Positions 1-64,000 of a stretch of 64,000 nucleotides of DNA are shown here, one piece after another (the first letter of the stretch is position 1; every line of letters starts with the position of its first letter). The notes under the pieces are model-generated. The model saw nothing but the letters and a program-made list of their open reading frames with translations. It ran no database searches and had not been told where the DNA came from. The position numbers and the translations under genes were made by a program. The DNA comes from Octopus bimaculoides (Eukaryota). The stretch spans positions 5,432,562 through 5,496,561 of the forward strand of contig NC_068981.1 in the NCBI RefSeq assembly GCF_001194135.2, in the 5' to 3' direction.

Positions 1-354
1 ATGATGATGATGATCATCATCATCGTTTAACGTCCGCTTTCCATGCTAGCATGAGTTGGACGATTTGACTGAGGACTGGTGAAACCAGATGGCTACACCA
101 GGCTCCAATCTGATTTGGCAGAGTTTCTACAGCTGGATGCCCTTCCTAACGCCAACCACTCCAAGAGTGTAGTGGGTGCTTTTACGTGTCACCCGCACGA
201 GGCCAGTCAAGAGGTGCTGGCAACGGCCACGCTCGAAATGGTGTATTTTACATGCCACCTGCACAGGAGCCAGTCCAGCGGCACTGGCAACGACCTCGCT
301 CGAATGTCTTTCCACGTGCCAGTGGCACAAGTGCCAGGAAGGCGACGTTGGTAA
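1..354 (-). mobile_element. (ATG)n-tailed SINE-like repeat, abundant family in this window
   Basis: catcatcatcgtttaacgtccgctttccatgctagcat...ctggatgcccttcctaacgccaacc; near-identical copies at 31163 (same orientation) and at 46399 and 60555 (opposite orientation). Confidence 0.85.
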
Positions 355-355
355 C

Positions 356-391
<36 letters not shown>

Positions 392-850
392 CGCACTCTA
401 AAATAGTGCGACCATGAGATAGAGAATAGGAAGCCAGATATAGTCTTAATTGAGGAAGAAAACAAACTATGTTGGATCATAGATATAGCATGCCCAGCTG
501 ACAACAAGGTATGTGATAAGGAAGAAAGAAAAGTCGAGAGATATGACAGGTTAGCTTGGGAAGTTAAGCAGTTGTGGTTGATGAAAAAGGTGGTAGTAGT
601 ACCAAAAATTGTCGGAGCCCTGGGAACAGTGAGTAAAAGTTTCGAGAAATACGTGGAACAAATAGGGGCTGCAATAAGGGAGGAGAATTTGCAGAAAACA
701 GCACTGCTTGGAACCGCTCGAATACTTCGGAAGGTGCTTGAAAAATAAGAGGTGTTACCTTAGTTCACTGGTAGTGAACAGCTGACACCGTAGTACATCT
801 CCAGCGTTAGAAGCTGTGCAAAGGCAATAATAATAATAATAATAATAATA

Positions 851-886
<36 letters not shown>
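392..886 (+). mobile_element. 5'-truncated R4/Dong-like non-LTR retrotransposon 3' end (restriction-like endonuclease domain) with (TAA)n tail
   Basis: Frame 407-748 reads CDHEIENRKPDIVLI..CWIIDIACPAD..KVERYDRLAWEVKQLW..VVVVPKIVGALGTV..LQKTALLGTARILRKVL*, with RPD...D endonuclease-type motifs; flanked by TAA repeats on both sides (about 355-391 and 826-886). Confidence 0.85.
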
Positions 887-887
<1 letters not shown>

Positions 888-1101
888 GGAACAGTAAGCC
901 TAGACAAATGGCTGAAGGAGATTGGAATAGAATGCCTGATAGACCTCCTCTAGAAAGTTTGTCTCTTAGGGACAGCAAGGATCTAAGCATTTCAAAGACC
1001 ACTGAAAACTTGTGGATCCCTAAGGTTACAGGTAGTAACCCACTACCCACAGAAATCTTACCAGGAATAAGACCGAACCTGAGACAAACCAAAATAATAA
1101 T
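887..1101 (+). mobile_element. Second, more truncated and degraded R4/Dong-like 3' end
   Basis: gga aca gta agc cta gac aaa tgg...: GTVSLDKWLKEIGIECLIDLL*KVCLLGTARI*, homologous to the first element's C-terminus; ends in aataataat. Confidence 0.7.
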
Positions 1102-1399
1102 CCTTTCTACTATAGGTACAAGGCCTACAACCTTTGGGGGGAGGGGGCTAGTCAATTATATTGACCCCATGGCTCAACTGGTACTTATTTCATTGACCCC
1201 AAAAGGATGAAAGGCAAAGACTGGAGATGAAGCAAAATAGTTGGTCATTCTTCTAAAATCCTTATAAACAATTATGATTTCTGATGAAATTTTGACAAAG
1301 CAATACACGCTTTCTCCTATCAAATTCTGTCTGCAAATTCTTTCTGTATATTTGCTTATAAACAATTATGATTTCTGATGGACTTGTAAACAATTATGA

Positions 1400-1862
1400 A
1401 CTTATTTTACTGCCTATTTTGAACACTTTTATGTAAACTATCTAACACTTTTGTTACTGTATTTATTTTCAGATGTTCTGTGCTTCTTTCAATTACTTTA
1501 AATATAACAAAGAATTTAGTAAAATAACTTAGTTATTCAGCTAGTGTTAGGAACATAAATTGTGACTAAGGTTTGGTGGAAGATTTTAATTGAAAACTTA
1601 TAAAAACAAGACATTTATATTACAGAGCCAGAGCCGGTTTCAGCCAGGTTGGTATCGAAAGGGTTAAGAATTGTTTCTCTATTATATCTTTTAAATATAA
1701 CAAAGAATTTAGTAAAATAACTTAGTTATCATTCAGCTAGTGTTAGGAACATAAATTGTGACTAAGGTTTGGTGGAAGATTTTCATTCAGAACTTTTGAA
1801 AATAAGACAATTGTACTCAGAGCCAGAGGCAGTTTCAGGCGGGTTGGTAATGAAAGAGTTAG
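1400..1862. mobile_element. Two tandem partial copies of a piggyBac-like MITE (AAAGGG-TTAA end)
   Basis: About 170-bp direct duplication (about 1497-1667 and 1690-1862); the first ends ggtatcgaaagggTTAA. Confidence 0.55.
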
Positions 1863-3158
1863 ACTAATCCACTCCACCAAATCTGGTGACCAAATGAACT
1901 TAATTTCAGTCATTCTGTAACAACATTGTGGTCAAGAAACTTACTTCCCAACCATGTGGTTTTAGGTTCAGTCCCACTGCATGGCACCTTGGCTGAGTGT
2001 CTTCTGCTATAGCCTTGGGCCAACTAAAGCCTTGTGAGTGAATTTGGTCGACAGAAACTGAAAGAAGCCTATTGTATCTATGTGTGTGTGTATATATAGA
2101 TGTATATGATGATGGACTTTCCTGTTGTTAGAGGGTTTAACAATTTCTTACCGAACAACCACACAAATGATTTGTTTATAGCAATGATTAAATGTTTGTG
2201 TACACAAAAGCTTGCTCCCTCCATCATATGGACATTACCTGTACAGGTGCACCATGTGCCACAGGTCAGATGACGAAATGATCACAGAGCAAAATGAAAT
2301 GAAGTGCTTTGCTCAAGAACACAATGCAATGCCTGATCTGGGAATCAAACCCACGATCTCGTAGTTGTGAGTGTAACACCCTAACCACTGAGCCATGTAC
2401 CTTTATATGTGTGTGTGTGTTTGTCCACCACCACTATTTGACAACTGGTGTTGGTGTGTTTATATTCCCATGACTTAGCAGTTTGGCAAAAGAAACTGAT
2501 AGATTAAGTACCAGGCTTAAAAAGAAGTATTAGGCTCAATTCATTCAATGAAAATTTCTTGAAGGCGCTGCCCCAGCATGACCACAGTCTGATGACTGAA
2601 ATGAGCAAAAGATAAGTGTCTGATGTTGGTTTGAGGAATTAGCAGATAAAATACAAGCAGTGATATTTGGGAAGGTGTTGGAAGCGAATTCAACTGTTTA
2701 GAGACTGGTACTTCAACAACTGGAATGGTAAAGATATTTCCAACTCTAATAGGATACTTCTGGCAAGTTCTTTCTGTAACTGACATCTTCAAATATTGAA
2801 AAAAGCATATAACAACAATGATGGCACCACTTTCAGACCATTAAAAGACATGGCATTGACTTGTCTCGAAGAATAAAAAAAATTGTGTGGTTATTGTACA
2901 GCTGTGCTATATTTGGAATAGAGAAGATGAGGCATTAAGCAGCGATATTGAACAACATTAAGACTCTAAGTCTAATAGTTCCTCTTTCAAGATATTAACC
3001 CCTCTGGCCATATTCTTCAGAATCTGGTTTCATAGCAAATGAATGGTTTTTAATGACATCTCTTATAATTACTTTGGCGACAGAAGTAATTTCTGGTTTT
3101 CAGTTTGGTAAGAAGGCACTAGAATTTATTAATTTATTTTTCTTTCCTCATTATTCTT

Positions 3159-3193
<35 letters not shown>

Positions 3194-3306
3194 AAAAATT
3201 ACAAGACAGAAATTGTAACTTAAACATTTTTGTTACTATGTGCAGCAGTGATTTGAAATCAAATTGCTAGGTAACAGGTCATACATCACAAACGAACCAG
3301 AATAGT

Positions 3307-3410
3307 GTCACATGATTGGTCTATTAAGCAACCAATCAGCATCACACTATCATGTGACTCAATCTTCAAGTGTGCCCTATAAAAGGCTGTGTTTGGCAGT
3401 AATTAGTTGT
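3307..3410 (+). promoter_or_regulatory. Promoter-like module: E-box, inverted CCAAT, CCAAT, E-box, TATA box, Inr-like
   Basis: GTCACATGA (3307) and TCATGTGAC (3350); TGATTGGT (3313) and ACCAATCA (3331); TATAAAAG at 3378; ttAgtt about 27 nt downstream of the TATA. Confidence 0.45.
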
Positions 3411-4012
3411 AGAATAGCTGAGCAAAATACACTTCCATTGTTGCTAGAAACATTTCTACAGATTTCTTCAGGTTCTTAGACAATGTCTCGTAAATAACTT
3501 CTTTGAAAGCAGTTCAATTGTAAAAGACCAACACAGTTTATCTGGATGTGCGACAATAAAATCTTCTGTAAATGTTTGTAGGTGTTGTTCAGTTACTCTT
3601 TCAAATAACCAAGAAACATATTTCCATTCATCACCTCAATCAGTCACCACACAGACCAGACGAAGAACCATAAGCCACAACAACGGTAAAAAGGTTGTTG
3701 TATTTGTGGAATGATTAGGGAATCTTTAGTATTTAATTGAAACAAGTGTTATATTGGGTGTTTTTACAGTGATGTTGAAAGGGGACTTGTACCATACTAT
3801 GCTTCTGTTGTTAATGATTCTTCAATATAAGTAATGTTTTTGTTTTTTTCATGCTTCAGGTATTCACAGAATCAAGAAATATTTGCTTCAAGGCAGCAAA
3901 TTCTCAATGTAGATGCGAATCATTTTTTTTTTTGCCTTCTTTTTAATATCATTAGTAATACTAATAGGATGGCAAGATAGACGATGAATGTAACAGTTTT
4001 ATTTGGTTTGTA

Positions 4013-4530
4013 CGAGGGTGAGTCAAAAAGTAATGCCATTTTGTTTAGGACAGGTATAATTACCAACACAGGAACATGTATCATACATCAAAATGAAGCT
4101 GGTCCTTTGTGGATCACATCCCTACTTCTCAACATAGTCAGCGTTTCTCTCAATAGCAATGTTCCACCTTCGAATAAGAGCATGTATCCCTGCCCCGTAA
4201 AATTCTTTTGACTTCTTTGAGCCACTTCTTCACTACCTCCACACTCACCAGATTTAGCGCCTTCAGACTATCATCTCTTCGGCCCCATGAAAGAGGGTTT
4301 GAGAGGCAAACATTATTCCAGTGATGAGGAAGTGAAAACTATAGTGAAGGAGATATATGCTCTCATTTGAAGGTGGAACATTGCTATTGAGAGAAACGGT
4401 GACTATGTTGAGAAGTAGGGATGTGATCCACAGAGGACCAGCTTCATTTTGATGCATGATACATGTTCCTGTGTTGGTAATTATAAACAAAGTCCTAAAC
4501 AAAATGGCATTACTTTGTAACTTACCCTCA
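4013..4530. mobile_element. Non-autonomous mariner foldback element with TA target-site duplication
   Basis: TA-cgagggtgagtcaaaaagtaatgccattttgtttaggac ... gtcctaaacaaaatggcattactttgtaacttaccctca-TA; long inverted arms; internal PHSPDLAPSDYHLFGPMKEGLRGKHYSSDEEVK (4239 onward). Confidence 0.92.
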
Positions 4531-5480
4531 TAACATGCTTAACACATGGCACTAAGTTGAGAATTACATCAAGATAAACAGCAACAGTAATATATTAATT
4601 GATGAAATTACAATAATTCTATTTGTTTTGTTATTAATAGGCCATCATTACTGTAGACTCGTCATTTGATCAGTTGTAGTTCTTTCTTCGAATCAGACTA
4701 AACCATTAATCCCAGAATAATTCTCAGTGCCCATCCTAACATATCAAGTCAATCAGTCATCACCACAAACCAGCCAACAAAAACACACAACATATATGTC
4801 TGATAAAAGACACTGCTTTTGTTGCAGTTAATTTTAGAAATAACAAAGAATTTAGTAAAATAATCTTATCATTATCAAATTGATGTTTGGAACAAATTAC
4901 CATGAAATTTTGATTGCTATAAAAGAGGGAACTTGTATAATTTAACCAGGGGTGGGTATTAAGAGTTGCAAAAATATAGAAATTTATCTTTGAATATCTT
5001 ACTAATATAATTTCGATTTTAGTAACAAGCCCTCTTTAGATGAATGGAATCTGCCAGACATCAAAAACTAAAAGGAAAATTGAATTTCAAGATTCCAGAT
5101 TTACATTGGTGAAAAGATGTCTTGGCAAATTAAGTTGAAATTTCAATCTTGGAATGGTATTTCTTCTAGTAACTGAAAACAATTAGAAAGTAAAAAGTTA
5201 CTAGACTATATTTATAATCAAATACAGATAGAAGTGACCATTCCAAAGTTTACTCAATACCGTTTTGGAAATGTGATCAGCGTCAACTCCCAAAAAACTC
5301 GACATGAATAAATTTAGGAAAATCACTGAAAATGAAACAAGGCTTGGGAAAGAATCGGCCAAAAATTCAAACCAAAATTAAGAACAATAATTATGTGAAA
5401 TGTTTTAATATTTTTATGTATTTCACATCATTTTGTAGCTTTGAATATTAATACGATCGTTTATTATTATAATTATTATT

Positions 5481-5900
5481 AAGGCAGCTAGCGGGCAGAA
5501 TTGTTACGGCGCCGGACAAAATGCTTAGCAGCATTTCTTCCGGTTTTACGTTTTGAGTTCATATGCCGTCGATGTTGACTTAGCCCTTTATCCTTACGGA
5601 GTCGATAAAATAAGCACCATTTGGGAACAGGGATTGATGTCAATCGACTTAGCATTCTCTTCCAAAAATTTCAGACCTTCTGTTGATAATAAGGATTATT
5701 AAAGCGGCGAATTGGCAGAATAGTCAGCGCGTCGAACAAAATGTTTGGGAGCAATTCCGTGGCGTCTTTATGTCCCGAGTTCAAACATCTCTGAGGTGAA
5801 CTTTGCCTTTCATCCTTTCGGGGTCGATAACATAAGTATTAATCAAGTACGGACGTCGATGGTATCGATTTCCCTAAAAACTCCTGTCTCCTGGCTTTGT
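5481..5900 (+). mobile_element. Two tandem copies of a tRNA-derived SINE (ggcggcgagctggcagaa...gagttcaaa...ctttgcctttcatcctttcggggtcgata family)
   Basis: Same family as 58611-58839 and the minus-strand fragments at about 1102-1225 and about 29150-29280; A-box/B-box-like head. Confidence 0.7.
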
Positions 5901-7304
5901 GCTTAAATTATATATATCCCTTCCGAAAAAGAAAAAAAAACCCAATTTTATTACAAAATCCCATTTTTTTCCACATAAAAAAACTTAATCCATCTTTCTA
6001 AACAGATTTTCCATTGTGTTCAGGTCCTTTTTATAATCAATGTCGTAATTCATAAATTATATTCTTTCAAAAACATAACGAAGAATTTGAATCTCATTAA
6101 AAACCCCAAAGTGACACAAAACATAATTCCTTACCATTCAAAATTATAAATTGACAACTAACTTATTGTGTTAAATATATTAATTAAGATGTTTATGTAG
6201 AAGTTAATTACGCAACAGAGCTTTAATTTAGGAAAAATATGAACTTTGAAAAAAAATCTGCATGCTGACTTGAAGAGGCAACATTTTGGTTGGAGTGCCA
6301 ATCTAACTTTCTCAAGCCCACCATTATCACCCCCTACCATTTTCAAATCCTTACAAATGTCGTTAAAACCCGATAGCAGTCAGGTACCAGGAGATTCTCT
6401 CTCCCAGCTTCACCAAAACTTACACTACATCAATTAACAGGGAGATTTAAAAAAAAAAACTTTCATTATATTTCATAGTTGGACTTTGTTCACTTTGCAA
6501 TGATGGTAAAACATTAAACATGACGTTAATTCTTTTAAGGAACTAAAAGAAATGAGACACGAAAAAAGGCCAGAGGGAGTTAAGTTTGTCCCCATCTTGT
6601 CTCATAAAATATTTCCTACATTTAAAACACGAAACGACGAAGCTCATTGTAATTGGGTGTCATTAGAAGGGAACAAAATAAAACTATATTCTCATTAACA
6701 TTGCAGTTTAAATAAATTAGATGAAACTAATTAATTAACCAAACAGGACTAGATTAACTTTTTTTTTTTGAAAGTTAGTGGAGTAAATTGCCTCATTCCC
6801 CCCCCCTTCTCACCTCATTCTGTAATAAATAAGGAACTTAATATCATCGTAGCTGAATAAAAGTATTTCCTTTTAAATGTTGGCTGGATCGTCTGTCTTA
6901 GAACTAAAAATAAAAAGAAATATTAAAAAAAANNNNNNNNNNTGTAATATTATAAGAAACGAAGATAAAAAAAATAGTACTGCCATGTTAGTGAAACAAT
7001 TAGAGAAATAGATGTGATATATATTTCTCTCTCTACACAGATTAATATATGAATGGCTAGAAGTAAATGTAAGGCAGCAGTGAGTATTGTATTAACGCTA
7101 AATAAATATCTCTCTCTCTTTATATATATTGGGAAGTCATTATGTGTGGCGGCGGCAGTTAAGAGTGCAATGATGTATTCTTACACCCGAGAGAACCAAC
7201 ACACTCTCCCACATATTGGAACAGCTCGACTAACTAAAACCAAGACAATCCTCGGTAACATTCGAAAGTAACATCGGTTAAATCCGTGAAAGATTTAAAA
7301 GCGA

Positions 7305-7341
7305 CCAATGGCGAAGCAGTTAAATAATGAGACAGTCCAAT
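7305..7341 (+). promoter_or_regulatory. Tandem CCAAT boxes (7305-7309, 7337-7341), 32 bp apart, in the PPP4R1 proximal promoter
   Basis: gaCCAATgg and gtCCAATcg within a locally CpG-containing, repeat-free region just upstream of the ATG; spacing is typical of tandem NF-Y sites. Confidence 0.45.
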
Positions 7342-7378
7342 CGAAACGCAGCTTGCATACCTCGTGGTTTCCTACAAC

Positions 7379-7385
7379 ATGGCGG
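7379..7385 (+). CDS. PPP4R1: PPP4R1 coding exon 1 (ATG GCG G)
   Basis: caacATGGCGG|gtgag: good start context and strong donor; joins exon 2 to give MADINYY, like the MAD start of PP4R1. Confidence 0.85.
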
Positions 7386-10300
7386 GTGAGGCGTCTTCTA
7401 AAGCAGACTTTGTTGCTCTAATTTGAAGTTTTGCGCCAATTTTAATGCTCTCCCATTTTATTTCAGACATCAACTATTATCGGGTTGTATTGGAAGATAC
7501 TTCGGAAAGCAGTAAGTGGTTGACTTAGCTTTAAACTTTGCTTGCTTTCGTTGGCCGTGTGTCCGTTGGCCATGTACCAAAGAGTAGAAGCTCCTCCTCG
7601 TCGTTTAACCAACGGACTCCACTTGCAGCCTTGATCACCCAGCACCATTCTATCCTCACTCTTTTCTTTCACCGTTAAAAACCTTTCTACCATTGTCGCC
7701 CTACATGTTATTGTTGTTATTATTGTTTATTCACAAACCAAAAACCAGTCAGCTAGTCGTTATTAACCGTGGGTGTCACTCATTTAACTTCCACCTCTGT
7801 CCTTAAAAAAAAAAAGAGAAAAAAGACTGCTTCTTCCTTTCGGACCAAGTACAATCGTACTAAGCAAAGAGGGCATGGGATATCTCTCTCTCTCTCTCAT
7901 GGCTCACAATTGATAACACTTTTAATGTTGTCTCACAACACCTAACAACATCCTTTGCTGACATGTTTAAAAAGCCAAAGCTCCTTTTTATAATATATAT
8001 CTCTTTCGAAGCGTCCATCCATCCCTCACACACACACACACACTAATATTTATTATTTCCTTTCATTTGTCTCTCAAATATTCCCCCCCTCCATGCTACT
8101 CTCTCTCACGTTTATTTATTTCTTTTTAATTGTATCTTATCTTAAAAATGCTTCACAAATCAATGTACTTTTTTTTCTTTTTTAAAAAAAAACCCTCTCC
8201 ATGTTTTGCCCCCCCCCTCTCTGTCTCTCTTCCATAAGCTACAAAAACATCTGTAAATTGTTGTCAATCCCTAAAAACAACCATTTCCCAGGAAGAAACA
8301 ACACAGATTATTTATATACGTGAATATTAGACAAAAAAATAAACCCCAAAAGTTGACAGATCCCTCTTTTTAGGACCGTAATTAAAATGCTTGCTTTACC
8401 GAAAAATATTCGGTTCGTGTGTGAGTCTGGGATTCAAAAATTTCCTTGTAATTCCCGTCAACGGAATGAAACGAGTGAATAATTATTAAAATAGCAATAG
8501 TATTTGTCCTGACATTGTTGTCTGTTGGTCAGTTCTCGTGATGGTACCTTTTTTTTTTAACGACTTCTTGTTCTTGTAAAAACCACCAACTAAACATCAC
8601 GCATCAACATCTTTTATTTTCTTGTTTTAGTTTTCTCACAAGAACAAGCTTTGCTGGTTTTCCATCTTTACAAATCGGAGAGAATCATTCATGATATGGT
8701 CACTATATTACTTATATATATAGAATAACCACACATACATATTGTTATATACACACATATCGTGCATGTAGATTGTCAGTAATGAGTAACGTGAAACTGA
8801 CACGATTTAAAAATATGCTTCAGCCTCATATATATATGTGTGTATATGTATATATATATACATACATACAGATCACACACACTCTGTTTTGAATATTTGC
8901 CCTCTCCCGTTTGTAAACACATTCTCCAATTTATATCCTGATTAATTGTAAATGCAATGTTACTGATGTATGTAGTTGGTAAATATTTCATTGACCTCTG
9001 CCCATGTGTAGTATATACAAACATATATACGTGCGTGTGTATGTATATATATATATATATATATAGTGTGTGTGTGTGTGTGTATTTCAGTGTTAAAATC
9101 TCTATTCCAAAGATAGAACTTTGTTTACATGTTAATTGATAAATAGAGGAATTCTGCAAGGTCTCTCTCTTTCTCCCCTTATCTATAAATATATATATTT
9201 TATATATCTCTCAACGAAGCCCTTCTCTTCTCTATGGCTCATAACTCCGAGTTCCTACCCTAAACACGGCTTAATTTTCGTTTCCCTCTCGCTGCAATAA
9301 TCATCAGCCACACACAACAAACGTCAGTTAGGTGCTTCTTGTATTCAATCCCTTTCCTTCTCAGTTCAAATGTGTGAACCCACTTTACTGATTTCACTGA
9401 GGCAGGGTACCTTACATACCGTGTACTATTAGAAATATTTCGTTAGGGGGATTTTCTTTTCTTAATTTTCGATTATCTTCATGTCAGCCTTTTAGTTTTT
9501 ATTTTCTTAAATGAAAACCTAATAATTTCTCTTATATTATTTTCTCTCTATCATGTGACCAGGGTGTTTCCTCTCGACCTTTTGAACTTAGCGCTTTTTA
9601 CCAATGTTCCCGCGTCTTCCTTTTTTTCCCCCCCTTGTGGTAACTTTGTAAAACTCACCCCTTTTCACGTCTCACAATCTGCCATTCATCACCAAACTCC
9701 CTAATGCTCTTAGTTTTTTTTTCTCTCTCACGGATTATTTGCTCTCTTAATTTTTTTTTTTGTCTCCTCCACCTCGTGTTTTATTTAAAAGCATTCGCTA
9801 ATTTTGTATATACAACTTGTATTTTCTCGACATTTCCACAAATCATTTTTAAAAACTATTTTTTTGGATATTATCGGTTCAGTTTAAATATTTAGGTTTT
9901 AAAAAGCACTTGAGCGGTGGTGGTGGTGGTAGGGGCGCAACTGTTTTATGAATGACAGTAAGTGTTATTGCTATAATTCCGTTTATATTTTAAAACATCT
10001 CCTATCTGTGTCTGTAAAATCTATTTAATATAATTGTTTATTGCTTATTTTTCTTTTCAATCGCATACGGTCTTGCAATCTCACATCAATCACATTTATT
10101 TGAATATATATTCGCATATATTTTAGCTACGTAATTGTGCGGGACTGTTCTTTTGTCTTATTTCAAAATTTCTACATTAACTCGGTTCTTTGTATCCACC
10201 ATTCTCTCTCTCTGCTTGCCTCTTTCTTGCTTCATCCATGGTGCTTACCGCCAAAAACTCGCACCTCATTCAATAATTGGCAACTCTGTTTTTTTTTTTT

Positions 10301-13300
10301 CTTTTTAACATGTCCCCTTTTATCTGCCCATATTTTCTCTCTTTCTCTCTCTATATTTGTGAGTCGTGTAACATGGAACATAGTTTAATATCAAATATTT
10401 TTTCTGTTGTTCTGTTAACAAAAATTTTTTTTTTTTCGTAATTTAAAAAGCAAAATCCGTTCAAAATGTTATTGTAGCGGAAGTTGTTAAGCAATATTTT
10501 CTTGTGTCGAGGTTTTTTTTTCTCTTTAGTTTTTTTTTACTTGCTTTTAAAAGCCCACGGTTTCCATTTATTTAAAACAACTCCAGTCCTGCATGCAAAG
10601 CTCAACCATTAAGATATTCTAAAACTGCACGTGATGACTTAGCTTGGCCGTTTATCTCTGTGAGTTCCTCTTTTTTCTTCTATATTTAATCAGTCGTTCT
10701 CGTTTTTCTCGGTTCGTTTGCCCCCTTTTAAAAACATGTGTGGTTCTTGGGAATAGTTTTAGCGCTTGTCCCAAGCATGTTGCAAGTTTTTAGAATGAAA
10801 TCGGACAGGCTGCTGCTGCTACTCCTGCTGCTGCTGGCTCTTTAAAATCTTTGGCTTTCCTCGTCCTTTCGTTCCCGAACAAAGCCATTGTGTTGTTTGT
10901 GTTATTTGCTAGACACAGTTTATCCGACTACATTAACCATCTTTATTTACTATAAATCCTGGATCTACATTCTTTTTTATTAAACCAATTATAACCTCTA
11001 CCATAATTGTTTTGCGTTGCAATCGGCCAACTTTTTTTTAAATAATTTCTCCAAAATTCACTGTTTCTCTCCGTTGCACTGGTTTTCCTTTCCCTTGTCC
11101 GTTATTTGCTTTCTAAATTAAGATCTATTCAAGTACAGGTCAGTAAATATATTTATGACCCTTCATTTTGCCCTCCCATTCACTTATGTCTTAAAACAGT
11201 TTATATAATTACTCAGTCGTTAGTCTAATCAAGTTTTTTTTTTANNNNNNNNNNCCCCCCCCCCACATATACAGAAAACTCGTTTATATATAAATAGATT
11301 TTTTGTTATGTTTTCTAATATTCCTTATTTTCCAATTTTGTTTGCCTTCCGAGAATTTAACAGGTGTTTATAATATATATTTATATCTGTCGAGAGATAT
11401 ATAGACAGACAGAACCAAGGTGTACAATTTAATAATTTCAAGTATATTTCCCCCCTTTTTCCATTTTATAAACATCCGACATTTCATGTAATGCAATAAA
11501 TATGGAAAATAATGCCAATGTTATTTACCATAAATTTCTGAAAGGTTTTGTAAAGAATTCTTATATAATGGTCATTAACGAAAGAGAAAAAGAAAAAAAA
11601 ACAAATGAATACGGAAGTGAAAACAATATATTTTTAGTTCTTTAATAAACGGAATTATAAACCGTAAATAAATATTGGTTTGTTTTAGGGTTTCCAATAT
11701 AACCCCCCCCCCTCCTCCCCGAATTTATTTAAGGTTTACACGAAGCTTCTCTATTTTGAATAATTTTTAGATGGTTTTTTTTTTCTAAATCTTTTTTTGT
11801 GTGTGTTTGGTTGTTATTGCTGCTTAAAGTAGGTCAGAGGTGCTTGGCGTTTCTTCAATATGAACTTCTTTGTTTACCTCCACTAGTTTCAACTGACTCA
11901 TTTTACCCTCTTTTCTCGAAATAGCTTTTATTATTCTAGTTATTTCGTCGTTTTTTTCTTTTTAACGACAAAATAATTATGTAACATTTTGATGTTTTGG
12001 AAGATAATTTTTTTTTGAAAATTTAATTAAATAGCATCGCTTAAATTTTCTTATCCGTCTCTCTCCCTCCCTCATCCCGCAAAAATCTAGAATCGGTGTT
12101 AAAAAAAACAACTTATATAGATGTGATTTTAATGAGTCCAGTTGTAAGAAGTGAATGTTATTTTGAAGTGAAAGTCGGGTCTTATGACAGTTAAAATGGT
12201 CGAAATACTTTCATTGTGGTGCTGCTACAAAAGGGGAGTTAATTAGGTGTAGTTTTCTGCGAGTTAGAGCTCCACGAGTTACTTCCTCTTTGCTTCCCCT
12301 AATTTGACAGCACGTGCTTCAGCAGGTCAACATTTTTAAGATTTTTTCTTTATCAATCTGGATCAACGGACAAATATAGAACCTCTTCAATATTAATCAG
12401 TAGATTCTGGCCAAGTAACAGTTTTTATTATTGAAATTGAAAATGGATTTTGATGACTTTAACATTGAGTAACATACTTTAAACTTTTTTTTGTCTTTAT
12501 AATTTGCTAAAAGCAATTGTCTCGTGTTTTATTGAATTTACTGAACTTCTACTTTCAGGAGGGTGTAGAGTGGAAGATGGGAATTGTGAAGAGAATTACT
12601 TTTCAGATGACAACCTCACAGCACTCCAAAAACTGGAGAAGTACATTGATAGTGACAATGCCTTCAGCAGGTAAGCATCGTTTCACATGATTTAAAACAA
12701 ATGCTGATCTCATTAATTCCAATACTTTTCTCTGTAGAAACAGTAGGCTTCAAAGTCGCTGGCATGTTTTTCTTTTATTCTACCTGGACGCTTTAAAGAA
12801 GCTACTTTGAAGTATAAATCGTTAAAAAATGGTTTGTTTGAATTTTGATGTATTTTTTTTTCTTTGTAAGAAGTCCCAATTAGGCTTCTGGTTCATTCCC
12901 AGTGTGGCACTCTGGACAAGTGTTTGACTATTTTTTTTTTTGCTCTCACCCTGGGCCACCCAAAAATCCTTGAGTGGATTTGGTTTACAGAAACCAAAAG
13001 AATCTGATTGTGTTCATGTTTGTGTCTCCTCGTCGTATTGCACGATGTAATTCAAGTTGTCATTTCGTTTCCAATCTTCTTTATAAACATGTCTCCAGCC
13101 TTTTGGAAATATGACCTTGTTTGAAGTCCAGATATATACAAATATCTAAAATGAATTAGCCTCTCCATTCTGTTACAAATGGTAGCCAAATGTCACTTGA
13201 CTTGTATTGGGAGGATTCATATTACTAAATTAATTTAAATGGATCAGCTAGCCACAACTAATTTCAGTTTGCGCTTTCATGATTGCTAGATTGGTCTTTC

Positions 13301-16300
13301 TTGCAAATTTGTAGCTGGTTGTACAAATAAGTCGACAGCATTTTATTCTATTCTATTCAGTTAATTCAATGTGATTCACCTGGTTTGGTTAAAATAGGCT
13401 TGGGTCAGTGGTTCTTGACCATTTATCTATCTCTGGACCTCTGATTCCTATTTTGGTCAGTTGGACAATCATGACCAATGTTTAAAATATTTTTTATAAT
13501 TGTTAGACATTGCATCAAACAATGAAAAATATTTTGTCTTGTAGAAGTCTAACCAGTTTATTGCAGATAAATTGCAACTGATACCTATATGGACCCTCAG
13601 GGTCCATATATGTGGGCCCTGGTGGGAAAGCTCTGGGTTGGAATTTATTAGCGGACGCGAATGTCTTGTTTCAAGTATCATTGAGGTGAGAGGTTTATGC
13701 AAGACAGACCTAACTCTTGGAAACGATCCATCTTCACAAAGAAGTTATGGAATTTGTTGTATTCACCATATCTATTTGTGAGAATATTTTTCAGGGCAAA
13801 ATGAACTCCATTTTGTAGTCATGAGTAATTTGACAGGTTTTGAATTAATCATGCCCCACCTTGTAGCATAATGACAGACAATATTTGACTTGGATAAGGC
13901 TACATGAAATACCAAAGGATGAAAATATTTTTGTACCAATTTGTTTCAGTCACTAGGGAGTGTCCATGGGCCACTGCCTTAAATAATTTTTGGGTTGGAA
14001 GAATTAACTCCTGTATTTGGTTTTCTTGTTTTAAATGACTAGTACTTTCCTGTTGGTCTCTTCTGTTGAACTACTAAATTATAGACATAAACACAACAAT
14101 ACCAGTTATCAAGCTGTGATGGTGGGAGGCAAACAAACGTTTGTATGTGTGTTATATGTATATAAATGAAACTCATGTGGACCCTGGTTGAAAAGCACAG
14201 GATTAGGATTTACTAGGGAATACGAATGCCTTGTTTAAAGTGTCACTGAGGGTTCTTTCACTTTCTATCAAATCCACTCACAAGGCTTTGGTCAGCCCAA
14301 GCCTTATAGTAGAAGACACTTGCCTAGATGCTATGCAGTGGGACTGAACCCAGAACCATATGGTTGGGAAGCAAATTTCTGAACACACCGCCACACCTTA
14401 TGTCAATTTTATTGGCATCAATGTAAGCATGAGTGTGGTGCATGTGGTCAAGAAGTTTGCTTCCGAAATGCAGGGTTTTAAGTTCAGTCCACCTACATGA
14501 CACTTTGGGTAAGCATCTTCTGATATAGCCCTGGGCTGACTAAAGCCTTGTCAGTGGATTTGATCGACAGAAAAAAGTAGCCTGTTGTGTCTGTGTGTCA
14601 TCTTCACGTTGTCTAACTGCTGTAAAGGTGTGTCACTGTCCTAATTAGTTCCATTCATTTCCAACATTGTGCAAATAAGTCTGTCCATGAAGGAAATGTT
14701 GAGTTGTTTGGAAACGGGTGAGGGTTGGCAACCGGTGGCACGACTGACTGTAGAAAATCTGCTGATCCATGCAAACATAAAAATGGGAAATCTACGAAAT
14801 TGGGATCCTCTTTGTGAAGTGATGCTAAGGTCTGAACAGTGTATCTAGGCTCAAATATTTGTAGGTGCAGGAGTGTTGTAAGAAGTTTGTTTCCCAACCA
14901 CATGGTTCTGGGTTCAGTCCCACAGCATGGCACCTTGGGCAAGTGTTTTCTATAGCCTCAAGCCGACCAAATTGCTGTTGGTTTGTGTATGTCCTTGTAA
15001 ATCAGCAGTTTTCCATTGTGATTACTGTTTGATCTGATTCCAGGACGATCCAGTTAGATTTTTAATTATGTGCACAGTCATTGCTCTAGCAACTGAATGT
15101 CAATCTGTTCTTATTGGTTGCATAAATACTGCTTTGGTCAGAACTATAAAGTTGCTTTTAATTCCTTGGCCTCTTGCTCAAGATTAGTATGTAGTTTCTG
15201 TAGGCGTGGCTGTGTAGCAAGACATTTTCTTCTCAACCATATGGTTCCTAGTTCAGTCTCACTGTGTTCCAACTTGGGCAAGTGTCTTTTACTATAGCTT
15301 CAGGTTGAATAACACCTTTTTGAGTGGATGTGTGTGTCCTTGTCTGTTTGCCCCCCCCCCCCCATCCCAACCCCACACAGTGCTGGTGGATTGGCCAAGG
15401 ATAAGTACCTGGCTTAAGCTGCTTGGGTCAATTCATTTGGCTAAAGATTCAAGGCACTCTGCCCTAGCATGGCCAGTCTAATGANNNNNNNNNNNNNNNN
15501 NNNNNNNNNNNNNNNNNNNNNNNNNNNNNNNNNNNNNNNNNNNNNNNNNNNNNNNNNNNNNNNNNNNNNNNNNNNNNNNNNNNNNNNNNNNNNNNNNNNN
15601 NNNNNNNNNNNNNNNNNNNNNNNNNNNNNNNNNNNNNNNNNNNNNNNNNNNNNNNNNNNNNNNNNNNNNNNNNNNNNNNNNNNNNNNNNNNNNNNNNNNN
15701 NNNNNNNNNNNNNNNNNNNNNNNNNNNNNNNNNNNNNNNNNNNNNNNNNNNNNNNNNNNNNNNNNNNNNNNNNNNNNNNNNNNNNNNNNNNNNNNNNNNN
15801 NNNNNNNNNNNNNNNNNNNNNNNNNNNNNNNNNNNNNNNNNNNNNNNNNNNNNNNNNNNNNNNNNNNNNNNNNNNNNNNNNNNNNNNNNNNNNNNNNNNN
15901 NNNNNNNNNNNNNNNNNNNNNNNNNNNNNNNNNNNNNNNNNNNNNNNNNNNNNNNNNNNNNNNNNNNNNNNNNNNNNNNNNNNNNNNNNNNNNNNNNNNN
16001 NNNNNNNNAATTTCTGTGCCCTTTCTCGCTAACATTTTCCTTGAATCCTAGGTTTTAACTGGGTGAAAGCTGTAAAGAAATCTCTTGTGTCCAGCTTTCA
16101 TGGATGACAAGCCATGAAAGTGGTCTGGTGGTATCTAAGGACTGAGTTCTCTTTTTTATATCAGGCAGTCGTAACTCAATGGCTGTGGAACAACCTTTTG
16201 GGTCATAGAATTGATGTTCAGAAATGCTTGCTCACTGCCACCTGAGATACATTGTTGGCCCTTTTCAGTGATTTCTCAAGCCCACCCCTTTTTTTTTTTT

Positions 16301-19300
16301 GGTACCTCTGGACCTCTTTGGTTACTATTCTACAATGACATTTCCAAAGACCATCAGTGTTGGAGACACTTTTTTTTTTCAAAGTTCCTATTCTGCTTTT
16401 CATATATCAACTTTTATATGTTGAACTATTTAAAACATTTAAAAATCTGTAGCTGTTTCCTACAGTAAATACATCCAAATCAAAATTTTTTCCTGGATCC
16501 TTAAAATGTGGACCCCTGGGACTAAATGGAAAATGGTTGAGAACCATTGGTCTACTTTATTTTTTCCAGTCCACCACCACCTCCCTCTCCTTCCTCTTGG
16601 CAGTGTCTTTGCTGGTTTGGCTAGCAATAGCTCCAAAGAACATTAACCTGCTCAGTTACACCAGCAATGGTGACAACTTTGTTCAGTTGGGCCCATGTGC
16701 CTGGCTTTTGTTTAGGCAACAGGAGAGAACTTCCACTTCAGAGACAAACCAACACAAAACAATGGGTATAATGTGGAATACAGCTTAAGAGGAAGCTAGA
16801 GGAACTGGATAAATCTGCCAGACATACTGGAATTCTGTCTGTGTTCCCCCCCCCCTCTCATCCTGGGCAAAAAATTAAAGATGCATTCAGAATTTGCAGA
16901 TTCTTTGAATTAGATATGTCTTCTAAATCTCCTTTACTGGTCTTAGATGGAGTGAAATGATTAATCATAGTATTAAAGCAAATCTTTTTTCTTTTTTCCC
17001 TTCCATACATTATATTTAAAACACATATTTGTTATGTTTTGGATGACATTTGTTTCAAACTTAATCCACTTTTCTGTTGAAATACATAGTTTTTGTTTTG
17101 ATTTATTTTGAAAATAAGAATTTATAGACAAAATAATCCTTTTCTTAGCATATTCCTGTTATGTTCACTCTTTGTTTTAGTTAAGTTTGAAAAGAATGAA
17201 TTTAGTGAGATAAGTGTATCCTCATTAACCCAGTGTTAGGAACAATGAAGTTTGGATGGAAGGTTTTAGTTTAGATCACTTCAAAAGAAACCTCTTGTAT
17301 CATAGACTGGGCTTACTCAAACTGCTTGATATCAAAAGGGTCACTTTAGGTTTCTTTTGAAACTTGAAAAAATGTTTGACATTTGAAATGGTTTTGTTTC
17401 CTGTTTTTCTTTGGTCTTCGTATTGTTTTCTAAAAACCTGATGACTGATTTTTCTATAGGCAATCGTCTAAGTGACCAGAGGTCAGATGCCCAAATTTTT
17501 TGATGTTTATATTATGTACTCATTACTTGATGCATTTTATACTGGATTTTAACAGCAAAAACTGGGGTTGTGACTTAGTTACGGAGCAGGACTGAACTCC
17601 TTAGCATTTCAACCTACCATGCCCGGATTGAGTATTCGGTTTAATGTTCAAACTGGTCTAACTTATAACATCATTCTAAAAAAATTGTCACATCCTCAAA
17701 ATCTTGGAGCTACAAGATAATGCCCAATGCGAATCGATGTGAATAAATAAGCATTACATTTGATGGAGAAATCTGAATGCTAAAGAGTTTGATCAAAGAA
17801 AGGAAAAGCTTTGTATGCAAGATTAACACTAAATTTCAAATGCAACTCGTAAAAATCAATGCAACATTTATATATTGTAAAATATTGTATGAATTTGTGT
17901 AATTAAGGTCCCAAGACAAAGATGGCTTTATTTCATGCTATCTGTTTTATTTATTTTATTTTATGTTTTTGTATATTTTCAGAACCTACTGTTAGGTCAG
18001 ATTTGGTTGAGCAAGTCCCTCATGTTGCCATGTACTGTCAACAAAAAAGTAACTTATTTGCCAATGCTGTTCCTACTTATATTCTGCCTTTGATTGTCAA
18101 ATACCTCAGTGACAGTGACAACCAGGTACATAGTTACACACATTCTACCCACCTCTTCTTTTCACCCAGGTACCTAAAATTAAATTAGTTGTTGTCCTTT
18201 TTTTTTTCTGTTTTGGAATGTCTAGGTAAGAAAGACCAGTCATGCTGCCCTTGTGGTACTTCTTGAACAAGAACTTGTAGAAAGAGGTAATTATTTCTTT
18301 GTCAGTTTTAAACTTGCTTCTGATAGGGTCCTTGGTTCAATCTTCGGCTATTTCATATTTGCAGCAAATAATGTCATCTCCTGGTGTTTCACTCTTTGTC
18401 CTTCCTTCATCCATTAATATTTTTCTCTCCACTTCACCATCTCCCTCACCTCATACACTTCCCTCCCCCACCTATCCACTCTTGTAGCCCACCCAGTTAC
18501 ATGTCATCTGTCTCTTTACTGTATCAATATTCTGCTGCCCTGCATTCCGTCAATCTTTACTCTTGACACTTGGCCTCAGAGGTCATCCACCATTCATCTC
18601 CCTTTCAGGGCCACCTATCTTTCCAATCACATTCTTCCCCCATTCTCTCTCCACCTACCCACACTACGGATTCTTCTATGCCCCTTGTACCTTGAAGGTC
18701 TGCCCAGACACCTCGTCACTGTTTTTGTCTTTGGAGCTCCACCCAATCACTTAGCCTCCCTTCCAAAATGCAAATACTGGTGTAGCAGCTCCTCTACAGC
18801 AATAAACCACTGCTCTGGCCCCTTATTTCATGCTTTAACTCCTAATTCTCCCTCTTCAAGGTTCATAGTCTTGCAACCTCACTGGTGTTGGTGGCACAAG
18901 AGAAGCACCCAGTACGCTCTGTAGCATGTTTGGCATTAGAGAGGCACCCAACTGTAGAAACCATGTCGGCAGACAATGCAGCATGATAGGCAGTCCTTGG
19001 GACCATCAGATTCTCTCAAACCGTTGACCACATGCCGGCATAAAAAAAATAAATGGACATTAAATATGGAATTCACTAAATTGGAAAGCTGATGGGATGA
19101 AATGCCTTTTCTATATTATTATTGAGGTTTCAATCCAATGTCGAAGCTTCCATGATAGCCATTGGTATGAATTGGTTTCAAGGATTTGCTGCCATTCTTT
19201 ACAGAGAATGGCGGACTTTGTTCATTTCTCCAGTCGGCAGTAGGATGTAAATTAATTCTGTGAGACTCATTAAAAATATTTTAAATTGTTGAATCTTCTT

Positions 19301-21873
19301 AAATATTTTGGGTGATCGTGTGTCCTTTAGCATGTTAATGTTTTATTTCAGTCGATGTTGAAGACCAGGTGGTTCAAGTATTGTTGGACCTTGCTTGTCC
19401 AACAAGTCCAGATGAATTTCGCACAGAAGCTGCTGCCGTAAGTGGACACTTTCAACTACCTCTTACTTTACGCAACATGCACTAACTTACTACTCCCTCC
19501 CTGTTCTAGTTTTGCCCTTTTTTCAGTTTCCAGCCTCGTCCCTTTTTTATTTTTTCCACTATAACAATTGTGTTTGGCTTGAAAGACACGGGTAGTGAGA
19601 TGTTATTTTATAAACTTCTTACTACCCTGTCTTTCGAGCGGATCACTTTACATTCTTGCTGCTGATGAAATATGAATTGAAACTGCAAGTAAAGCGAAAC
19701 TAGTTTGTCTAATTATGCCTAATTATGTAAAAAAAAAGAGAAGGAAAAAAGAAATTTTAGTTGAATAACTACAGTTACATTCCGCCCGTCCCTCTCCGTT
19801 ATTCCTTTCAGTGCAACAGAGCTTGATGTAGAAACAGGTTACAAAGGCATCAATGCTGGATGTCATAGTAAATCTATGGGGCCTATCACAGCCAGCTTTG
19901 ATGAGCCTTGTCTCCTGCCAGTCATCACTGCTAGTTTGGTGTGCCCCTTACCCCCCACTTGGATATTTGCAGATTTTGAGTTTTCAGAATAGAAGAAAAG
20001 AATCTTTGTTTGTTTGTTTTTGTTTGTCTGCCATGTCTGTTACTGACCAAGTGGTTGTGAATGTGCTGCTAAATTGGACTTTCATATCACAGCCTGCTTG
20101 GATCAGTAACATACTTGGTGCTTCAACGCCTTGGAATGGACAACAGCCATTTTTTAACACCTTTCTAACATTGCCTATTCTCTCCTAACCTTGTTACAGC
20201 TCATCAAAGGACTGTGATATATAGATATTTGAACGTCTCACAGCCAGCTTTGATGAGCTGGCTGTAGGTTGCTTCCCTGCTCCGCTAGCTTTACACCTTT
20301 TTTTTTTTTTTTTTTTTNNNNNNNNNNGCAATAGCTTTCTTCAGCTTTTTTTTTTTTTTGTTTTTTTTTAAACCAATATCCTTAGTGTTGTGACTGTGTT
20401 GTATCTCATCAAAGAGCTGGGATATGCTAACAAAATGACGTATCACAGCTAGCTTTGATGAGCTAGGGCACTGTTGAAAGCATCACAAATCCACATGTTG
20501 CTTGAGATGTTCCTTTTTTTTTTGTTTTTTTATATACCTATTAGTTGTGTAAGGTGTTTTTGTATTTAATTTACGTGACTTTTTTTTTTTTCGTATTTTT
20601 GTGTGAGGTGTTTGGCAAGAATAAATGGTTAGATTCATTGATTTTGTTTCCCTCCTATTGGCATTTCTGAATTGGACATAGTTCTCTGTGTGTATCTATT
20701 GGCCATGTTGCATCTCATCAAATAACTGGGATATGCGGTTATAATGACGTATCACAGCTAGCTTTGATGAGCTTCAACTTGGTTGTTCTCAGCAACCTGG
20801 TTCACCCTCCTGGATATTTTCTCTCTCTCTCTCCTTTTTCCCGACTTTATAATCCCTTTCCATGTTTTTCTTGATGCTTTTGTATCTGGCACCCTGAATT
20901 CTAGTGGCTTAGTTGTAACTCATCAAATAACTGGGATATGCTGCTATTAGGACATATCACAGCTAGCTTTGATGAGCTGGGACTTGGTTTATTTTGGCAC
21001 ACTTCTCACCATTTTAGTTGATGGGGGAAAATTTAATGTTCTTGCTGGATTATAAGATGTTGTTTATAATTAATAAATGTTGTTGACTGTGTTTTGATGT
21101 TCCGACTCTATTGTAACTCATTAAAGAGCTGGGATATGCTGTCTTTCTGACATATCACAGCTAGCTTTGATGAGCTACACTTGGGTTATTTCACCTCCAA
21201 TTTACTTGTTTACTTTGTCTTAGCGATTTAATATTCCTCATTTTTCTCATTTAGAAGTCATTTAGTTTCATAGACCAATGTATTTTCAGAAATATTCTTC
21301 AAATAAAAAAAATTAAATGTTGGGGAACTGAAATTATTTTAAAAAAAATTGTTTTAGTTATTGTTTGACGTAATGTTTTCAATTGTCCTATGTTCTCTTG
21401 GTATAATCCCAGGACCACTTAAATCATTGATCATCCCCAAAAGCGGTGCCTTCTGTAGCTGTAGGATTCCCTTTTTCAGACAATGACTTGTTGGAGATAA
21501 CTCAGCCAGATAGCCCCCTCCGTTCTTGTGTTGTCGGGGGCTCTGCTCTCTGCTTTAAGTCACCAAAGTGGTGGTGATGTGTTCTCACTAAACCATATCA
21601 CAGCCAGCTTTGATGAGCTCAAACATGAGACCATACAGCGATGGCTGGGATCTCCTTTCATCAAAGTGGCTGTCATATGCTTTCCAATCCTTCATATCAC
21701 AGCCTGCTTTGATGAGAGGAAGCCCTTCACTGCAAATTCAGATGCCACCATTGTTGTCACTAGCAGCAGCAGCAGCAGCGGCAACAAAACACTTGCTCTC
21801 CCCATTTTTTGTTCCTTTTTATGTATAAAATGTTTTGGAATTACCAGTTTTGGCTTTAAAGTACCAATGTTTT

Positions 21874-21905
<32 letters not shown>

Positions 21906-24900
21906 CTCCAACCAGTTTCACATTAATATAAGAGCAGTGGATCTCAACCAGGCTCCATTTACAATTTCACTAAAATTTATCTGCAATAAATTGCTTATGC
22001 TTCTTTTTTTTTTTTAATTCTAAATATTCAATAAAAAATATTTTAAAAAATTGAATGAAAGTCTACTCGAAATCGAAATCAAAGAAGTAAAAAGAAAATG
22101 GTTGAGGACTGCTGATGTAGAGGTTTGCATTAGGTGCCAGCAGATTTACATAGTTTGTCTTGTTGGAAATGATGTCGATCTATTTATTAAAAAAAAAAAT
22201 TTTTTTTTCCACTTAGATCACTTTAACCCTTTTGTTACCATATTTCTATTGAAATNNNNNNNNNNNNNNNNNNNNNNNNNNNNNNNNNNNNNNNNNNNNN
22301 NNNNNNNNNNNNNNNNNNNNNNNNNNNNNNNNNNNNNNNNNNNNNNNNNNNNNNNNNNNNNNNNNNNNNNNNNNNNNNNNNNNNNNNNNNNNNNNNNNNN
22401 NNNNNNNNNNNNNNNNNNNNNNNNNNNNNNNNNNNNNNNNNNNNNNNNNNNNNNNNNNNNNNNNNNNNNNNNNNNNNNNNNNNNNNNNNNNNNNNNNNNN
22501 NNNNNNNNNNNNNNNNNNNNNNNNNNNNNNNNNNNNNNNNNNNNNNNNNNNNNNNNNNNNNNNNNNNNNNNNNNNNNNNNNNNNNNNNNNNTTTTTTTTT
22601 TTTTTTTTTTTTTTTTTCTTTTTGAGATGAGAAATTTGTATTGGTTTGTATCAAATTTCTCTTGGGGACAGAAAATTTTAGCTTTCATCTGTCAAATACT
22701 CTCCTGAAATAGTATATGGTGTTGCCTTGGTGGGAAATAACTTCTGTAGATGGGTAGCAGTTTAGCTTTAACTGGAATATTTGTTGAAGGGAATAAGTTG
22801 AAATTGGTGCATCTTCAAGAACATGTGTAAAATTAGCAATACTGATTGCAAAATATTCTTTGGTACTTTAAAGCAGTAAATACCATCCTCATGCAGTGGA
22901 AATGTGTTTGTAAAATGATTAGTTTGGTTCTAAACCATTCTTTGAGTTGTGTAATGGATGTTTTCTTCCCAAAACTGTTAAAAACTATTTCCATGGTTAA
23001 AATGAGTTTTTACCATCGGTTGTCATCGTTGATGCTTCGCTCTTAAAATTTCCAATAAAATTTCAACGAGCCGTACTCCTTCCTCAGAAGGGCTACTTCT
23101 TCACCCATTGTACTCCGATTTTGTTTCTGTATTTTCTTTTCTATTGTTTGCTCATTATAAAAGATGATAGCAATGATCATCTGTGGATTAAAGCCTATTT
23201 CAGTGCAGTTGATAATCCATTTTCTGCCCAAACACCATGTTAGAATTGGCGGCAAAACTATTTTCCAGTTAGCAAGCTGTTGATTTTTGTGAGTTTCTTC
23301 TGATTTTCTTTGTTTTATGTTTGACAAGGTTTAGTAGTAGTAGCAGCAGTAGTAGTTGTGGTGGAATAGCATAAAGTATTAGTTTCATATCTAAATATTA
23401 AAGGGCAATGAAGTTCCATACTAAATTATGTGATCTAGATACGCATAACAAATATAAATTTTTTTTTATCAGTGAAGTACAATAATCTAGTATTTTTTTT
23501 TTTTTAACTTAAAACCATTTAAAAGAATTTAATTAACTTAGTTTCCTTCTGATGAATTGTTACTAATTAATCTTAATGATCTCGACCAGAATAATAGTAA
23601 ACCCATTCTGGTCTCTGGATTATAAGAAATATAAGTATTACAGCAGAGAATACTGTCTTGTCAAAGTTTTTTTGTTATGTTTCTGTGTTGTTCAAGAATT
23701 TTTCTAAATGCTCACATGTATTTCTGGATTTCTTTCAACAGTTGATGTGCAAAATGGCGCCTTTGCTAGGAAGAGAAATGACTGAACGTTTGTTTCTTGC
23801 CCGTTTTACTCAAATGTGTTCAGACCCTCTATTCCATGTGAGAAGGGTAAGCTATGGGCTCGTCAAACAGCAATATTTTTATTTCCCTTTCCTCCAATAG
23901 ATCGGAAGACAATTTTATATGTAAATGGTTTTCTAGAAATTCACCTAAACTTCAAGGTACATTTGATACCAGATAGCTGTTGTAAATAGCATTGAATTGG
24001 TTCTCAGCAAGGGTCAGTATAAGACTTAGGCATTAAAATTTACCTGTAATATATTGAGGATGCTTTTATAATACGCAAATATTTTTTTCTACAACTGAGT
24101 GAAATCATAGTTGTAGCTGGTGGCACGTAAAAAGCACTGTTCGAGTGTTGGGTCTCATGGAGGCAGTAACGGGTGAACAAGACCTTTGGTGATATACCAT
24201 GCTTGTTTGGACCTGTTGAGCCAAGCGAGACCAGCTGATGCCAGTGTCAGGTCATTGGCACCCGTGCTTGTAGAAAAACACCCGCTACACTCTCGGTGTG
24301 GTTGGTGTTAGGAAGGGCATCCAGGTGTAAAAACCTTGTCGAATTAAATTGGGACCTGGCGCAGTCTCTCTGACATAGCAGTTTTCAATCAAACCGTCCA
24401 ACCCATGCCAGCATGGAAAGTGATTATCTTGACAGTTTCTAATAATAATTATAAAATATAGGATTTTTGTTTTAAGTGTGAACTGGCTATGAAGTCTAGT
24501 AGGGTTAAATAGGAATTGGAGGGATCGCTGGTATAAAGGAATGATTTGGTGACAGACAAAATTAACTGAGATATACTGACTTTCAGTTTATTTTCAGAAT
24601 AAGGATTTGGTAGTGTTGTTAAGCTACTGTTTGGAATGTAAATTTAGTTGAAATCTTAATGGAGAGCTGCTAGGCCTTTAAACTGGTCATATTTGACCCA
24701 AACACTACCATTATTGTATGGTGAAACTGGCTTTATCTGGTCTCTCACACCTAATCTAATGTGTCATTCTACAAATAATCACATGGGAATTTAAGCACTA
24801 CAAGGTAATGAATGATTAATTGAACACCATGTGAATAAATTAGCATTACTTGACATGAAGTAATTTAAGTGTCAAAGGGTTAAAATAGGACATTTGTATC

Positions 24901-27900
24901 ATAAAACCAGGCCCAATCTCAGGTAGGTTGATATAAAGTGTTGAAGTACACTCCCATCAAAATACAAGTATCTAAACTCCTTATCAAGATAATGAATTTA
25001 GTGAAATGATTTCTGTAATTGAGTTGGTGTTTGAAACTTAATGGAAGGTTTTAATTTAGATTAGATTAAAACTGTCGGTTCACAGTTTAGAAGCCTGAGT
25101 GATTTTGGAGTGGTAAGCATCGAGTGTTAAAATGGTGTTTGCAATCCAAGGGGATTGTTCTTTTCTGGCAGTCCTGTGGCTGGGTTTGAGAATTTAATGG
25201 GTAAAAACAAGATTTTTTTTTATAAATGTACTCCAGTGTCCTTGTCACTTTGAAATGACATCAATTACATTGGGACAGGTATGGCTGTGTGGTAAGAAGA
25301 TTGCTCCCCCTGCCTCCAACCCCACGTTTCCTGGTTTTGTCCTTGGGTGAGTTTTTTTCTATAGCCCAGAGCTGACTTAGTAGATTTGGCAGAGGGAAAC
25401 TGAAGGAAGACAACTCTCTCTCTCTCGTTTGTCCCCTGTAACTTAGTGGTTCTGTAGAAAAAACCAAAACAAAACTGCTGTTAATTCAATTGACTAAAAT
25501 TCAAGGCAGTACCCCAGCATGGCTCCACTGGATCAAAACATCATTTAATTAACTTAATTTTAAGTTCATTTAAAAGACTTTCACTTCGAAATCTAAGAGG
25601 TCAGTTTTTTTCACCAGTTTTACGAGAATGGTTCCTAGTTTTGTGATATAAACTTACTGATTCAATTCTATTAACCTACCATACCCAGCCAAAGTATTCT
25701 ACCTGCCTTCTGCTTATACTGGCCAGATCTGACCTCTTACACCTGACCTATAATGTCACTAAAAATAAGCACATCTTGAAGCTATGGTTAATTTACAATA
25801 AAGTGGGGGAAAAAAAAAATTAGCATTACACTTGCAGAGTAACCTGAATACTAAAGCAGTTGGGCTATCTATGTTAAGACCTTTTCTAATTTGCTAAACT
25901 CTGTGCCATGACCGACTTTATAATGCTAAATCTATTTGACTAAATTCTTTTTCTGTCAGTCAAAACGGAGGCTGTGTATTTCTATGGAAGGATTAATTAG
26001 TTTATTTATATTTTTGTTCCCTTTCTTCCTGTTTTTAGTGTGTTGGGGGCTCCTGAAAAGACTGACGCTTAGTTAACTGAGCAGGGCTGTTCAGTTTTAA
26101 CAGGTCTCCTTGTTTAGAACAATTCTAATCTGGTTACAGAACTTGGAGATTTGGTCTCATATTTTGTCATCCTTATCAATTAATGTTTTTTTTTCCATGC
26201 TTGGATGGGTCGTGTCGAGTTTATTGAGGCAGATTGTTTACAGCTAGATTCCTTTCTTGTCATTGACCCTCACCTCTTCCCAAGCAAGGTAATATTTTCC
26301 AAATGCCAGGCATATTTTCACAAGATTGGAAATGACACTGCTTGTATGTCAATGACACTTGTTTATAATTATCACGCAGAGTGTGCATGTGCTGCTGGTT
26401 GAGATTCAAGCTTAAGTTCACAGCCATGTCTGGCATGATTTGGATTGTTTGACTGGAGCTGGGAGATCCAAGCTGTCTGGTTTTGGTATGGTTTCCATGG
26501 CTGAATGTCCTCACTACCAACCACTGGCTGTGAAGCAGTGGGAGCAGAGGCTTTGTGCCAGGTGATGGGATAATGGTCTTGAAGGACACATAATGAAGGT
26601 TTGATTTCTCGTTTCATTAAATTGCCAGTCCTCCTCCTTTGTGGTGTTGTCAAGGTTTCCAGCCGGCAAGCAATTTAGTTCAGCTGTGACTGATCCTAGG
26701 TCATGTGTTCACTTGAATCTTTGTAGTAAATAAATTTGGTACTGCACCATTTTACATTTTATTACCTCGGTTCTCACTTTGGTAGCTACAGCAAAGTTCA
26801 TCTGACCAGTGTTCTCTAAATACTGCTTTCATTTCTCACTGTCCAATGCTTTCCTGAGTGGCTTATCTCTGCTGTAGACTGCAACAGTATGAAAACCTGT
26901 TTGTGTGGTTAAGAAGTTTGCTTTCCAACTGCATGGTTCTGGGTTCAGTCCCACTGCATGATACTTTGGCCAAGTGTTTCCAAATATAGCCCCAGGCTGA
27001 TGAGAGCTTTGTGGGTGGACTTGGTTGATGGAAAGTGAGAGAAGCCTGTCATAAATATCCATATCGCATTGTCTTCACATCACATGATTGTTGTAAATTC
27101 CCATTACATTTCCAATATTCTGTGAAATATTACCTTATTTGGAAATCGGTGAGGGTTGGCAATAGAAAAGGTATTTGGTGATAGAAAATCTGCCCTATCT
27201 GATGCGTGCTAAAGCTATGAGGATGTGTGCCTTTCTAAATGTCTACATTTGGCACTTTCACAGGGAAGCATTCAGCTAAAACCTCTGCTTCTAATGATGA
27301 GTGCAGTCGAAAAAAACCATGACACTGAAATATAGGTGAGTTAGCAACAGGAAAGGCCTTCAGCTGCAATGCAGTGATAAATACTTGGTAATCCAGTGAT
27401 AAATACTGAATCCTTCATAACCATCCTGATAAAATATTCTTCAACTTGCAATTCATTCCCAGTATTCAAACATTAAGGATGTGGTCCTCTGAAAGGGCAG
27501 GTTTTTAATTGTAAAGACTGGATAGTTTTATTTTGTAGAATCAGTGTTACTGTTATTTTGAGCTCTTTATTAGCTAAAATGTTAAACCCTTTAGCATTTA
27601 AACCAGCCGTATCCAACCCAAATACTTGACCCATGCAATGTTCAAACCAGCCAGATGTGGCCTATCACACCTTTCTTACAATGTCATTCTAAAAATAACA
27701 ATCCTATCAATGAAATTTCAAAACTGCAAAGATAATGCATGATTAATTCAAAAGGAGGTGAATAAAAGATGGTTACATTTGACAAGAATAGTCTGAATGC
27801 TTATGGCTTAATTAACTTGGAAAGCTTGGCACTGAGTTGGTTGCTATTTCCAACAGTTCTATACTCTTTATATCTTTCTATAGATATGTGCGTCTAACTT

Positions 27901-29953
27901 TGGTGAAATATGCACAGTTGTAGGAGGTGAAAGTACAGAGCAAAATTTGGTAAGTAGACTTTTTCCTGTTTGCTGTAGAATTCTGTAATTTTTGTTAAAG
28001 TGCGTGTCAAGATGTCCTTGTAGCGTTTAAGACCAGACCCATTATTTTTTATAATTTCTCAAAAAGCTGCAGAGCTGTGGACATAATGTTATTGATTGCA
28101 TTAATTTTTTTTGTTTTTGTTCATTAAATTACGTTAGTAGGATATACTGGATGGTGCAAAAGTAGTTATGCAGTTATGAAAAAAGAACCTGTACGTTTTA
28201 TCAAAATTAAGTTACAATAAAAGTTTTATTTTAAATGTAACGTGATTAACGACACTGAAAATATCAAATGAGGCTAATTTAATGTGCTGATAATTTTAAT
28301 GAATTATTATAACCTTCCACCACCACCCCACCCCCTGTATACAAGTCCTGAAATTTGATGGGGTAGGGTTTAATCAGTTAGTGCCTCCAGCATTTCACTG
28401 GTACTATATTTTATCAACTGTGAAAAGATGGAAAGCAAAGTTGACCATAGCAGGTTTTGAATTGAAAGCATAACACAAACCAGAACAAATATGGGAAATT
28501 TTCTGACTCTCAAAACATTTCTGCTATTCCTTATATAAATTAAAAACCAATTTAGGTGTTTTTTTTCTCCGGCCTGTGGTCAGGAGCTTGCCTCTCAACT
28601 GTGTTTCCAGGTTCAGTCCCTTTGCATGACCCCTTGGTCAAGTGTCTCCTATATCTTGGGGCTAACCAAAGCCTTGTGAATGGATTTGGCCGACAGAAAC
28701 TGAAGGAAGCCCCCTCCCCCCACTGGCTGACAACCAGTGGTGGGGTGTTTACATCCCTGAAATTTTGCAGTTGTGGCAAGAGAAACCAACAATAAATACT
28801 AGGCTTCAGAGAAACAAAAGTCCCAGGGTTGATTTATCCAATTAGAATTTGTCAAGGTGTTGCTCCAGCATGGCTGCGGTGTCATGACTGAGACAAGCAG
28901 AAGATAAATGATAAAATTTGCAAGTAGCGAACCTTCAGTTGGAAATCTAAAGTTGGAATTTATCCATAAATCATTAACTCATTTTGTTTGTAATTTCAAC
29001 CTAGAATACACTTCTTTTTCTCTGTTTCATTGAATCTAAAGCAAACTCGTTTCCTAAAACTGTGGACCATTTTGTGACTGAGATGCTGCTTACAACCGAA
29101 GCTCTTGGATTAATGTTCCTTTCAAATTTTGACACAAGGCCAGCAATTGGGGGGGGGAGGTTAGGTGATTACACTGACCCCGGTGTTAAACTGGCGCTTT
29201 TTGACCTCGATAGGGTGGAGGGCAGCATTGAACCTGGTGGCATTGGAACTTGGAATTGAATGTTAATGGAAAGGTAGTGTGTAAATTTTGATTTATATGC
29301 AGAGACAGGGTTAACATAAGTTAGCCTGGAGAGGGACAGTAAAATTGAAGAGCTGTTGTGGGCGGATTGCAAAGGTAAGTCTTGCAGTTGAACATTGAAT
29401 GCATAAAAATAGATGCAATCTGCTGTTCATGATACTATAGTTTCTCACACATTTTAAGGAGGATAAATATGACAAACAGATAGTAGCAAGTGCAAAAAGT
29501 AATAGGTTTACATATATATCTTCTTTTATTGTCCGTTTTAAATGCTGGTTAGGCTTGGGTCCACAAGGTTCCGTAATCTGTTTTGACACAGTTTCTCTTG
29601 TTCGATGCCCTTTGTAATGCCAAGCACTGTAGTGTGTACTGGGTGCTTTATGTGGCAGCATCACAGGTGATTTTTGCATTGCAGGGCATAGCCTAATGAT
29701 CAAAGGTGTGGTTCTCAGGATCACAGGTTCAATTCCCAGAACGGCTGCATATTGTGTCCTGGAGCAATGCACTTTATTTCAGTGCTGCTGTCCACTGAGC
29801 TGTAAAGGATTCACCCTGCAATGCATTTCCCCTTCTGATCAGGGGAAATGCTGACCTGCACGGCTAGCCAGTGGGGTCGTATCCTTCAAAAGCAATGCAA
29901 AGCGCATTGTGAACAGCAATCTATAGCATCTGGTAGCCTGTTCAGTACCATGG

Positions 29954-30031
<78 letters not shown>

Positions 30032-33000
30032 CCATACATTGCCATTTGTTCTATAGCTTTGAACTTGACCAAACTAAAATTCTGGTTAAAAAATATGATC
30101 TACAGCTGTAATGGTAGCATACGGATGGCTTTCAAATGATGTATTCTACCTTATTCGTTTTTAACTTGCCTCACTTCCTCCTCTGTGTACAATGAACACA
30201 AAGCTTTTGCATTCCTTTTCATGGGTTTGCCTCTCCTATGTTACTGCAAACACACTGGACATTAAAAATCTCACCGTCCATTTATAAATGGATGGTTGGT
30301 AATGGGACTTAATATGTAATTTATATTAAGCCCAGGAAGTGGGGATTGGTATTAATCCTTTCTTACCTTTTACACCGGTGCCTGTCTCTTTATTTATACT
30401 ATTACTTTTCAACACCTGGCAAAAAGCCACCACTACCCAAACTCAATTGAGGGAGCTTTTCCTTTTTGCCTTTGTCCAGACACAATCTCTTTTCCTTTAT
30501 GTCAAGTTATCATCATCTGGAATGTTTTTAGTAAGGCATGCAAAAAAAGAAGAAAGATGCATCAGTTTTAAGTCTTTTAAAGAAAATCTCTGGTTGGATC
30601 TGGTTTCTTATGAAAGATGTTGAAGACCTTTTCAGTTTCCTTTTGTGTTACTAAAATAAAATAGTTTTTGTTTTTAATTTGTTAGGTTTATTGAAAATAG
30701 AAATGTCTGATTTGCCTCTGGCATCTGTTGTTACCATTTCGTTGTATTTTTTAAATCTTTCATATTTAGTCACCACTTTTGAATATGACTGATATATTTA
30801 TCTCTTTTCTTATATTCTGTTGAAATGGTGTTTCAATTTGAATGTAAAATAAATTAGTAAGTTAACTTTGCTGCTATTAAGCTGGTGTGTGGATTATAAA
30901 ACAGCCTGAGATTTTCAGGGAAAAACTTTATGAAGTTAAAACAGTTTCTTTTGAGAACCAAGTATGGTCTCACGCGAGTTAATATGAAGAAATTAACTTT
31001 TTAGCATTTAGACTGGCCATATCCAGCCCAAATATTCAGTTTTATGTTCAAAGTAGCTATATCTGGCCTCTTGCACCATTGAACAATGTCATTGTAAATA
31101 TAAGCAATCACATCATCAAAATTGCAAAGCTATGCGACAATGCATGATTCAAAGCAATGTGAATCATCATCATCATCATCATCGTTTAACGTCCGCTTTC
31201 CATGCTAGCATGGGTTGGACGATTTGACTGAGGACTGGTGAAACCGGATGGCAACACCAGGCTCCAGTCTGATTTGGCAGAGTTTCTACAGCTGGATGCC
31301 CTTCCTAACGCCAACCACTCAGAGAGTGTAGAATGAACATTATATTTGACAAGGAAGTGCTCTGAATGGTTAATGTGGCTGTTTTTAGCTGTTTAGATGA
31401 GTTTCCTTTGAGGAGTTTTGTCTCAAAAGAAACCTTTTAATTACAGGTAAGTACAGGTGAAAATCACTGCACTGCAAAATTGTTTTAACCATCACCATAT
31501 TAGTTTAACTGTGATGAGTGATTCTAGCAAAAGACTTCAGGAGTTGGACATATTGGATAGCCATGACAGATACATACACATGGATTGCATAGAAAAGTTT
31601 GTAAAAATAAAATGGAATTCAGAGCCAATGTTTAAGATATTTGCATATGGATTTAACCATATATGCACTGTTTTTCTTCCATCTTTCCATCTGACAAACA
31701 GGTTTATGTAGTTTAATAGTTTTCCAGATCCAAATTTTGGCTTAGGAACCTAGCAAACCACTTATAAACTCTCCTCCCAGATGTGGCACCATCTCCATAA
31801 ACATGTTTTTTGCTCTTTGTACAGCATTCTGTCCTTTCTGAAAATAAAGAGTATCAAATGACGAAAATGTTTGTCATTTTCCTCCATTTCCTTTTTCTTC
31901 TTTTTTTTTTTTTTTTTTTCTTTTTTTTTTTTTGGAACATTCAAAACACATCTCTTAATGTATCCTACAGATCAGTTATTCTCGACCATTTTAATAATAT
32001 CCAAGTCGGATCCAAAACCTTTTTTTTTTTTAAATTTTAAAGAGGGTCACCAGAATGAATCATGATTCAATTAAAGAAATAGTTTTATTTATAGAGGGAA
32101 GATTGTTGAGGGCAGCCAGCACGATGTTTGAGAACCACTGGTGTAGATACACTTTGAAATGTTATCTTTCAGAATCTGTATATATGCTAAAAGTCAACTG
32201 TGAAACAAAGTCACTTGTTCAAATACCCCCATTTAAAAGAAAAAAAAAGTCACAAGCTTTTGTTCTAACTCCGTAATTTTTTTACAATAACAAGGTTTTT
32301 TTTTAAACATAACATCCTCTGTTGGAAAAATCCCAAATGTAATTAACATAAACCAATTGTGATGCACTAATCATTAAAGAATTTCTCGATCATCTATTTG
32401 TTAATTTAAATTTGAAAATGGTTTATAAAATCAGTTATGGTATATATCTTTGGATAGGTGTGGCCGTTTGGTAAGAAGTTTATTTCTAAACCACATGGTT
32501 CTGGGTTGTCCCAATGTACGAAACCTTGGGCAGGTGTCTTCTACAGTTTGGGCCAACCAGAACCTTCAGTGGATTTGATAGACAAAAATTGAAAGCTGTG
32601 TGTGTGTACATAGACACAGAGCAGACTTCTTTCACACACACACAGAATATCAGTGTTTATCCCCTGCCTCACGTAAAGACCAGTGTTTGGGAGAGGATAC
32701 TAATGCAGTAAATACAGTGATACCTTACAGTATGAGTTTAATTCATTCCACAATCAAGCTCTTCTTAAAATTTACTCGTTTTACAAATCAATTTTCCCCC
32801 ATTTCAATTAACTAAAATATAATTCGTTCCAGCCCCCCAAAAAACCACTCAATTTTTAAATTTTTATGGGTTTTAAAACAGAATAGGTGTGCTTACAAGT
32901 AAAATGACAATTGTGAAAAAGAGTATGCGAAAGAAATATGTAAGCTGGTTTATTTAACTGAATTACCTTAAAGATGTGACGTGTGCTCGTATTGTGGATT

Positions 33001-36000
33001 TCTGCTTGTACTTCAACATAATTTCACATGAGTCTCTGCTTGTACAGCAAATTACTCATACAATGGTGTGCTCGTACTGCAAGGTTCTACTCTGCCAGGT
33101 TTTAGAAGGAAGGAAAAACGCTAGTTGATTCCTTCAATTAACAATTCTTAAGGGCTGTGCTTCAGTCTAACAACTTAAATAAGTAAAGCATGTTTTGTGA
33201 TGTAGTCTTGGATCCTTGATGCAAACACTTGTGCCCTAAAGGAAACTCTGGGCTGGCCTGGTTTTTTAAATTGGCTAACGTTGTTGGAAGTGGATGAGTT
33301 GTCATCTAAAAAAGAGCATTTTGCTGGGGGGGGGGGTCTTTCAACAAATTCCATTTGATATGTTACAAGTGTGGGAGAATTGATTTTAAAAATGATAAAG
33401 TACTCAGATGCGGTCTTGGGTGGGTTAATATAAAAAAGGGGCTTACCTTTTAAATAGTAAAAGGTGTACTTTGAAATAATTTCTAGATGAGTTAATCTAT
33501 AATGCCACGTGTTCTTTTTTTTTTTGTATGACAAATACAATACACTTAGTTTTAGAGATGGTTGAGTGAGGGGACACCCCTATGTCTCTTTCTGTAATTT
33601 GCAATTCTTTTAGAAAGATGGTATTCACAGCAATTAAGACCAAAAAAACTAGCATTTTGTTGGTTACAATGATGAGTGTTCCAGTTGATCTTACTGGCTG
33701 TAATTAATGGGCAAATGGCTGAGCACTCTGGACACATTTGACCACAACCTAGTTCTTAAGGAGATTCAGTGTGACATGTCAGACCATTTGAAATAAAGGT
33801 ACTGTCCCATTTTGCCAGGATAGGGTCTTGCTCAATGACGATGCATTGCCAGGTATTAAACCCCTGACCCCACAATCCATGTGCCGAATGCCTTAACCAC
33901 TGAGCTGCATTCGTTAACCTATTAGAGGAATTATTTTGAAAGTGGTGTCAGTCCTCTAAGATCAATTTCATCAGTTAATGCTCAGTTTTCCATACTTGCA
34001 TGGGTGGGATTGAGTTTCTTGAGCATATCGGAGACCCTTGCTGTTGCCAACCTTCACCTGTCTTTCGACACAGGATAATATTCTCCCATTGCCAGATGTG
34101 TTTTTCATGGAAGACTGGAAACCTCCCTCCCTAATATGATAGTGATGCTCATTTACCATCAGTTGATGTATAGACATGGGTACACAATTAGCATGATTCA
34201 GTTTCCATTACTGAGTCCACTTGGAAGGCTTTGGTTAACCTGAGACGCTTCCAGAATGTATTGCACATTGGGACTGAACCCCAAACCAAGCTTCTCAACC
34301 ACACAGCCATTCTTGCACCTTTCACTAATACAGAATAAAGTACTTAAAATCCTCTGGAGTATTTCTTTGATCCTTTTGGCATTTAAACGAGCTGGATTGA
34401 CTGTTATCCTAAAAACAAACTCATGTCATTGAAACCAGAAAGCTATGAGATGGTGCATGATTAATACAAGGCAATGTGAATAAATAAGCGTTAGCATTTG
34501 GCAAGAGTCTAATGCTTTAAGAAATTTTTAGAACCTGTATGACCAATGTCCTGCTGGCTAACCATGAGCAAATCCTTGTTACTGGTTTTAATAGATGGAC
34601 ACTGAAAGAAACTTGTTTGTGTGTGTGAGTGTTTTGTTTCTTTATCTTGAGATAATGAGATTGTTGTAAGTGACTGCAGTTGGTTTATAATATCCTCCAA
34701 AAATAGGTCTGGCCACGAGGAAGTATAACCTTGCTTGGAAACTGGTTGCAGGAAGAGTACCTGCCTCAATTCCTATTTGACCAATATAAGCTTGGAAAAG
34801 ACATTGAAATGTTGTTGAGGGGAACTTTGAAATCAGTGTTTGATGGGTGTGTTGTGGGCTGTAAGTTCAATCCTGCTGCACAGCACTGTCTTCTGCTATT
34901 GATAGAATCTGAATGGTTGTGTGAATCTAAGTTTATTTAAACCCCTTTGATACCAAACTGCTTGAAAATGCCTCTGCTTATATGAAAGCAGCTTCCTGTT
35001 TTAAAATGGATTTAAATTAAATTTCCAAAGACTATGTTGTTAATGAGTTATTTGCTAAATGCTTATCAAAATTAATTGAATCAGAGGCAGTTTCAAGAAA
35101 AACGGTAACAAAAGGGTTAAACTGAAGAAGAAAAAAAAAAAAAAATCGAACAGATTCCAATTAACCATGGAAATATTTTTGCTTTACTTTTGCAGCTAGA
35201 AAAGTTTGGTTCACTGTGTGAAGACAGTGTTTGGGGTGTAAGAAAAGGCTGTGCCGAGTCTTTTATGCCATTGGCATCCATATGTTCAGTAGACGTACGA
35301 AGAAATGTCCTTACCTCGTTATTTGTCAGCTTACTCTGTGATCAATCTCGCTGGGTAAGAAAGTCTTCTTAATACCTTTTTTTAATCATTTCGGCTTCAA
35401 TTTCCATTTGTAAAGTGTTTGGCTTAAGACAAAGCATTGCTGTAGCGAGATTATATTTGTCTAAATGTTAGAGCTAGCACCGTGTGATAATGAGCCTTTT
35501 GTATATAGTGCCTGAATGCGAAACTTACTGGAAAAGGTTAAAAGAGGGACTGTGGAGGCAAACGCGAAAGTAATGATAGAGAATAGAATGGAAAAAGAGA
35601 CAACTGAGTATCTAAAGTGTGGATAGACAAGTCAGTAGTAATGTTGATGAATTTTGGGAGACCTGGAACTTTTAAGGAAGCAGTGTCTTGACAGATTAAA
35701 AGCTGAAATGGATAATTTATTCTATGACTTGGCAATTCTAAATGAGAAAAAGCAGTTCTGAAAGTCATGGATGCACTTTGTTTTTCCATGTCCGCTAATG
35801 ATAGGTATTAAAATAAAAAAAGAAAGTTGTTTGGAAGATGCTGGATATCCAAAATTTAGTTTGTCAGTACCCAAGAAACAATACATTCAAGACATAAAGA
35901 CTGACAAAATTGCATTTGTCTGATTGCACCTCTGTAGACAGTTTCCAGAAGAGCATCGATCTTGTAGACATGATGCGTGCATCCAGATTGGTGATGCAAA

Positions 36001-39000
36001 CCCTAAAGCACAGGCATATCATTGCTATGCATGGCCAGCAATTGGGTGACAAAGTTCTTGCTGAATGATGCTAAGACACCTTTAGCCTGTTCAATGATTG
36101 TAGAGATGTGCCTCGTCCACAGATTATTGTAAATAGTTATGCCTAGGTTACAGTCACCAGCAGACGTATTAAAGTTGGTGTTTTGGGCTGTTTTCTGAAA
36201 ATACGTTGTGGTGCACTTGGTTCACAACCAGCTTAGGTTGCCAGTCAACAAGTCAGATTGTGGAAAACCACAGTCTATATACAAGGTACAGTAAATAAAC
36301 TGTTCTGCTAAAATGAAAATAAGACTGACATCTCATTTTAACAGAATATTTACCAAAATTACGTAAGAATTATCTTAAAATACTAAAGAGTAAATTTATT
36401 CAATAGAATCGCTATTGGCTTCAACCACAGACCCCAAATGGCTTTGGAATCTCCTGCAACTCTTCTGGACAATCTCCTTGTTTAAGTTGCTGAAAGCTGC
36501 CATAATCCTTGCTTTCAGTTCATCTTTGGTGTTACAAGGTGTTTTGATGGTCTTTCGCTCAACTGCACCCCACACATGATAATCAAGGGGGTTGGCATCT
36601 GGGGAGTTAGGTGGCCAGATGTTAGGGGTGATGTGGTTGCAGAAATTGTTAGACAACCATGGCTGGTTTCTCCTGCTTGTGTGGCATGGTGTTGCCAGAC
36701 ATAGTCTTCCAGTAGCTACCCTCTTGACCCAGAGGAGCGATATCTCCTCAAGGCCTCCTTGTTGAGTCTGAAGCCATGTGGGAAGATAAATGGGGGTATA
36801 ACGTCACCATCACTAGTGATCATTCCAAACACCATGATGTTGACTGGATGTTTGATTTTTATCACTGTCCTCAGATTAACACCCAAGCAGTCTGAAATAT
36901 TCATGCTGAAGCTTCCACTGCGAATGCCAAGCAGTACAGCATGTCGTTCCCAAATTTCAGGCAGAGTGAATTGTGTCATGGTGCTGCTTCTCTCACAGTG
37001 TCCAACTGACCCTACTATACTGTGTAGTCAACAAAATCAAAAGCAAACAGTACGCATGCGTGAGATTGAAAATATAAAATGGCGGTAATTCAGCCATCAT
37101 ACCTTGTGTGTGTGAGAGCATGTTAAATGTTGGCCAAAATATATACGTTCAGGTTAGGGCTAAGTATTTGCTGTTTTGTTGAGCACTTATAATTATATAA
37201 GTGAGCAGATGTATAAATTCTGGGACCAACTTTTTGTTTTAGGTTCGGATGTCAGCTTTTCAAGAATTGGGTCCATTTATATATACATTTTCCTCTCCCA
37301 ATAATGACTCTGGTGTGTATATTAGTGAAGATGGTATGTTACATGTGTCTGAAGATGTTGCTGAGAGGTGAGCACATTTTCACTTTATCCTCTTTTTCTC
37401 TATGGTATTGTTGTTGTTGTTATACTCAAGTATTTTACATGACACAAAATGCTTAAAGCTTATTGTTACCATATTTCTGTTGTGATACAGTTTTCTTTGA
37501 ATTAATTTCAAATACTCTGCTACCTCTTCTGAGGTTTGGAATATAAATTAACATGAAAGTTCAACAAGAAGTTTTTAGATCACTTTAACCCTTTTGTTAC
37601 TATATTTCTAAGTAAAACACGTCCCTTATGAGTTTTAATTAAATTCTAAAAGAATGACAAATTTAGACAGGTTTCATTAAATAAGTAACTTTTGTATCGA
37701 TATAATTTTTGGAACACAATTGAAGAAAAGGTTCTTAATCAATTCTGTTGCATAACTTTTGTCTCAAAGTGACTCTAATTACAGGTAAATATACGTAAAC
37801 AAGCCATCGTTTTTCTCGGTTTGTTTCCGCAGTGATCACTTCAAACAAGCTTATATTTGCCTGATTTCTCTATCTCTTTCATTGAAAAGCTCTCAAATTC
37901 AGAATCACTGCTTGATAGCATGATACTTATCAATTTTAAAAGTTGAAAAAAAATCACAAAAGAAAAAATGTGGAAAAAAATCTCTCCAAATTCACAGAGC
38001 TGAGATATCATGTCAGTTAGATACTGTAACTTGACTATTTGCAAAAGTGAAATCCTGTGTTTTCATGAAAGTACTAATGAGATTTGTTCTGAAATTCACA
38101 TTTAAAAATCAATGGCTTCACTCAACCAGGTTAGTAACAAATGGGTTAAACCAAACAGCCTATATCATAAAACCCATGTGATCTTGGGTATTGATATCCA
38201 GCGTTAATTGTTTTAAATGTTCTTGCATTGAAATCACTCCATCGTTTGTCCAATTAACTCAAGATGAGGAAATTAGTTGACCAACATTTACATCAGTTGT
38301 TGTTAATTAGGAGATGACTTAGCAACATCTTGGCTGATGTCGACGTTGCCTTTTATCCTTTCGGGGTTGATAAGTACCACAGTTCTGTGAGGAATTATTT
38401 ACATTCGACAGATATTTGTCCTCAGGTGTAGTGGTTAAGAGCGTGGGCTACTAACCCCAAGATTCCGAGTTCGATTCCAGGCAGTGACCTGAATAATGAT
38501 CTCGAAAAATACCTTAGGAATGAGAACCCAGGATCGAAATTTCCCCAATACACCTGAAGAAGGCTGGAGGGTATATCAGCCGAAACGTGTTAACAACAAA
38601 CAAGATGACAAATATCCATCAAACGTAAATAATGTTAAATACCAGTTATATACTGGTGGCAATGTCACCATCTCTCCCCACCCTCTCCCAAAACTTCGGG
38701 CCTTGTGCCTTTAGTAGAAAGGATTATGTAGCAAGTGAAAAGTTATTTGATGGAATTCATATTTTCTGATTCCGAGACATTTCTTCTGTGTCTCAGTTCT
38801 TTGATTGAACTGAACTGCATAATTGAAAAATGCAATAAAGGAATCAGATTTTCCAATGTTGACGGGAAAACTTCCTAAATCAACTTATTTATTAGACATG
38901 TTTTGATGTGTTAATGATTCTGTGGTAAATTTGAAAATGTCTATCTTTATAAAATTAGGTCAGCCAACTGTGTGGCACCTTGGGTGAATGCCTTCTATTA

Positions 39001-42000
39001 TAGCCCCAGGCTAATGGAAGTGTTGTGAGTGGTTTTGGTTGAGAGAAACTGAATGAAGCCCATCGCGTGTGTATGTGTGTCATCGTCATTTAACACTTGT
39101 TTTCCATGCCGACATGGGTTGAACTCTTTGGCAAGTTGGAGAGCTGCACCAGGCTCCAATTGTCTGTTTTGGTGGGGTTCTTACAACTGGATGCCCTTCT
39201 TAATGCCAACCACTTTACAGTGTACTCAGTGCTTTTTATATGGCACCAGTGCTTCTTCATGTGGCACCAGCATGGGCTCATGGCTTCTGGTAGCAATTAT
39301 AAAATGTGGGAAACCAGTGAATGTAAGAAATAATTGTAGCAACTGCTACCGACCAATTGAGAATTTTTGCAGTCAGTGCTAATCTTGATGCATTCATCTT
39401 GCCATTGTTGGTGCTCATTTTGTAATGTGTGTGTGTGTATTCCTGTTTCAATAGTCTCAAGAATTTCTCATCAGGACTTAACTAATTTAATTTTCTCTTA
39501 GTATACTTCATCAAGTGTGGTAACAGTCTCATGAAGAATTTAGTAAAATATCTTTGTTGGGATTAAACCGTTTCTTTTGTATGCAAGCTGAAATTTAGCC
39601 CTATGACAACAGGTTTTTTTTTATCAGGCAACCAGGTTGCACTGACGGTGATCATCTCGGCCAAGATCAGCAATTAGTGCACAACAACGGTTTGGTGCAT
39701 ATTTACATCAACCGCTTAAATGCATCCACTGTTTATTTAAGTAAACTGTCATCACTGAGAGGACTGTAAATTCCATGAAGGACCAGAAGAATTTGCTAGG
39801 AAGTCATAATGGAAATTGTGGTGCATCCACCAAAACTGCTGCTTTTATACTATTATGGTGATGAAGTCTTGAACTGAGTTGGAAATAATTACATGAAGAA
39901 TCTAACAAAACCTTGGTGGCCTCTATTATCGATTCTGTGAGTGATAGTGGGTATTTATATCAATGGGTACAAAACTGCAGCAGATAGGGCCGTGTATATT
40001 CAAATCATCTGATTCAAAGCGAGTATACAGTGCTTGTAAATTTACATCAACCAATGTTATGGGGTGAATGGAAGATTTTTAATTGCGATCATTGAAACTC
40101 TTTAGCGTTCAGATTAATATAAAGCTTATTTAATCATTGTTTTCAATTAGTTATGCTTTGTGTTGTAGCTTTGAGATTTTAATAATGCATTTGTTCAGTA
40201 TTAGAATGACATTGTAGGGTAGGTGTGAGAGGTTGGATCTGGCTTGTTTGAACCTAAAACAAGTAAAATACTCGGCTGGTTTAAATGCCAAAGGGTGAAT
40301 TCAGGTAGTTTATCTCCCAGAACTGGCGCTAGTCTTGGGCAGGCTTCTATCAAGGCTGCCAACTGCAGTGTTATTCTCATTATTGTTATCATTTAATGTC
40401 TACTTTCCATGTTGGCATGGGTGGATCGGTTTGACAGTAGCTGGCCGGGCAGAAGCCTGCACCAGACATCTAACTGTTTTGGTAGGATTTTCACAGCTGA
40501 ATGCCCTTCCAAACACTAACCACTCAGCAGAGTGGACTCAGTGCTTTTTATGTGGCACAAGCACAGGTGAGGTCAGTTTTGGCAAGGTTTTTACAGCTGG
40601 ATGCCCTTCCAAACATCAACCACTTTACAGTGTGGACTGAGTGCTTTTTTTAAGTGGCTCCTGCCCTGACCTTGCAAGACAAAAACATCTTTTGAGAAGG
40701 GAGGGGGCATTGGAAGAGGTGATCTTGTGTCAAAATGAACTTTCATCAGAATGTTGTGCTACAATATTATTAAGCATTTGTTTTTAGAGCTTTAATTTGA
40801 CTAAATATTTGTTTCAGGAACCTTACTGATGCTGAAAAAGAAGCTAAAATTTGTTGTGATAGAGCGAATGAAACAAAACAGCCGTCGCCTTCTGTGGAAG
40901 TGGATGATGAACCAAAAGTAGAAACTGACAACAGTTCTTCTCAGACTTCAGAATATTCCCAGTCCTGTGATAAAGCATCTGTTGAAATCTGTGATAAACC
41001 TTCAAGTCCTGCTAATATTGTAGATATGCAGATAGATGCTGCAGAGCCAACAGCTGAAGCCTCTGAGTTAACTGAAATCAGGCTTTATACGGAAGAGATT
41101 TCTATCGAGGAGAAGAAGGCCAAGTCAATCCTGTCCACAATAGCTGCATTAAAGAGTGATGCCACTTGTACGAGCGAAGTAGATCAGAGAGAGTTGAGTG
41201 CAGAAGCTACAAGCAGTGAACAACAACAACAACAACAACAACCAGAACCTAGTTCAGAAATGAATATTCCTCCTCCTCCTCCTCCGCCTCCTCCTCAGAC
41301 ATCTGATCCAACGTCTTCCGAGGTCTTCAATGCGTTTCAGTATTGGAGGACTCCATTGCCAGATATAGCAAACCTAGAGTTAGATTTGGCTGCCAGTAAT
41401 AATAGTAAAGATGATAGTAATTCTGCAGATAACTTGTATGCTTCGAAACTAACACATCAAGACCAAGATAGCAATTCAACTTGGTGGTCTGGGGACCTGC
41501 TAAGCAGTTTAGCTAATATGGATCTTAGTAAATTTTGGCAAGTTCCTTCAGACCTCCAATGGGTGAACTCTGCTGCTGAGGTTGAACGTAGTGCTGCTCG
41601 AATTATTCACACGGCCAGTATCAGCACTGTGTACAATCCATCCGAAACTGTTTCCAACATTGGTAGCACCCATTTGTTTGGTCATCACGTGAACGAGTCT
41701 GCAAAAGCCATGGGTGATTGTAAGTATATTTCTTTTTCACTTTAGCAATGTATTTGCTTGTTTTCTAAAACCTTGTCCCCTTACGTCAGACCTCCAGGCA
41801 CCATTCCGATGTTTGCTGTAAAGATTCTGTTGCACCATTCCATATTGCCACTCACCACCTGATTTCTCTTTTACAACCTTCACATAACACAACCCACTGA
41901 GGGCCCATTGACTAATGGTTAGTGCGTTTCTTATACAGTTGCAAGGTTATAGTTTCAATTCCCAAGCTAGCAGTACATTTCACATTGCTCCAGTCCACTC

Positions 42001-44863
42001 AGCTGCAAACAGGTATGCTGTCCATGGGTAGTGGGTGAGATTGGCCACTCACATGCCACAGAAACTGGGCAATCAGTCCCGTGTGTCATAGAATTCGAGA
42101 GTGTAATGTCCAGGGTTTCTTAATGGTACTATGCAGAAAGGTACCGTTTCACCAAACGATCCTTGGAATGACACATTGTCTCTGCCACATTTGTGTTATG
42201 CCTTTCATGCATGTTTCACCTCAAGTGTGGGTCATGCTCCCCTTATCTGTTTATCACTTTGCTGCATATATTCATGTCTCTACTATACACTATAGTCCTA
42301 CTTATCCATATTATATCATAAAGAGACTGCCTAAAGGTTATCTGGTTACGAAACATTAGGTGCAGGCATGGCCGTGCAGATAAGAAGTTTTGGGTTCAGT
42401 TCCAGTGTGTGGCACCTTGGGGAAGTGTCCTCTAGTATTGCACCTTTGTGTGTGGATGTAACAGAAACTGAAAGAAGTGTGTCTTTGTCCCCTTGTCTTG
42501 ACAGTGTTGTAAATGATTGCCACTGTCATACAAGCAGTGTCCTTTACTTGTAATGTTCTGTGAAGACGTGTCTGGCCCTTGTGCTCTATTGCAGAGGCCG
42601 GAAGCACGAGGGTTGACCAAAGGGCATTCGACAGTGGAAAGTCTGCCTCAGTAAACTCTGTCCAACCCATGGCAACCTGGAAAAGCAGGTATAAAATACA
42701 GATGTTGATACAAGCAAGACTTTCTAGTTGAAAAAAATTCTGAGAATTATTTAGAAAGTGAGTTCACACTCTTTCGGGAATGTTAATATAAATTGAGTTG
42801 AAATCCTTAAATATTTAAATCTACTTGTTTTCTGTGTTACTTTTGGCTGCAGCAGCCATTTTTTTGGCTTGTTTCTGTATTTCAGGTGAGATCTTGTCAC
42901 TAAACACTTCTCTATGATAATTTGATTTAACCAATTTGTTAATGTATTTCTGTTGAAGTACACTACCTTTGTTTCAATGAGTTGTGGAACTATTGAACAA
43001 TGTAGTAAAATAGTTTTGTCATTTTTGATGGAAGTTTTAAGTTTGGATCACTTTAAGCCATCCATATTCTACCAAAATATTCTGTTTTATAATCCACCTG
43101 GCCAGGTGTGGTCCTTGACACCTACCCTGCTTTGTCTTTTTAAAAATAAACGATCATCATTTGTCTACCTTCCATGCTGGACGATTTGATGAGAGCCGGC
43201 TAGGCAGAAGCCTGCACCAGGCTTTGTAACCGTTTTGGCAGGATTTTTATGGCTGGATGCCCTTCCTCACACCAACCATTCAGCAGAGTGGACTTAGTGC
43301 TTTTTATGTGACACAAGCACAGGCGGGGTCAGTTTTGGCAAGGTTTTTACAGCTGGACGCCCCTCCAAATGCCAACCACTGTACAGTGTAGACAGTAATC
43401 TGAATGTTAAAAGGGTTGAACGGGAAGTTTTTCTTGTTCCAGGGGTTGTGGTTACTGCTGGGTTGATAGTCAAAAGGGTGAAAGGGATCTATTTGTAATG
43501 AATGGTAGCAAAAGATTTTTATTATCAACATTTCAATTCAAATTTGTACAAGCTTTGCTTTTGTTTTACGATATGTTTAGGATAGTTGTCATCTGGTCGA
43601 GCTTGCTTGGACATTTTTTAACCCTTGCCCATTGTCCCTCTGTCTTGGATTAATTGAGGGAGGTCTTCAGGGTGACGTTCAGTGTCTCTGGTGAGTCTAT
43701 CTACATACATGGTGTTCTAACAAGCTGCTCAAGTATGGTCGTACTTTGGCTTCCATAGCAGTGGGTCATTTGCTCTTGTTTAGTGCCCCACCACAGTCCT
43801 GCAAAATGCAAGCACCTTCTTATTATGGAATGGGGGGTAGGAGACAGGCAGATTTACATACAGCTGTTTCTTGTGCTCTTAACATACAGGTGTAAGTTCC
43901 ATTTAGCTTGGGTTTTAGTTGCTCCATATAAAAGAACTGACTAATTGTCTGACAGGGTTGATTCCCAGACAACATCCTGTCTATTTAGATCTGATCTTGC
44001 TTAGGATAAGCTTCTAATTTGTGATGCTATGAACCTATTGTGATTGGATGATTGTCATTTCTTTGAACCAGAAACTAATTCTGTTTGAATTCTCTTAATC
44101 ACTGGATTCTAGTCAACAGTCTTTATACGAAATGTCTTGTTTTGAAAAAGGTTGGCAAACTATATCTTTATATATAGCAAGCTTTGAAATCCGTTATGTA
44201 CATGTTTTATTTTTATATGCACACACACACACACACACTTCAGGAATGTAACCGCATGTGGACTGTTGGCGATTTTTCCATTTTTTTCATTCTTCCTCTT
44301 TGGACTTCACTGTTTCTGACAAAGAGCCATGCTCGAAATGTTGACATCTCTCTCCCTCCTTCATCGATCGTCTAACTAATATATTTCTTGTGCATGTCCT
44401 CACATTCAGGGTTTTTAGTTTTTTTTAAAATTATATGTATAAGCACCCACTACAGTCTCTGAGTCGTTGGTGTTAGGAAGGGCATCCAGCTGTAGAAACA
44501 TTGCCAGATCAGATTGAGACTGGTGCAGCCTCTTACTCACCGTCCAACCCATGCCAGCATGGAAACCAGACGTTAAATGATTATATATATATATAGCAAG
44601 CTTTAAAATCTGTTATGTACATATTATGGTTTTAATTGAAACTAATAAAAGTTTCATGGCTCTGAAAATACAATGGTATAGATGCACTCTTATAGCATGT
44701 TGCATATTTCCATACAACCATCACACTCACAAGCTCTATCTATGCAAGCTTGTCCAAACATATTTTCTAAGGCATCCAATTAATGGTAGCTTGAATTGAA
44801 ACCCTGTGTATATTATATATTTATCTTTCACTGGATGGAGTCCTTTTTCTTTTGAGCCCATCA

Positions 44864-44916
<53 letters not shown>

Positions 44917-47900
44917 TCTATATAAATAATAGTTTTGAAATTGGCTGCATGAACTACATGCTTTATATAGCTTGTTCTCTTGAAATTCACTGGGTGAACC
45001 ACACATTTTTCATGTTTCTGTTTTATTTTCTCTAGATATATTGAGAAAATGTCATAGATCCATTAACCCTGTTAAGTTATCTGGTTTTTCAGGTCTTGGC
45101 ATTTGCAATGATAAAAGAAATGATCAAATACTTATTACAAATGTTCTTAAGGAATGTTGTTTGATGTTGCCAAATGTTCTTAATGGAGTGGATGTGTTTA
45201 ATCAGAAGTTTGCTTACTTAACGCATGGTTGGTGATTCAGTTCCACTGCACAGCACTTTGGGCAAATATCTTCCATTATAGCATTGGGCCTTGACTGGAT
45301 TTAGTTAACAGAAAGCTTTGACTTGGATTTGGTTGACAAGAACACAAGGAGCTTGTCATGTGTCTGTGTTTTCCTCATTTTTCTCTGGCTTGGTGTCATT
45401 GGCTTGCAGTCTACCATGAAAGCAGATCTTGGCTTCGTAGCAAATAGCACTGTCTGTCTGTCTGTCTGCCTCCAGTTCCCTGCATAAAACATGTCCAACC
45501 TGTTAGTTGCGAGGTTGTTATCTCACTTGGAAACAAGTAGGGGTTGGGGACAAATTGTCTTGACATACTCTTGGCTCCTGCAAACATGGCAAAGCAGACA
45601 TTAGACCAGTGGTTCCCAACCCTTTTATTTAAACGAGTTTTCTCATAGATGCATCTTTGATATGCTCATCCTTGTGTGTGTGTGGATTTTGAATTTAGTT
45701 GATAGACCTCCAGTACTACCTTTACGGGCCACAGGTTCAGAACCACTGCATTAGAACAACAACATCCCTCATTAAAATAGACTAGAAACATTTTTTTTTA
45801 GTATTCCTTTTTTAATTTTTGGTTTCTAATAAAATTTAATTTTCTTGATAAAATTTTGAAGTATTGTTTTAAGATCGTTTAAGTAATTCATCTCAGAAAT
45901 TTCAGCTTAATTTTCTCGGTTAAATATTGGTTTTAATTTACTTTTTATGGTTGTTCAAATATAAAATGACTGTTTTGTGTGGTTGTGAGTTTGGTCCCAA
46001 CAGCATGGCACCTTGAAGCAATTCCTTTTCTGGGTGGGATGTGGTCGACAGAAATGTTGTGTGGTGTTTATGTGGCTGTAATTTAGAATGCAAAGGTGGA
46101 TGAATACCAGGAATTTTCCCCTGCATGTCAGGGGTTTGTTTGACCCTTGTGGTACTTGTCTAACCCATTGAAAATACACTGCCTTTGTTTTGATTAATTT
46201 TGAAAATGAAAAATTTGAGGTATAGAAGGACAGATATGGGTATGTTACTGTTGATACGTGAATACTCGAGATGAAAAAGAAGGCAGGGTTAGGGTTAGGG
46301 AATAAGAGAGAGAGAGAGAGAGAGTAATAGTGGAGAAGATGTGTTGTGACCTGCTCTTGAGGGATATGGGGGATGGTGAGAATAAGTGAGTTTTGACTAA
46401 GGGCATCCAGCTGTAGAAACTCTGCCAGATCAGATTGGAGTCTGGTGTAGCCATCTGGTTTGCCAGTCCTCAGTCAAATCGTCCAACCCAGGCTAGCATG
46501 GAAAGCGGATGTTAAATGATGATGATGATGATGATGACGACTGGGTGGGTGAGCAGAATAGAGATGATTGTTGAGCAAAATACAGGAATAGCTTGAGGTT
46601 TTTTTGCCTTGCAAGTTACTTGGTGACCCTGTCAGTGCCTGTACCATCTATAATCCACCTGCTCCACTCTGTAAAGTGGTTGGCATTAGGAAGGACATCT
46701 AGGCATAGAAACCATGCAAAAACAATGGAACATTGTGCAATTCCAGGCTTTGCCAGCTCTTGTCAAGCCATCCAACCCATGCCAGCATGGAAGACAGATG
46801 TTAAATGAATCTAATGAAATAGTATAATTAACCCTTTTAGCATTCACGTTATTCTGTCAAGTGTAATGCTTATTTATTCACACTGTCTTTGAATTAATCC
46901 TGCATTGTCTTATACCCTCGAAGGTTTCAATAACAGGAAAGTTTAATTTTTGGAATAGCATTGTAAGGTAGGTGTGAGAAGCCAGATCTGGGTAGTTTTA
47001 ACATAAAAGAAGTAGAACATTGAGGATGGATAGGGCTGGTTTAAATGCTAAAGGGTTAAGCTGGTATTTGGGACAAACTGACTTGGAATTGTACTGGAAT
47101 GTTTCCCGATCGCTTTAAAACAACCAGGAGCAGTCGTGGGTGGGGGACGGTAAGGAAAGTTTAGTTATCTACATTACAATCGTCTGTAAAAATGTCCTCT
47201 TTTACTTGTTTCAGTCATTTGACTGCGGCCATGCTGGAGCACTGTCTTTAGTTAGCAAATCGAACCCAGGACTTATTCTTTGTAAGCCNNNNNNNNNNCT
47301 GTCTTTAGTTAGCAAATCGAACCCAGGACTTATTCTTTGTAAGCCTAGTACTTATTCTATTGGTCTCTTTTGCTGAACTGCTAAGTCATGGGGATGTAAA
47401 CACACCAGCATCGGTTGTCAAGCTGGGGGGACAAACACAGACACACAAACCTATATATATATATGTGCACATATATATACGATGGGCTTCTTTCAGTTTC
47501 CGTTTACCAAATCCACTCACATAGCTTTGGTCGGCACGAGGCTATAGTAGAAGACACTTGCCCAAGGTGCCACGCAGTGGGACTGNNNNNNNNNNGCTTT
47601 GGTCGGCACGAGGCTATAGTAGAAGACACTTGCCCAAGGTGCCACGCAGTGGGACTGAACCCGGAACCATGTGGTTGGTAAGCAAGCTACTTACCACACA
47701 GTCACGCCTGCACCTGTTAATTTATGTTCTGAATACCTGCTTAATAGTGACAGTGCTAATTATTTTTTCATTATTTTCAAAATTAATTGCGACAGAGGTC
47801 GTGTATATCAAATAAATCTGGTGACAGCTGGAAACCAATGAATGTGTGTTTGTGTGGACTGGGTGAGTAGGGCAATCCCTGCAGTCTATAATAAAGTTGG

Positions 47901-50900
47901 CAACTTAAGTTTCTGGTTTTGTCATGTTCAATTGATGGGGATCTTAAACTTCGCCAATGGGTTCCATGCGTTTGGGTTTGTCTTGATATCCAGTTTGTCT
48001 ATGCTAACACCACTGATATGGAATGTATTGATGAAGCATTGTTCTTGGGGCCTTGTCGTTGAGAAGCCTACTTGTTCAGCACACAGCCCCCACCTGCTCG
48101 CTTTTCTCTAAATATTCCTTTAGCTTTTATTGTTTTATATTTGTGGTTGGTTTTGTCTATTTGTAGGTTACAGCAGTGACTCAAGTTTACATCAAAGTTA
48201 CGAAGGTAACTCGGCTAATGCTGACTATCCTTGTGCAAGAATAACAAAACTTTCAGCCCAGCAGGTAACGCTTCTTCAATTAATTTACCATTTAAGTGAC
48301 ATAAATGACCACGAGTGTCTTATAAATTTCATTTTTTGCCATTCAGTATTTAAAATTTTCATATTTAGCTTCTTAGATAAAATATTCATGCATTGAATAT
48401 TTGTTTTGACTGTGTAAAGTTGATGCAAATAACAAAATTATATTTTGGAATATTTTCAGTTTAACATTTTTGTTATATCTTGTGTGGTGTGGTCATTATG
48501 CTAATAACACACACTGGTTAAATATTACTTCTTGTTAGTCAGTTGGCTAAATATCTAACCAATTAACTAATAGATTGCATGATTAATGTGTTGGTTAAAC
48601 AACCGGTTATTTGTTTGTCAAAGTCTTTTCATTGCTTTTCACAAACTTTTCCTTGGTTTGCTTTTCTCTCCTAAATGTCCGTTCCAAGTCTGTCCAAGAA
48701 TCTTGGAAGCCAAATAAGTTGGTTTTTGGAACATAAATTAGCATAGAATTTTGACAAACTGTAGATCACATTCATCAGGGAGTTTGTGTCATGGGTTGGT
48801 TGGTATTGAAAGGATTAACCAGTTTGGAGATTACTGGACAGTGGTGGTGGTGGTAGTAGTAGTAGTAGTAGACATGCAAGAATTGACTGTGGTTGATTTT
48901 CCAGACCTGTCATGGATTTCTATAGCAATCTTTGGAAATTATTGCAAACAAATTGTAAGAAACCCAGGACAAATTGATATGTTAGCACTGACCCCCACAC
49001 ACATGCAAACACCAATAATAGCCAATGGTATGCTGACATTTTGTAGCATTGTAATTCTTTGCCTTCTGTTGACCAAAATCCTGGGTTCTTCGGATGCTTT
49101 TCTTCCAAAGTTAATCACATAAAATATGATGGAATCATAACATGAAAAAGATTCCACTAATTCTAAATCTCTTTCCAAAGTCCGTATATATGGTGTGCAT
49201 CCACTCGCTACTGCTCATCGTCTGACTTCCACTGTCAGGAAATTTGGATACTGGCGTTGGTTGGCATTAGGAAGGGCATCCAAGTATAGAATCCTGGCCA
49301 AAACCCAGGCAATGGGAATCTGCTGCAACTGTCTGGCTTCCCAGCTCTAGTCAGACCTCCTTCAATCCATGCCTGCATGGAAGATGGATGTTGAATAATG
49401 TTTGTTACCATTCTTCAAAACTAAACAGAAGTGCTAAGGAATGGTTTGTTCAGGATGGCAGAGGATTTTAAGGACTGAGAGCTTTGTGTGTTAACACTTA
49501 CCAAACTCGAGTCACTCTGCTGCTACTAAATATTAAAAACACATGCAAATGCTTATCTGTGCGTGTATTTCTTTTGTCTTTCACCCAACTAGAGAAGTGC
49601 TTGTTTCAAAATATGTGTACTATATTCTGCTACGCACATCTCTAGTTGGGCGAAAGACAAAGGAAACGAAGAACATTGAAGTAAGTTGCTGTTAATGTAT
49701 TTTGGACACAGATATTTCCTGCTCTCGTTGATGGTAGAGACACACACATGACCATCATCATTTAATGTTTGTTTTCCATGCTAGCATCGGTTGGATGGTC
49801 TGGCAGGAGCTGCCACAAGGTTGCATAGGAAGGACATCCAACCATAGAAACCCAAAACAGACTAATGCCAACCACTTTTACAAAATTTACTGGGTGCTTT
49901 TTACGTGACACCAGCACCGACAGAATCAGCAAGTACTTTGCAAGACAACTACCCCTCAAATAGGGTGGGGGAGTATTGGAGTGTGGGTGTAGCTCTGTGC
50001 CAGTTGAGAGATTTATAGAAGGGACAGATAGATGCGTCTTGTTGTAGATACATAAAAATTTACAGTTGCTAACTTTCTTTTTATTTCTCTAATGCTTAGC
50101 CTAGCTCTTCTTCCATGATCATTAAATGTTTTATAAAATAATGTATTCTGAATTGATTCCGCAGGAAATAGTGCCTCCCAGTTTGTTACAGAGATTTCTT
50201 ACAATGGTTGACCCTGCCTTATCACAGACTGTGGACTCTGAAATCACACGTCATTGTGCCTACAGTTTCCCTGCTGTTGCTTACACTCTTGGCCGACATA
50301 ACTGGCACTGCCTTAAGTCCCTCTTTGAAACCTTGGCTGCTGATATGCAAGTGAGTATATATATTACGACCACTTTCACCCTTTTTCTCACCGTATTTTT
50401 ATTTAGTTATTGAAAAGGAAACTTTTTGTTACTTTTGAATATCTTCAATCTTTTTGCTCGTTTCAGTCATTAGACTGGCCATGCTGGGGCATCACCTTCA
50501 GGAATTTTTAGGTGATTGAATCACTGCCAGTAATTTTAATTTTTACACCTGGTGCCTCTTTAGCCAAACTACTAAATTACAAAGACGTAAACGCACCAAC
50601 ACCAGTTGTCAGGCAACGGAGGGGCAGGCATGCATGTGTCACAGGTTCCTTACAGTTTCCATAACACAGTCCTGCCTGTTCATGAAGACTTTATTAATAT
50701 ATCCATGAAATTATCAAGCAAGTGTTTGGAACAAATTGGCATGGAATTTTCATGATTTCTAAAATGAGTTTAGTATCAAAAAATTTCTAAATGAGGGGTT
50801 TCTACATCTTTTTCCCAGATTCTAAATATAATATTCAGCACAGGTTTCCCTTTTATGTGACATCAGCAGTGGTGCTTTTTACATTCATTAGTGATGCTGT

Positions 50901-53900
50901 TAATGTATTAAAAATTTTCTTATTTCCTAAGCATGCATTAAACATCTGAATTGTCTGCTGTGAAACAATTTGCAATGTTTTGTCATGGCCCTTCTTGTAT
51001 AGATTTCCTGTTGAAATTTTAGTAAATTTCTATATTTTACAATAAATTGTTCTGACATAACCAGTAAGATTAAGGTTGGTAGCAACAAGTATTTGTCTTT
51101 TAAAAAGAGGAATTTCTTTCATACCATTATTAGATGGGACTACATGTGATGGAAAGTGTTCCTGAAGGTCGTGCCATAATATAAAATTCATTTTACCATT
51201 GGTTTTCATGTTCGAAAGTAGATTTTTCCGAAAAATCAAAGAAAGAGAAAAAACTAGCAACACAACCACTTTTATGCATGAAAATAAAAATTTCTAACGA
51301 CAGGAATGGCTATGTGGTAAGAAGCTTGCTTCCCAACTACATGGTTCTGGGTTCAGTCCCACTGTGTGGTACCTTGGGCAAGTGTCTTCTACTATAGTCA
51401 CAAACCAACCAAGGCCTTGTGAATAGATTTGATAGATGGAAACTGAAAGAAGCCCATCATGTGTGTTTGTCTCTCACTGCCATTTAACAACCGGTATTGG
51501 TGAGTTTGTATCCCTGAACACCAACCGATTGGCAAAGGAAACCAATAGAATAAGATTTAGGCTTGAAGCAATTCATTCAAGTAAGCTTCTAGATGGTGCC
51601 CCAGCATGGCCACACTGAAACAAGTGAACAACGAAAGCTACCCAGTATCACCTGTGTACATAAAACATATTTGAAGAGAGATACTTTGGGGAATTAACTA
51701 GAACTGTAATATAATGGGGGACGTTGGGCTGCCTCACGAGGCAAAGTGGCACGTGAAAAGCACCTTTTGAGTGTTTGGCCTCACGGAGGCAACATCAAAT
51801 GGCTGACACCTTGGCATTATGTCCCGCTTGAGAAGACCCTCAAGCCAAGTAAAATCAGTCATGGCATATACTGGTGTCATGCAAATGGCACCAATGCTGT
51901 TGGCACATAAAAAGCACCTGGTTGGCGTTAGGAAGGGCATCCAGCCGTACAAAACCATGCTAAATCAGACTGGAGTCTAGTGCAGCCTTCCAGCCTTGCC
52001 AGCCCTGGTCAAACCGTCCAACCCATGCCAGCATGGACAACGGTCGTCAAATGATGATGTTCTTACCACAAAAGCTGTTGACTCCTGTGATGAGGAACAC
52101 TATTTTCTATCTTATACTTCATCATCAACATCTACTTAAGTGAAGAACTTCGCCAAAATCTCTTGCTGTTAATGGCAGATCATTGTCCTAATTTAGCCTC
52201 TGTTTTCCATCCTAGCATGGGTTGGATAGTTAGACTGGAACTGGTAAGCTGGAGAGCTGCACCAGACTCCAGTCTGTTTCGGCTTGGTTTCTATGGTGTG
52301 GATGTCTTTAATGTGTCATAAATTTGTAAAGATTTGGAAGGCTTTTCATGGATTTGCGTGTCCTCCTTTGGTGTAAGAACCATTCACATTGTAAACATCT
52401 TGTACTTTTTGCTATCTTCATAATTAGGGTTATCAGCAAAAACTCGTAGACCTACCCCTGTGTGTGGCAATCATTTACTAAACTGTGAAAGAACATGTTA
52501 TTATATGTGGTTTTGTAGTGAGACAAGTGGAGATGTTTGGGTAAGATTGTCAGTCAGCCTGAGACGTAGGTAAGATGAATTAGTGGTTAGCTGTGGAAAC
52601 AATTGCTTGATCTATTCCATTGACAAACATTAACCCTATTAATATTGCTGCCTTCATTTTAATTAACTTTGAAAGTATGGAAGAATTTAAAATAATTTTG
52701 GTGGAAGATTTTGAGAATTTAAAAACTAGAAATTTGTATCCTAATACGAAGAGGCAGTCTCATGTGAGTTCGAATCAAAAGAGTTAATGGAGAGATAACT
52801 TTTGTAGTTATATATATTGGAAGTCTGTCTGGACTTAGGGAAATCACTGGTAAATGAATGTTAGAAGCAGATGTCGTAGCTGATGCCAGTGGCATGTAAA
52901 AAAAATTCTTGGAGTGGTTGGTGTTAGGAAAGGCATCCTGTTGTAGAAATTTTGCCAAATCAAACTGGAACCTGGTGCAGCCCCCTGACTTACCAGTTTT
53001 CAACCAAACCGTCCAACCCATGCCAGCATGGAGAGCAGACATTAAATGATGATGATATGTGATTTAGCATTTGATGCTTGTTTCTTTAACAATATTTAAT
53101 TTGGTTTTCAGTGGAAGGTTCGACGAACTCTGGCATTCTCCATCCATAAACTTGCTGTGATTTTAGGAGAAGATATTACCCATAAAGACCTGGTTCCTGT
53201 CTTTGATGGTTTCCTTAAGGATCTAGATGAAGTTCGGATTGGAGTTTTAAAGCATCTGATGGAATTTCTTAAGGTGAGCCCTAGTATAAACTACTATGCT
53301 TGGTTGACAAACCTTTAAACTTCAATTTTAACTATTTTCATACCTTTTATTTCTGTTGAAATAAATTGCCTGTCTTTCAGATAGCTATGAGAAATAGCTG
53401 TGGCTGTGCAGTTAAGATTGCTTCCCAACCATGTGGTTTTGGGTTCAGTCCTACTGCACGGCACAATGGGCCAACCAAGCCCTATGAGTGGATTTGGTCA
53501 ATGGAAAGTAAAAGAATCCCTTTGTGTGTGTGTCTGTATTTTTATCTAGGCATAGGTCTACAAACCTCTGTTCTTGACACTTGTGATGTTGACTGTCCCA
53601 TGGCCCCCTCTAAAGCCACTCTGTCTTCTGTGTTCTGAATGTGGTGGTTCAGGAGGATTCTTGCAAGAGAAATTCCTGGATGGTTGTCAAAAGAATTACC
53701 CGTTTCCTTTTCTTGTCAGACACCGTATGCCTCTTCCTCTTGCATGTAATGTTATTGGTTATTGTCAACGACGACAAACGGAACAAATAATTTTAGACAT
53801 CCTGCGATGGTTGTAAAGAAACCTCACCGTCATCCAAGTGATGTTCTTTGTTTCCTGCCCTTCAGGAAAAGCAGATCTGGCTGCGAGGNNNNNNNNNNAT

Positions 53901-56900
53901 CGTCCAACCCATGCTAGCATGGAAAGCGGACGTTAAACGATGATGATGATGATGATGATGATAATGGGTGATGGTTGGCAACAAGAAGGGCATCATTTAG
54001 TTGAGGAAATTCTACCTCAACAAAATTCTCTGTCACCAATACAGACTTCAAAAGTGGATGCTATAAACAATTGGAATGACTGAAGAATTTTGCTCTTAAT
54101 CAGGATTTTGGAATTTTAATGGAAAGTTTCCATTCCTTCCCTTCCTAAATATTAAAAAACTTTTTTTTTTATTTTGTCTCTATTAATCTTGAATTTTTTT
54201 TCTATTTTTCAGTTATTAAAGCCATCTGTGAGAAATGCATATTTACCAAAATTTGATAATTTTCTTACAACTGATAATCATAGAAATTGGCGTTTCCGTT
54301 TAGAATTAGCAGAGTATGTATTTGAATTTGGAATATTTTCTTGTTTTGAATTAGTCATACATTAGCTTTGAGATTTTGATGATGTGATTGTTTTTAGAAT
54401 GACATTGTTGGGTAAATGTGAGGGACCAAATGTGGCCTAATTGAAGTTAAAACAGATTATATTGGCCTGTTTAAATGCCAAAGGATTCACCATCGAAGTG
54501 GATCAAATATGGAGATGAATGGTGATATAAGTAGAATAAGAACTGCATCCATAACAAGTTTGTGTTAATGGTGGGGAAGGAGGGACAATTTGGTGACTTG
54601 GTCACAAGTGTCCACTTTCTTTGTGTGTGTGCACGTGCAAGTGTGGTTGCATGTCAAATAATCTTGCTCTGCAATCATGCTTAGGCAAAATGGGCGACCA
54701 ACACCTTTGAAATGGTTGTTGTCGACAAGCAGAAAGTTGCAAGTCATGTGTGTGTATACACACACACACACACACAGGAGTTATTTATTGATATAAAATC
54801 ATCATGTGCTTTGTGATGCTGGGTGGTTTGACAGGTTCTGACAAGCGACAGGGCTGCATTAGTTGCACGCCGATATCTGGGTTTGGTATGGTTTCTATTG
54901 CTGGAGACATTTCCTAATGCCAACTCACAGTGTACTGAGGGCTTTGTCTATGATGCCAACACCAGTGAAGTTTCCAAATAACTTGCAAAACAAAAAGAAG
55001 AAAGGAAAAGGGAACTGCAGCAATTGAATGGGTATAAATTTGAGGAAGAATGAAGGTGGCTTAATGCTGCCTTCGAAACAGTTCTCCAACATGATTGCAG
55101 TTCTAATGACTTGAAAAACTCAGATCTGTATGTGCTTGTTTTAATAGTGGAACTAGTTGTATACACACACACACACACACACACACACTGAACTTTTAGT
55201 TCCTGTCAAAGAAATCCATTCAAAAGCCTTTAGTTGGTTAGTGGCCATATAGTAGAAGACACTTGTCCAAGGTGCAGTGGGAGTTAACCTGGAATCCTGT
55301 GGTTCGGAAATGAACTTGTGAACCACACAACTATATTTATGCTCATGTGTTGAATCTGTTGCGCTCTGATCATCTAATACGGACCATTTTATTTGTTTCC
55401 ATTTCAGACAATGTGAACTTTTGTCTAGTCTATTTCAAGCTGAAGAAAATAGTACATTTTTACTACCAATTGCTCTTACTTTATTAAGTGACAAAGTTGC
55501 TGAGGTCCGGTTAGCTGCTTGTGCTCTGGTGAGTTCCCACTTGTTCTATTTTCCTTCTATTGGAAATAATCTTACATAATGAAGAAAACATATCTACAAA
55601 AAAAAAAAAAAAAATCAGTGAATGTATTTCACTTGAAATATATGTTTTCAAAGGTAGATAGGCATCGACGGCTAGCAAACCAAGCTACTCTGGACTGATG
55701 ATGAGCAATGACTCTGAAACTAGTCTCTGGGTGGAGGTGCTTTGTTTCCACTTTGAAAACATAGGGACACAGGAAATGTGTCAAGTCCAACAGGAAACGG
55801 TGTTTCCTAGGACTAAATAACAGTAGCATTCTTCCCTTTCATGGGACTGCCACATTAAGCTGACAGCATGCTATCACTTTATTGTGCTGCTACTGCATAA
55901 ATCACTGAGATTTAGAAATATATTATTTCTATATCTAGACATAGTTTTAATTTGTGACTACTGTAGAATTGGTGTGTGTCCCCTACCCCTTCTGAGTAGT
56001 TTTATGCCAGTGGTTTCCTTGTACAGCTTTGAGGAAAATTGAATAAAAATCACTTAGTTATTCTCTTGTAAGGTTCCTTGGCTGAATTAGGTGAGGTTTG
56101 GGTGTGGGATAGTTTTGACTGAGAAGATTGACCAGTACACCAGAAATACCACCCTTAGAAGGGTTGGTTGTGTGTGTGTTATGGATGCACAGTGTCTAAA
56201 GCAGTGGTTCTCAACCATTTTTTTTCGTACCTTTGATTCCCATTTTATTCTGGGGGAACCTCATAGCCATTTCCATCTTCAAAAAGGAGTTTTATAGATA
56301 TTTTTCAAAATACCTATTTTCACTTATGTCAGCTTAAAGTGAAAGAAACCAAGCTGCTTCCTGCAATAAATACATCATCGTCGTTTAACATCCATCTTGC
56401 ATGGGTGACAGGCAGCCAGGTAGAAAAAATACCCAAGGCTACTGTGTCTGTTTTGGCAGGGATTTTACGACTGGATGCTCTTCCTACAGTGATATTTATG
56501 TGTGTATATCCGATGGGCTTTTCCATTGAATCTGCTAGAAAACGAATGAATAGAGAAGTTATTGTTTGGATTCTTGCTTTTGTCTGTGCCCGCTCATCAA
56601 TTATTAGCTTTGTGTTCTGTCTTGTCATTGCGTCAGGCATTAGGCTGTGGCCATGCTGGGGCACTCTTGAACTTTTCGTTGAAGGAATTGACCCCAGTAC
56701 TTTTTGTTTTTAAGCCTGGAACATATATCGGTTCCTTTTGCTGAACTGCTAAGTTATGCCATAAACACACCAACACAGGTTGTCAAGAGTGATGGTGGAC
56801 ACATATATGATGGGCTTCTTTCAGTTTCTGTCTACCGAATCCACTTACAAGGCTTTGGTTGGCCCGAGGCTATAGTAGAAGACACTTGCCCAAGGTGCCA

Positions 56901-59900
56901 CGCAGTGAGACTGAACCCGGAACCATGTGGTTGGGGAGCATATTCCTTACCACACATCCATGCAAAAATATATTTCTATATATTTTTACGTTTTGATTTC
57001 ATTTTCAATACTGCTTTTGAGAATACAACTTTGTACAACATAAGAGATAAATGACAAATGTTTCTGTTACTATGGCAATATTGAAAATACGAAAGGAATT
57101 TAGGCAGTTTTTTTTTTATGTCTTGCAAGTACTTGGTGACCCTGTCAGTGCAGGTGCCACTTAGAAAAAGCACCCAGTCCACACTGTAAAGTGGTTGGCA
57201 TTTGGAAGGGCATCCAGCTGTAAAAACTGACCTCTCCTGTGTTTGTGCCATGTAAAAAGCTTTAAGTCCACTCTGTTGAGTTGTTGGTGTTAGGAAGAGC
57301 ATCCAGCTGTAAAAATCCTGCCAAAACAGACACAGTAGCCTAGAGTAGTTTTTCTACCTGGCCATCCCCATTATGCCAGCATGGGAGGTAGACATTAAAC
57401 GATGATGGTGATGAATCCTTGATTTATTACCACAAAAGTTATTCATGGTATGATGTTGCCCTAAATACATTTCTTATTTTCCTCCCTTTAAAACTTCCCT
57501 CTATGTTATCAATGCGCACTCCCTTTCTGCTGCCCATACTACAAAGTAGTGTCCCTGGCAACTAACCCCACAACATTGGCCTCTACAAGAGGCAACCATG
57601 CATCTGTGTAGTATTCTTAGCAGAGGTCTGGATATACAAAGAAACTGCACTGCTCAGTGCATGTATATCTTTCACTTGCACATAGCCATGCGCACACGTG
57701 CACGAGGAATATCTTCCAGTCTTGTATTGTTCTGTTTTTTTTACAGGCCAGCACCTTACTGAAACAGTTGTACAACACCAAGGAGCAATATTACCAAAGA
57801 ATGGTCAATGACTTAGTGGAATGTTTTGCAACATATCCGAATTGGGTGAAACGTCAAGTGTAAGTAACAGAGCCTTATCAATTTGCATTGTTTTACAGAA
57901 TTCCAATATTATTAAAAAGCGACCAACTGGTGGAATCATTGGCATGCTGGACAAAATGCTTAGTGGCATCTTATCTGTGCATTCTGTTGCTCTCCTGTTT
58001 TGAGTTCAAATTCTGTTGAGGTCAGCTTTGCCATTCATCGTTTTGGGGTCAATAAAAGGAAATATACCAGTTGAACACTGGGGCTTATAAAATCAAATTA
58101 AACCCTTTCCTTGAAATTACTGGCCTAGTTCCAAAATTTGAAACCATTATTGTCGTTATTGTTATGTAACAAGATATGGCTGTGTATTTGAGAAGTTTGT
58201 TTCCCATTCACGGCTGTGCAACCCCTTGAGCAAGTGTTTCCTACTGTCACTCCACACTAGTGAAAACCTTGTAAGCTTGGTGGAATGGAAACTGATAGGA
58301 ATCCGTTGTGTGTGCAAATGAGTGCAGGTTTGTAGTTGTAGCATTGTCTTGACACGATTTGATGCTTGTAAACAAGTTTCAGTCAGACAAGTGATGTTTG
58401 TTTCTTGTGTTCCGTGACAGATATATGTCTGGCCATGGGGAAATATTACCTTGCTTAGAAACAGGTGAGGGCTGGCGGCAAGGAAGGGTATCCAGGGGCA
58501 GAAAATTTTCCTCAGACTCCACCTGATCTATTCTGATATGGAAAATGGACGTCAGATTTAGGATTAGTTTTCAGGTGTAGGTGCGGCTGTGTGGTAAGAA
58601 GTTTGCTTTCTTCTGACGGCGAGCTGGCAGAGTGGTTAGCACGCCGGGCGAAATACGTAGCAGTATTTTGTCTGCAGTTATGTTCTGAGTTCAAATTTCG
58701 CCGAGGTCGACTTTGCCTTTCATCCTTTCAGAGTTGATTAAGTACCAGTTACACACTGGGGTCAATGTAATCGACTTAATCCCTTTGTCTGTCCTTGTTT
58801 GTCCCCTCTATGTTTAGCCCCTTGTCGGCAATAAAGAAATAAGAAGTTTGCTTTCCAACCATGTGATTTTGGGTTCAGTCCCACTGCGTGGCACCTTCAG
58901 TAAGTCTTCTACTATGACCAAAGCGTTGAGTGGATTTGTAGAGGGAGACTGAAAGAAGCCTGGTGTATGTATGTGCGTGTGTGTCCGAGTCTGTGGCAAA
59001 CACACCTGTTTGACAACTGCTGCTAGTGTGTTTGTGTCCCCTAACATACCGATAAGCAAAAGAGAGCATGGTTGATTTGTTTGACTAAAATTCATCATAA
59101 TATTGTCCCAACATGGCTGCAGTAAGTGAAAGAGAAAAGACAAAATTCCAAGATCCTAGTAAATGAAGGAATGGTACAGAATAGTTGAATTCCATCCAGC
59201 TAATCTACCAAAATGTTTGGTATATTGTTAGTATGAATGCCTTCATTTTAATGACTGGATTTTCAGGTTTTTCTCTGAAATGTGAAGTAAGTTATTAAAA
59301 AAGCCAAATTCCTGTTTTAATTTTTAGATATGCTCACCTTTGCTGGTCAATTTTAGAAGATAATAGCATTCCTCCAGAGCGTTTTGCTGTAGATTTTCTT
59401 CCAAGTCTTCTCGACTTAGCAACAGATATCATACCTAATGTCAGAATCACTTCAAGTAAAACTCTGTCTCAATGTGTTCTTTCTGTAGGTAAGTTGTTTA
59501 ACGATTCATCTTCATTAATTAATGCTGTTGTTGCATTTTTATGCCGTCCCATAATGTGGTAACACTTTTGTTCCTGTATTTCTGTTGCCTTTCATTCGAT
59601 TAATTTTGAAAATAATGAATTTAGCCCTTCTGTTTCCAACCTGTTGCCTTTCATTCGATTAATTTTGAAAATAATGAATTTAGCCCTTCTGTTTCCAACN
59701 NNNNNNNNNNNNNNNNNNNNNNNNNNNNNNNNNNNNNNNNNNNNNNNNNNNNNNNNNNNNNNNNNNNNNNNNNNNNNNNNNNNNNNNNNNNNNNNNNNNN
59801 NNNNNNNNNNNNNNNNNNNNNNNNNNNNNNNNNNNNNNNNNNNNNNNNNNNNNNNNNNNNNNNNNNNNNNNNNNNNNNNNNNNNNNNNNNNNNNNNNNNN

Positions 59901-62900
59901 NNNNNNNNNNNNNNNNNNNNNNNNNNNNNNNNNNNNNNNNNNNNNNNNNNNNNNNNNNNNNNNNNNNNNNNNNNNNNNNNNNNNNNNNNNNNNNNNNNNN
60001 NNNNNNNNNNNNNNNNNNNNNNNNNNNNNNNNNNNNNNNNNNNNNNNNNNNNNNNNNNNNNNNNNNNNNNNNNNNNNNNNNTTACCTGTAATTAGTCATT
60101 TTGAGACAAAAATTATGCAATAAAATTAAGAACCTTTTCTTTGTGTTCCAAAAAATCACATTAATATGTTGAAAAGTTTTTTAATGAAACCAGTCTAAAT
60201 TTGTGATTATTTTAGAATGTAATTGAAACTCATAAGGTGTGTGTTCTACTTAGAAATTTAGTAACAAAAGGGTTGAGTAAAATATCTTTGCCCTCATTAA
60301 ACTTTTGTTTAGAATATAATTTCACATGAAAGTTTGTAGGTCAATTAAAGAACTTAGGCTAGAAGCACTGCGCAGTGACTTGCACAAATATAAACTTGCA
60401 TTATTTACATTTGATGGATATTTGTCCTCATCTTGTTTGTTGTTAATGTTTCGGTTGATACATCCTCCAGCCTTCATCAGGTGTCCTGGGGAAATTTCGA
60501 ACCTGGGTTCTCATTCCCGAGGTATTTTTTGATGTTATTATTTTTATTATTCAGCGGAGTGGTTGGCGTTAGGAAGGGCATCCAGCTGTAGAAACTCTGC
60601 CAGATCAGATTGGAGCCTGGTGCAGCCTTCTGGTTTGCCAGTCCTCAGTCAAATCGTCCAACCCATGCCAGCATGGAAAGTGGACGTTAAACGATGATGA
60701 TGATGATGATGTCACTGCCTAAAATCAAACTTGGACTCTTGGGGTTAGTAGTCCACACTCTTAGCCAGTACACCATATGCCTGTGGGCAATTGTGGAGTG
60801 AATTTTAGGACTTATAAATCTAATATTTTCCTATCCTTCCTTAATACTGGTTCCCATTTGCTACTCATATCTGCACTCAGTCTGCTTAGGAGATTGTTGT
60901 GTCCTAGTATTGTCCTACCATATGTGTTGCTTCTTTTAGACACCTGATGAAGGCTGGGGGGGGGGTGTATCAGCCGAAACATTGTGTTAACAGCAAACAA
61001 GATGAGAACAAATATCTGTCAATTGTAAATAATTCCTCATCTCTTAAATATAGAATTGAAATATTAACTTATCAACTCATATACACTCAACACATATCTG
61101 AATCTGTAAGAAAAGCATTGTCTGCGTTTTGTGAGGGAGGCAAATTCTTGCAGCCCACAAGTAGTTTCAAATATGTATTGTAGAAATAAGGGCATTTTCA
61201 GGTTGGGAAATGAAGTATTTGGTGCTGGAATCTTGGTGGACTCTTTATAATATATATTTCCAGAACTCTACAGCTCAACCAGATTAAAATTTTTGAAATG
61301 CATGAAGAAACTCTTATCCTTTTCTTGGATGCAGCTGAAAATAAATAGGTTGGACAGTTTGACCAGGACTGGCAAGGCTGGAAGGTTGCACCAGTGTGAT
61401 TTAGCATGGTTTCTTTGGCTGGATGCCATAGAACACAACGCCAGTCGCTCCAAGAGTGAAATGGGTGCTTTTATGTGCCACCAGCACAGTGTCTATATAC
61501 AAACTAACAACCTGAGTTGTGTCTGCGTATATCTGAGACTCCGTGTGAAAGAAAGAAATAAGTCAACAACAGTGCAAATGTAGGCTCTCTGTTGCTGAGG
61601 TTTTGTGAAGTTCTTTGTTTTGTCCATTATTTCACTCCTCTCACCTGAGTTATCTTTCCCTACCTTTAAACACAGGAAAAGATTTTTCAACAGCTGAGAA
61701 ACCGCCCATTCTCCTGTGGTTTTTAAGAGTGCTGCCAATACAAACTCTGCTGGCTCACTTAATTTCTGGTTTTATTCTCGGATCCTCTCCAATTAAGTGT
61801 TGAGCCACCACCATATGATTTTAATTAGCCCCTACTGCTTGTGTTTCTTGGGAGTAGACATTTGTTATTATATCTCTAATCAGGCATTTTCTTGTTCATA
61901 CTGATACGACCAGACATTCACTGTTCTTATCATCCATGCTGGCATGGTTGGATAGTCTGACAAAGATGCATTGAGCTTCAAATGTCTGCTCTGGCATTGA
62001 CTCTTCAGCTGTCTTAGATTGCCAAGCATCACATTTTGTGATCTGGTGGGGCCCACATTGTGTAAGACCTTCTCTGATTTGGGAAATTTTGTTATACTTA
62101 CCAAATCTCCATTCACACAACCAGGCAGTGCCTGATGGGCACATACTAAATGCTTGCAGTCAAGTGAAATGCTCACACCCATTGTTAGACCAAATCACCA
62201 GACAGTAACCACCCAATTGGTGGTTTAAGTGAAGAGCACTATGGTCTTCAATTTATTTGTGGAACACACCATGGTGATGGCAGCAACCCCCACATGTAGC
62301 ACAACACACTTCTGGCCACTGCCCAAAGAAAACCACAGCAATATTTTATTGGATTAATTTCTTTTCTTTTTAACATGAAAGTGTCTTCAACAATGAAAAA
62401 AAAGCAGTGACTTGCAGGGCCAAGAAAAAGCGAAGCCCCGCAACTGAATAGGGTCGTTGTGGGTGAGGTGACTTTATGCCAAGTATTGAGGGACTCAAAA
62501 TACGATGGGAAGATAGTGTCTTGCTGTAGAGGTAACACATGGCTATCTTGCATTATATAGGGGTGGGTACAAAGAAGCTAAAATCACGGTGACAAGGTAT
62601 TGGCACATACTTTCCAAGATATCAGAAAGGATATGAACTGAATGTTGAGTGGGGTTGGCTTCTCTATAAATCCCCTTTGCATCTTAACTCAACTGTATCC
62701 AGTCAATTGTTTCTTTCTAGATTCTATAAATCTATTTACATTCTATACTTAATCTCTGCAATATTGCATCTCTTGTTGTAAAGGGGACTAGGGGCTTATT
62801 GTCTTCCTTCACTGTTGGATAAACCTTGCGTGTTTCACTGAAGGTCTCTTGTAAGTAAATAATCTCTCCAAGAAGCTGTTTAATGTTGATCGTTTCTATG

Positions 62901-63095
62901 GAAACTAATGCATTTTGATTTACTGAATGTTTTGCAGATTATTTGGTTTCGCGTAAAAACCCACATTATGAACGACTAGTTGAAACCATGCTTAAACTTC
63001 AGGTTGATAAAGACAAGGATGTGCGTTATTTCTCAGCTTTGGCACCTAACAAATTCCAAGAAGATAGTCATGAAGAAAATACTTGCCAGGATACG
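7379..63095 (+). CDS. PPP4R1: Serine/threonine-protein phosphatase 4 regulatory subunit 1 (HEAT-repeat scaffold); whole spliced gene span, 19 visible coding exons, incomplete (one internal exon missing, stop codon not reached)
   Basis: The hand-spliced protein contains motifs I recognise from PP4R1: EPTVRSDLVEQVPHVA, VRKTSHAAL..LLEQEL, MCKMAP, VWGVRKGCAE, FQYWRTPLPDI, HCAYSFPAVAYTLGRHNWHCL, WKVRRTLAFSIH, KDLDEVRIGVLKHL, DNHRNWRFRLELAE, PNVRI, QVDKDKDVRYF. All junctions are GT-AG with compatible phases. Confidence 0.96.
7467..7511 (+). CDS. PPP4R1: PPP4R1 exon 2 (DINYYRVVLEDTSES)
   Basis: tttatttcag|AC...AGCA|gtaagt; 45 nt, phase 1-1, after an 81-nt intron. Confidence 0.85.
12559..12670 (+). 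CDS. PPP4R1: PPP4R1 exon 3 (RGCRVEDG...SDDNLTALQKLEKYIDSDNAFSR)
   Basis: ctactttcag|GA...AGCAG|gtaag; DDNLTALQKLEKYIDSDNAFSR resembles PP4R1 DEMLTPLGRLDKYAASENIFNR. Confidence 0.9.
13406..14200. mobile_element. Degraded hAT-type MITE region (cagtggttc... termini, internal ggaccc motifs)
   Basis: cagtggttcttgacc at 13406 and ggttgaaaagcacag ending at 14200; no clear TSD, possibly composite. Confidence 0.4.
15485..16008. other. Assembly gap (524 N), likely hiding PPP4R1 exon 4
   Basis: N run within the intron where an exon is required by phase and homology. Confidence 0.9.
17983..18125 (+). CDS. PPP4R1: PPP4R1 exon 5 (EPTVRSDLVEQVPHVAMYC...SDSDNQ)
   Basis: tattttcag|AA CCT ACT...AAC CAG|gtacat; 143 nt. 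Confidence 0.95.
18226..18286 (+). CDS. PPP4R1: PPP4R1 exon 6 (VRKTSHAALVVLLEQELVER)
   Basis: tctag|GTA AGA AAG...AGA G|gtaatt; 61 nt. Confidence 0.95.
19352..19437 (+). CDS. PPP4R1: PPP4R1 exon 7 (VDVEDQVVQVLLDLACPTSPDEFRTEAAA)
   Basis: ttatttcag|TC GAT...GCC|gtaagt; 86 nt. Confidence 0.93.
19577..19639 (+). ncRNA. mir-71: pre-miRNA mir-71 (mature 5p about 19580-19602, UGAAAGACACGGGUAGUGAGAUG)
   Basis: Recognised miR-71 mature sequence; folds with the 3p arm UCUUACUACCCUGUCUUUCGAG (19617-19638). Confidence 0.95.
19845..19908 (+). ncRNA. mir-2: pre-miRNA mir-2 copy A (3p 19884-19906, UAUCACAGCCAGCUUUGAUGAGC)
   Basis: Canonical miR-2a mature sequence; 5p arm aggcatcaatgctggatgtcatag pairs with it. 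Confidence 0.95.
20039..20110 (+). ncRNA. mir-2: pre-miRNA mir-2 family copy B (3p 20085-20107, UAUCACAGCCUGCUUGGAUCAGU)
   Basis: miR-2 seed AUCACAG with a divergent 3' half; arms gttactgaccaagtggttgtga and tcacagcctgcttggatcagtaac form a hairpin with compensatory changes. Confidence 0.92.
20197..20260 (+). ncRNA. mir-2: pre-miRNA mir-2 family copy C (3p (UC)UCACAGCCAGCUUUGAUGAGC, 20236/20238-20258)
   Basis: cagctcatcaaag pairs perfectly with ctttgatgagctg, and ctgtga with tcacag; the 5' end reads TCTCACAG rather than TATCACAG. Confidence 0.9.
20402..20466 (+). ncRNA. mir-2: pre-miRNA mir-2 family copy D (3p 20441-20463, UAUCACAGCUAGCUUUGAUGAGC)
   Basis: 5p arm ctcatcaaagagctgggatatg pairs with the 3p arm. 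Confidence 0.92.
20707..20779 (+). ncRNA. mir-2: pre-miRNA mir-2 family copy E (3p 20750-20772, UAUCACAGCUAGCUUUGAUGAGC)
   Basis: 5p arm ctcatcaaataactgggatatg; basal pairing gttg/caac. Confidence 0.92.
20911..20985 (+). ncRNA. mir-2: pre-miRNA mir-2 family copy F (3p 20955-20977, UAUCACAGCUAGCUUUGAUGAGC)
   Basis: 5p arm ctcatcaaataactgggatatg pairs with the 3p arm. Confidence 0.92.
21112..21179 (+). ncRNA. mir-2: pre-miRNA mir-2 family copy G (3p 21153-21175, UAUCACAGCUAGCUUUGAUGAGC)
   Basis: 5p arm ctcattaaagagctgggatatg; basal pairing tgta/taca. Confidence 0.92.
21553..21623 (+). ncRNA. mir-2: pre-miRNA mir-2 copy H (3p 21596-21618, UAUCACAGCCAGCUUUGAUGAGC)
   Basis: Canonical mature sequence; 5p arm tttaagtcaccaaagtggtggtgatgtg. 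Confidence 0.93.
21653..21720 (+). ncRNA. mir-2: pre-miRNA mir-2 family copy I (3p 21695-21717, UAUCACAGCCUGCUUUGAUGAGA)
   Basis: tcctttcatcaaagtggctgtcatatg pairs with catatcacagcctgctttgatgagagga. Confidence 0.93.
22256..22591. other. Assembly gap (336 N) just downstream of the miRNA cluster
   Basis: N run. Confidence 0.99.
23742..23846 (+). CDS. PPP4R1: PPP4R1 exon 8 (LMCKMAPLLGREMTERLF...FHVRR)
   Basis: ctttcaacag|TTG ATG...AGA AGG|gtaagc; 105 nt. Confidence 0.95.
27884..27949 (+). CDS. PPP4R1: PPP4R1 exon 9 (ICASNFGEICTVVGGESTEQNL)
   Basis: ctttctatag|ATA TGT...TTG|gtaagt; 66 nt. Confidence 0.95.
29956..30029. repeat. (CA)n microsatellite
   Basis: About 37 uninterrupted CA units. Confidence 0.98.
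31163..31331 (-). mobile_element. (ATG)n-tailed SINE-like repeat inserted in a piggyBac-like MITE remnant
   Basis: Near-identical to 1-170; the MITE sequence continues on both sides (about 30996-31162 and 31332-31375). Confidence 0.8.
35196..35354 (+). CDS. PPP4R1: PPP4R1 exon 10 (LEKFGSLCEDSVWGVRKGCAE...CDQSRW)
   Basis: acttttgcag|CTA GAA...CGC TGG|gtaaga; 159 nt. Confidence 0.95.
36396..36979 (-). mobile_element. Degraded, internally deleted Tc1/mariner-superfamily (DD37D/maT-like) transposase
   Basis: ORF 36396..36656 IWPPNSPDANPLDYHVWGAVERK...KDELKARIMAAF; ORF 36716..36979 HTH-like N-terminus fused to KHPVNIMVFGMITSDGDVIPPFIF. Confidence 0.85.
37243..37367 (+). CDS. PPP4R1: PPP4R1 exon 11 (VRMSAFQELGPFIYTF...DVAE)
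   Basis: ttgttttag|GTT CGG ATG...GAG AG|gtgagc; 125 nt. Confidence 0.94.
38423..38640 (+). mobile_element. tRNA-headed SINE-like repeat with a Penelope-type hammerhead-like 3' region
   Basis: A box tagtggttaa and B box gttcgattcc, then CTGAAGA-a-ggctg...cagcc-GAAAC; related copies at 60395-60785 (-) and 60939-61035 (+). Confidence 0.7.
40818..41719 (+). CDS. PPP4R1: PPP4R1 exon 12, large acidic/low-complexity insert with Q7, P9 and FNAFQYWRTPLPDI motif
   Basis: ttgtttcag|G AAC CTT...GAT T|gtaagt; 902 nt open frame (contains ORF 40894..41745); phases fit both neighbours. Confidence 0.93.
44868..44913. repeat. (TA)n microsatellite
   Basis: Direct inspection. Confidence 0.98.
45607..45748. 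mobile_element. hAT (Charlie-like) MITE
   Basis: TIRs cagtggttcccaacc / ggttcagaaccactg; 8-bp TSD cattagac / cattagaa (7 of 8 match). Confidence 0.8.
46399..46537 (+). mobile_element. (ATG)n-tailed SINE-like repeat
   Basis: Reverse complement of the 31163 copy; ends atgatgatgatg. Confidence 0.8.
46832..47055. mobile_element. piggyBac-like MITE, full length
   Basis: TTAA-cccttttagcatt ... aatgctaaaggg-TTAA: TTAA duplication and CCC/GGG termini; related remnants at about 27587-27810, 30996-31375, 34360-34505 and 40085-40275. Confidence 0.75.
47479..47714 (-). mobile_element. tRNA-derived SINE (ggctgtgtggtaagaag...ggttcagtcccactg family)
   Basis: Reverse complement of the family consensus; contains a 10-N gap with duplicated flanks. 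Confidence 0.8.
48167..48264 (+). CDS. PPP4R1: PPP4R1 exon 13 (CYSSDSSLHQSY...KLSAQQ)
   Basis: ctatttgtag|GT TAC AGC...CAG CAG|gtaacg; 98 nt, phase 1-0, bridges exons 12 and 14. Confidence 0.85.
50165..50350 (+). CDS. PPP4R1: PPP4R1 exon 14 (EIVPPSLLQRFL...HCAYSFPAVAYTLGRHNWHCL...ADMQ)
   Basis: gattccgcag|GAA ATA...ATG CAA|gtgagt; 186 nt. Confidence 0.96.
51301..51637 (+). mobile_element. tRNA-derived SINE (same family; many copies, e.g. about 1925, 14430, 14865, 26890, 32455, 42360, 53390, 58575, and 14270 and 56810 on minus)
   Basis: ggctatgtggtaagaagcttgcttcccaactacatggttctgggttcagtcccactgtgtggtaccttgggcaagtgtcttct...gaaactgaaagaagccc. Confidence 0.8.
53112..53273 (+). CDS. PPP4R1: PPP4R1 exon 15 (WKVRRTLAFSIH...RIGVLKHLMEFLK)
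   Basis: ggttttcag|TGG AAG...CTT AAG|gtgagc; 162 nt. Confidence 0.96.
54213..54313 (+). CDS. PPP4R1: PPP4R1 exon 16 (LLKPSVR...TDNHRNWRFRLELA)
   Basis: atttttcag|TTA TTA...GCA GA|gtatgt; 101 nt. Confidence 0.95.
55408..55528 (+). CDS. PPP4R1: PPP4R1 exon 17 (EQCELLSSLF...LSDKVAEVRLAACAL)
   Basis: ccatttcag|A CAA TGT...GCT CTG|gtgagt; 121 nt. Confidence 0.94.
57747..57859 (+). CDS. PPP4R1: PPP4R1 exon 18 (ASTLLKQLY...YPNWVKRQ)
   Basis: tttttttacag|GCC AGC...CAA GT|gtaagt; 113 nt. Confidence 0.93.
58611..58839 (+). mobile_element. Young tRNA-derived SINE with perfect 16-bp TSD, nested in another SINE
   Basis: TSD taagaagtttgctttc at 58595-58610 and 58840-58855; the host SINE resumes after the second copy. 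Confidence 0.88.
59328..59488 (+). CDS. PPP4R1: PPP4R1 exon 19 (VYAHLCWSILEDNSIPPERFA...DIIPNVRI...VLSV)
   Basis: aatttttag|A TAT GCT...GTA G|gtaagt; 161 nt. Confidence 0.95.
59700..60081. other. Assembly gap (382 N)
   Basis: N run. Confidence 0.99.
60395..60785 (-). mobile_element. tRNA-headed hammerhead-motif repeat, interrupted by an (ATG)n-tailed SINE at 60555-60710
   Basis: Removing 60555-60710 restores attcag+gtcactgcc, matching the reverse complement of ggcagtgacctgaat near 38480. Confidence 0.75.
62938..63095 (+). CDS. PPP4R1: PPP4R1 exon 20 (DYLVSRKNPHYERLVETMLKLQVDKDKDVRYF...CQDT)
   Basis: gttttgcag|AT TAT TTG...GAT ACG|gtaagg; 158 nt. No stop before the donor, so a terminal exon is expected downstream of the window. 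Confidence 0.92.
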
Positions 63096-63144
63096 GTAAG
63101 GTTCTTTATTCACCTATTCATTACTTTTCCATTGAAATTGTCTC

Positions 63145-63147
<3 letters not shown>

Positions 63148-63209
<62 letters not shown>

Positions 63210-63254
63210 ATATATATATATATGTGTATATATATATATATGTGTGTGTGTGTA
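63148..63254. repeat. (TA)n/(TG)n compound microsatellite
   Basis: Direct inspection. Confidence 0.98.
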
Positions 63255-63539
63255 TCATTGTTGTCGATTAATTCCTGCTTTCCATGCTGGCATGGGTTGG
63301 ACCTTTTGATTGAGGACTGGTAAGCCAGAAGGCTGCACCAGGTTCAATCTGATCTGGCAAAGTTTCTACAGCTCCAAGAGTGTATTGGGTGCTTTTACGT
63401 GCCACTGGCACGAGGGCCAGTCAGGCGGTTCTGGCAACGACCACGCTCGAAAGGCATTTTTCACGTGCCGGTAAGGTGACACTGGCAACAATCATGCTTG
63501 GATGTGCTTTTAGCGTGCCACTTAACAAGCAAAGTTTAT

Positions 63540-63810
63540 TGTCCAATGAATGAAGGGTACTCAACATTGGGCCTTACCGAGGCAAGGACTAGTGACCGAG
63601 ACCTTTGGAGATATGCTGTACTTGGGAAGTCCTGACAAGCCAAGTGAGACCATACCCCATGGCCTATGCCAGTGGGTGTAACCAACCCACTTATGAATAC
63701 AATAAACTTTGCTTGTGAAGACCTATTGAGGCAAGTGAAATCAAAACCAAAATTGCTGACATGTCCGATGACAGTACCGCCTGATTGGCACTCACGCCAG
63801 TGGAACGTTA
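63540..63810 (+). mobile_element. RTE-like LINE 3' fragment
   Basis: STLGLTEARTSDRDLWRYAVLGKS*QAK* resembles an RTE reverse-transcriptase C-terminus; related fragments at about 24120-24420 and about 51740-51900. Confidence 0.5.
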
Positions 63811-64000
63811 AAAACACATCCAAGCGTGGTATATGTATGTGTATGTATATATACATATATATATATTTTGTGGGTTTTTTGAGTTGGGGCTTGTGACATA
63901 GCTGGAAGTTGTTAGGAAGATACCTGAAATAGCCTGACACCCTAACCACTAAGCCATGTATCAGGCAGGTGGATTAATGAAATAGTTAAACCTGTTTGAT

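Follow-up and report, generated by a model that had tools for sequence, protein, structure and literature searches.

Ten hairpins in an intron of PPP4R1

The window analysed here (the whole 64-kb stretch of octopus DNA) carries ten sense-strand microRNA hairpins between adjacent coding exons of PPP4R1. Using tblastn with PPP4R1 homologues, the exon upstream of the hairpins (ending …VDVEDQVVQVLLDLACPTSPDEFRTEAAA) was placed at 19352..19437 on the + strand, with a GTAAGT donor from 19438, and the downstream exon (LMCKMAPLLGREMTERLFLARFTQMCSDPLFHVRR) was placed by a homologue match at 23742..23846 (+), with a GTAAGC donor from 23847. The best-matching homologue of these exons is a gastropod protein (P0201), cephalopod entries being absent from the PPP4R1 search results, and the exons that flank the hairpins are consecutive in the coordinates of the homologue P0125 (about residues 167-193 and 194-231). 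The intron between them (19438..23741, +) has clean GT…AG boundaries (donor GT at 19438-19439, acceptor AG at 23740-23741) and a length of 4304 nt, including two assembly gaps. The possibility that the hairpins are mirtrons was rejected, as they are internal to this 4.3-kb intron and the nearest one begins about 135-140 nt past the donor.

When scored with Rfam, the first hairpin passed the mir-71 gathering threshold (RF00832; 66.5 bits versus 50) with a full-length match (1-73, + strand), and seven of the nine others passed that for mir-2 (RF00047; 46.2-58.3 bits versus 45.5). The two sub-threshold mir-2 hairpins (20040-20111 and 19843-19910; 45.4 and 39.6 bits, respectively) have conserved counterparts in other animals. 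E-values ranged from 6e-12 to 9e-6 across the eight hairpins above threshold; the two below it had 9e-7 and 2.5e-5. For every hairpin, the + strand outscored the - strand; antisense miRNAs were rejected as candidates because the - strand Rfam scores were lower throughout and below threshold.

A 20-nt arm pattern, TCACAGCYNGCTTKGATSAG, occurs nine times between 19886 and 21716, always on the + strand, and is absent from the rest of the 64 kb; a count of nine was not attained in any of 100 shuffles (shuffle mean 0.12). All nine mir-2 hairpins lie on the + strand within 2.15 kb downstream of mir-71, and eight of their 3p arms begin with UAUCACAG (seed AUCACAG), hairpin 4 being the exception. All ten candidates fold as hairpins, with z-scores from -10.8 (mir-71) to about -2 (21549-21629). 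An earlier note on this DNA had proposed ten sense-strand hairpins forming a polycistronic array of mir-71 and the mir-2 family inside PPP4R1, with mature arms starting at 19580, 19884, 20085, 20236/8, 20441, 20750, 20955, 21153, 21596, and 21695. Rfam, the arm pattern, and the folds confirm the hairpins, all on the + strand; the arm starts are exact, and the family identity, sense polycistronic layout, and host gene are correct as judged by Rfam, homologues, and the exon map. The K-box seed named in that note can be read directly from the sequence, AUCACAG being the reverse complement of CUGUGAU.

The spacers between the hairpins are U-rich, as had been noted (41% T versus 33.5% T for the window), and the cluster region, up to about 22200, is free of SINEs and matches nothing elsewhere in the window. 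The edge of an interspersed repeat of ∼150 bp, with 17 further copies elsewhere, follows from about 22200. Near the start of the window, a retroelement ORF at 407-745 has protein matches that are at most 74% identical. A scan of both strands of the host intron revealed no further convincing hairpins, and a search for tRNA-derived elements found none. Beyond the hairpins, the intron folds showed only pairing of adjacent copies with each other and, at 21484-21563, a weak GC-rich structure (-25 kcal/mol).

Based on these results, the locus is almost certainly the conserved protostome mir-71/mir-2 polycistronic microRNA cluster (RF00832 and RF00047; MirGeneDB MIR-71 and MIR-2), in which mir-71 comes first and is followed within a few kb by several same-strand mir-2 copies that have the 3p seed AUCACAG and vary in number by tandem duplication (Marco et al. 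2012, PMC3384581). According to the same study, the linkage of mir-2 to mir-71 is ancestral, and mir-2 multiplied by tandem duplication (PMC3384581). The octopus locus does not differ from this cluster in kind.

The same PPP4R1 intron in other animals

We compared the locus with 63 other mir-71 loci fetched from other animals, many of which are incomplete at their ends. Of these 63 loci, 39 show flanking PPP4R1 exons in the orientation of the cluster. A homologue of the upstream exon (…RTEA[AV]A) was found in 21 other loci and one of the downstream exon (LMxKMAPL…) in 20, with both present in nine, and their strand and order were always the same. In Ranatra chinensis and many other animal contigs, mir-71 and then same-strand mir-2 copies are bracketed by homologues of both PPP4R1 exons. 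The presence of both flanking exons in nine other loci indicates that the host gene and intron position are ancient.

In C. elegans, mir-71 is located in an intron of ppfr-1 (PMC3410857), so the same miRNA family has an orthologous host (PP4 regulatory subunit 1), a likeness that holds at the level of the gene. Together with the 39 loci found here, this bears out the linkage to PPP4R1, which the earlier note had described as not new. A literature search for a published statement that PPP4R1 hosts the whole mir-71/mir-2 cluster returned none, only the case of C. elegans mir-71 and ppfr-1. The cluster sits in its usual PPP4R1 intron and, with nine mir-2 copies against the eight already listed for oyster, is an ordinary, previously known feature.

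The C. elegans data raise the possibility that the cluster depends for its transcription chiefly on a promoter of its own, in or upstream of the intron, instead of being processed from PPP4R1 pre-mRNA. There, reporter expression is driven by 2.4 kb of sequence lying upstream of mir-71, and losing ppfr-1 does not have the effects of losing mir-71 (PMC3410857); a cited study found independent promoters to be retained by one third or more of the intronic miRNAs of C. elegans. We consider this possible for the octopus cluster but unlikely, given that PPP4R1 orientation and intron position are conserved, always on the same strand, in all 39 loci that show a PPP4R1 exon, as co-transcription would favour, and that mir-71 lies only about 135-140 nt past the 5' splice site, which leaves little room for a promoter inside the intron.

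Properties of the individual hairpins

The mir-71 hairpin (19574..19643, +; 66.5 bits, E 6e-12) has a minimum free energy of -45.4 kcal/mol (z -10.8), and its 5p arm, UGAAAGACACGGGUAGUGAGAUG, starts at 19580. This arm is identical to UGAAAGACAUGGGUAGUGAGAUG (seed GAAAGAC) at 22 of 23 bases. The sole mismatch, a C for U at position 10, falls in an unpaired bulge; U is found there in 63/63 other loci.

Hairpin 2, the first of the mir-2 hairpins (19843..19910, +; 39.6 bits, sub-threshold against 45.5, E 2.5e-5; z -3.1), has the 3p arm UAUCACAGCCAGCUUUGAUGAGC from 19884 and an unusual 5p arm that is conserved in the first mir-2 of two other loci (L007 and L039), with 3 compensatory pairs. Hairpin 3 is of the miR-2d type (20040..20111, +; 45.4 bits versus 45.5, E 9e-7; z -5.4), and its 3p arm, UAUCACAGCCUGCUUGGAUCAGU from 20085, is identical to cgi-miR-2d and lgi-miR-2d (PMC4941716) and to arms in two of the other loci (L062 and L009). 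This hairpin is conserved in 5 sequences and shows 4 compensatory pairs.

Hairpin 4 (20197..20262, +; 48.2 bits) has an altered base at arm position 2. Its arm, UCUCACAG, gives the seed CUCACAG, or CACAGCC if shifted by 2 nt, and can be read as the 3p variant UCUCACAGCCAGCUUUGAUGAGC from 20236 or as UCACAGCC… from 20238. The A-to-C change at position 2 is absent from every other mir-2 arm among the matches listed, and in this respect the locus differs from the protostome cluster as described. The hairpin fold has an energy of -29.9 kcal/mol; for 20190-20269 with flanks added, the minimum-energy fold is an alternative structure, and the hairpin emerges in an 80-nt window.

Hairpins 5-8 are all of the miR-2b-1 type. 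Hairpin 5 (20402..20467, +; 50.6 bits; z -5.6) has the 3p arm UAUCACAGCUAGCUUUGAUGAGCU from 20441 and holds UCAUCAAAG in its 5p arm. The 3p arms of hairpin 6 (20711..20776, +; 49.3 bits; z -3.3), which is a member of tandem family D1, hairpin 7 (20916..20981, +; 48.4 bits; z -3.07), and hairpin 8 (21114..21179, +; 46.2 bits; z -5.1) start at 20750, 20955, and 21153, respectively. Hairpins 6 and 7 are 84% identical over 90 nt. Across all four, the 23-nt 3p arm is 100% identical and the remainder is 65-80% identical. Hairpin 9 (21556..21622, +; 58.3 bits) carries the canonical arm UAUCACAGCCAGCUUUGAUGAGC from 21596 and has a weak fold when flanks are included (z -1.95), and hairpin 10 (21654..21721, +; 55.9 bits; -38.9 kcal/mol, z -6.6) has the 3p arm UAUCACAGCCUGCUUUGAUGAGA from 21695.

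The conservation pattern of the array, with invariant 3p arms and divergent loops, is miRNA-like. In addition, 7 of the 10 hairpins have a CNNC motif beginning 16-20 nt downstream of where cropping is assumed to occur, compared with an 18% background (binomial P 4e-4, for a distance window chosen post hoc and paralogues that are non-independent).

The stems of hairpins 2, 6, 7, and 9 are the weakest (z -2 to -3.3), and this bears on whether function is confined to a subset of the nine mir-2 hairpins, with one or more of these four being decaying, poorly cropped duplicates. We regard such decay as improbable, somewhat more so than a separate promoter. The folds of the four (z -1.95 for hairpin 9, -3.07 for 7, -3.09 for 2, and -3.3 for 6) are consistent with it, as are the Rfam score of hairpin 2, which is sub-threshold by 6 bits, the lack of a CNNC at the expected distance in hairpins 7 and 10, and the ability of hairpins 9 and 10 to cross-pair. 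However, all nine 3p arms are intact, the arm of hairpins 5-8 being identical at 23/23 positions despite 65-80% identity elsewhere; the orthologues of hairpin 2 are conserved with compensatory changes; and hairpin 9 has the highest Rfam score of the nine (58.3 bits).

Copy number of mir-2

In the 63 other mir-71 loci, many of them incomplete at their ends, the number of mir-2 copies is 1-5 under permissive criteria and never above 4 at the Rfam gathering threshold, compared with 9 and 7, respectively, in the octopus window. The first hairpin filter used for these counts missed hairpin 7 and gave one false match at +5500, and the counts were rechecked with a second filter and Rfam. Nine copies are more than at any of these loci. 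The earlier suggestion that they represent a lineage-specific expansion in dosage, relevant to the growth of the coleoid miRNA repertoire, is not supported.

The reason lies in published data from the oyster (Crassostrea gigas), in which Mir-71 and eight expressed, MirGeneDB-based Mir-2 paralogues are reported (Cgi-Mir-2-o28 to -o35; PMC7488030, Additional file 1). The paralogue number is close to that of the octopus (8 versus 9), for eight genes whose joint placement in the PPP4R1 intron is not stated there. By the earlier note, finding the same nine-copy arrangement in non-cephalopod molluscs would refute an expansion, and the oyster, with eight, essentially provides it. The arms also correspond (cgi-miR-2a/2b/2d; PMC7488030, PMC4941716): hairpin 3 has an arm equal to cgi-miR-2d, hairpins 5-8 have a 3' arm equal to cgi-miR-2b-1, and the canonical arm likewise matches miR-2a (PMC4941716). 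The difference is that the miR-2b-1 arm is present four times in the octopus window. From the eight oyster paralogues and the identical arms in oyster and limpet, we conclude that large Mir-2 arrays are at least mollusc-wide and not a coleoid novelty. Furthermore, the coleoid expansion described by Zolotarov et al. (2022, PMC9699675) concerns novel families and not Mir-2 paralogues.

It is accordingly unlikely that mir-2 dosage expanded specifically in cephalopods or coleoids, to nine copies, in connection with the growth of the coleoid miRNA repertoire. Such an expansion would fit a copy number above that of any of the 63 other loci (no more than 5 under permissive criteria; at Rfam gathering, up to 4 versus 7), the tandem subgroup formed by hairpins 5-8, and the exact arm UAUCACAGCUAGC…, which occurs in 0/63 other loci. 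It is opposed by the oyster paralogues and the identical miR-2b-1 and miR-2d arms, by the incompleteness of many comparison loci, by the novel families that make up the coleoid expansion, and by the spacers of hairpins 5-8, whose lack of detectable similarity shows that the duplications are old.

A narrower proposal is that the four-copy miR-2b-1 sub-array (hairpins 5-8) and the seed-altered hairpin 4 are cephalopod-specific amplifications that give an old cluster new targeting capacity in cephalopods. We hold this to be more doubtful still. If it were true, hairpins 4-8 would supply a higher dose of the 5p product with seed CAUCAAA, the arm given for Ovu-Mir-2-o24 in the published data on octopus, and would add a shifted or novel 3p seed.

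Two assembly gaps interrupt the intron. The first (20318..20327, 10 N) is in the T-rich, non-coding spacer between hairpins 4 and 5, between T-runs, 56 nt past hairpin 4 and 75 nt before hairpin 5, and touches no hairpin. The start-to-start distance from hairpin 4 to hairpin 5 across this gap is 205 bp, the same as from hairpin 6 to hairpin 7, and spacing equal to that of a neighbouring unit suggests that little is missing. The second (22256..22591, 336 N) begins about 535 nt past the last hairpin and may hide further sequence. Because of these gaps, nine mir-2 copies is a minimum. Exact look-ups of two ORFs (19853-20188 and 21528-21926) found no independent contig on record. It is nevertheless very improbable that the copy number has been distorted by assembly errors that merged or doubled tandem units at the two gaps and their T-homopolymer edges. 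Outside the arm, no two of the nine units are alike (53-80% identity), which rules out assembly duplicates among them; the 205-bp spacing at the 10-N gap fits the neighbouring period; and an error would most likely conceal copies.

Predicted products and significance of the locus

Family membership provides the basis for predicting how the cluster would be transcribed, processed, and used in targeting. The primary transcript would be the PPP4R1 intron itself or a transcript starting just upstream. The Microprocessor (Drosha/Pasha) would crop the ten hairpins, and Dicer would then free the mature RNAs, giving miR-71-5p and nine miR-2-type 3p RNAs. Eight of these nine would pair through the seed AUCACAG with K-box (CUGUGAU) sites in 3' UTRs, and hairpin 4 would yield a product whose seed is changed to CUCACAG or whose 5' end is moved by two bases (UCACAGCC…). 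Candidate 5p arms with UCAUCAAA are also present on five hairpins. The array probably arose by old tandem duplications, in which hairpins 4-8 would form a ∼200-310-bp tandem series and hairpins 5-8 would be four copies of the oyster miR-2b-1 type.

MicroRNAs of both families are already annotated in octopus as Ovu-Mir-71, Ovu-Mir-2-o20-v1, -o21, and -o24 (Zolotarov et al. 2022, PMC9699675), with expression in octopus tissues published for Ovu-Mir-71, Ovu-Mir-2-o21, and -o24. Compared by seed sites only, the site GGCTGTGA listed for the Octopus vulgaris Ovu-Mir-2 entries fits UCACAGCC… here, and the listed site TTTGATGA fits the 5p arm UCAUCAAA….

With the octopus Mir-71 and Mir-2 paralogues already annotated, the locus matters little beyond its correct annotation, in which ncRNA genes should be entered for all ten hairpins within the PPP4R1 intron, with nine mir-2 copies as a minimum. 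A large Mir-2 array is common to at least a bivalve and this genome and is not to be counted in the coleoid miRNA expansion. The cluster lies between the same two PPP4R1 exons across dozens of unrelated animal contigs, which makes the locus a clean case of a miRNA cluster stably kept in one intron of one host gene.

Results

An Rfam scan of the whole 64-kb window at curated gathering scores (mir-2 threshold 45.5 bits) returned exactly eight matches, all on the + strand and all within the interval in which the earlier note had described mir-71 followed by nine mir-2 hairpins. These are mir-71 (hairpin 1, 19574-19643, 66.5 bits) and seven mir-2 hairpins (hairpins 4-10 at 20197-20262, 20402-20467, 20711-20776, 20916-20981, 21114-21179, 21556-21622, and 21654-21721, 46.2-58.3 bits). 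A permissive scan of 19000-23000 added mir-2 hairpin 3 (20040-20111, +, 45.4 bits, 0.1 bit under threshold, E 9e-7) and hairpin 2 (19843-19910, +, 39.6 bits, E 2.5e-5), and every hairpin had a weaker reverse-strand than + strand match. When the whole 64 kb was searched with a degenerate 20-nt miR-2 3' arm pattern, nine occurrences were found, all on the + strand at 19886-21716 and none outside that interval; shuffled sequence gave a mean of 0.12, and 0 of 100 shuffles reached nine.

Folding of each region, as the earlier note had proposed, yielded a hairpin for all ten, with -45.4 kcal/mol (z -10.8) for mir-71 and z from -6.6 to about -2 for the mir-2 copies. At 20190-20269 an alternative structure is the minimum-energy fold when flanks are included, and the 80-nt window gives the expected hairpin. 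An 80-nt sliding fold of the entire intron on both strands found no further convincing hairpin, only cross-pairing of hairpins 9 and 10 and, at 21484-21563, a single weak fold rich in GC, so the cluster has ten members. The two Rfam scans and the folds thus bear out the claim of ten hairpins, and the arm coordinates proposed for them proved exact by sequence reading and by the pattern search. Hairpins 9 and 10 are separated by just 31 nt, and base pairing is possible between the 3' arm of the former and the 5' arm of the latter (21599-21678, -31.8 kcal/mol), which could compete with correct cropping.

The two hairpins below threshold were compared with mir-71 loci from other animals. The hairpin 3 3' arm is identical to arms in loci L062 and L009 and has been published as cgi-miR-2d and lgi-miR-2d (PMC4941716); in a five-sequence alignment its stem is kept, its loop is variable, and four pairs show compensatory changes. 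The unusual 5' arm of hairpin 2, GGCAUCAAUGCUGGAUGUCAUAG, is found again in loci L007 and L039, in the mir-2 copy that directly follows mir-71, with three compensatory basal-stem pairs. On these sequence comparisons, we accept hairpins 2 and 3 as conserved mir-2 genes.

When PPP4R1 homologues were mapped to the window by tblastn, their exons lined up on the + strand between ~12.6 kb and 63.1 kb, with the best matches to a gastropod protein. The exon upstream of the cluster ends ...DEFRTEAAA at 19437 (+, donor GTAAGT), and the downstream exon begins LMCKMAPLLG... at 23742 (+, acceptor ...TTTCAACAG); the two follow one another directly in homologue coordinates, which makes the host intron a single one of 4304 nt. 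Within it, 19438-22199 shares no sequence with the rest of the window, in which a ~150-bp interspersed repeat recurs in 17 further copies, and spacer T content is 41% versus 33.5% for the window; the cluster is therefore SINE-free with U-rich spacers, as first described. Simple repeats, (CAG)n and (TC)n, directly follow the cluster at 21762-21780 and 21880-21908, and a long (TA/CA)-type microsatellite lies at 63130-63270, beyond the final PPP4R1 exon mapped here.

The ~150-bp repeat is SINE-like and occurs at 1-420 and in its further matches, in both orientations (positions include 4-256, 24274-24420, 31163-31331, 46399-46535, 52907-53056, 60556-60710, and 63264-63472); one frame reads ...LQSDLAEFLQLDALPNANHS..., and ARAGORN found no tRNA-like part. 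At the start of the window, long open reading frames (407-745, +, and 130-759, -) look retroelement-derived, and the former has up to 74% identity to many proteins on large ENA contigs.

Two assembly gaps lie in the intron. A 10-N gap at 20318-20327, with T runs on either side, falls in the spacer 56 nt past hairpin 4 and 75 nt ahead of hairpin 5, in non-coding intron sequence where reading frame is of no concern. Measured across this gap, hairpins 4 and 5 start 205 bp apart, as do hairpins 6 and 7, which suggests that little sequence is missing; exact look-ups of two cluster ORFs, made for an independent assembly of this region, gave no match. The second gap (336 N, 22256-22591) begins 535 nt past the last hairpin. 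Given these gaps, nine mir-2 copies is a minimum.

The comparison set comprised 63 loci, from PPP4R1 loci found via four homologous proteins and from 59 metagenome contigs with a miR-71 arm. By Rfam, the insect Ranatra chinensis and three eukaryotic contigs carry mir-71 and then mir-2 hairpins on the PPP4R1 strand, and nearly all contigs that extend at least a few hundred bases downstream have 1-5 miR-2-type hairpin arms after mir-71, L034 being the exception. Gathering-level mir-2 matches number four in the best other loci versus seven in the window. With the window exon peptides as tblastn queries, 39 of the 63 loci proved to contain PPP4R1 exons, which in every case share the strand of the miRNAs and follow the expected order: 21 loci have an exon ending ...RTEA[AV]A just 5' of mir-71, 20 have one starting LMxKMAPL... 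just 3' of the last mir-2, and nine have both (L001, L003, L005, L012, L019, L022, L055, L060, and L061). This bracketing, present in many unrelated animal contigs, shows conservation of both the host gene and the precise intron, and with the exon map it upholds the PPP4R1 host named in the earlier note. In other loci mir-71 often begins 80-170 nt from the 5' splice site.

Locus L034 (JAAUXV010334639.1) has a perfect miR-71 arm, no mir-2-type hairpin in ~3.8 kb downstream of it, and no detected PPP4R1 exon; this lineage may have mir-71 alone or relocated. Marine metagenome contig L062 (OREC01005355.1) is probably from a bivalve-like mollusc: its arms, at oriented offsets of +571 to +3058 from mir-71, equal mollusc miR-2d and oyster cgi-miR-2a-2 (...GAUGACA), with at least five mir-2 copies before the contig end, and its upstream exon, 59% identical to the window's, ranks with the closest.

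Among the nine copies, hairpins 4-8 belong to one direct-repeat family, in which 90-nt units recur at intervals of 198-309 bp. The arm UAUCACAGCUAGCUUUGAUGAGCU is common to hairpins 5-8; its 23 nt are 100% conserved while the remainder has drifted (65-80% identity outside the arm versus 53-71% for other pairs), and no similarity is detectable between the spacers of these four hairpins. Such a pattern is expected of miRNA genes under selection that arose by old duplications. In seven of ten hairpins a CNNC motif begins 16-20 nt past the presumed cropping site, versus an 18% background, with the motif window chosen after inspection and the paralogues non-independent; this placement fits Microprocessor substrates.

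The arm of hairpin 4 (20236-20258) reads UCUCACAG, where all other mir-2 arms listed across the compared loci read UAUCACAG. Either the seed is new or the 5' end has moved by 2 nt (UCACAGCC), and a product with the moved 5' end would match the Ovu-Mir-2-o20-v1 target site GGCTGTGA reported in the literature. In miR-71, position 10 of the 5p arm (19580-19602) is C at 19589 and U in 63 of 63 other loci; this base bulges unpaired, lies outside the seed, and may be a lineage marker.

Discussion

The identification of a mir-71/mir-2 cluster is correct and already known: mir-2 was ancestrally clustered with mir-71 and has grown to differing lengths via tandem duplication (Marco et al., PMC3384581). 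Zolotarov et al. (PMC9699675) annotated conserved miRNAs in Octopus vulgaris, O. bimaculoides, Euprymna, and Nautilus, and their supplements give read counts in neural and other tissues for Ovu-Mir-71 and Ovu-Mir-2-o20-v1, -o21, and -o24. The O. vulgaris Mir-2 seed sites fit window arms, GGCTGTGA matching UCACAGCC... and TTTGATGA matching UCAUCAAA... (5' arm). In the literature searched, no published statement of intron-level conservation of mir-71/mir-2 in PPP4R1 was found, and the one documented case of the host association is that of mir-71 within C. elegans ppfr-1 (PMC3410857).

The proposal that nine copies reflect a lineage-specific expansion is not supported. Nine is high relative to the fetched, often truncated loci, but only one above a bivalve: expression of eight MirGeneDB paralogues, Cgi-Mir-2-o28 to -o35, and of Cgi-Mir-71 is reported in oyster (Rosani et al., PMC7488030), which is essentially the outcome that the earlier note had set out as refuting an expansion, although the oyster papers do not place all eight in the PPP4R1 intron. 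Five distinct oyster miR-2 mature sequences (Chen et al., PMC4941716) include the exact arms of hairpin 3 (miR-2d) and hairpins 5-8 (miR-2b-1), and Biomphalaria has at least miR-2a-1, 2a-2, 2b, and 2d. Identity of the window arms to mollusc miR-2d and miR-2b-1, together with the gastropod exon matches, points to a mollusc. The expansion described in coleoids consists of novel families, not Mir-2 paralogues (PMC9699675).

In all, the window carries ten hairpins in sense orientation, belonging to two known miRNA families, within a conserved intron and with miRNA-type conservation. By family membership, they would be transcribed either with PPP4R1, as part of its pre-mRNA, or from a promoter close by. 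An independent promoter is possible, as 2.4 kb of upstream DNA drives a reporter for mir-71 in C. elegans (PMC3410857), but the invariant orientation relative to PPP4R1 argues that co-transcription matters. Whether hosted or independently driven, the transcript would be cropped by Drosha and then diced, with some copies predicted to give 5' arm products as well, and the resulting miR-71-5p and miR-2-3p species would repress mRNAs with K-box-type sites.

What the first reader, a model, noticed from the sequence alone, without database searches (positions are those of the whole stretch)
20402..21179. Four tandem mir-2 paralogues (D-G) share a position-10 C-to-U variant and a distinctive 5p arm
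Seen: all four 3p arms are identical, UAUCACAGCUAGCUUUGAUGAGC (U at position 10, where A and H have C). Their 5p arms are nearly identical (CUCAU(C/U)AAA(GAG/UAA)CUGGGAUAUG) and keep the same G-A mismatch opposite the seed. Loops (ctaacaaaatgacg, cggttataatgacg, ctgctattaggaca, ctgtctttctgaca) and spacers have diverged; mature starts are 309, 205 and 198 nt apart. Inference: an older local tandem amplification with purifying selection on both arms. The conserved 5p arm may be a functional co-mature miRNA, or the mismatch may tune Dicer cleavage or strand choice.
Basis: partly seen in the sequence, partly recalled or inferred. Interest (0 to 1): 0.7.

Follow-up and report, generated by a model that had tools for sequence, protein, structure and literature searches.

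The report
Four tandem mir-2 microRNA gene copies
These are four real, old tandem copies of a mir-2 microRNA gene inside the well-known mir-71/mir-2 cluster; they are kept intact by selection, and this is an ordinary family expansion rather than a new kind of element.

Summary
Four hairpins (20402-21179, + strand) carry the identical 3p arm UAUCACAGCUAGCUUUGAUGAGC at 20441, 20750, 20955 and 21153. All four reach Rfam's mir-2 gathering score.

They lie inside a canonical cluster: mir-71 plus nine mir-2 hairpins, 19574-21721. The cluster sits in an intron of PPP4R1, and the same intron hosts it in at least six unrelated comparator contigs.

Among the four copies, variable columns are 0/23 in the 3p arm, 3/22 in the 5p arm, 10/14 in the loop and 56/60 in the flanks. 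Flank identity is no better than shuffled sequence. The copies are therefore old duplicates under purifying selection, not recent copies or misassembly.

U at position 10 pairs with a compensating A in the 5p arm. The G·A mismatch opposite position 5 is found only in this quartet among 39 hairpins examined.

The U10 mature sequence is not new: an oyster paper lists it as cgi-miR-2b-1. About eight other lophotrochozoan clusters lack it.

Published Octopus vulgaris data annotate several Mir-2 "orphan" paralogues. One (o24) uses a 5p strand starting UCAUCAAA, as in copies D, E and F. A functional 5p strand is therefore plausible but unproven here.

Overall this is a known family and a known type of expansion, of low to moderate interest.

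The parts
19352..19437 (+). PPP4R1 exon immediately upstream of the cluster (acceptor AG at 19350-51, donor GTAAGT from 19438); encodes ...VDVEDQVVQVLLDLACPTSPDEFRTEAAA
   Evidence: Read from the sequence. tblastn finds the same exon 200-450 nt upstream of mir-71 in L001, L004, L005, L006, L010 and L012. The gene is identified as PPP4R1.
19574..19643 (+). mir-71 hairpin, the first gene of the cluster
   Evidence: Rfam RF00832, 66.5 bits against a gathering score of 50. MFE -45.4 kcal/mol, z = -10.8.
19843..19910 (+). mir-2 copy A (3p UAUCACAGCCAGCUUUGAUGAGC; conserved 'A-type' 5p arm)
   Evidence: Rfam mir-2, 39.6 bits, below the gathering score. Orthologous A-type copies hold the same first position in L004, L005 and L010.
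20040..20111 (+). mir-2 copy B (3p UAUCACAGCCUGCUUGGAUCAGU, identical to lgi/cgi-miR-2d)
   Evidence: Rfam 45.4 bits. The identical mature sequence is listed in PMC4941716, Table 2. The same type holds the second position in the comparators.
20197..20262 (+). mir-2 copy C, with altered 3p start UCUCACAGCC; shares the one-base-shorter 5p arm with D-G
   Evidence: Rfam 48.2 bits; pairing map.
20319..20328 (.). 10-N assembly gap inside a poly-T tract, between copies C and D
   Evidence: Seen.
20402..20467 (+). mir-2 copy D (5p 20405-20426, loop 20427-20440, 3p 20441-20463, U10)
   Evidence: Rfam 50.6 bits. MFE -34.2 kcal/mol, z = -5.3. Pairing map.
20711..20776 (+). mir-2 copy E (5p 20714-20735 with UAA, loop 20736-20749, 3p 20750-20772, U10)
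   Evidence: Rfam 49.3 bits. MFE -23.4 kcal/mol, z = -2.8. Pairing map.
20916..20981 (+). mir-2 copy F (5p 20919-20940 identical to E, loop 20941-20954, 3p 20955-20977, U10)
   Evidence: Rfam 48.4 bits. MFE -24.7 kcal/mol, z = -3.0. Pairing map.
21114..21179 (+). mir-2 copy G (5p 21117-21138 with U at position 6, loop 21139-21152, 3p 21153-21175, U10)
   Evidence: Rfam 46.2 bits. MFE -29.6 kcal/mol, z = -4.5. Pairing map.
21556..21622 (+). mir-2 copy H (3p UAUCACAGCCAGCUUUGAUGAGC)
   Evidence: Rfam 58.3 bits.
21654..21721 (+). mir-2 copy I (3p UAUCACAGCCUGCUUUGAUGAGA)
   Evidence: Rfam 55.9 bits. MFE -38.9 kcal/mol, z = -7.5.

Best explanation
D-G are four paralogous mir-2 family precursor hairpins. 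They arose by local tandem duplication of one ancestral hairpin that already carried U at 3p position 10. They sit inside the conserved protostome mir-71/mir-2 polycistron, which here lies in a PPP4R1 intron on the same strand as the host gene.

Inferred mechanism: the cluster is transcribed with, or within, the host pre-mRNA. Drosha cuts each roughly 35-bp stem (lower stem plus duplex) and Dicer removes the 14-nt loop. All four hairpins then release the same 23-nt 3p guide with the family seed AUCACAG. The quartet therefore mainly multiplies the dose of one miR-2 isoform that shares its seed targets with copies A, B, H and I.

The C-to-U change at position 10 lies outside the seed. It is structurally compensated by an A in the 5p arm. 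The G·A mismatch opposite position 5 and the 2-nt central bulge are inherited features of the ancestral hairpin, of the kind that helps strand unwinding and favours 3p loading.

Purifying selection on the 3p sequence and on hairpin pairing has kept the arms while loops and spacers randomised. The 5p strand, starting UCAUCAAA in D, E and F, may also be loaded to some extent.
For: Shown by tools:
- Four exact 3p copies, none expected by chance.
- All four reach the Rfam mir-2 gathering score on the + strand, with weaker antisense scores.
- Hairpin folds have z-scores of -2.8 to -5.3.
- Linked mir-71 and five further mir-2 hairpins lie within 2.2 kb.
- Variable columns: 3p 0/23, 5p 3/22, loop 10/14, flanks 56/60. 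Fisher test, arms against loop p = 3.6e-6; arms against flanks p = 5e-21.
- Flank identity is 0.53-0.54 against 0.50-0.52 for shuffles.
- A lower stem of about 10 bp is retained in all four copies, with two double-compensated pairs.
- U10 pairs with a 5p A in all four, and the position-5 mismatch is unique to D-G among 39 hairpins, so it is a shared derived character.
- Comparator clusters share the order mir-71, A-type, B-type, followed by a variable number of copies. This matches the birth-and-death tandem evolution described by Marco et al. 2012 (PMC3384581).
- The cluster lies in the same PPP4R1 intron in six comparators.

From established knowledge: Drosha/Dicer processing, seed-based targeting, and the role of seed and central mismatches in unwinding and loading.
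Against: No small-RNA data could be examined, so expression, cleavage sites and arm ratios are inferred. E and F fold less stably (-23 to -25 kcal/mol, z about -3) because of the UAA variant. F also lacks a CNNC motif at the canonical +16 to +18 position, so not all four copies need be processed equally well. Informative sites conflict: some group (D,E)(F,G) and others group (D,G)(E,F). This means simple duplication plus selection is not the whole history; some short gene conversion or parallel change occurred. The organism could not be identified.
Confidence: 0.85

Rival explanations
1. The hairpins are bifunctional. The 5p arm (UCAUCAAA..., seed CAUCAAA) is an independently selected guide strand. 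On this view the quartet, its near-symmetric duplex ends and its G·A mismatch are maintained to deliver both strands.
For: The 5p arms of D-G are 0.85-1.00 identical. The 37 other within-cluster paralogue pairs with near-identical 3p arms have a mean of 0.65 and a maximum of 0.84. Both strands start with U, and the terminal 4-bp stabilities are almost equal at -0.2 and -0.5 kcal/mol. Published Octopus vulgaris data list Ovu-Mir-2-o24_5p with 1,450-4,428 reads of coverage. They use TTTGATGA, the site for a miRNA starting UCAUCAAA, as its response element, with many sites conserved between two octopus species.
Against: The 5p seed is the complement of the family-wide conserved 3p tail UUUGAUGA, so it is conserved automatically. 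Copies C and I also give UCAUCAAA, so o24 cannot be mapped to D-G. Copy G has a seed change (CAUUAAA) that keeps pairing as U·G, which is what a pairing-only constraint predicts. The greater similarity of the 5p arms may simply reflect a younger duplication age than that of the ancient paralogues, since D-G loops are also somewhat more alike. Marco et al. report that 5' arm changes in the family track hairpin structure.
Confidence: 0.3
2. The identity of the arms is maintained mainly by concerted evolution among neighbouring copies (gene conversion or unequal crossing-over), rather than by purifying selection on each copy.
For: Informative sites conflict in the manner of a four-gamete test. 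The base before the 5p arm, loop column 8 and the last loop base group (D,E)(F,G). 5p positions 10 and 12 (GAG or UAA) and loop column 5 group (D,G)(E,F). E and F are adjacent and have identical 5p arms.
Against: Any conversion tract spanning both arms would also homogenise the 14-nt loop between them, yet 10 of 14 loop columns vary. The identical tracts are only 22-23 nt long, which is very short for conversion. The 3p arm is conserved across phyla without any possibility of conversion.
Confidence: 0.1
3. The four copies are recent duplicates or an assembly artefact, such as a repeat expanded during scaffolding.
For: The assembly has N gaps, including one at 20319-20328 next to copy D. Tandem microRNA pairs with identical pre-miRNA sequences are often misassemblies (bioRxiv 10.1101/2021.09.01.458616).
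Against: The pre-miRNAs are not identical. Loops differ at 10 of 14 columns. Spacers have different lengths (309, 205 and 198 nt) and do not align better than shuffled sequence.
Confidence: 0.03

Closest known systems
mir-2 family (Rfam RF00047; MirGeneDB MIR-2) in the mir-71/mir-2 cluster of protostomes (Marco, Hooks and Griffiths-Jones 2012, PMC3384581)
   Same: The hairpin architecture, the 3p-arm mature strand with seed AUCACAG, same-strand linkage to mir-71, and copy number varying through tandem birth-and-death. Paralogues give near-identical mature products, and the 5p arms change in step with the structure.
   Different: The cluster here has nine mir-2 hairpins, more than the two to six seen in the comparator contigs. 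Four of them carry U10 together with a compensating 5p A and a position-5 G·A mismatch.
cgi-miR-2b-1 (formerly cgi-miR-2b) of Crassostrea gigas, UAUCACAGCUAGCUUUGAUGAGCU (PMC4941716, Table 1)
   Same: The 24-nt mature sequence is identical, including U10 and the U that follows position 23 in all four copies here.
   Different: It is reported as a single mature species in oyster. Its precursor and copy number were not available, so whether U10 is homologous or convergent is unknown. A contig with oyster-like arms (L012) has no U10 copy among its five hairpins.
Ovu-Mir-2-o20-v1, -o21 and -o24 of Octopus vulgaris (MirGeneDB names used in Zolotarov et al. 2022, PMC9699675, supplements)
   Same: There are several 'orphan' Mir-2 paralogues in a cephalopod. 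The o24 5p strand starts UCAUCAAA, as do the 5p arms of D, E and F. The o20-v1 start UCACAGCC would fit copy C.
   Different: The sequences are not in the held supplements and the window's species is unverified, so one-to-one identity could not be tested.
Drosophila mir-2a-1/mir-2a-2/mir-2b-2 intronic cluster (from my own knowledge, not tested here)
   Same: Tandem intronic mir-2 paralogues, two of which give the identical mature miR-2a. That sequence equals the 3p arm of copies A and H here.
   Different: The host gene is different, mir-71 has been lost in Drosophila, and there is no U10 isoform.

Membership tests
mir-2 precursor family (Rfam RF00047) | Match to the covariance model at or above the curated gathering score (45.5 bits) | tested here: met
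   D 50.6, E 49.3, F 48.4 and G 46.2 bits on the + strand.
mir-2 precursor family (Rfam RF00047) | Mature product on the 3p arm with the family seed AUCACAG at positions 2-8 | tested here: met
   UAUCACAGC... lies on the 3' arm of each hairpin. That this arm is the expressed one is inferred.
mir-2 precursor family (Rfam RF00047) | A stable hairpin of 60-70 nt with an extended lower stem suited to Drosha | tested here: met
   MFE from -23.4 to -34.2 kcal/mol, z from -2.8 to -5.3. The consensus structure has 29 pairs, including a lower stem of about 10 bp.
mir-2 precursor family (Rfam RF00047) | Same-strand genomic linkage to mir-71 and other mir-2 genes (the ancestral protostome cluster) | tested here: met
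   mir-71 at 19574-19643 and nine mir-2 hairpins up to 21721, all on the + strand. Comparators show the same layout.
mir-2 precursor family (Rfam RF00047) | Small-RNA reads with precise 5' ends and 2-nt offsets, as required by MirGeneDB's criteria for a bona fide microRNA | not testable with these tools
   No read data are available. There is only indirect literature support for octopus Mir-2 paralogues.
miR-2b-1 isoform (U10) as in Crassostrea gigas | Identical mature sequence UAUCACAGCUAGCUUUGAUGAGCU | tested here: met
   A literature string match in PMC4941716, Table 1. All four copies have T after position 23.
miR-2b-1 isoform (U10) as in Crassostrea gigas | Orthology of the locus, meaning a shared precursor with the 5p A opposite U10 and the position-5 mismatch | not testable with these tools
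   The oyster precursor is not available. The U10 22-mer is absent from the metagenome and genome collections.
MirGeneDB Octopus Mir-2-o paralogues | Sequence identity to the annotated Ovu/Obi-Mir-2-o genes | not testable with these tools
   Only names, 8-mers and editing positions are held. No paper text carries the sequences. The species of the window was not identified.
Mirtron (splicing-defined intronic hairpin) | Hairpin ends coincide with the intron's splice sites | tested here: not met
   The hairpins lie about 1-1.7 kb downstream of the donor site at 19438 and are separated by spacers. They have canonical lower stems.

The most novel reading that the evidence does not exclude
The U10 quartet is a lineage-specific, dual-strand microRNA module. 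Its amplified hairpins would have been reshaped (one-base-shorter 5p arm, G·A at position 5, iso-energetic ends, 5'-U on both strands) so that a second guide with seed CAUCAAA is co-delivered with miR-2. Copy number would set the dose of both strands. Copy G (CAUUAAA) and the E/F variant (UAA) would be early sub-functionalised versions.
Probability: 0.2. Interest if true: 0.45.

Novelty: already known. Interest (0 to 1): 0.22.

Why it matters
It matters little beyond correct annotation. The quartet is a clean textbook example of how microRNA clusters grow by tandem duplication while selection freezes the arms and lets loops and spacers decay. It also shows a compensated substitution outside the seed (U10 with a 5p A).

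If the 5p strand proved to be an independently selected guide, the locus would be a useful natural case of arm co-option within an ancient family. The 5p variants would tag individual copies, because the 3p reads from the four copies cannot be told apart.

The side observation may be of some use for synteny-based orthology of these very short genes: the whole mir-71/mir-2 cluster sits in the same PPP4R1 intron in many distant contigs.

Tried and rejected
- Independent assemblies and species identity. Exact-ORF look-ups of two spurious ORFs overlapping the cluster found nothing on record. Protein searches with PPP4R1 exons gave at most 78% and at most 38% identity, so the organism could not be named. 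A mollusc is supported only by copy B being identical to lgi/cgi-miR-2d.
- Other occurrences of U10. Scans for the U10 arm found nothing in metagenome contigs or genome contigs. A genome-contig scan for the B-type arm also found nothing.
- Literature. Searches for MirGeneDB gene names and for a documented PPP4R1 and mir-71/mir-2 host-gene link returned nothing relevant. The octopus paper's held supplements contain names and 8-mers but no sequences, so Ovu-Mir-2-o24 could not be mapped to a specific copy.
- L002 and L003 (PPP4R1 loci with long introns) had no cluster within reach.
- Rejected readings: misassembly or recent duplication, because loops and spacers have diverged; mirtrons, because the hairpins are not at splice sites; antisense genes, because - strand Rfam scores are 8-19 bits lower.
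- RNAfold on copy C with its flanks gave an alternative fold. Within the hairpin alone it folds normally.

Full report
**Observation.** The sequence TATCACAGCTAGCTTTGATGAGC occurs exactly four times on the + strand, at 20441, 20750, 20955 and 21153. The spacings are 309, 205 and 198 nt, and shuffles give no match. Copies at 19884 and 21596 have C at position 10. The quoted 5p arms and the four 14-nt loops are all present as described.

**What surrounds it.** Rfam places mir-71 at 19574-19643 (66.5 bits). It places mir-2 hairpins at 19843 (A), 20040 (B), 20197 (C), 20402 (D), 20711 (E), 20916 (F), 21114 (G), 21556 (H) and 21654 (I). All are on the + strand, and D-G all exceed the gathering score. 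Antisense scores are 8-19 bits lower. This is the canonical protostome mir-71/mir-2 cluster described by Marco et al. 2012. That paper attributes variation in copy number to tandem birth-and-death, and notes that 5' arm changes follow the hairpin structure.

**Host gene.** An exon with a GTAAGT donor ends at 19437, just upstream of mir-71. A downstream exon identifies the host gene as PPP4R1. Two PPP4R1 loci fetched through that exon carry mir-71 plus five or six mir-2 hairpins in the same orientation. A metagenome scan for the B-type arm gave eight more loci, L005-L012, two pairs of which duplicate each other. The short exon preceding mir-71 is recognisable directly upstream of mir-71 in six comparators. 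The cluster therefore occupies the same PPP4R1 intron across distant taxa.

**Age and selection.** Among D-G, variable columns are 0/23 in the 3p arm, 3/22 in the 5p arm, 10/14 in the loop and 56/60 in flanks kept in register. The Fisher test gives p = 3.6e-6 for arms against loop and p = 5e-21 for arms against flanks. Global identity of the 60-nt flanks is 0.53-0.54, against 0.50-0.52 for shuffled sequence. The multiple alignment shows conservation only in the hairpin and about 10 nt on either side. RNAalifold recovers a lower stem of about 10 bp in all four copies, and two of its pairs changed on both sides. This is the signature of old duplicates that are each maintained as a Drosha/Dicer substrate. 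It excludes recent duplication and misassembly; the latter typically gives identical pre-miRNAs.

**Anatomy of the quartet.** In all four hairpins the A at 3p position 5 faces a G. None of the other 35 hairpins examined (five in the window, 30 in the comparators) has its mismatch there, although single seed-region mismatches at positions 2, 4, 6, 7 or 8 are common. U10 pairs with an A in the 5p arm, whereas canonical copies pair C10 with G, so the substitution is compensated. D and G have a 2-nt bulge at positions 11-12. E and F, with UAA in place of GAG, have a mismatch at position 9 and a bulge at positions 12-13, and they fold 5-10 kcal/mol less stably. These shared derived characters show that D-G descend from a single U10 ancestor. 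Copy C shares the one-base-shorter 5p arm and is probably their nearest relative; this is an inference.

**A conflict in the history.** Informative sites disagree about how the four copies are related. Three sites group (D,E)(F,G): the base before the 5p arm, loop column 8 and the last loop base. Three others group (D,G)(E,F): 5p positions 10 and 12, and loop column 5. Some short conversion or parallel change therefore occurred. Conversion cannot be the main homogenising force, because the loop between the two arms has diverged.

**Distribution of U10.** The exact mature sequence is listed for Crassostrea gigas as cgi-miR-2b, renamed miR-2b-1 (PMC4941716, Table 1). It is therefore neither new nor restricted to this lineage. 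It is also not general. None of about 30 mir-2 hairpins in about eight independent comparator clusters has T at position 10, and the 22-mer is absent from the metagenome and genome collections. Whether the oyster and window U10 copies are homologous remains open.

**The 5p question.** The 5p arms of D-G are 0.85-1.00 identical. The 37 other within-cluster pairs with near-identical 3p arms average 0.65 and reach at most 0.84. The two duplex ends are nearly iso-energetic (-0.2 and -0.5 kcal/mol), and both strands begin with U. Only the position-5 mismatch tips the choice toward 3p.

The supplements of Zolotarov et al. 2022 list Ovu-Mir-2-o24_5p with 1,450-4,428 reads of coverage. They use TTTGATGA as its response element. 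By their definition (A plus the complement of positions 2-8) this means a guide starting UCAUCAAA, which is exactly the 5p start of D, E and F. I checked that their editing positions are 0-based, using mir-71, mir-124 and mir-1.

Several points weaken this support. Copies C and I give the same 5p start, while G gives UCAUUAAA. This seed is also simply the complement of the family-wide 3p tail. The higher 5p similarity may partly reflect a younger age, since D-G loops are also somewhat more alike. A functional 5p strand is therefore plausible, at roughly 0.2-0.3 probability, but not shown.

**Processing motifs.** CNNC starts at +17 or +18 downstream of the 3p arm in D, E and G but not in F. A UG lies at -15 in D, E and F. 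This is suggestive only.

**Verdict.** The thing itself is an ordinary expansion of a well-known microRNA family in its well-known cluster. The mature isoform is already published, and cephalopod Mir-2 paralogues are already catalogued. Interest is low.

Noticed in passing
window 19352-21721; L001, L004, L005, L006, L010, L012: The whole mir-71/mir-2 cluster lies in the same PPP4R1 intron, directly after the exon ending ...RTEA(A/V)A, in the window and in six unrelated comparator contigs. Two literature searches found no mention of this host-gene link.
   Followed up: partly
window 20236-20258 (copy C): Copy C has C instead of A at 3p position 2 (UCUCACAGCC). This would change the seed, or shift the processed 5' end to UCACAGCC. 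The latter would fit the published Ovu-Mir-2-o20-v1 site GGCTGTGA. With its flanks, this copy also prefers an alternative fold.
   Followed up: partly
window 20405-21175 (D-G): Informative sites conflict in a four-gamete manner. The basal and loop-end bases group (D,E)(F,G), but the 5p GAG/UAA variant groups (D,G)(E,F). E and F are adjacent and have identical 5p arms. This implies a very short conversion tract or parallel change.
   Followed up: partly
window 20319-20328, 22257-22592, about 15490-16010, about 59700-60080: There are runs of N (scaffold gaps). The 10-N gap lies in a poly-T tract between copies C and D, so further hairpins could be hidden there.
   Followed up: no
window 79-354, 39053-39382, 40335-40640, 52719-53042, 61293-61583, 62943-63323 (both strands): Spurious ORFs recur with the same peptide motifs (LDALPN.NHSK..., CFPC(W/R)HG...). 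This points to a dispersed interspersed repeat family, possibly SINE-like, scattered through the PPP4R1 introns.
   Followed up: no
window 40894-41745: A large PPP4R1 exon (283-aa ORF) matches Pfam WRNPLPNID (PF15017) at 26.9 bits, essentially at threshold. It contains poly-Q and poly-P tracts. The homologous exon is seen in L003.
   Followed up: no
L012 (marine metagenome contig), - strand 4397-7476: This cluster has arms identical to the oyster sequences cgi-miR-2d and cgi-miR-2a-2 (…GAUGACA), but none of its five hairpins has U10. It probably comes from a bivalve or other mollusc.
   Followed up: no
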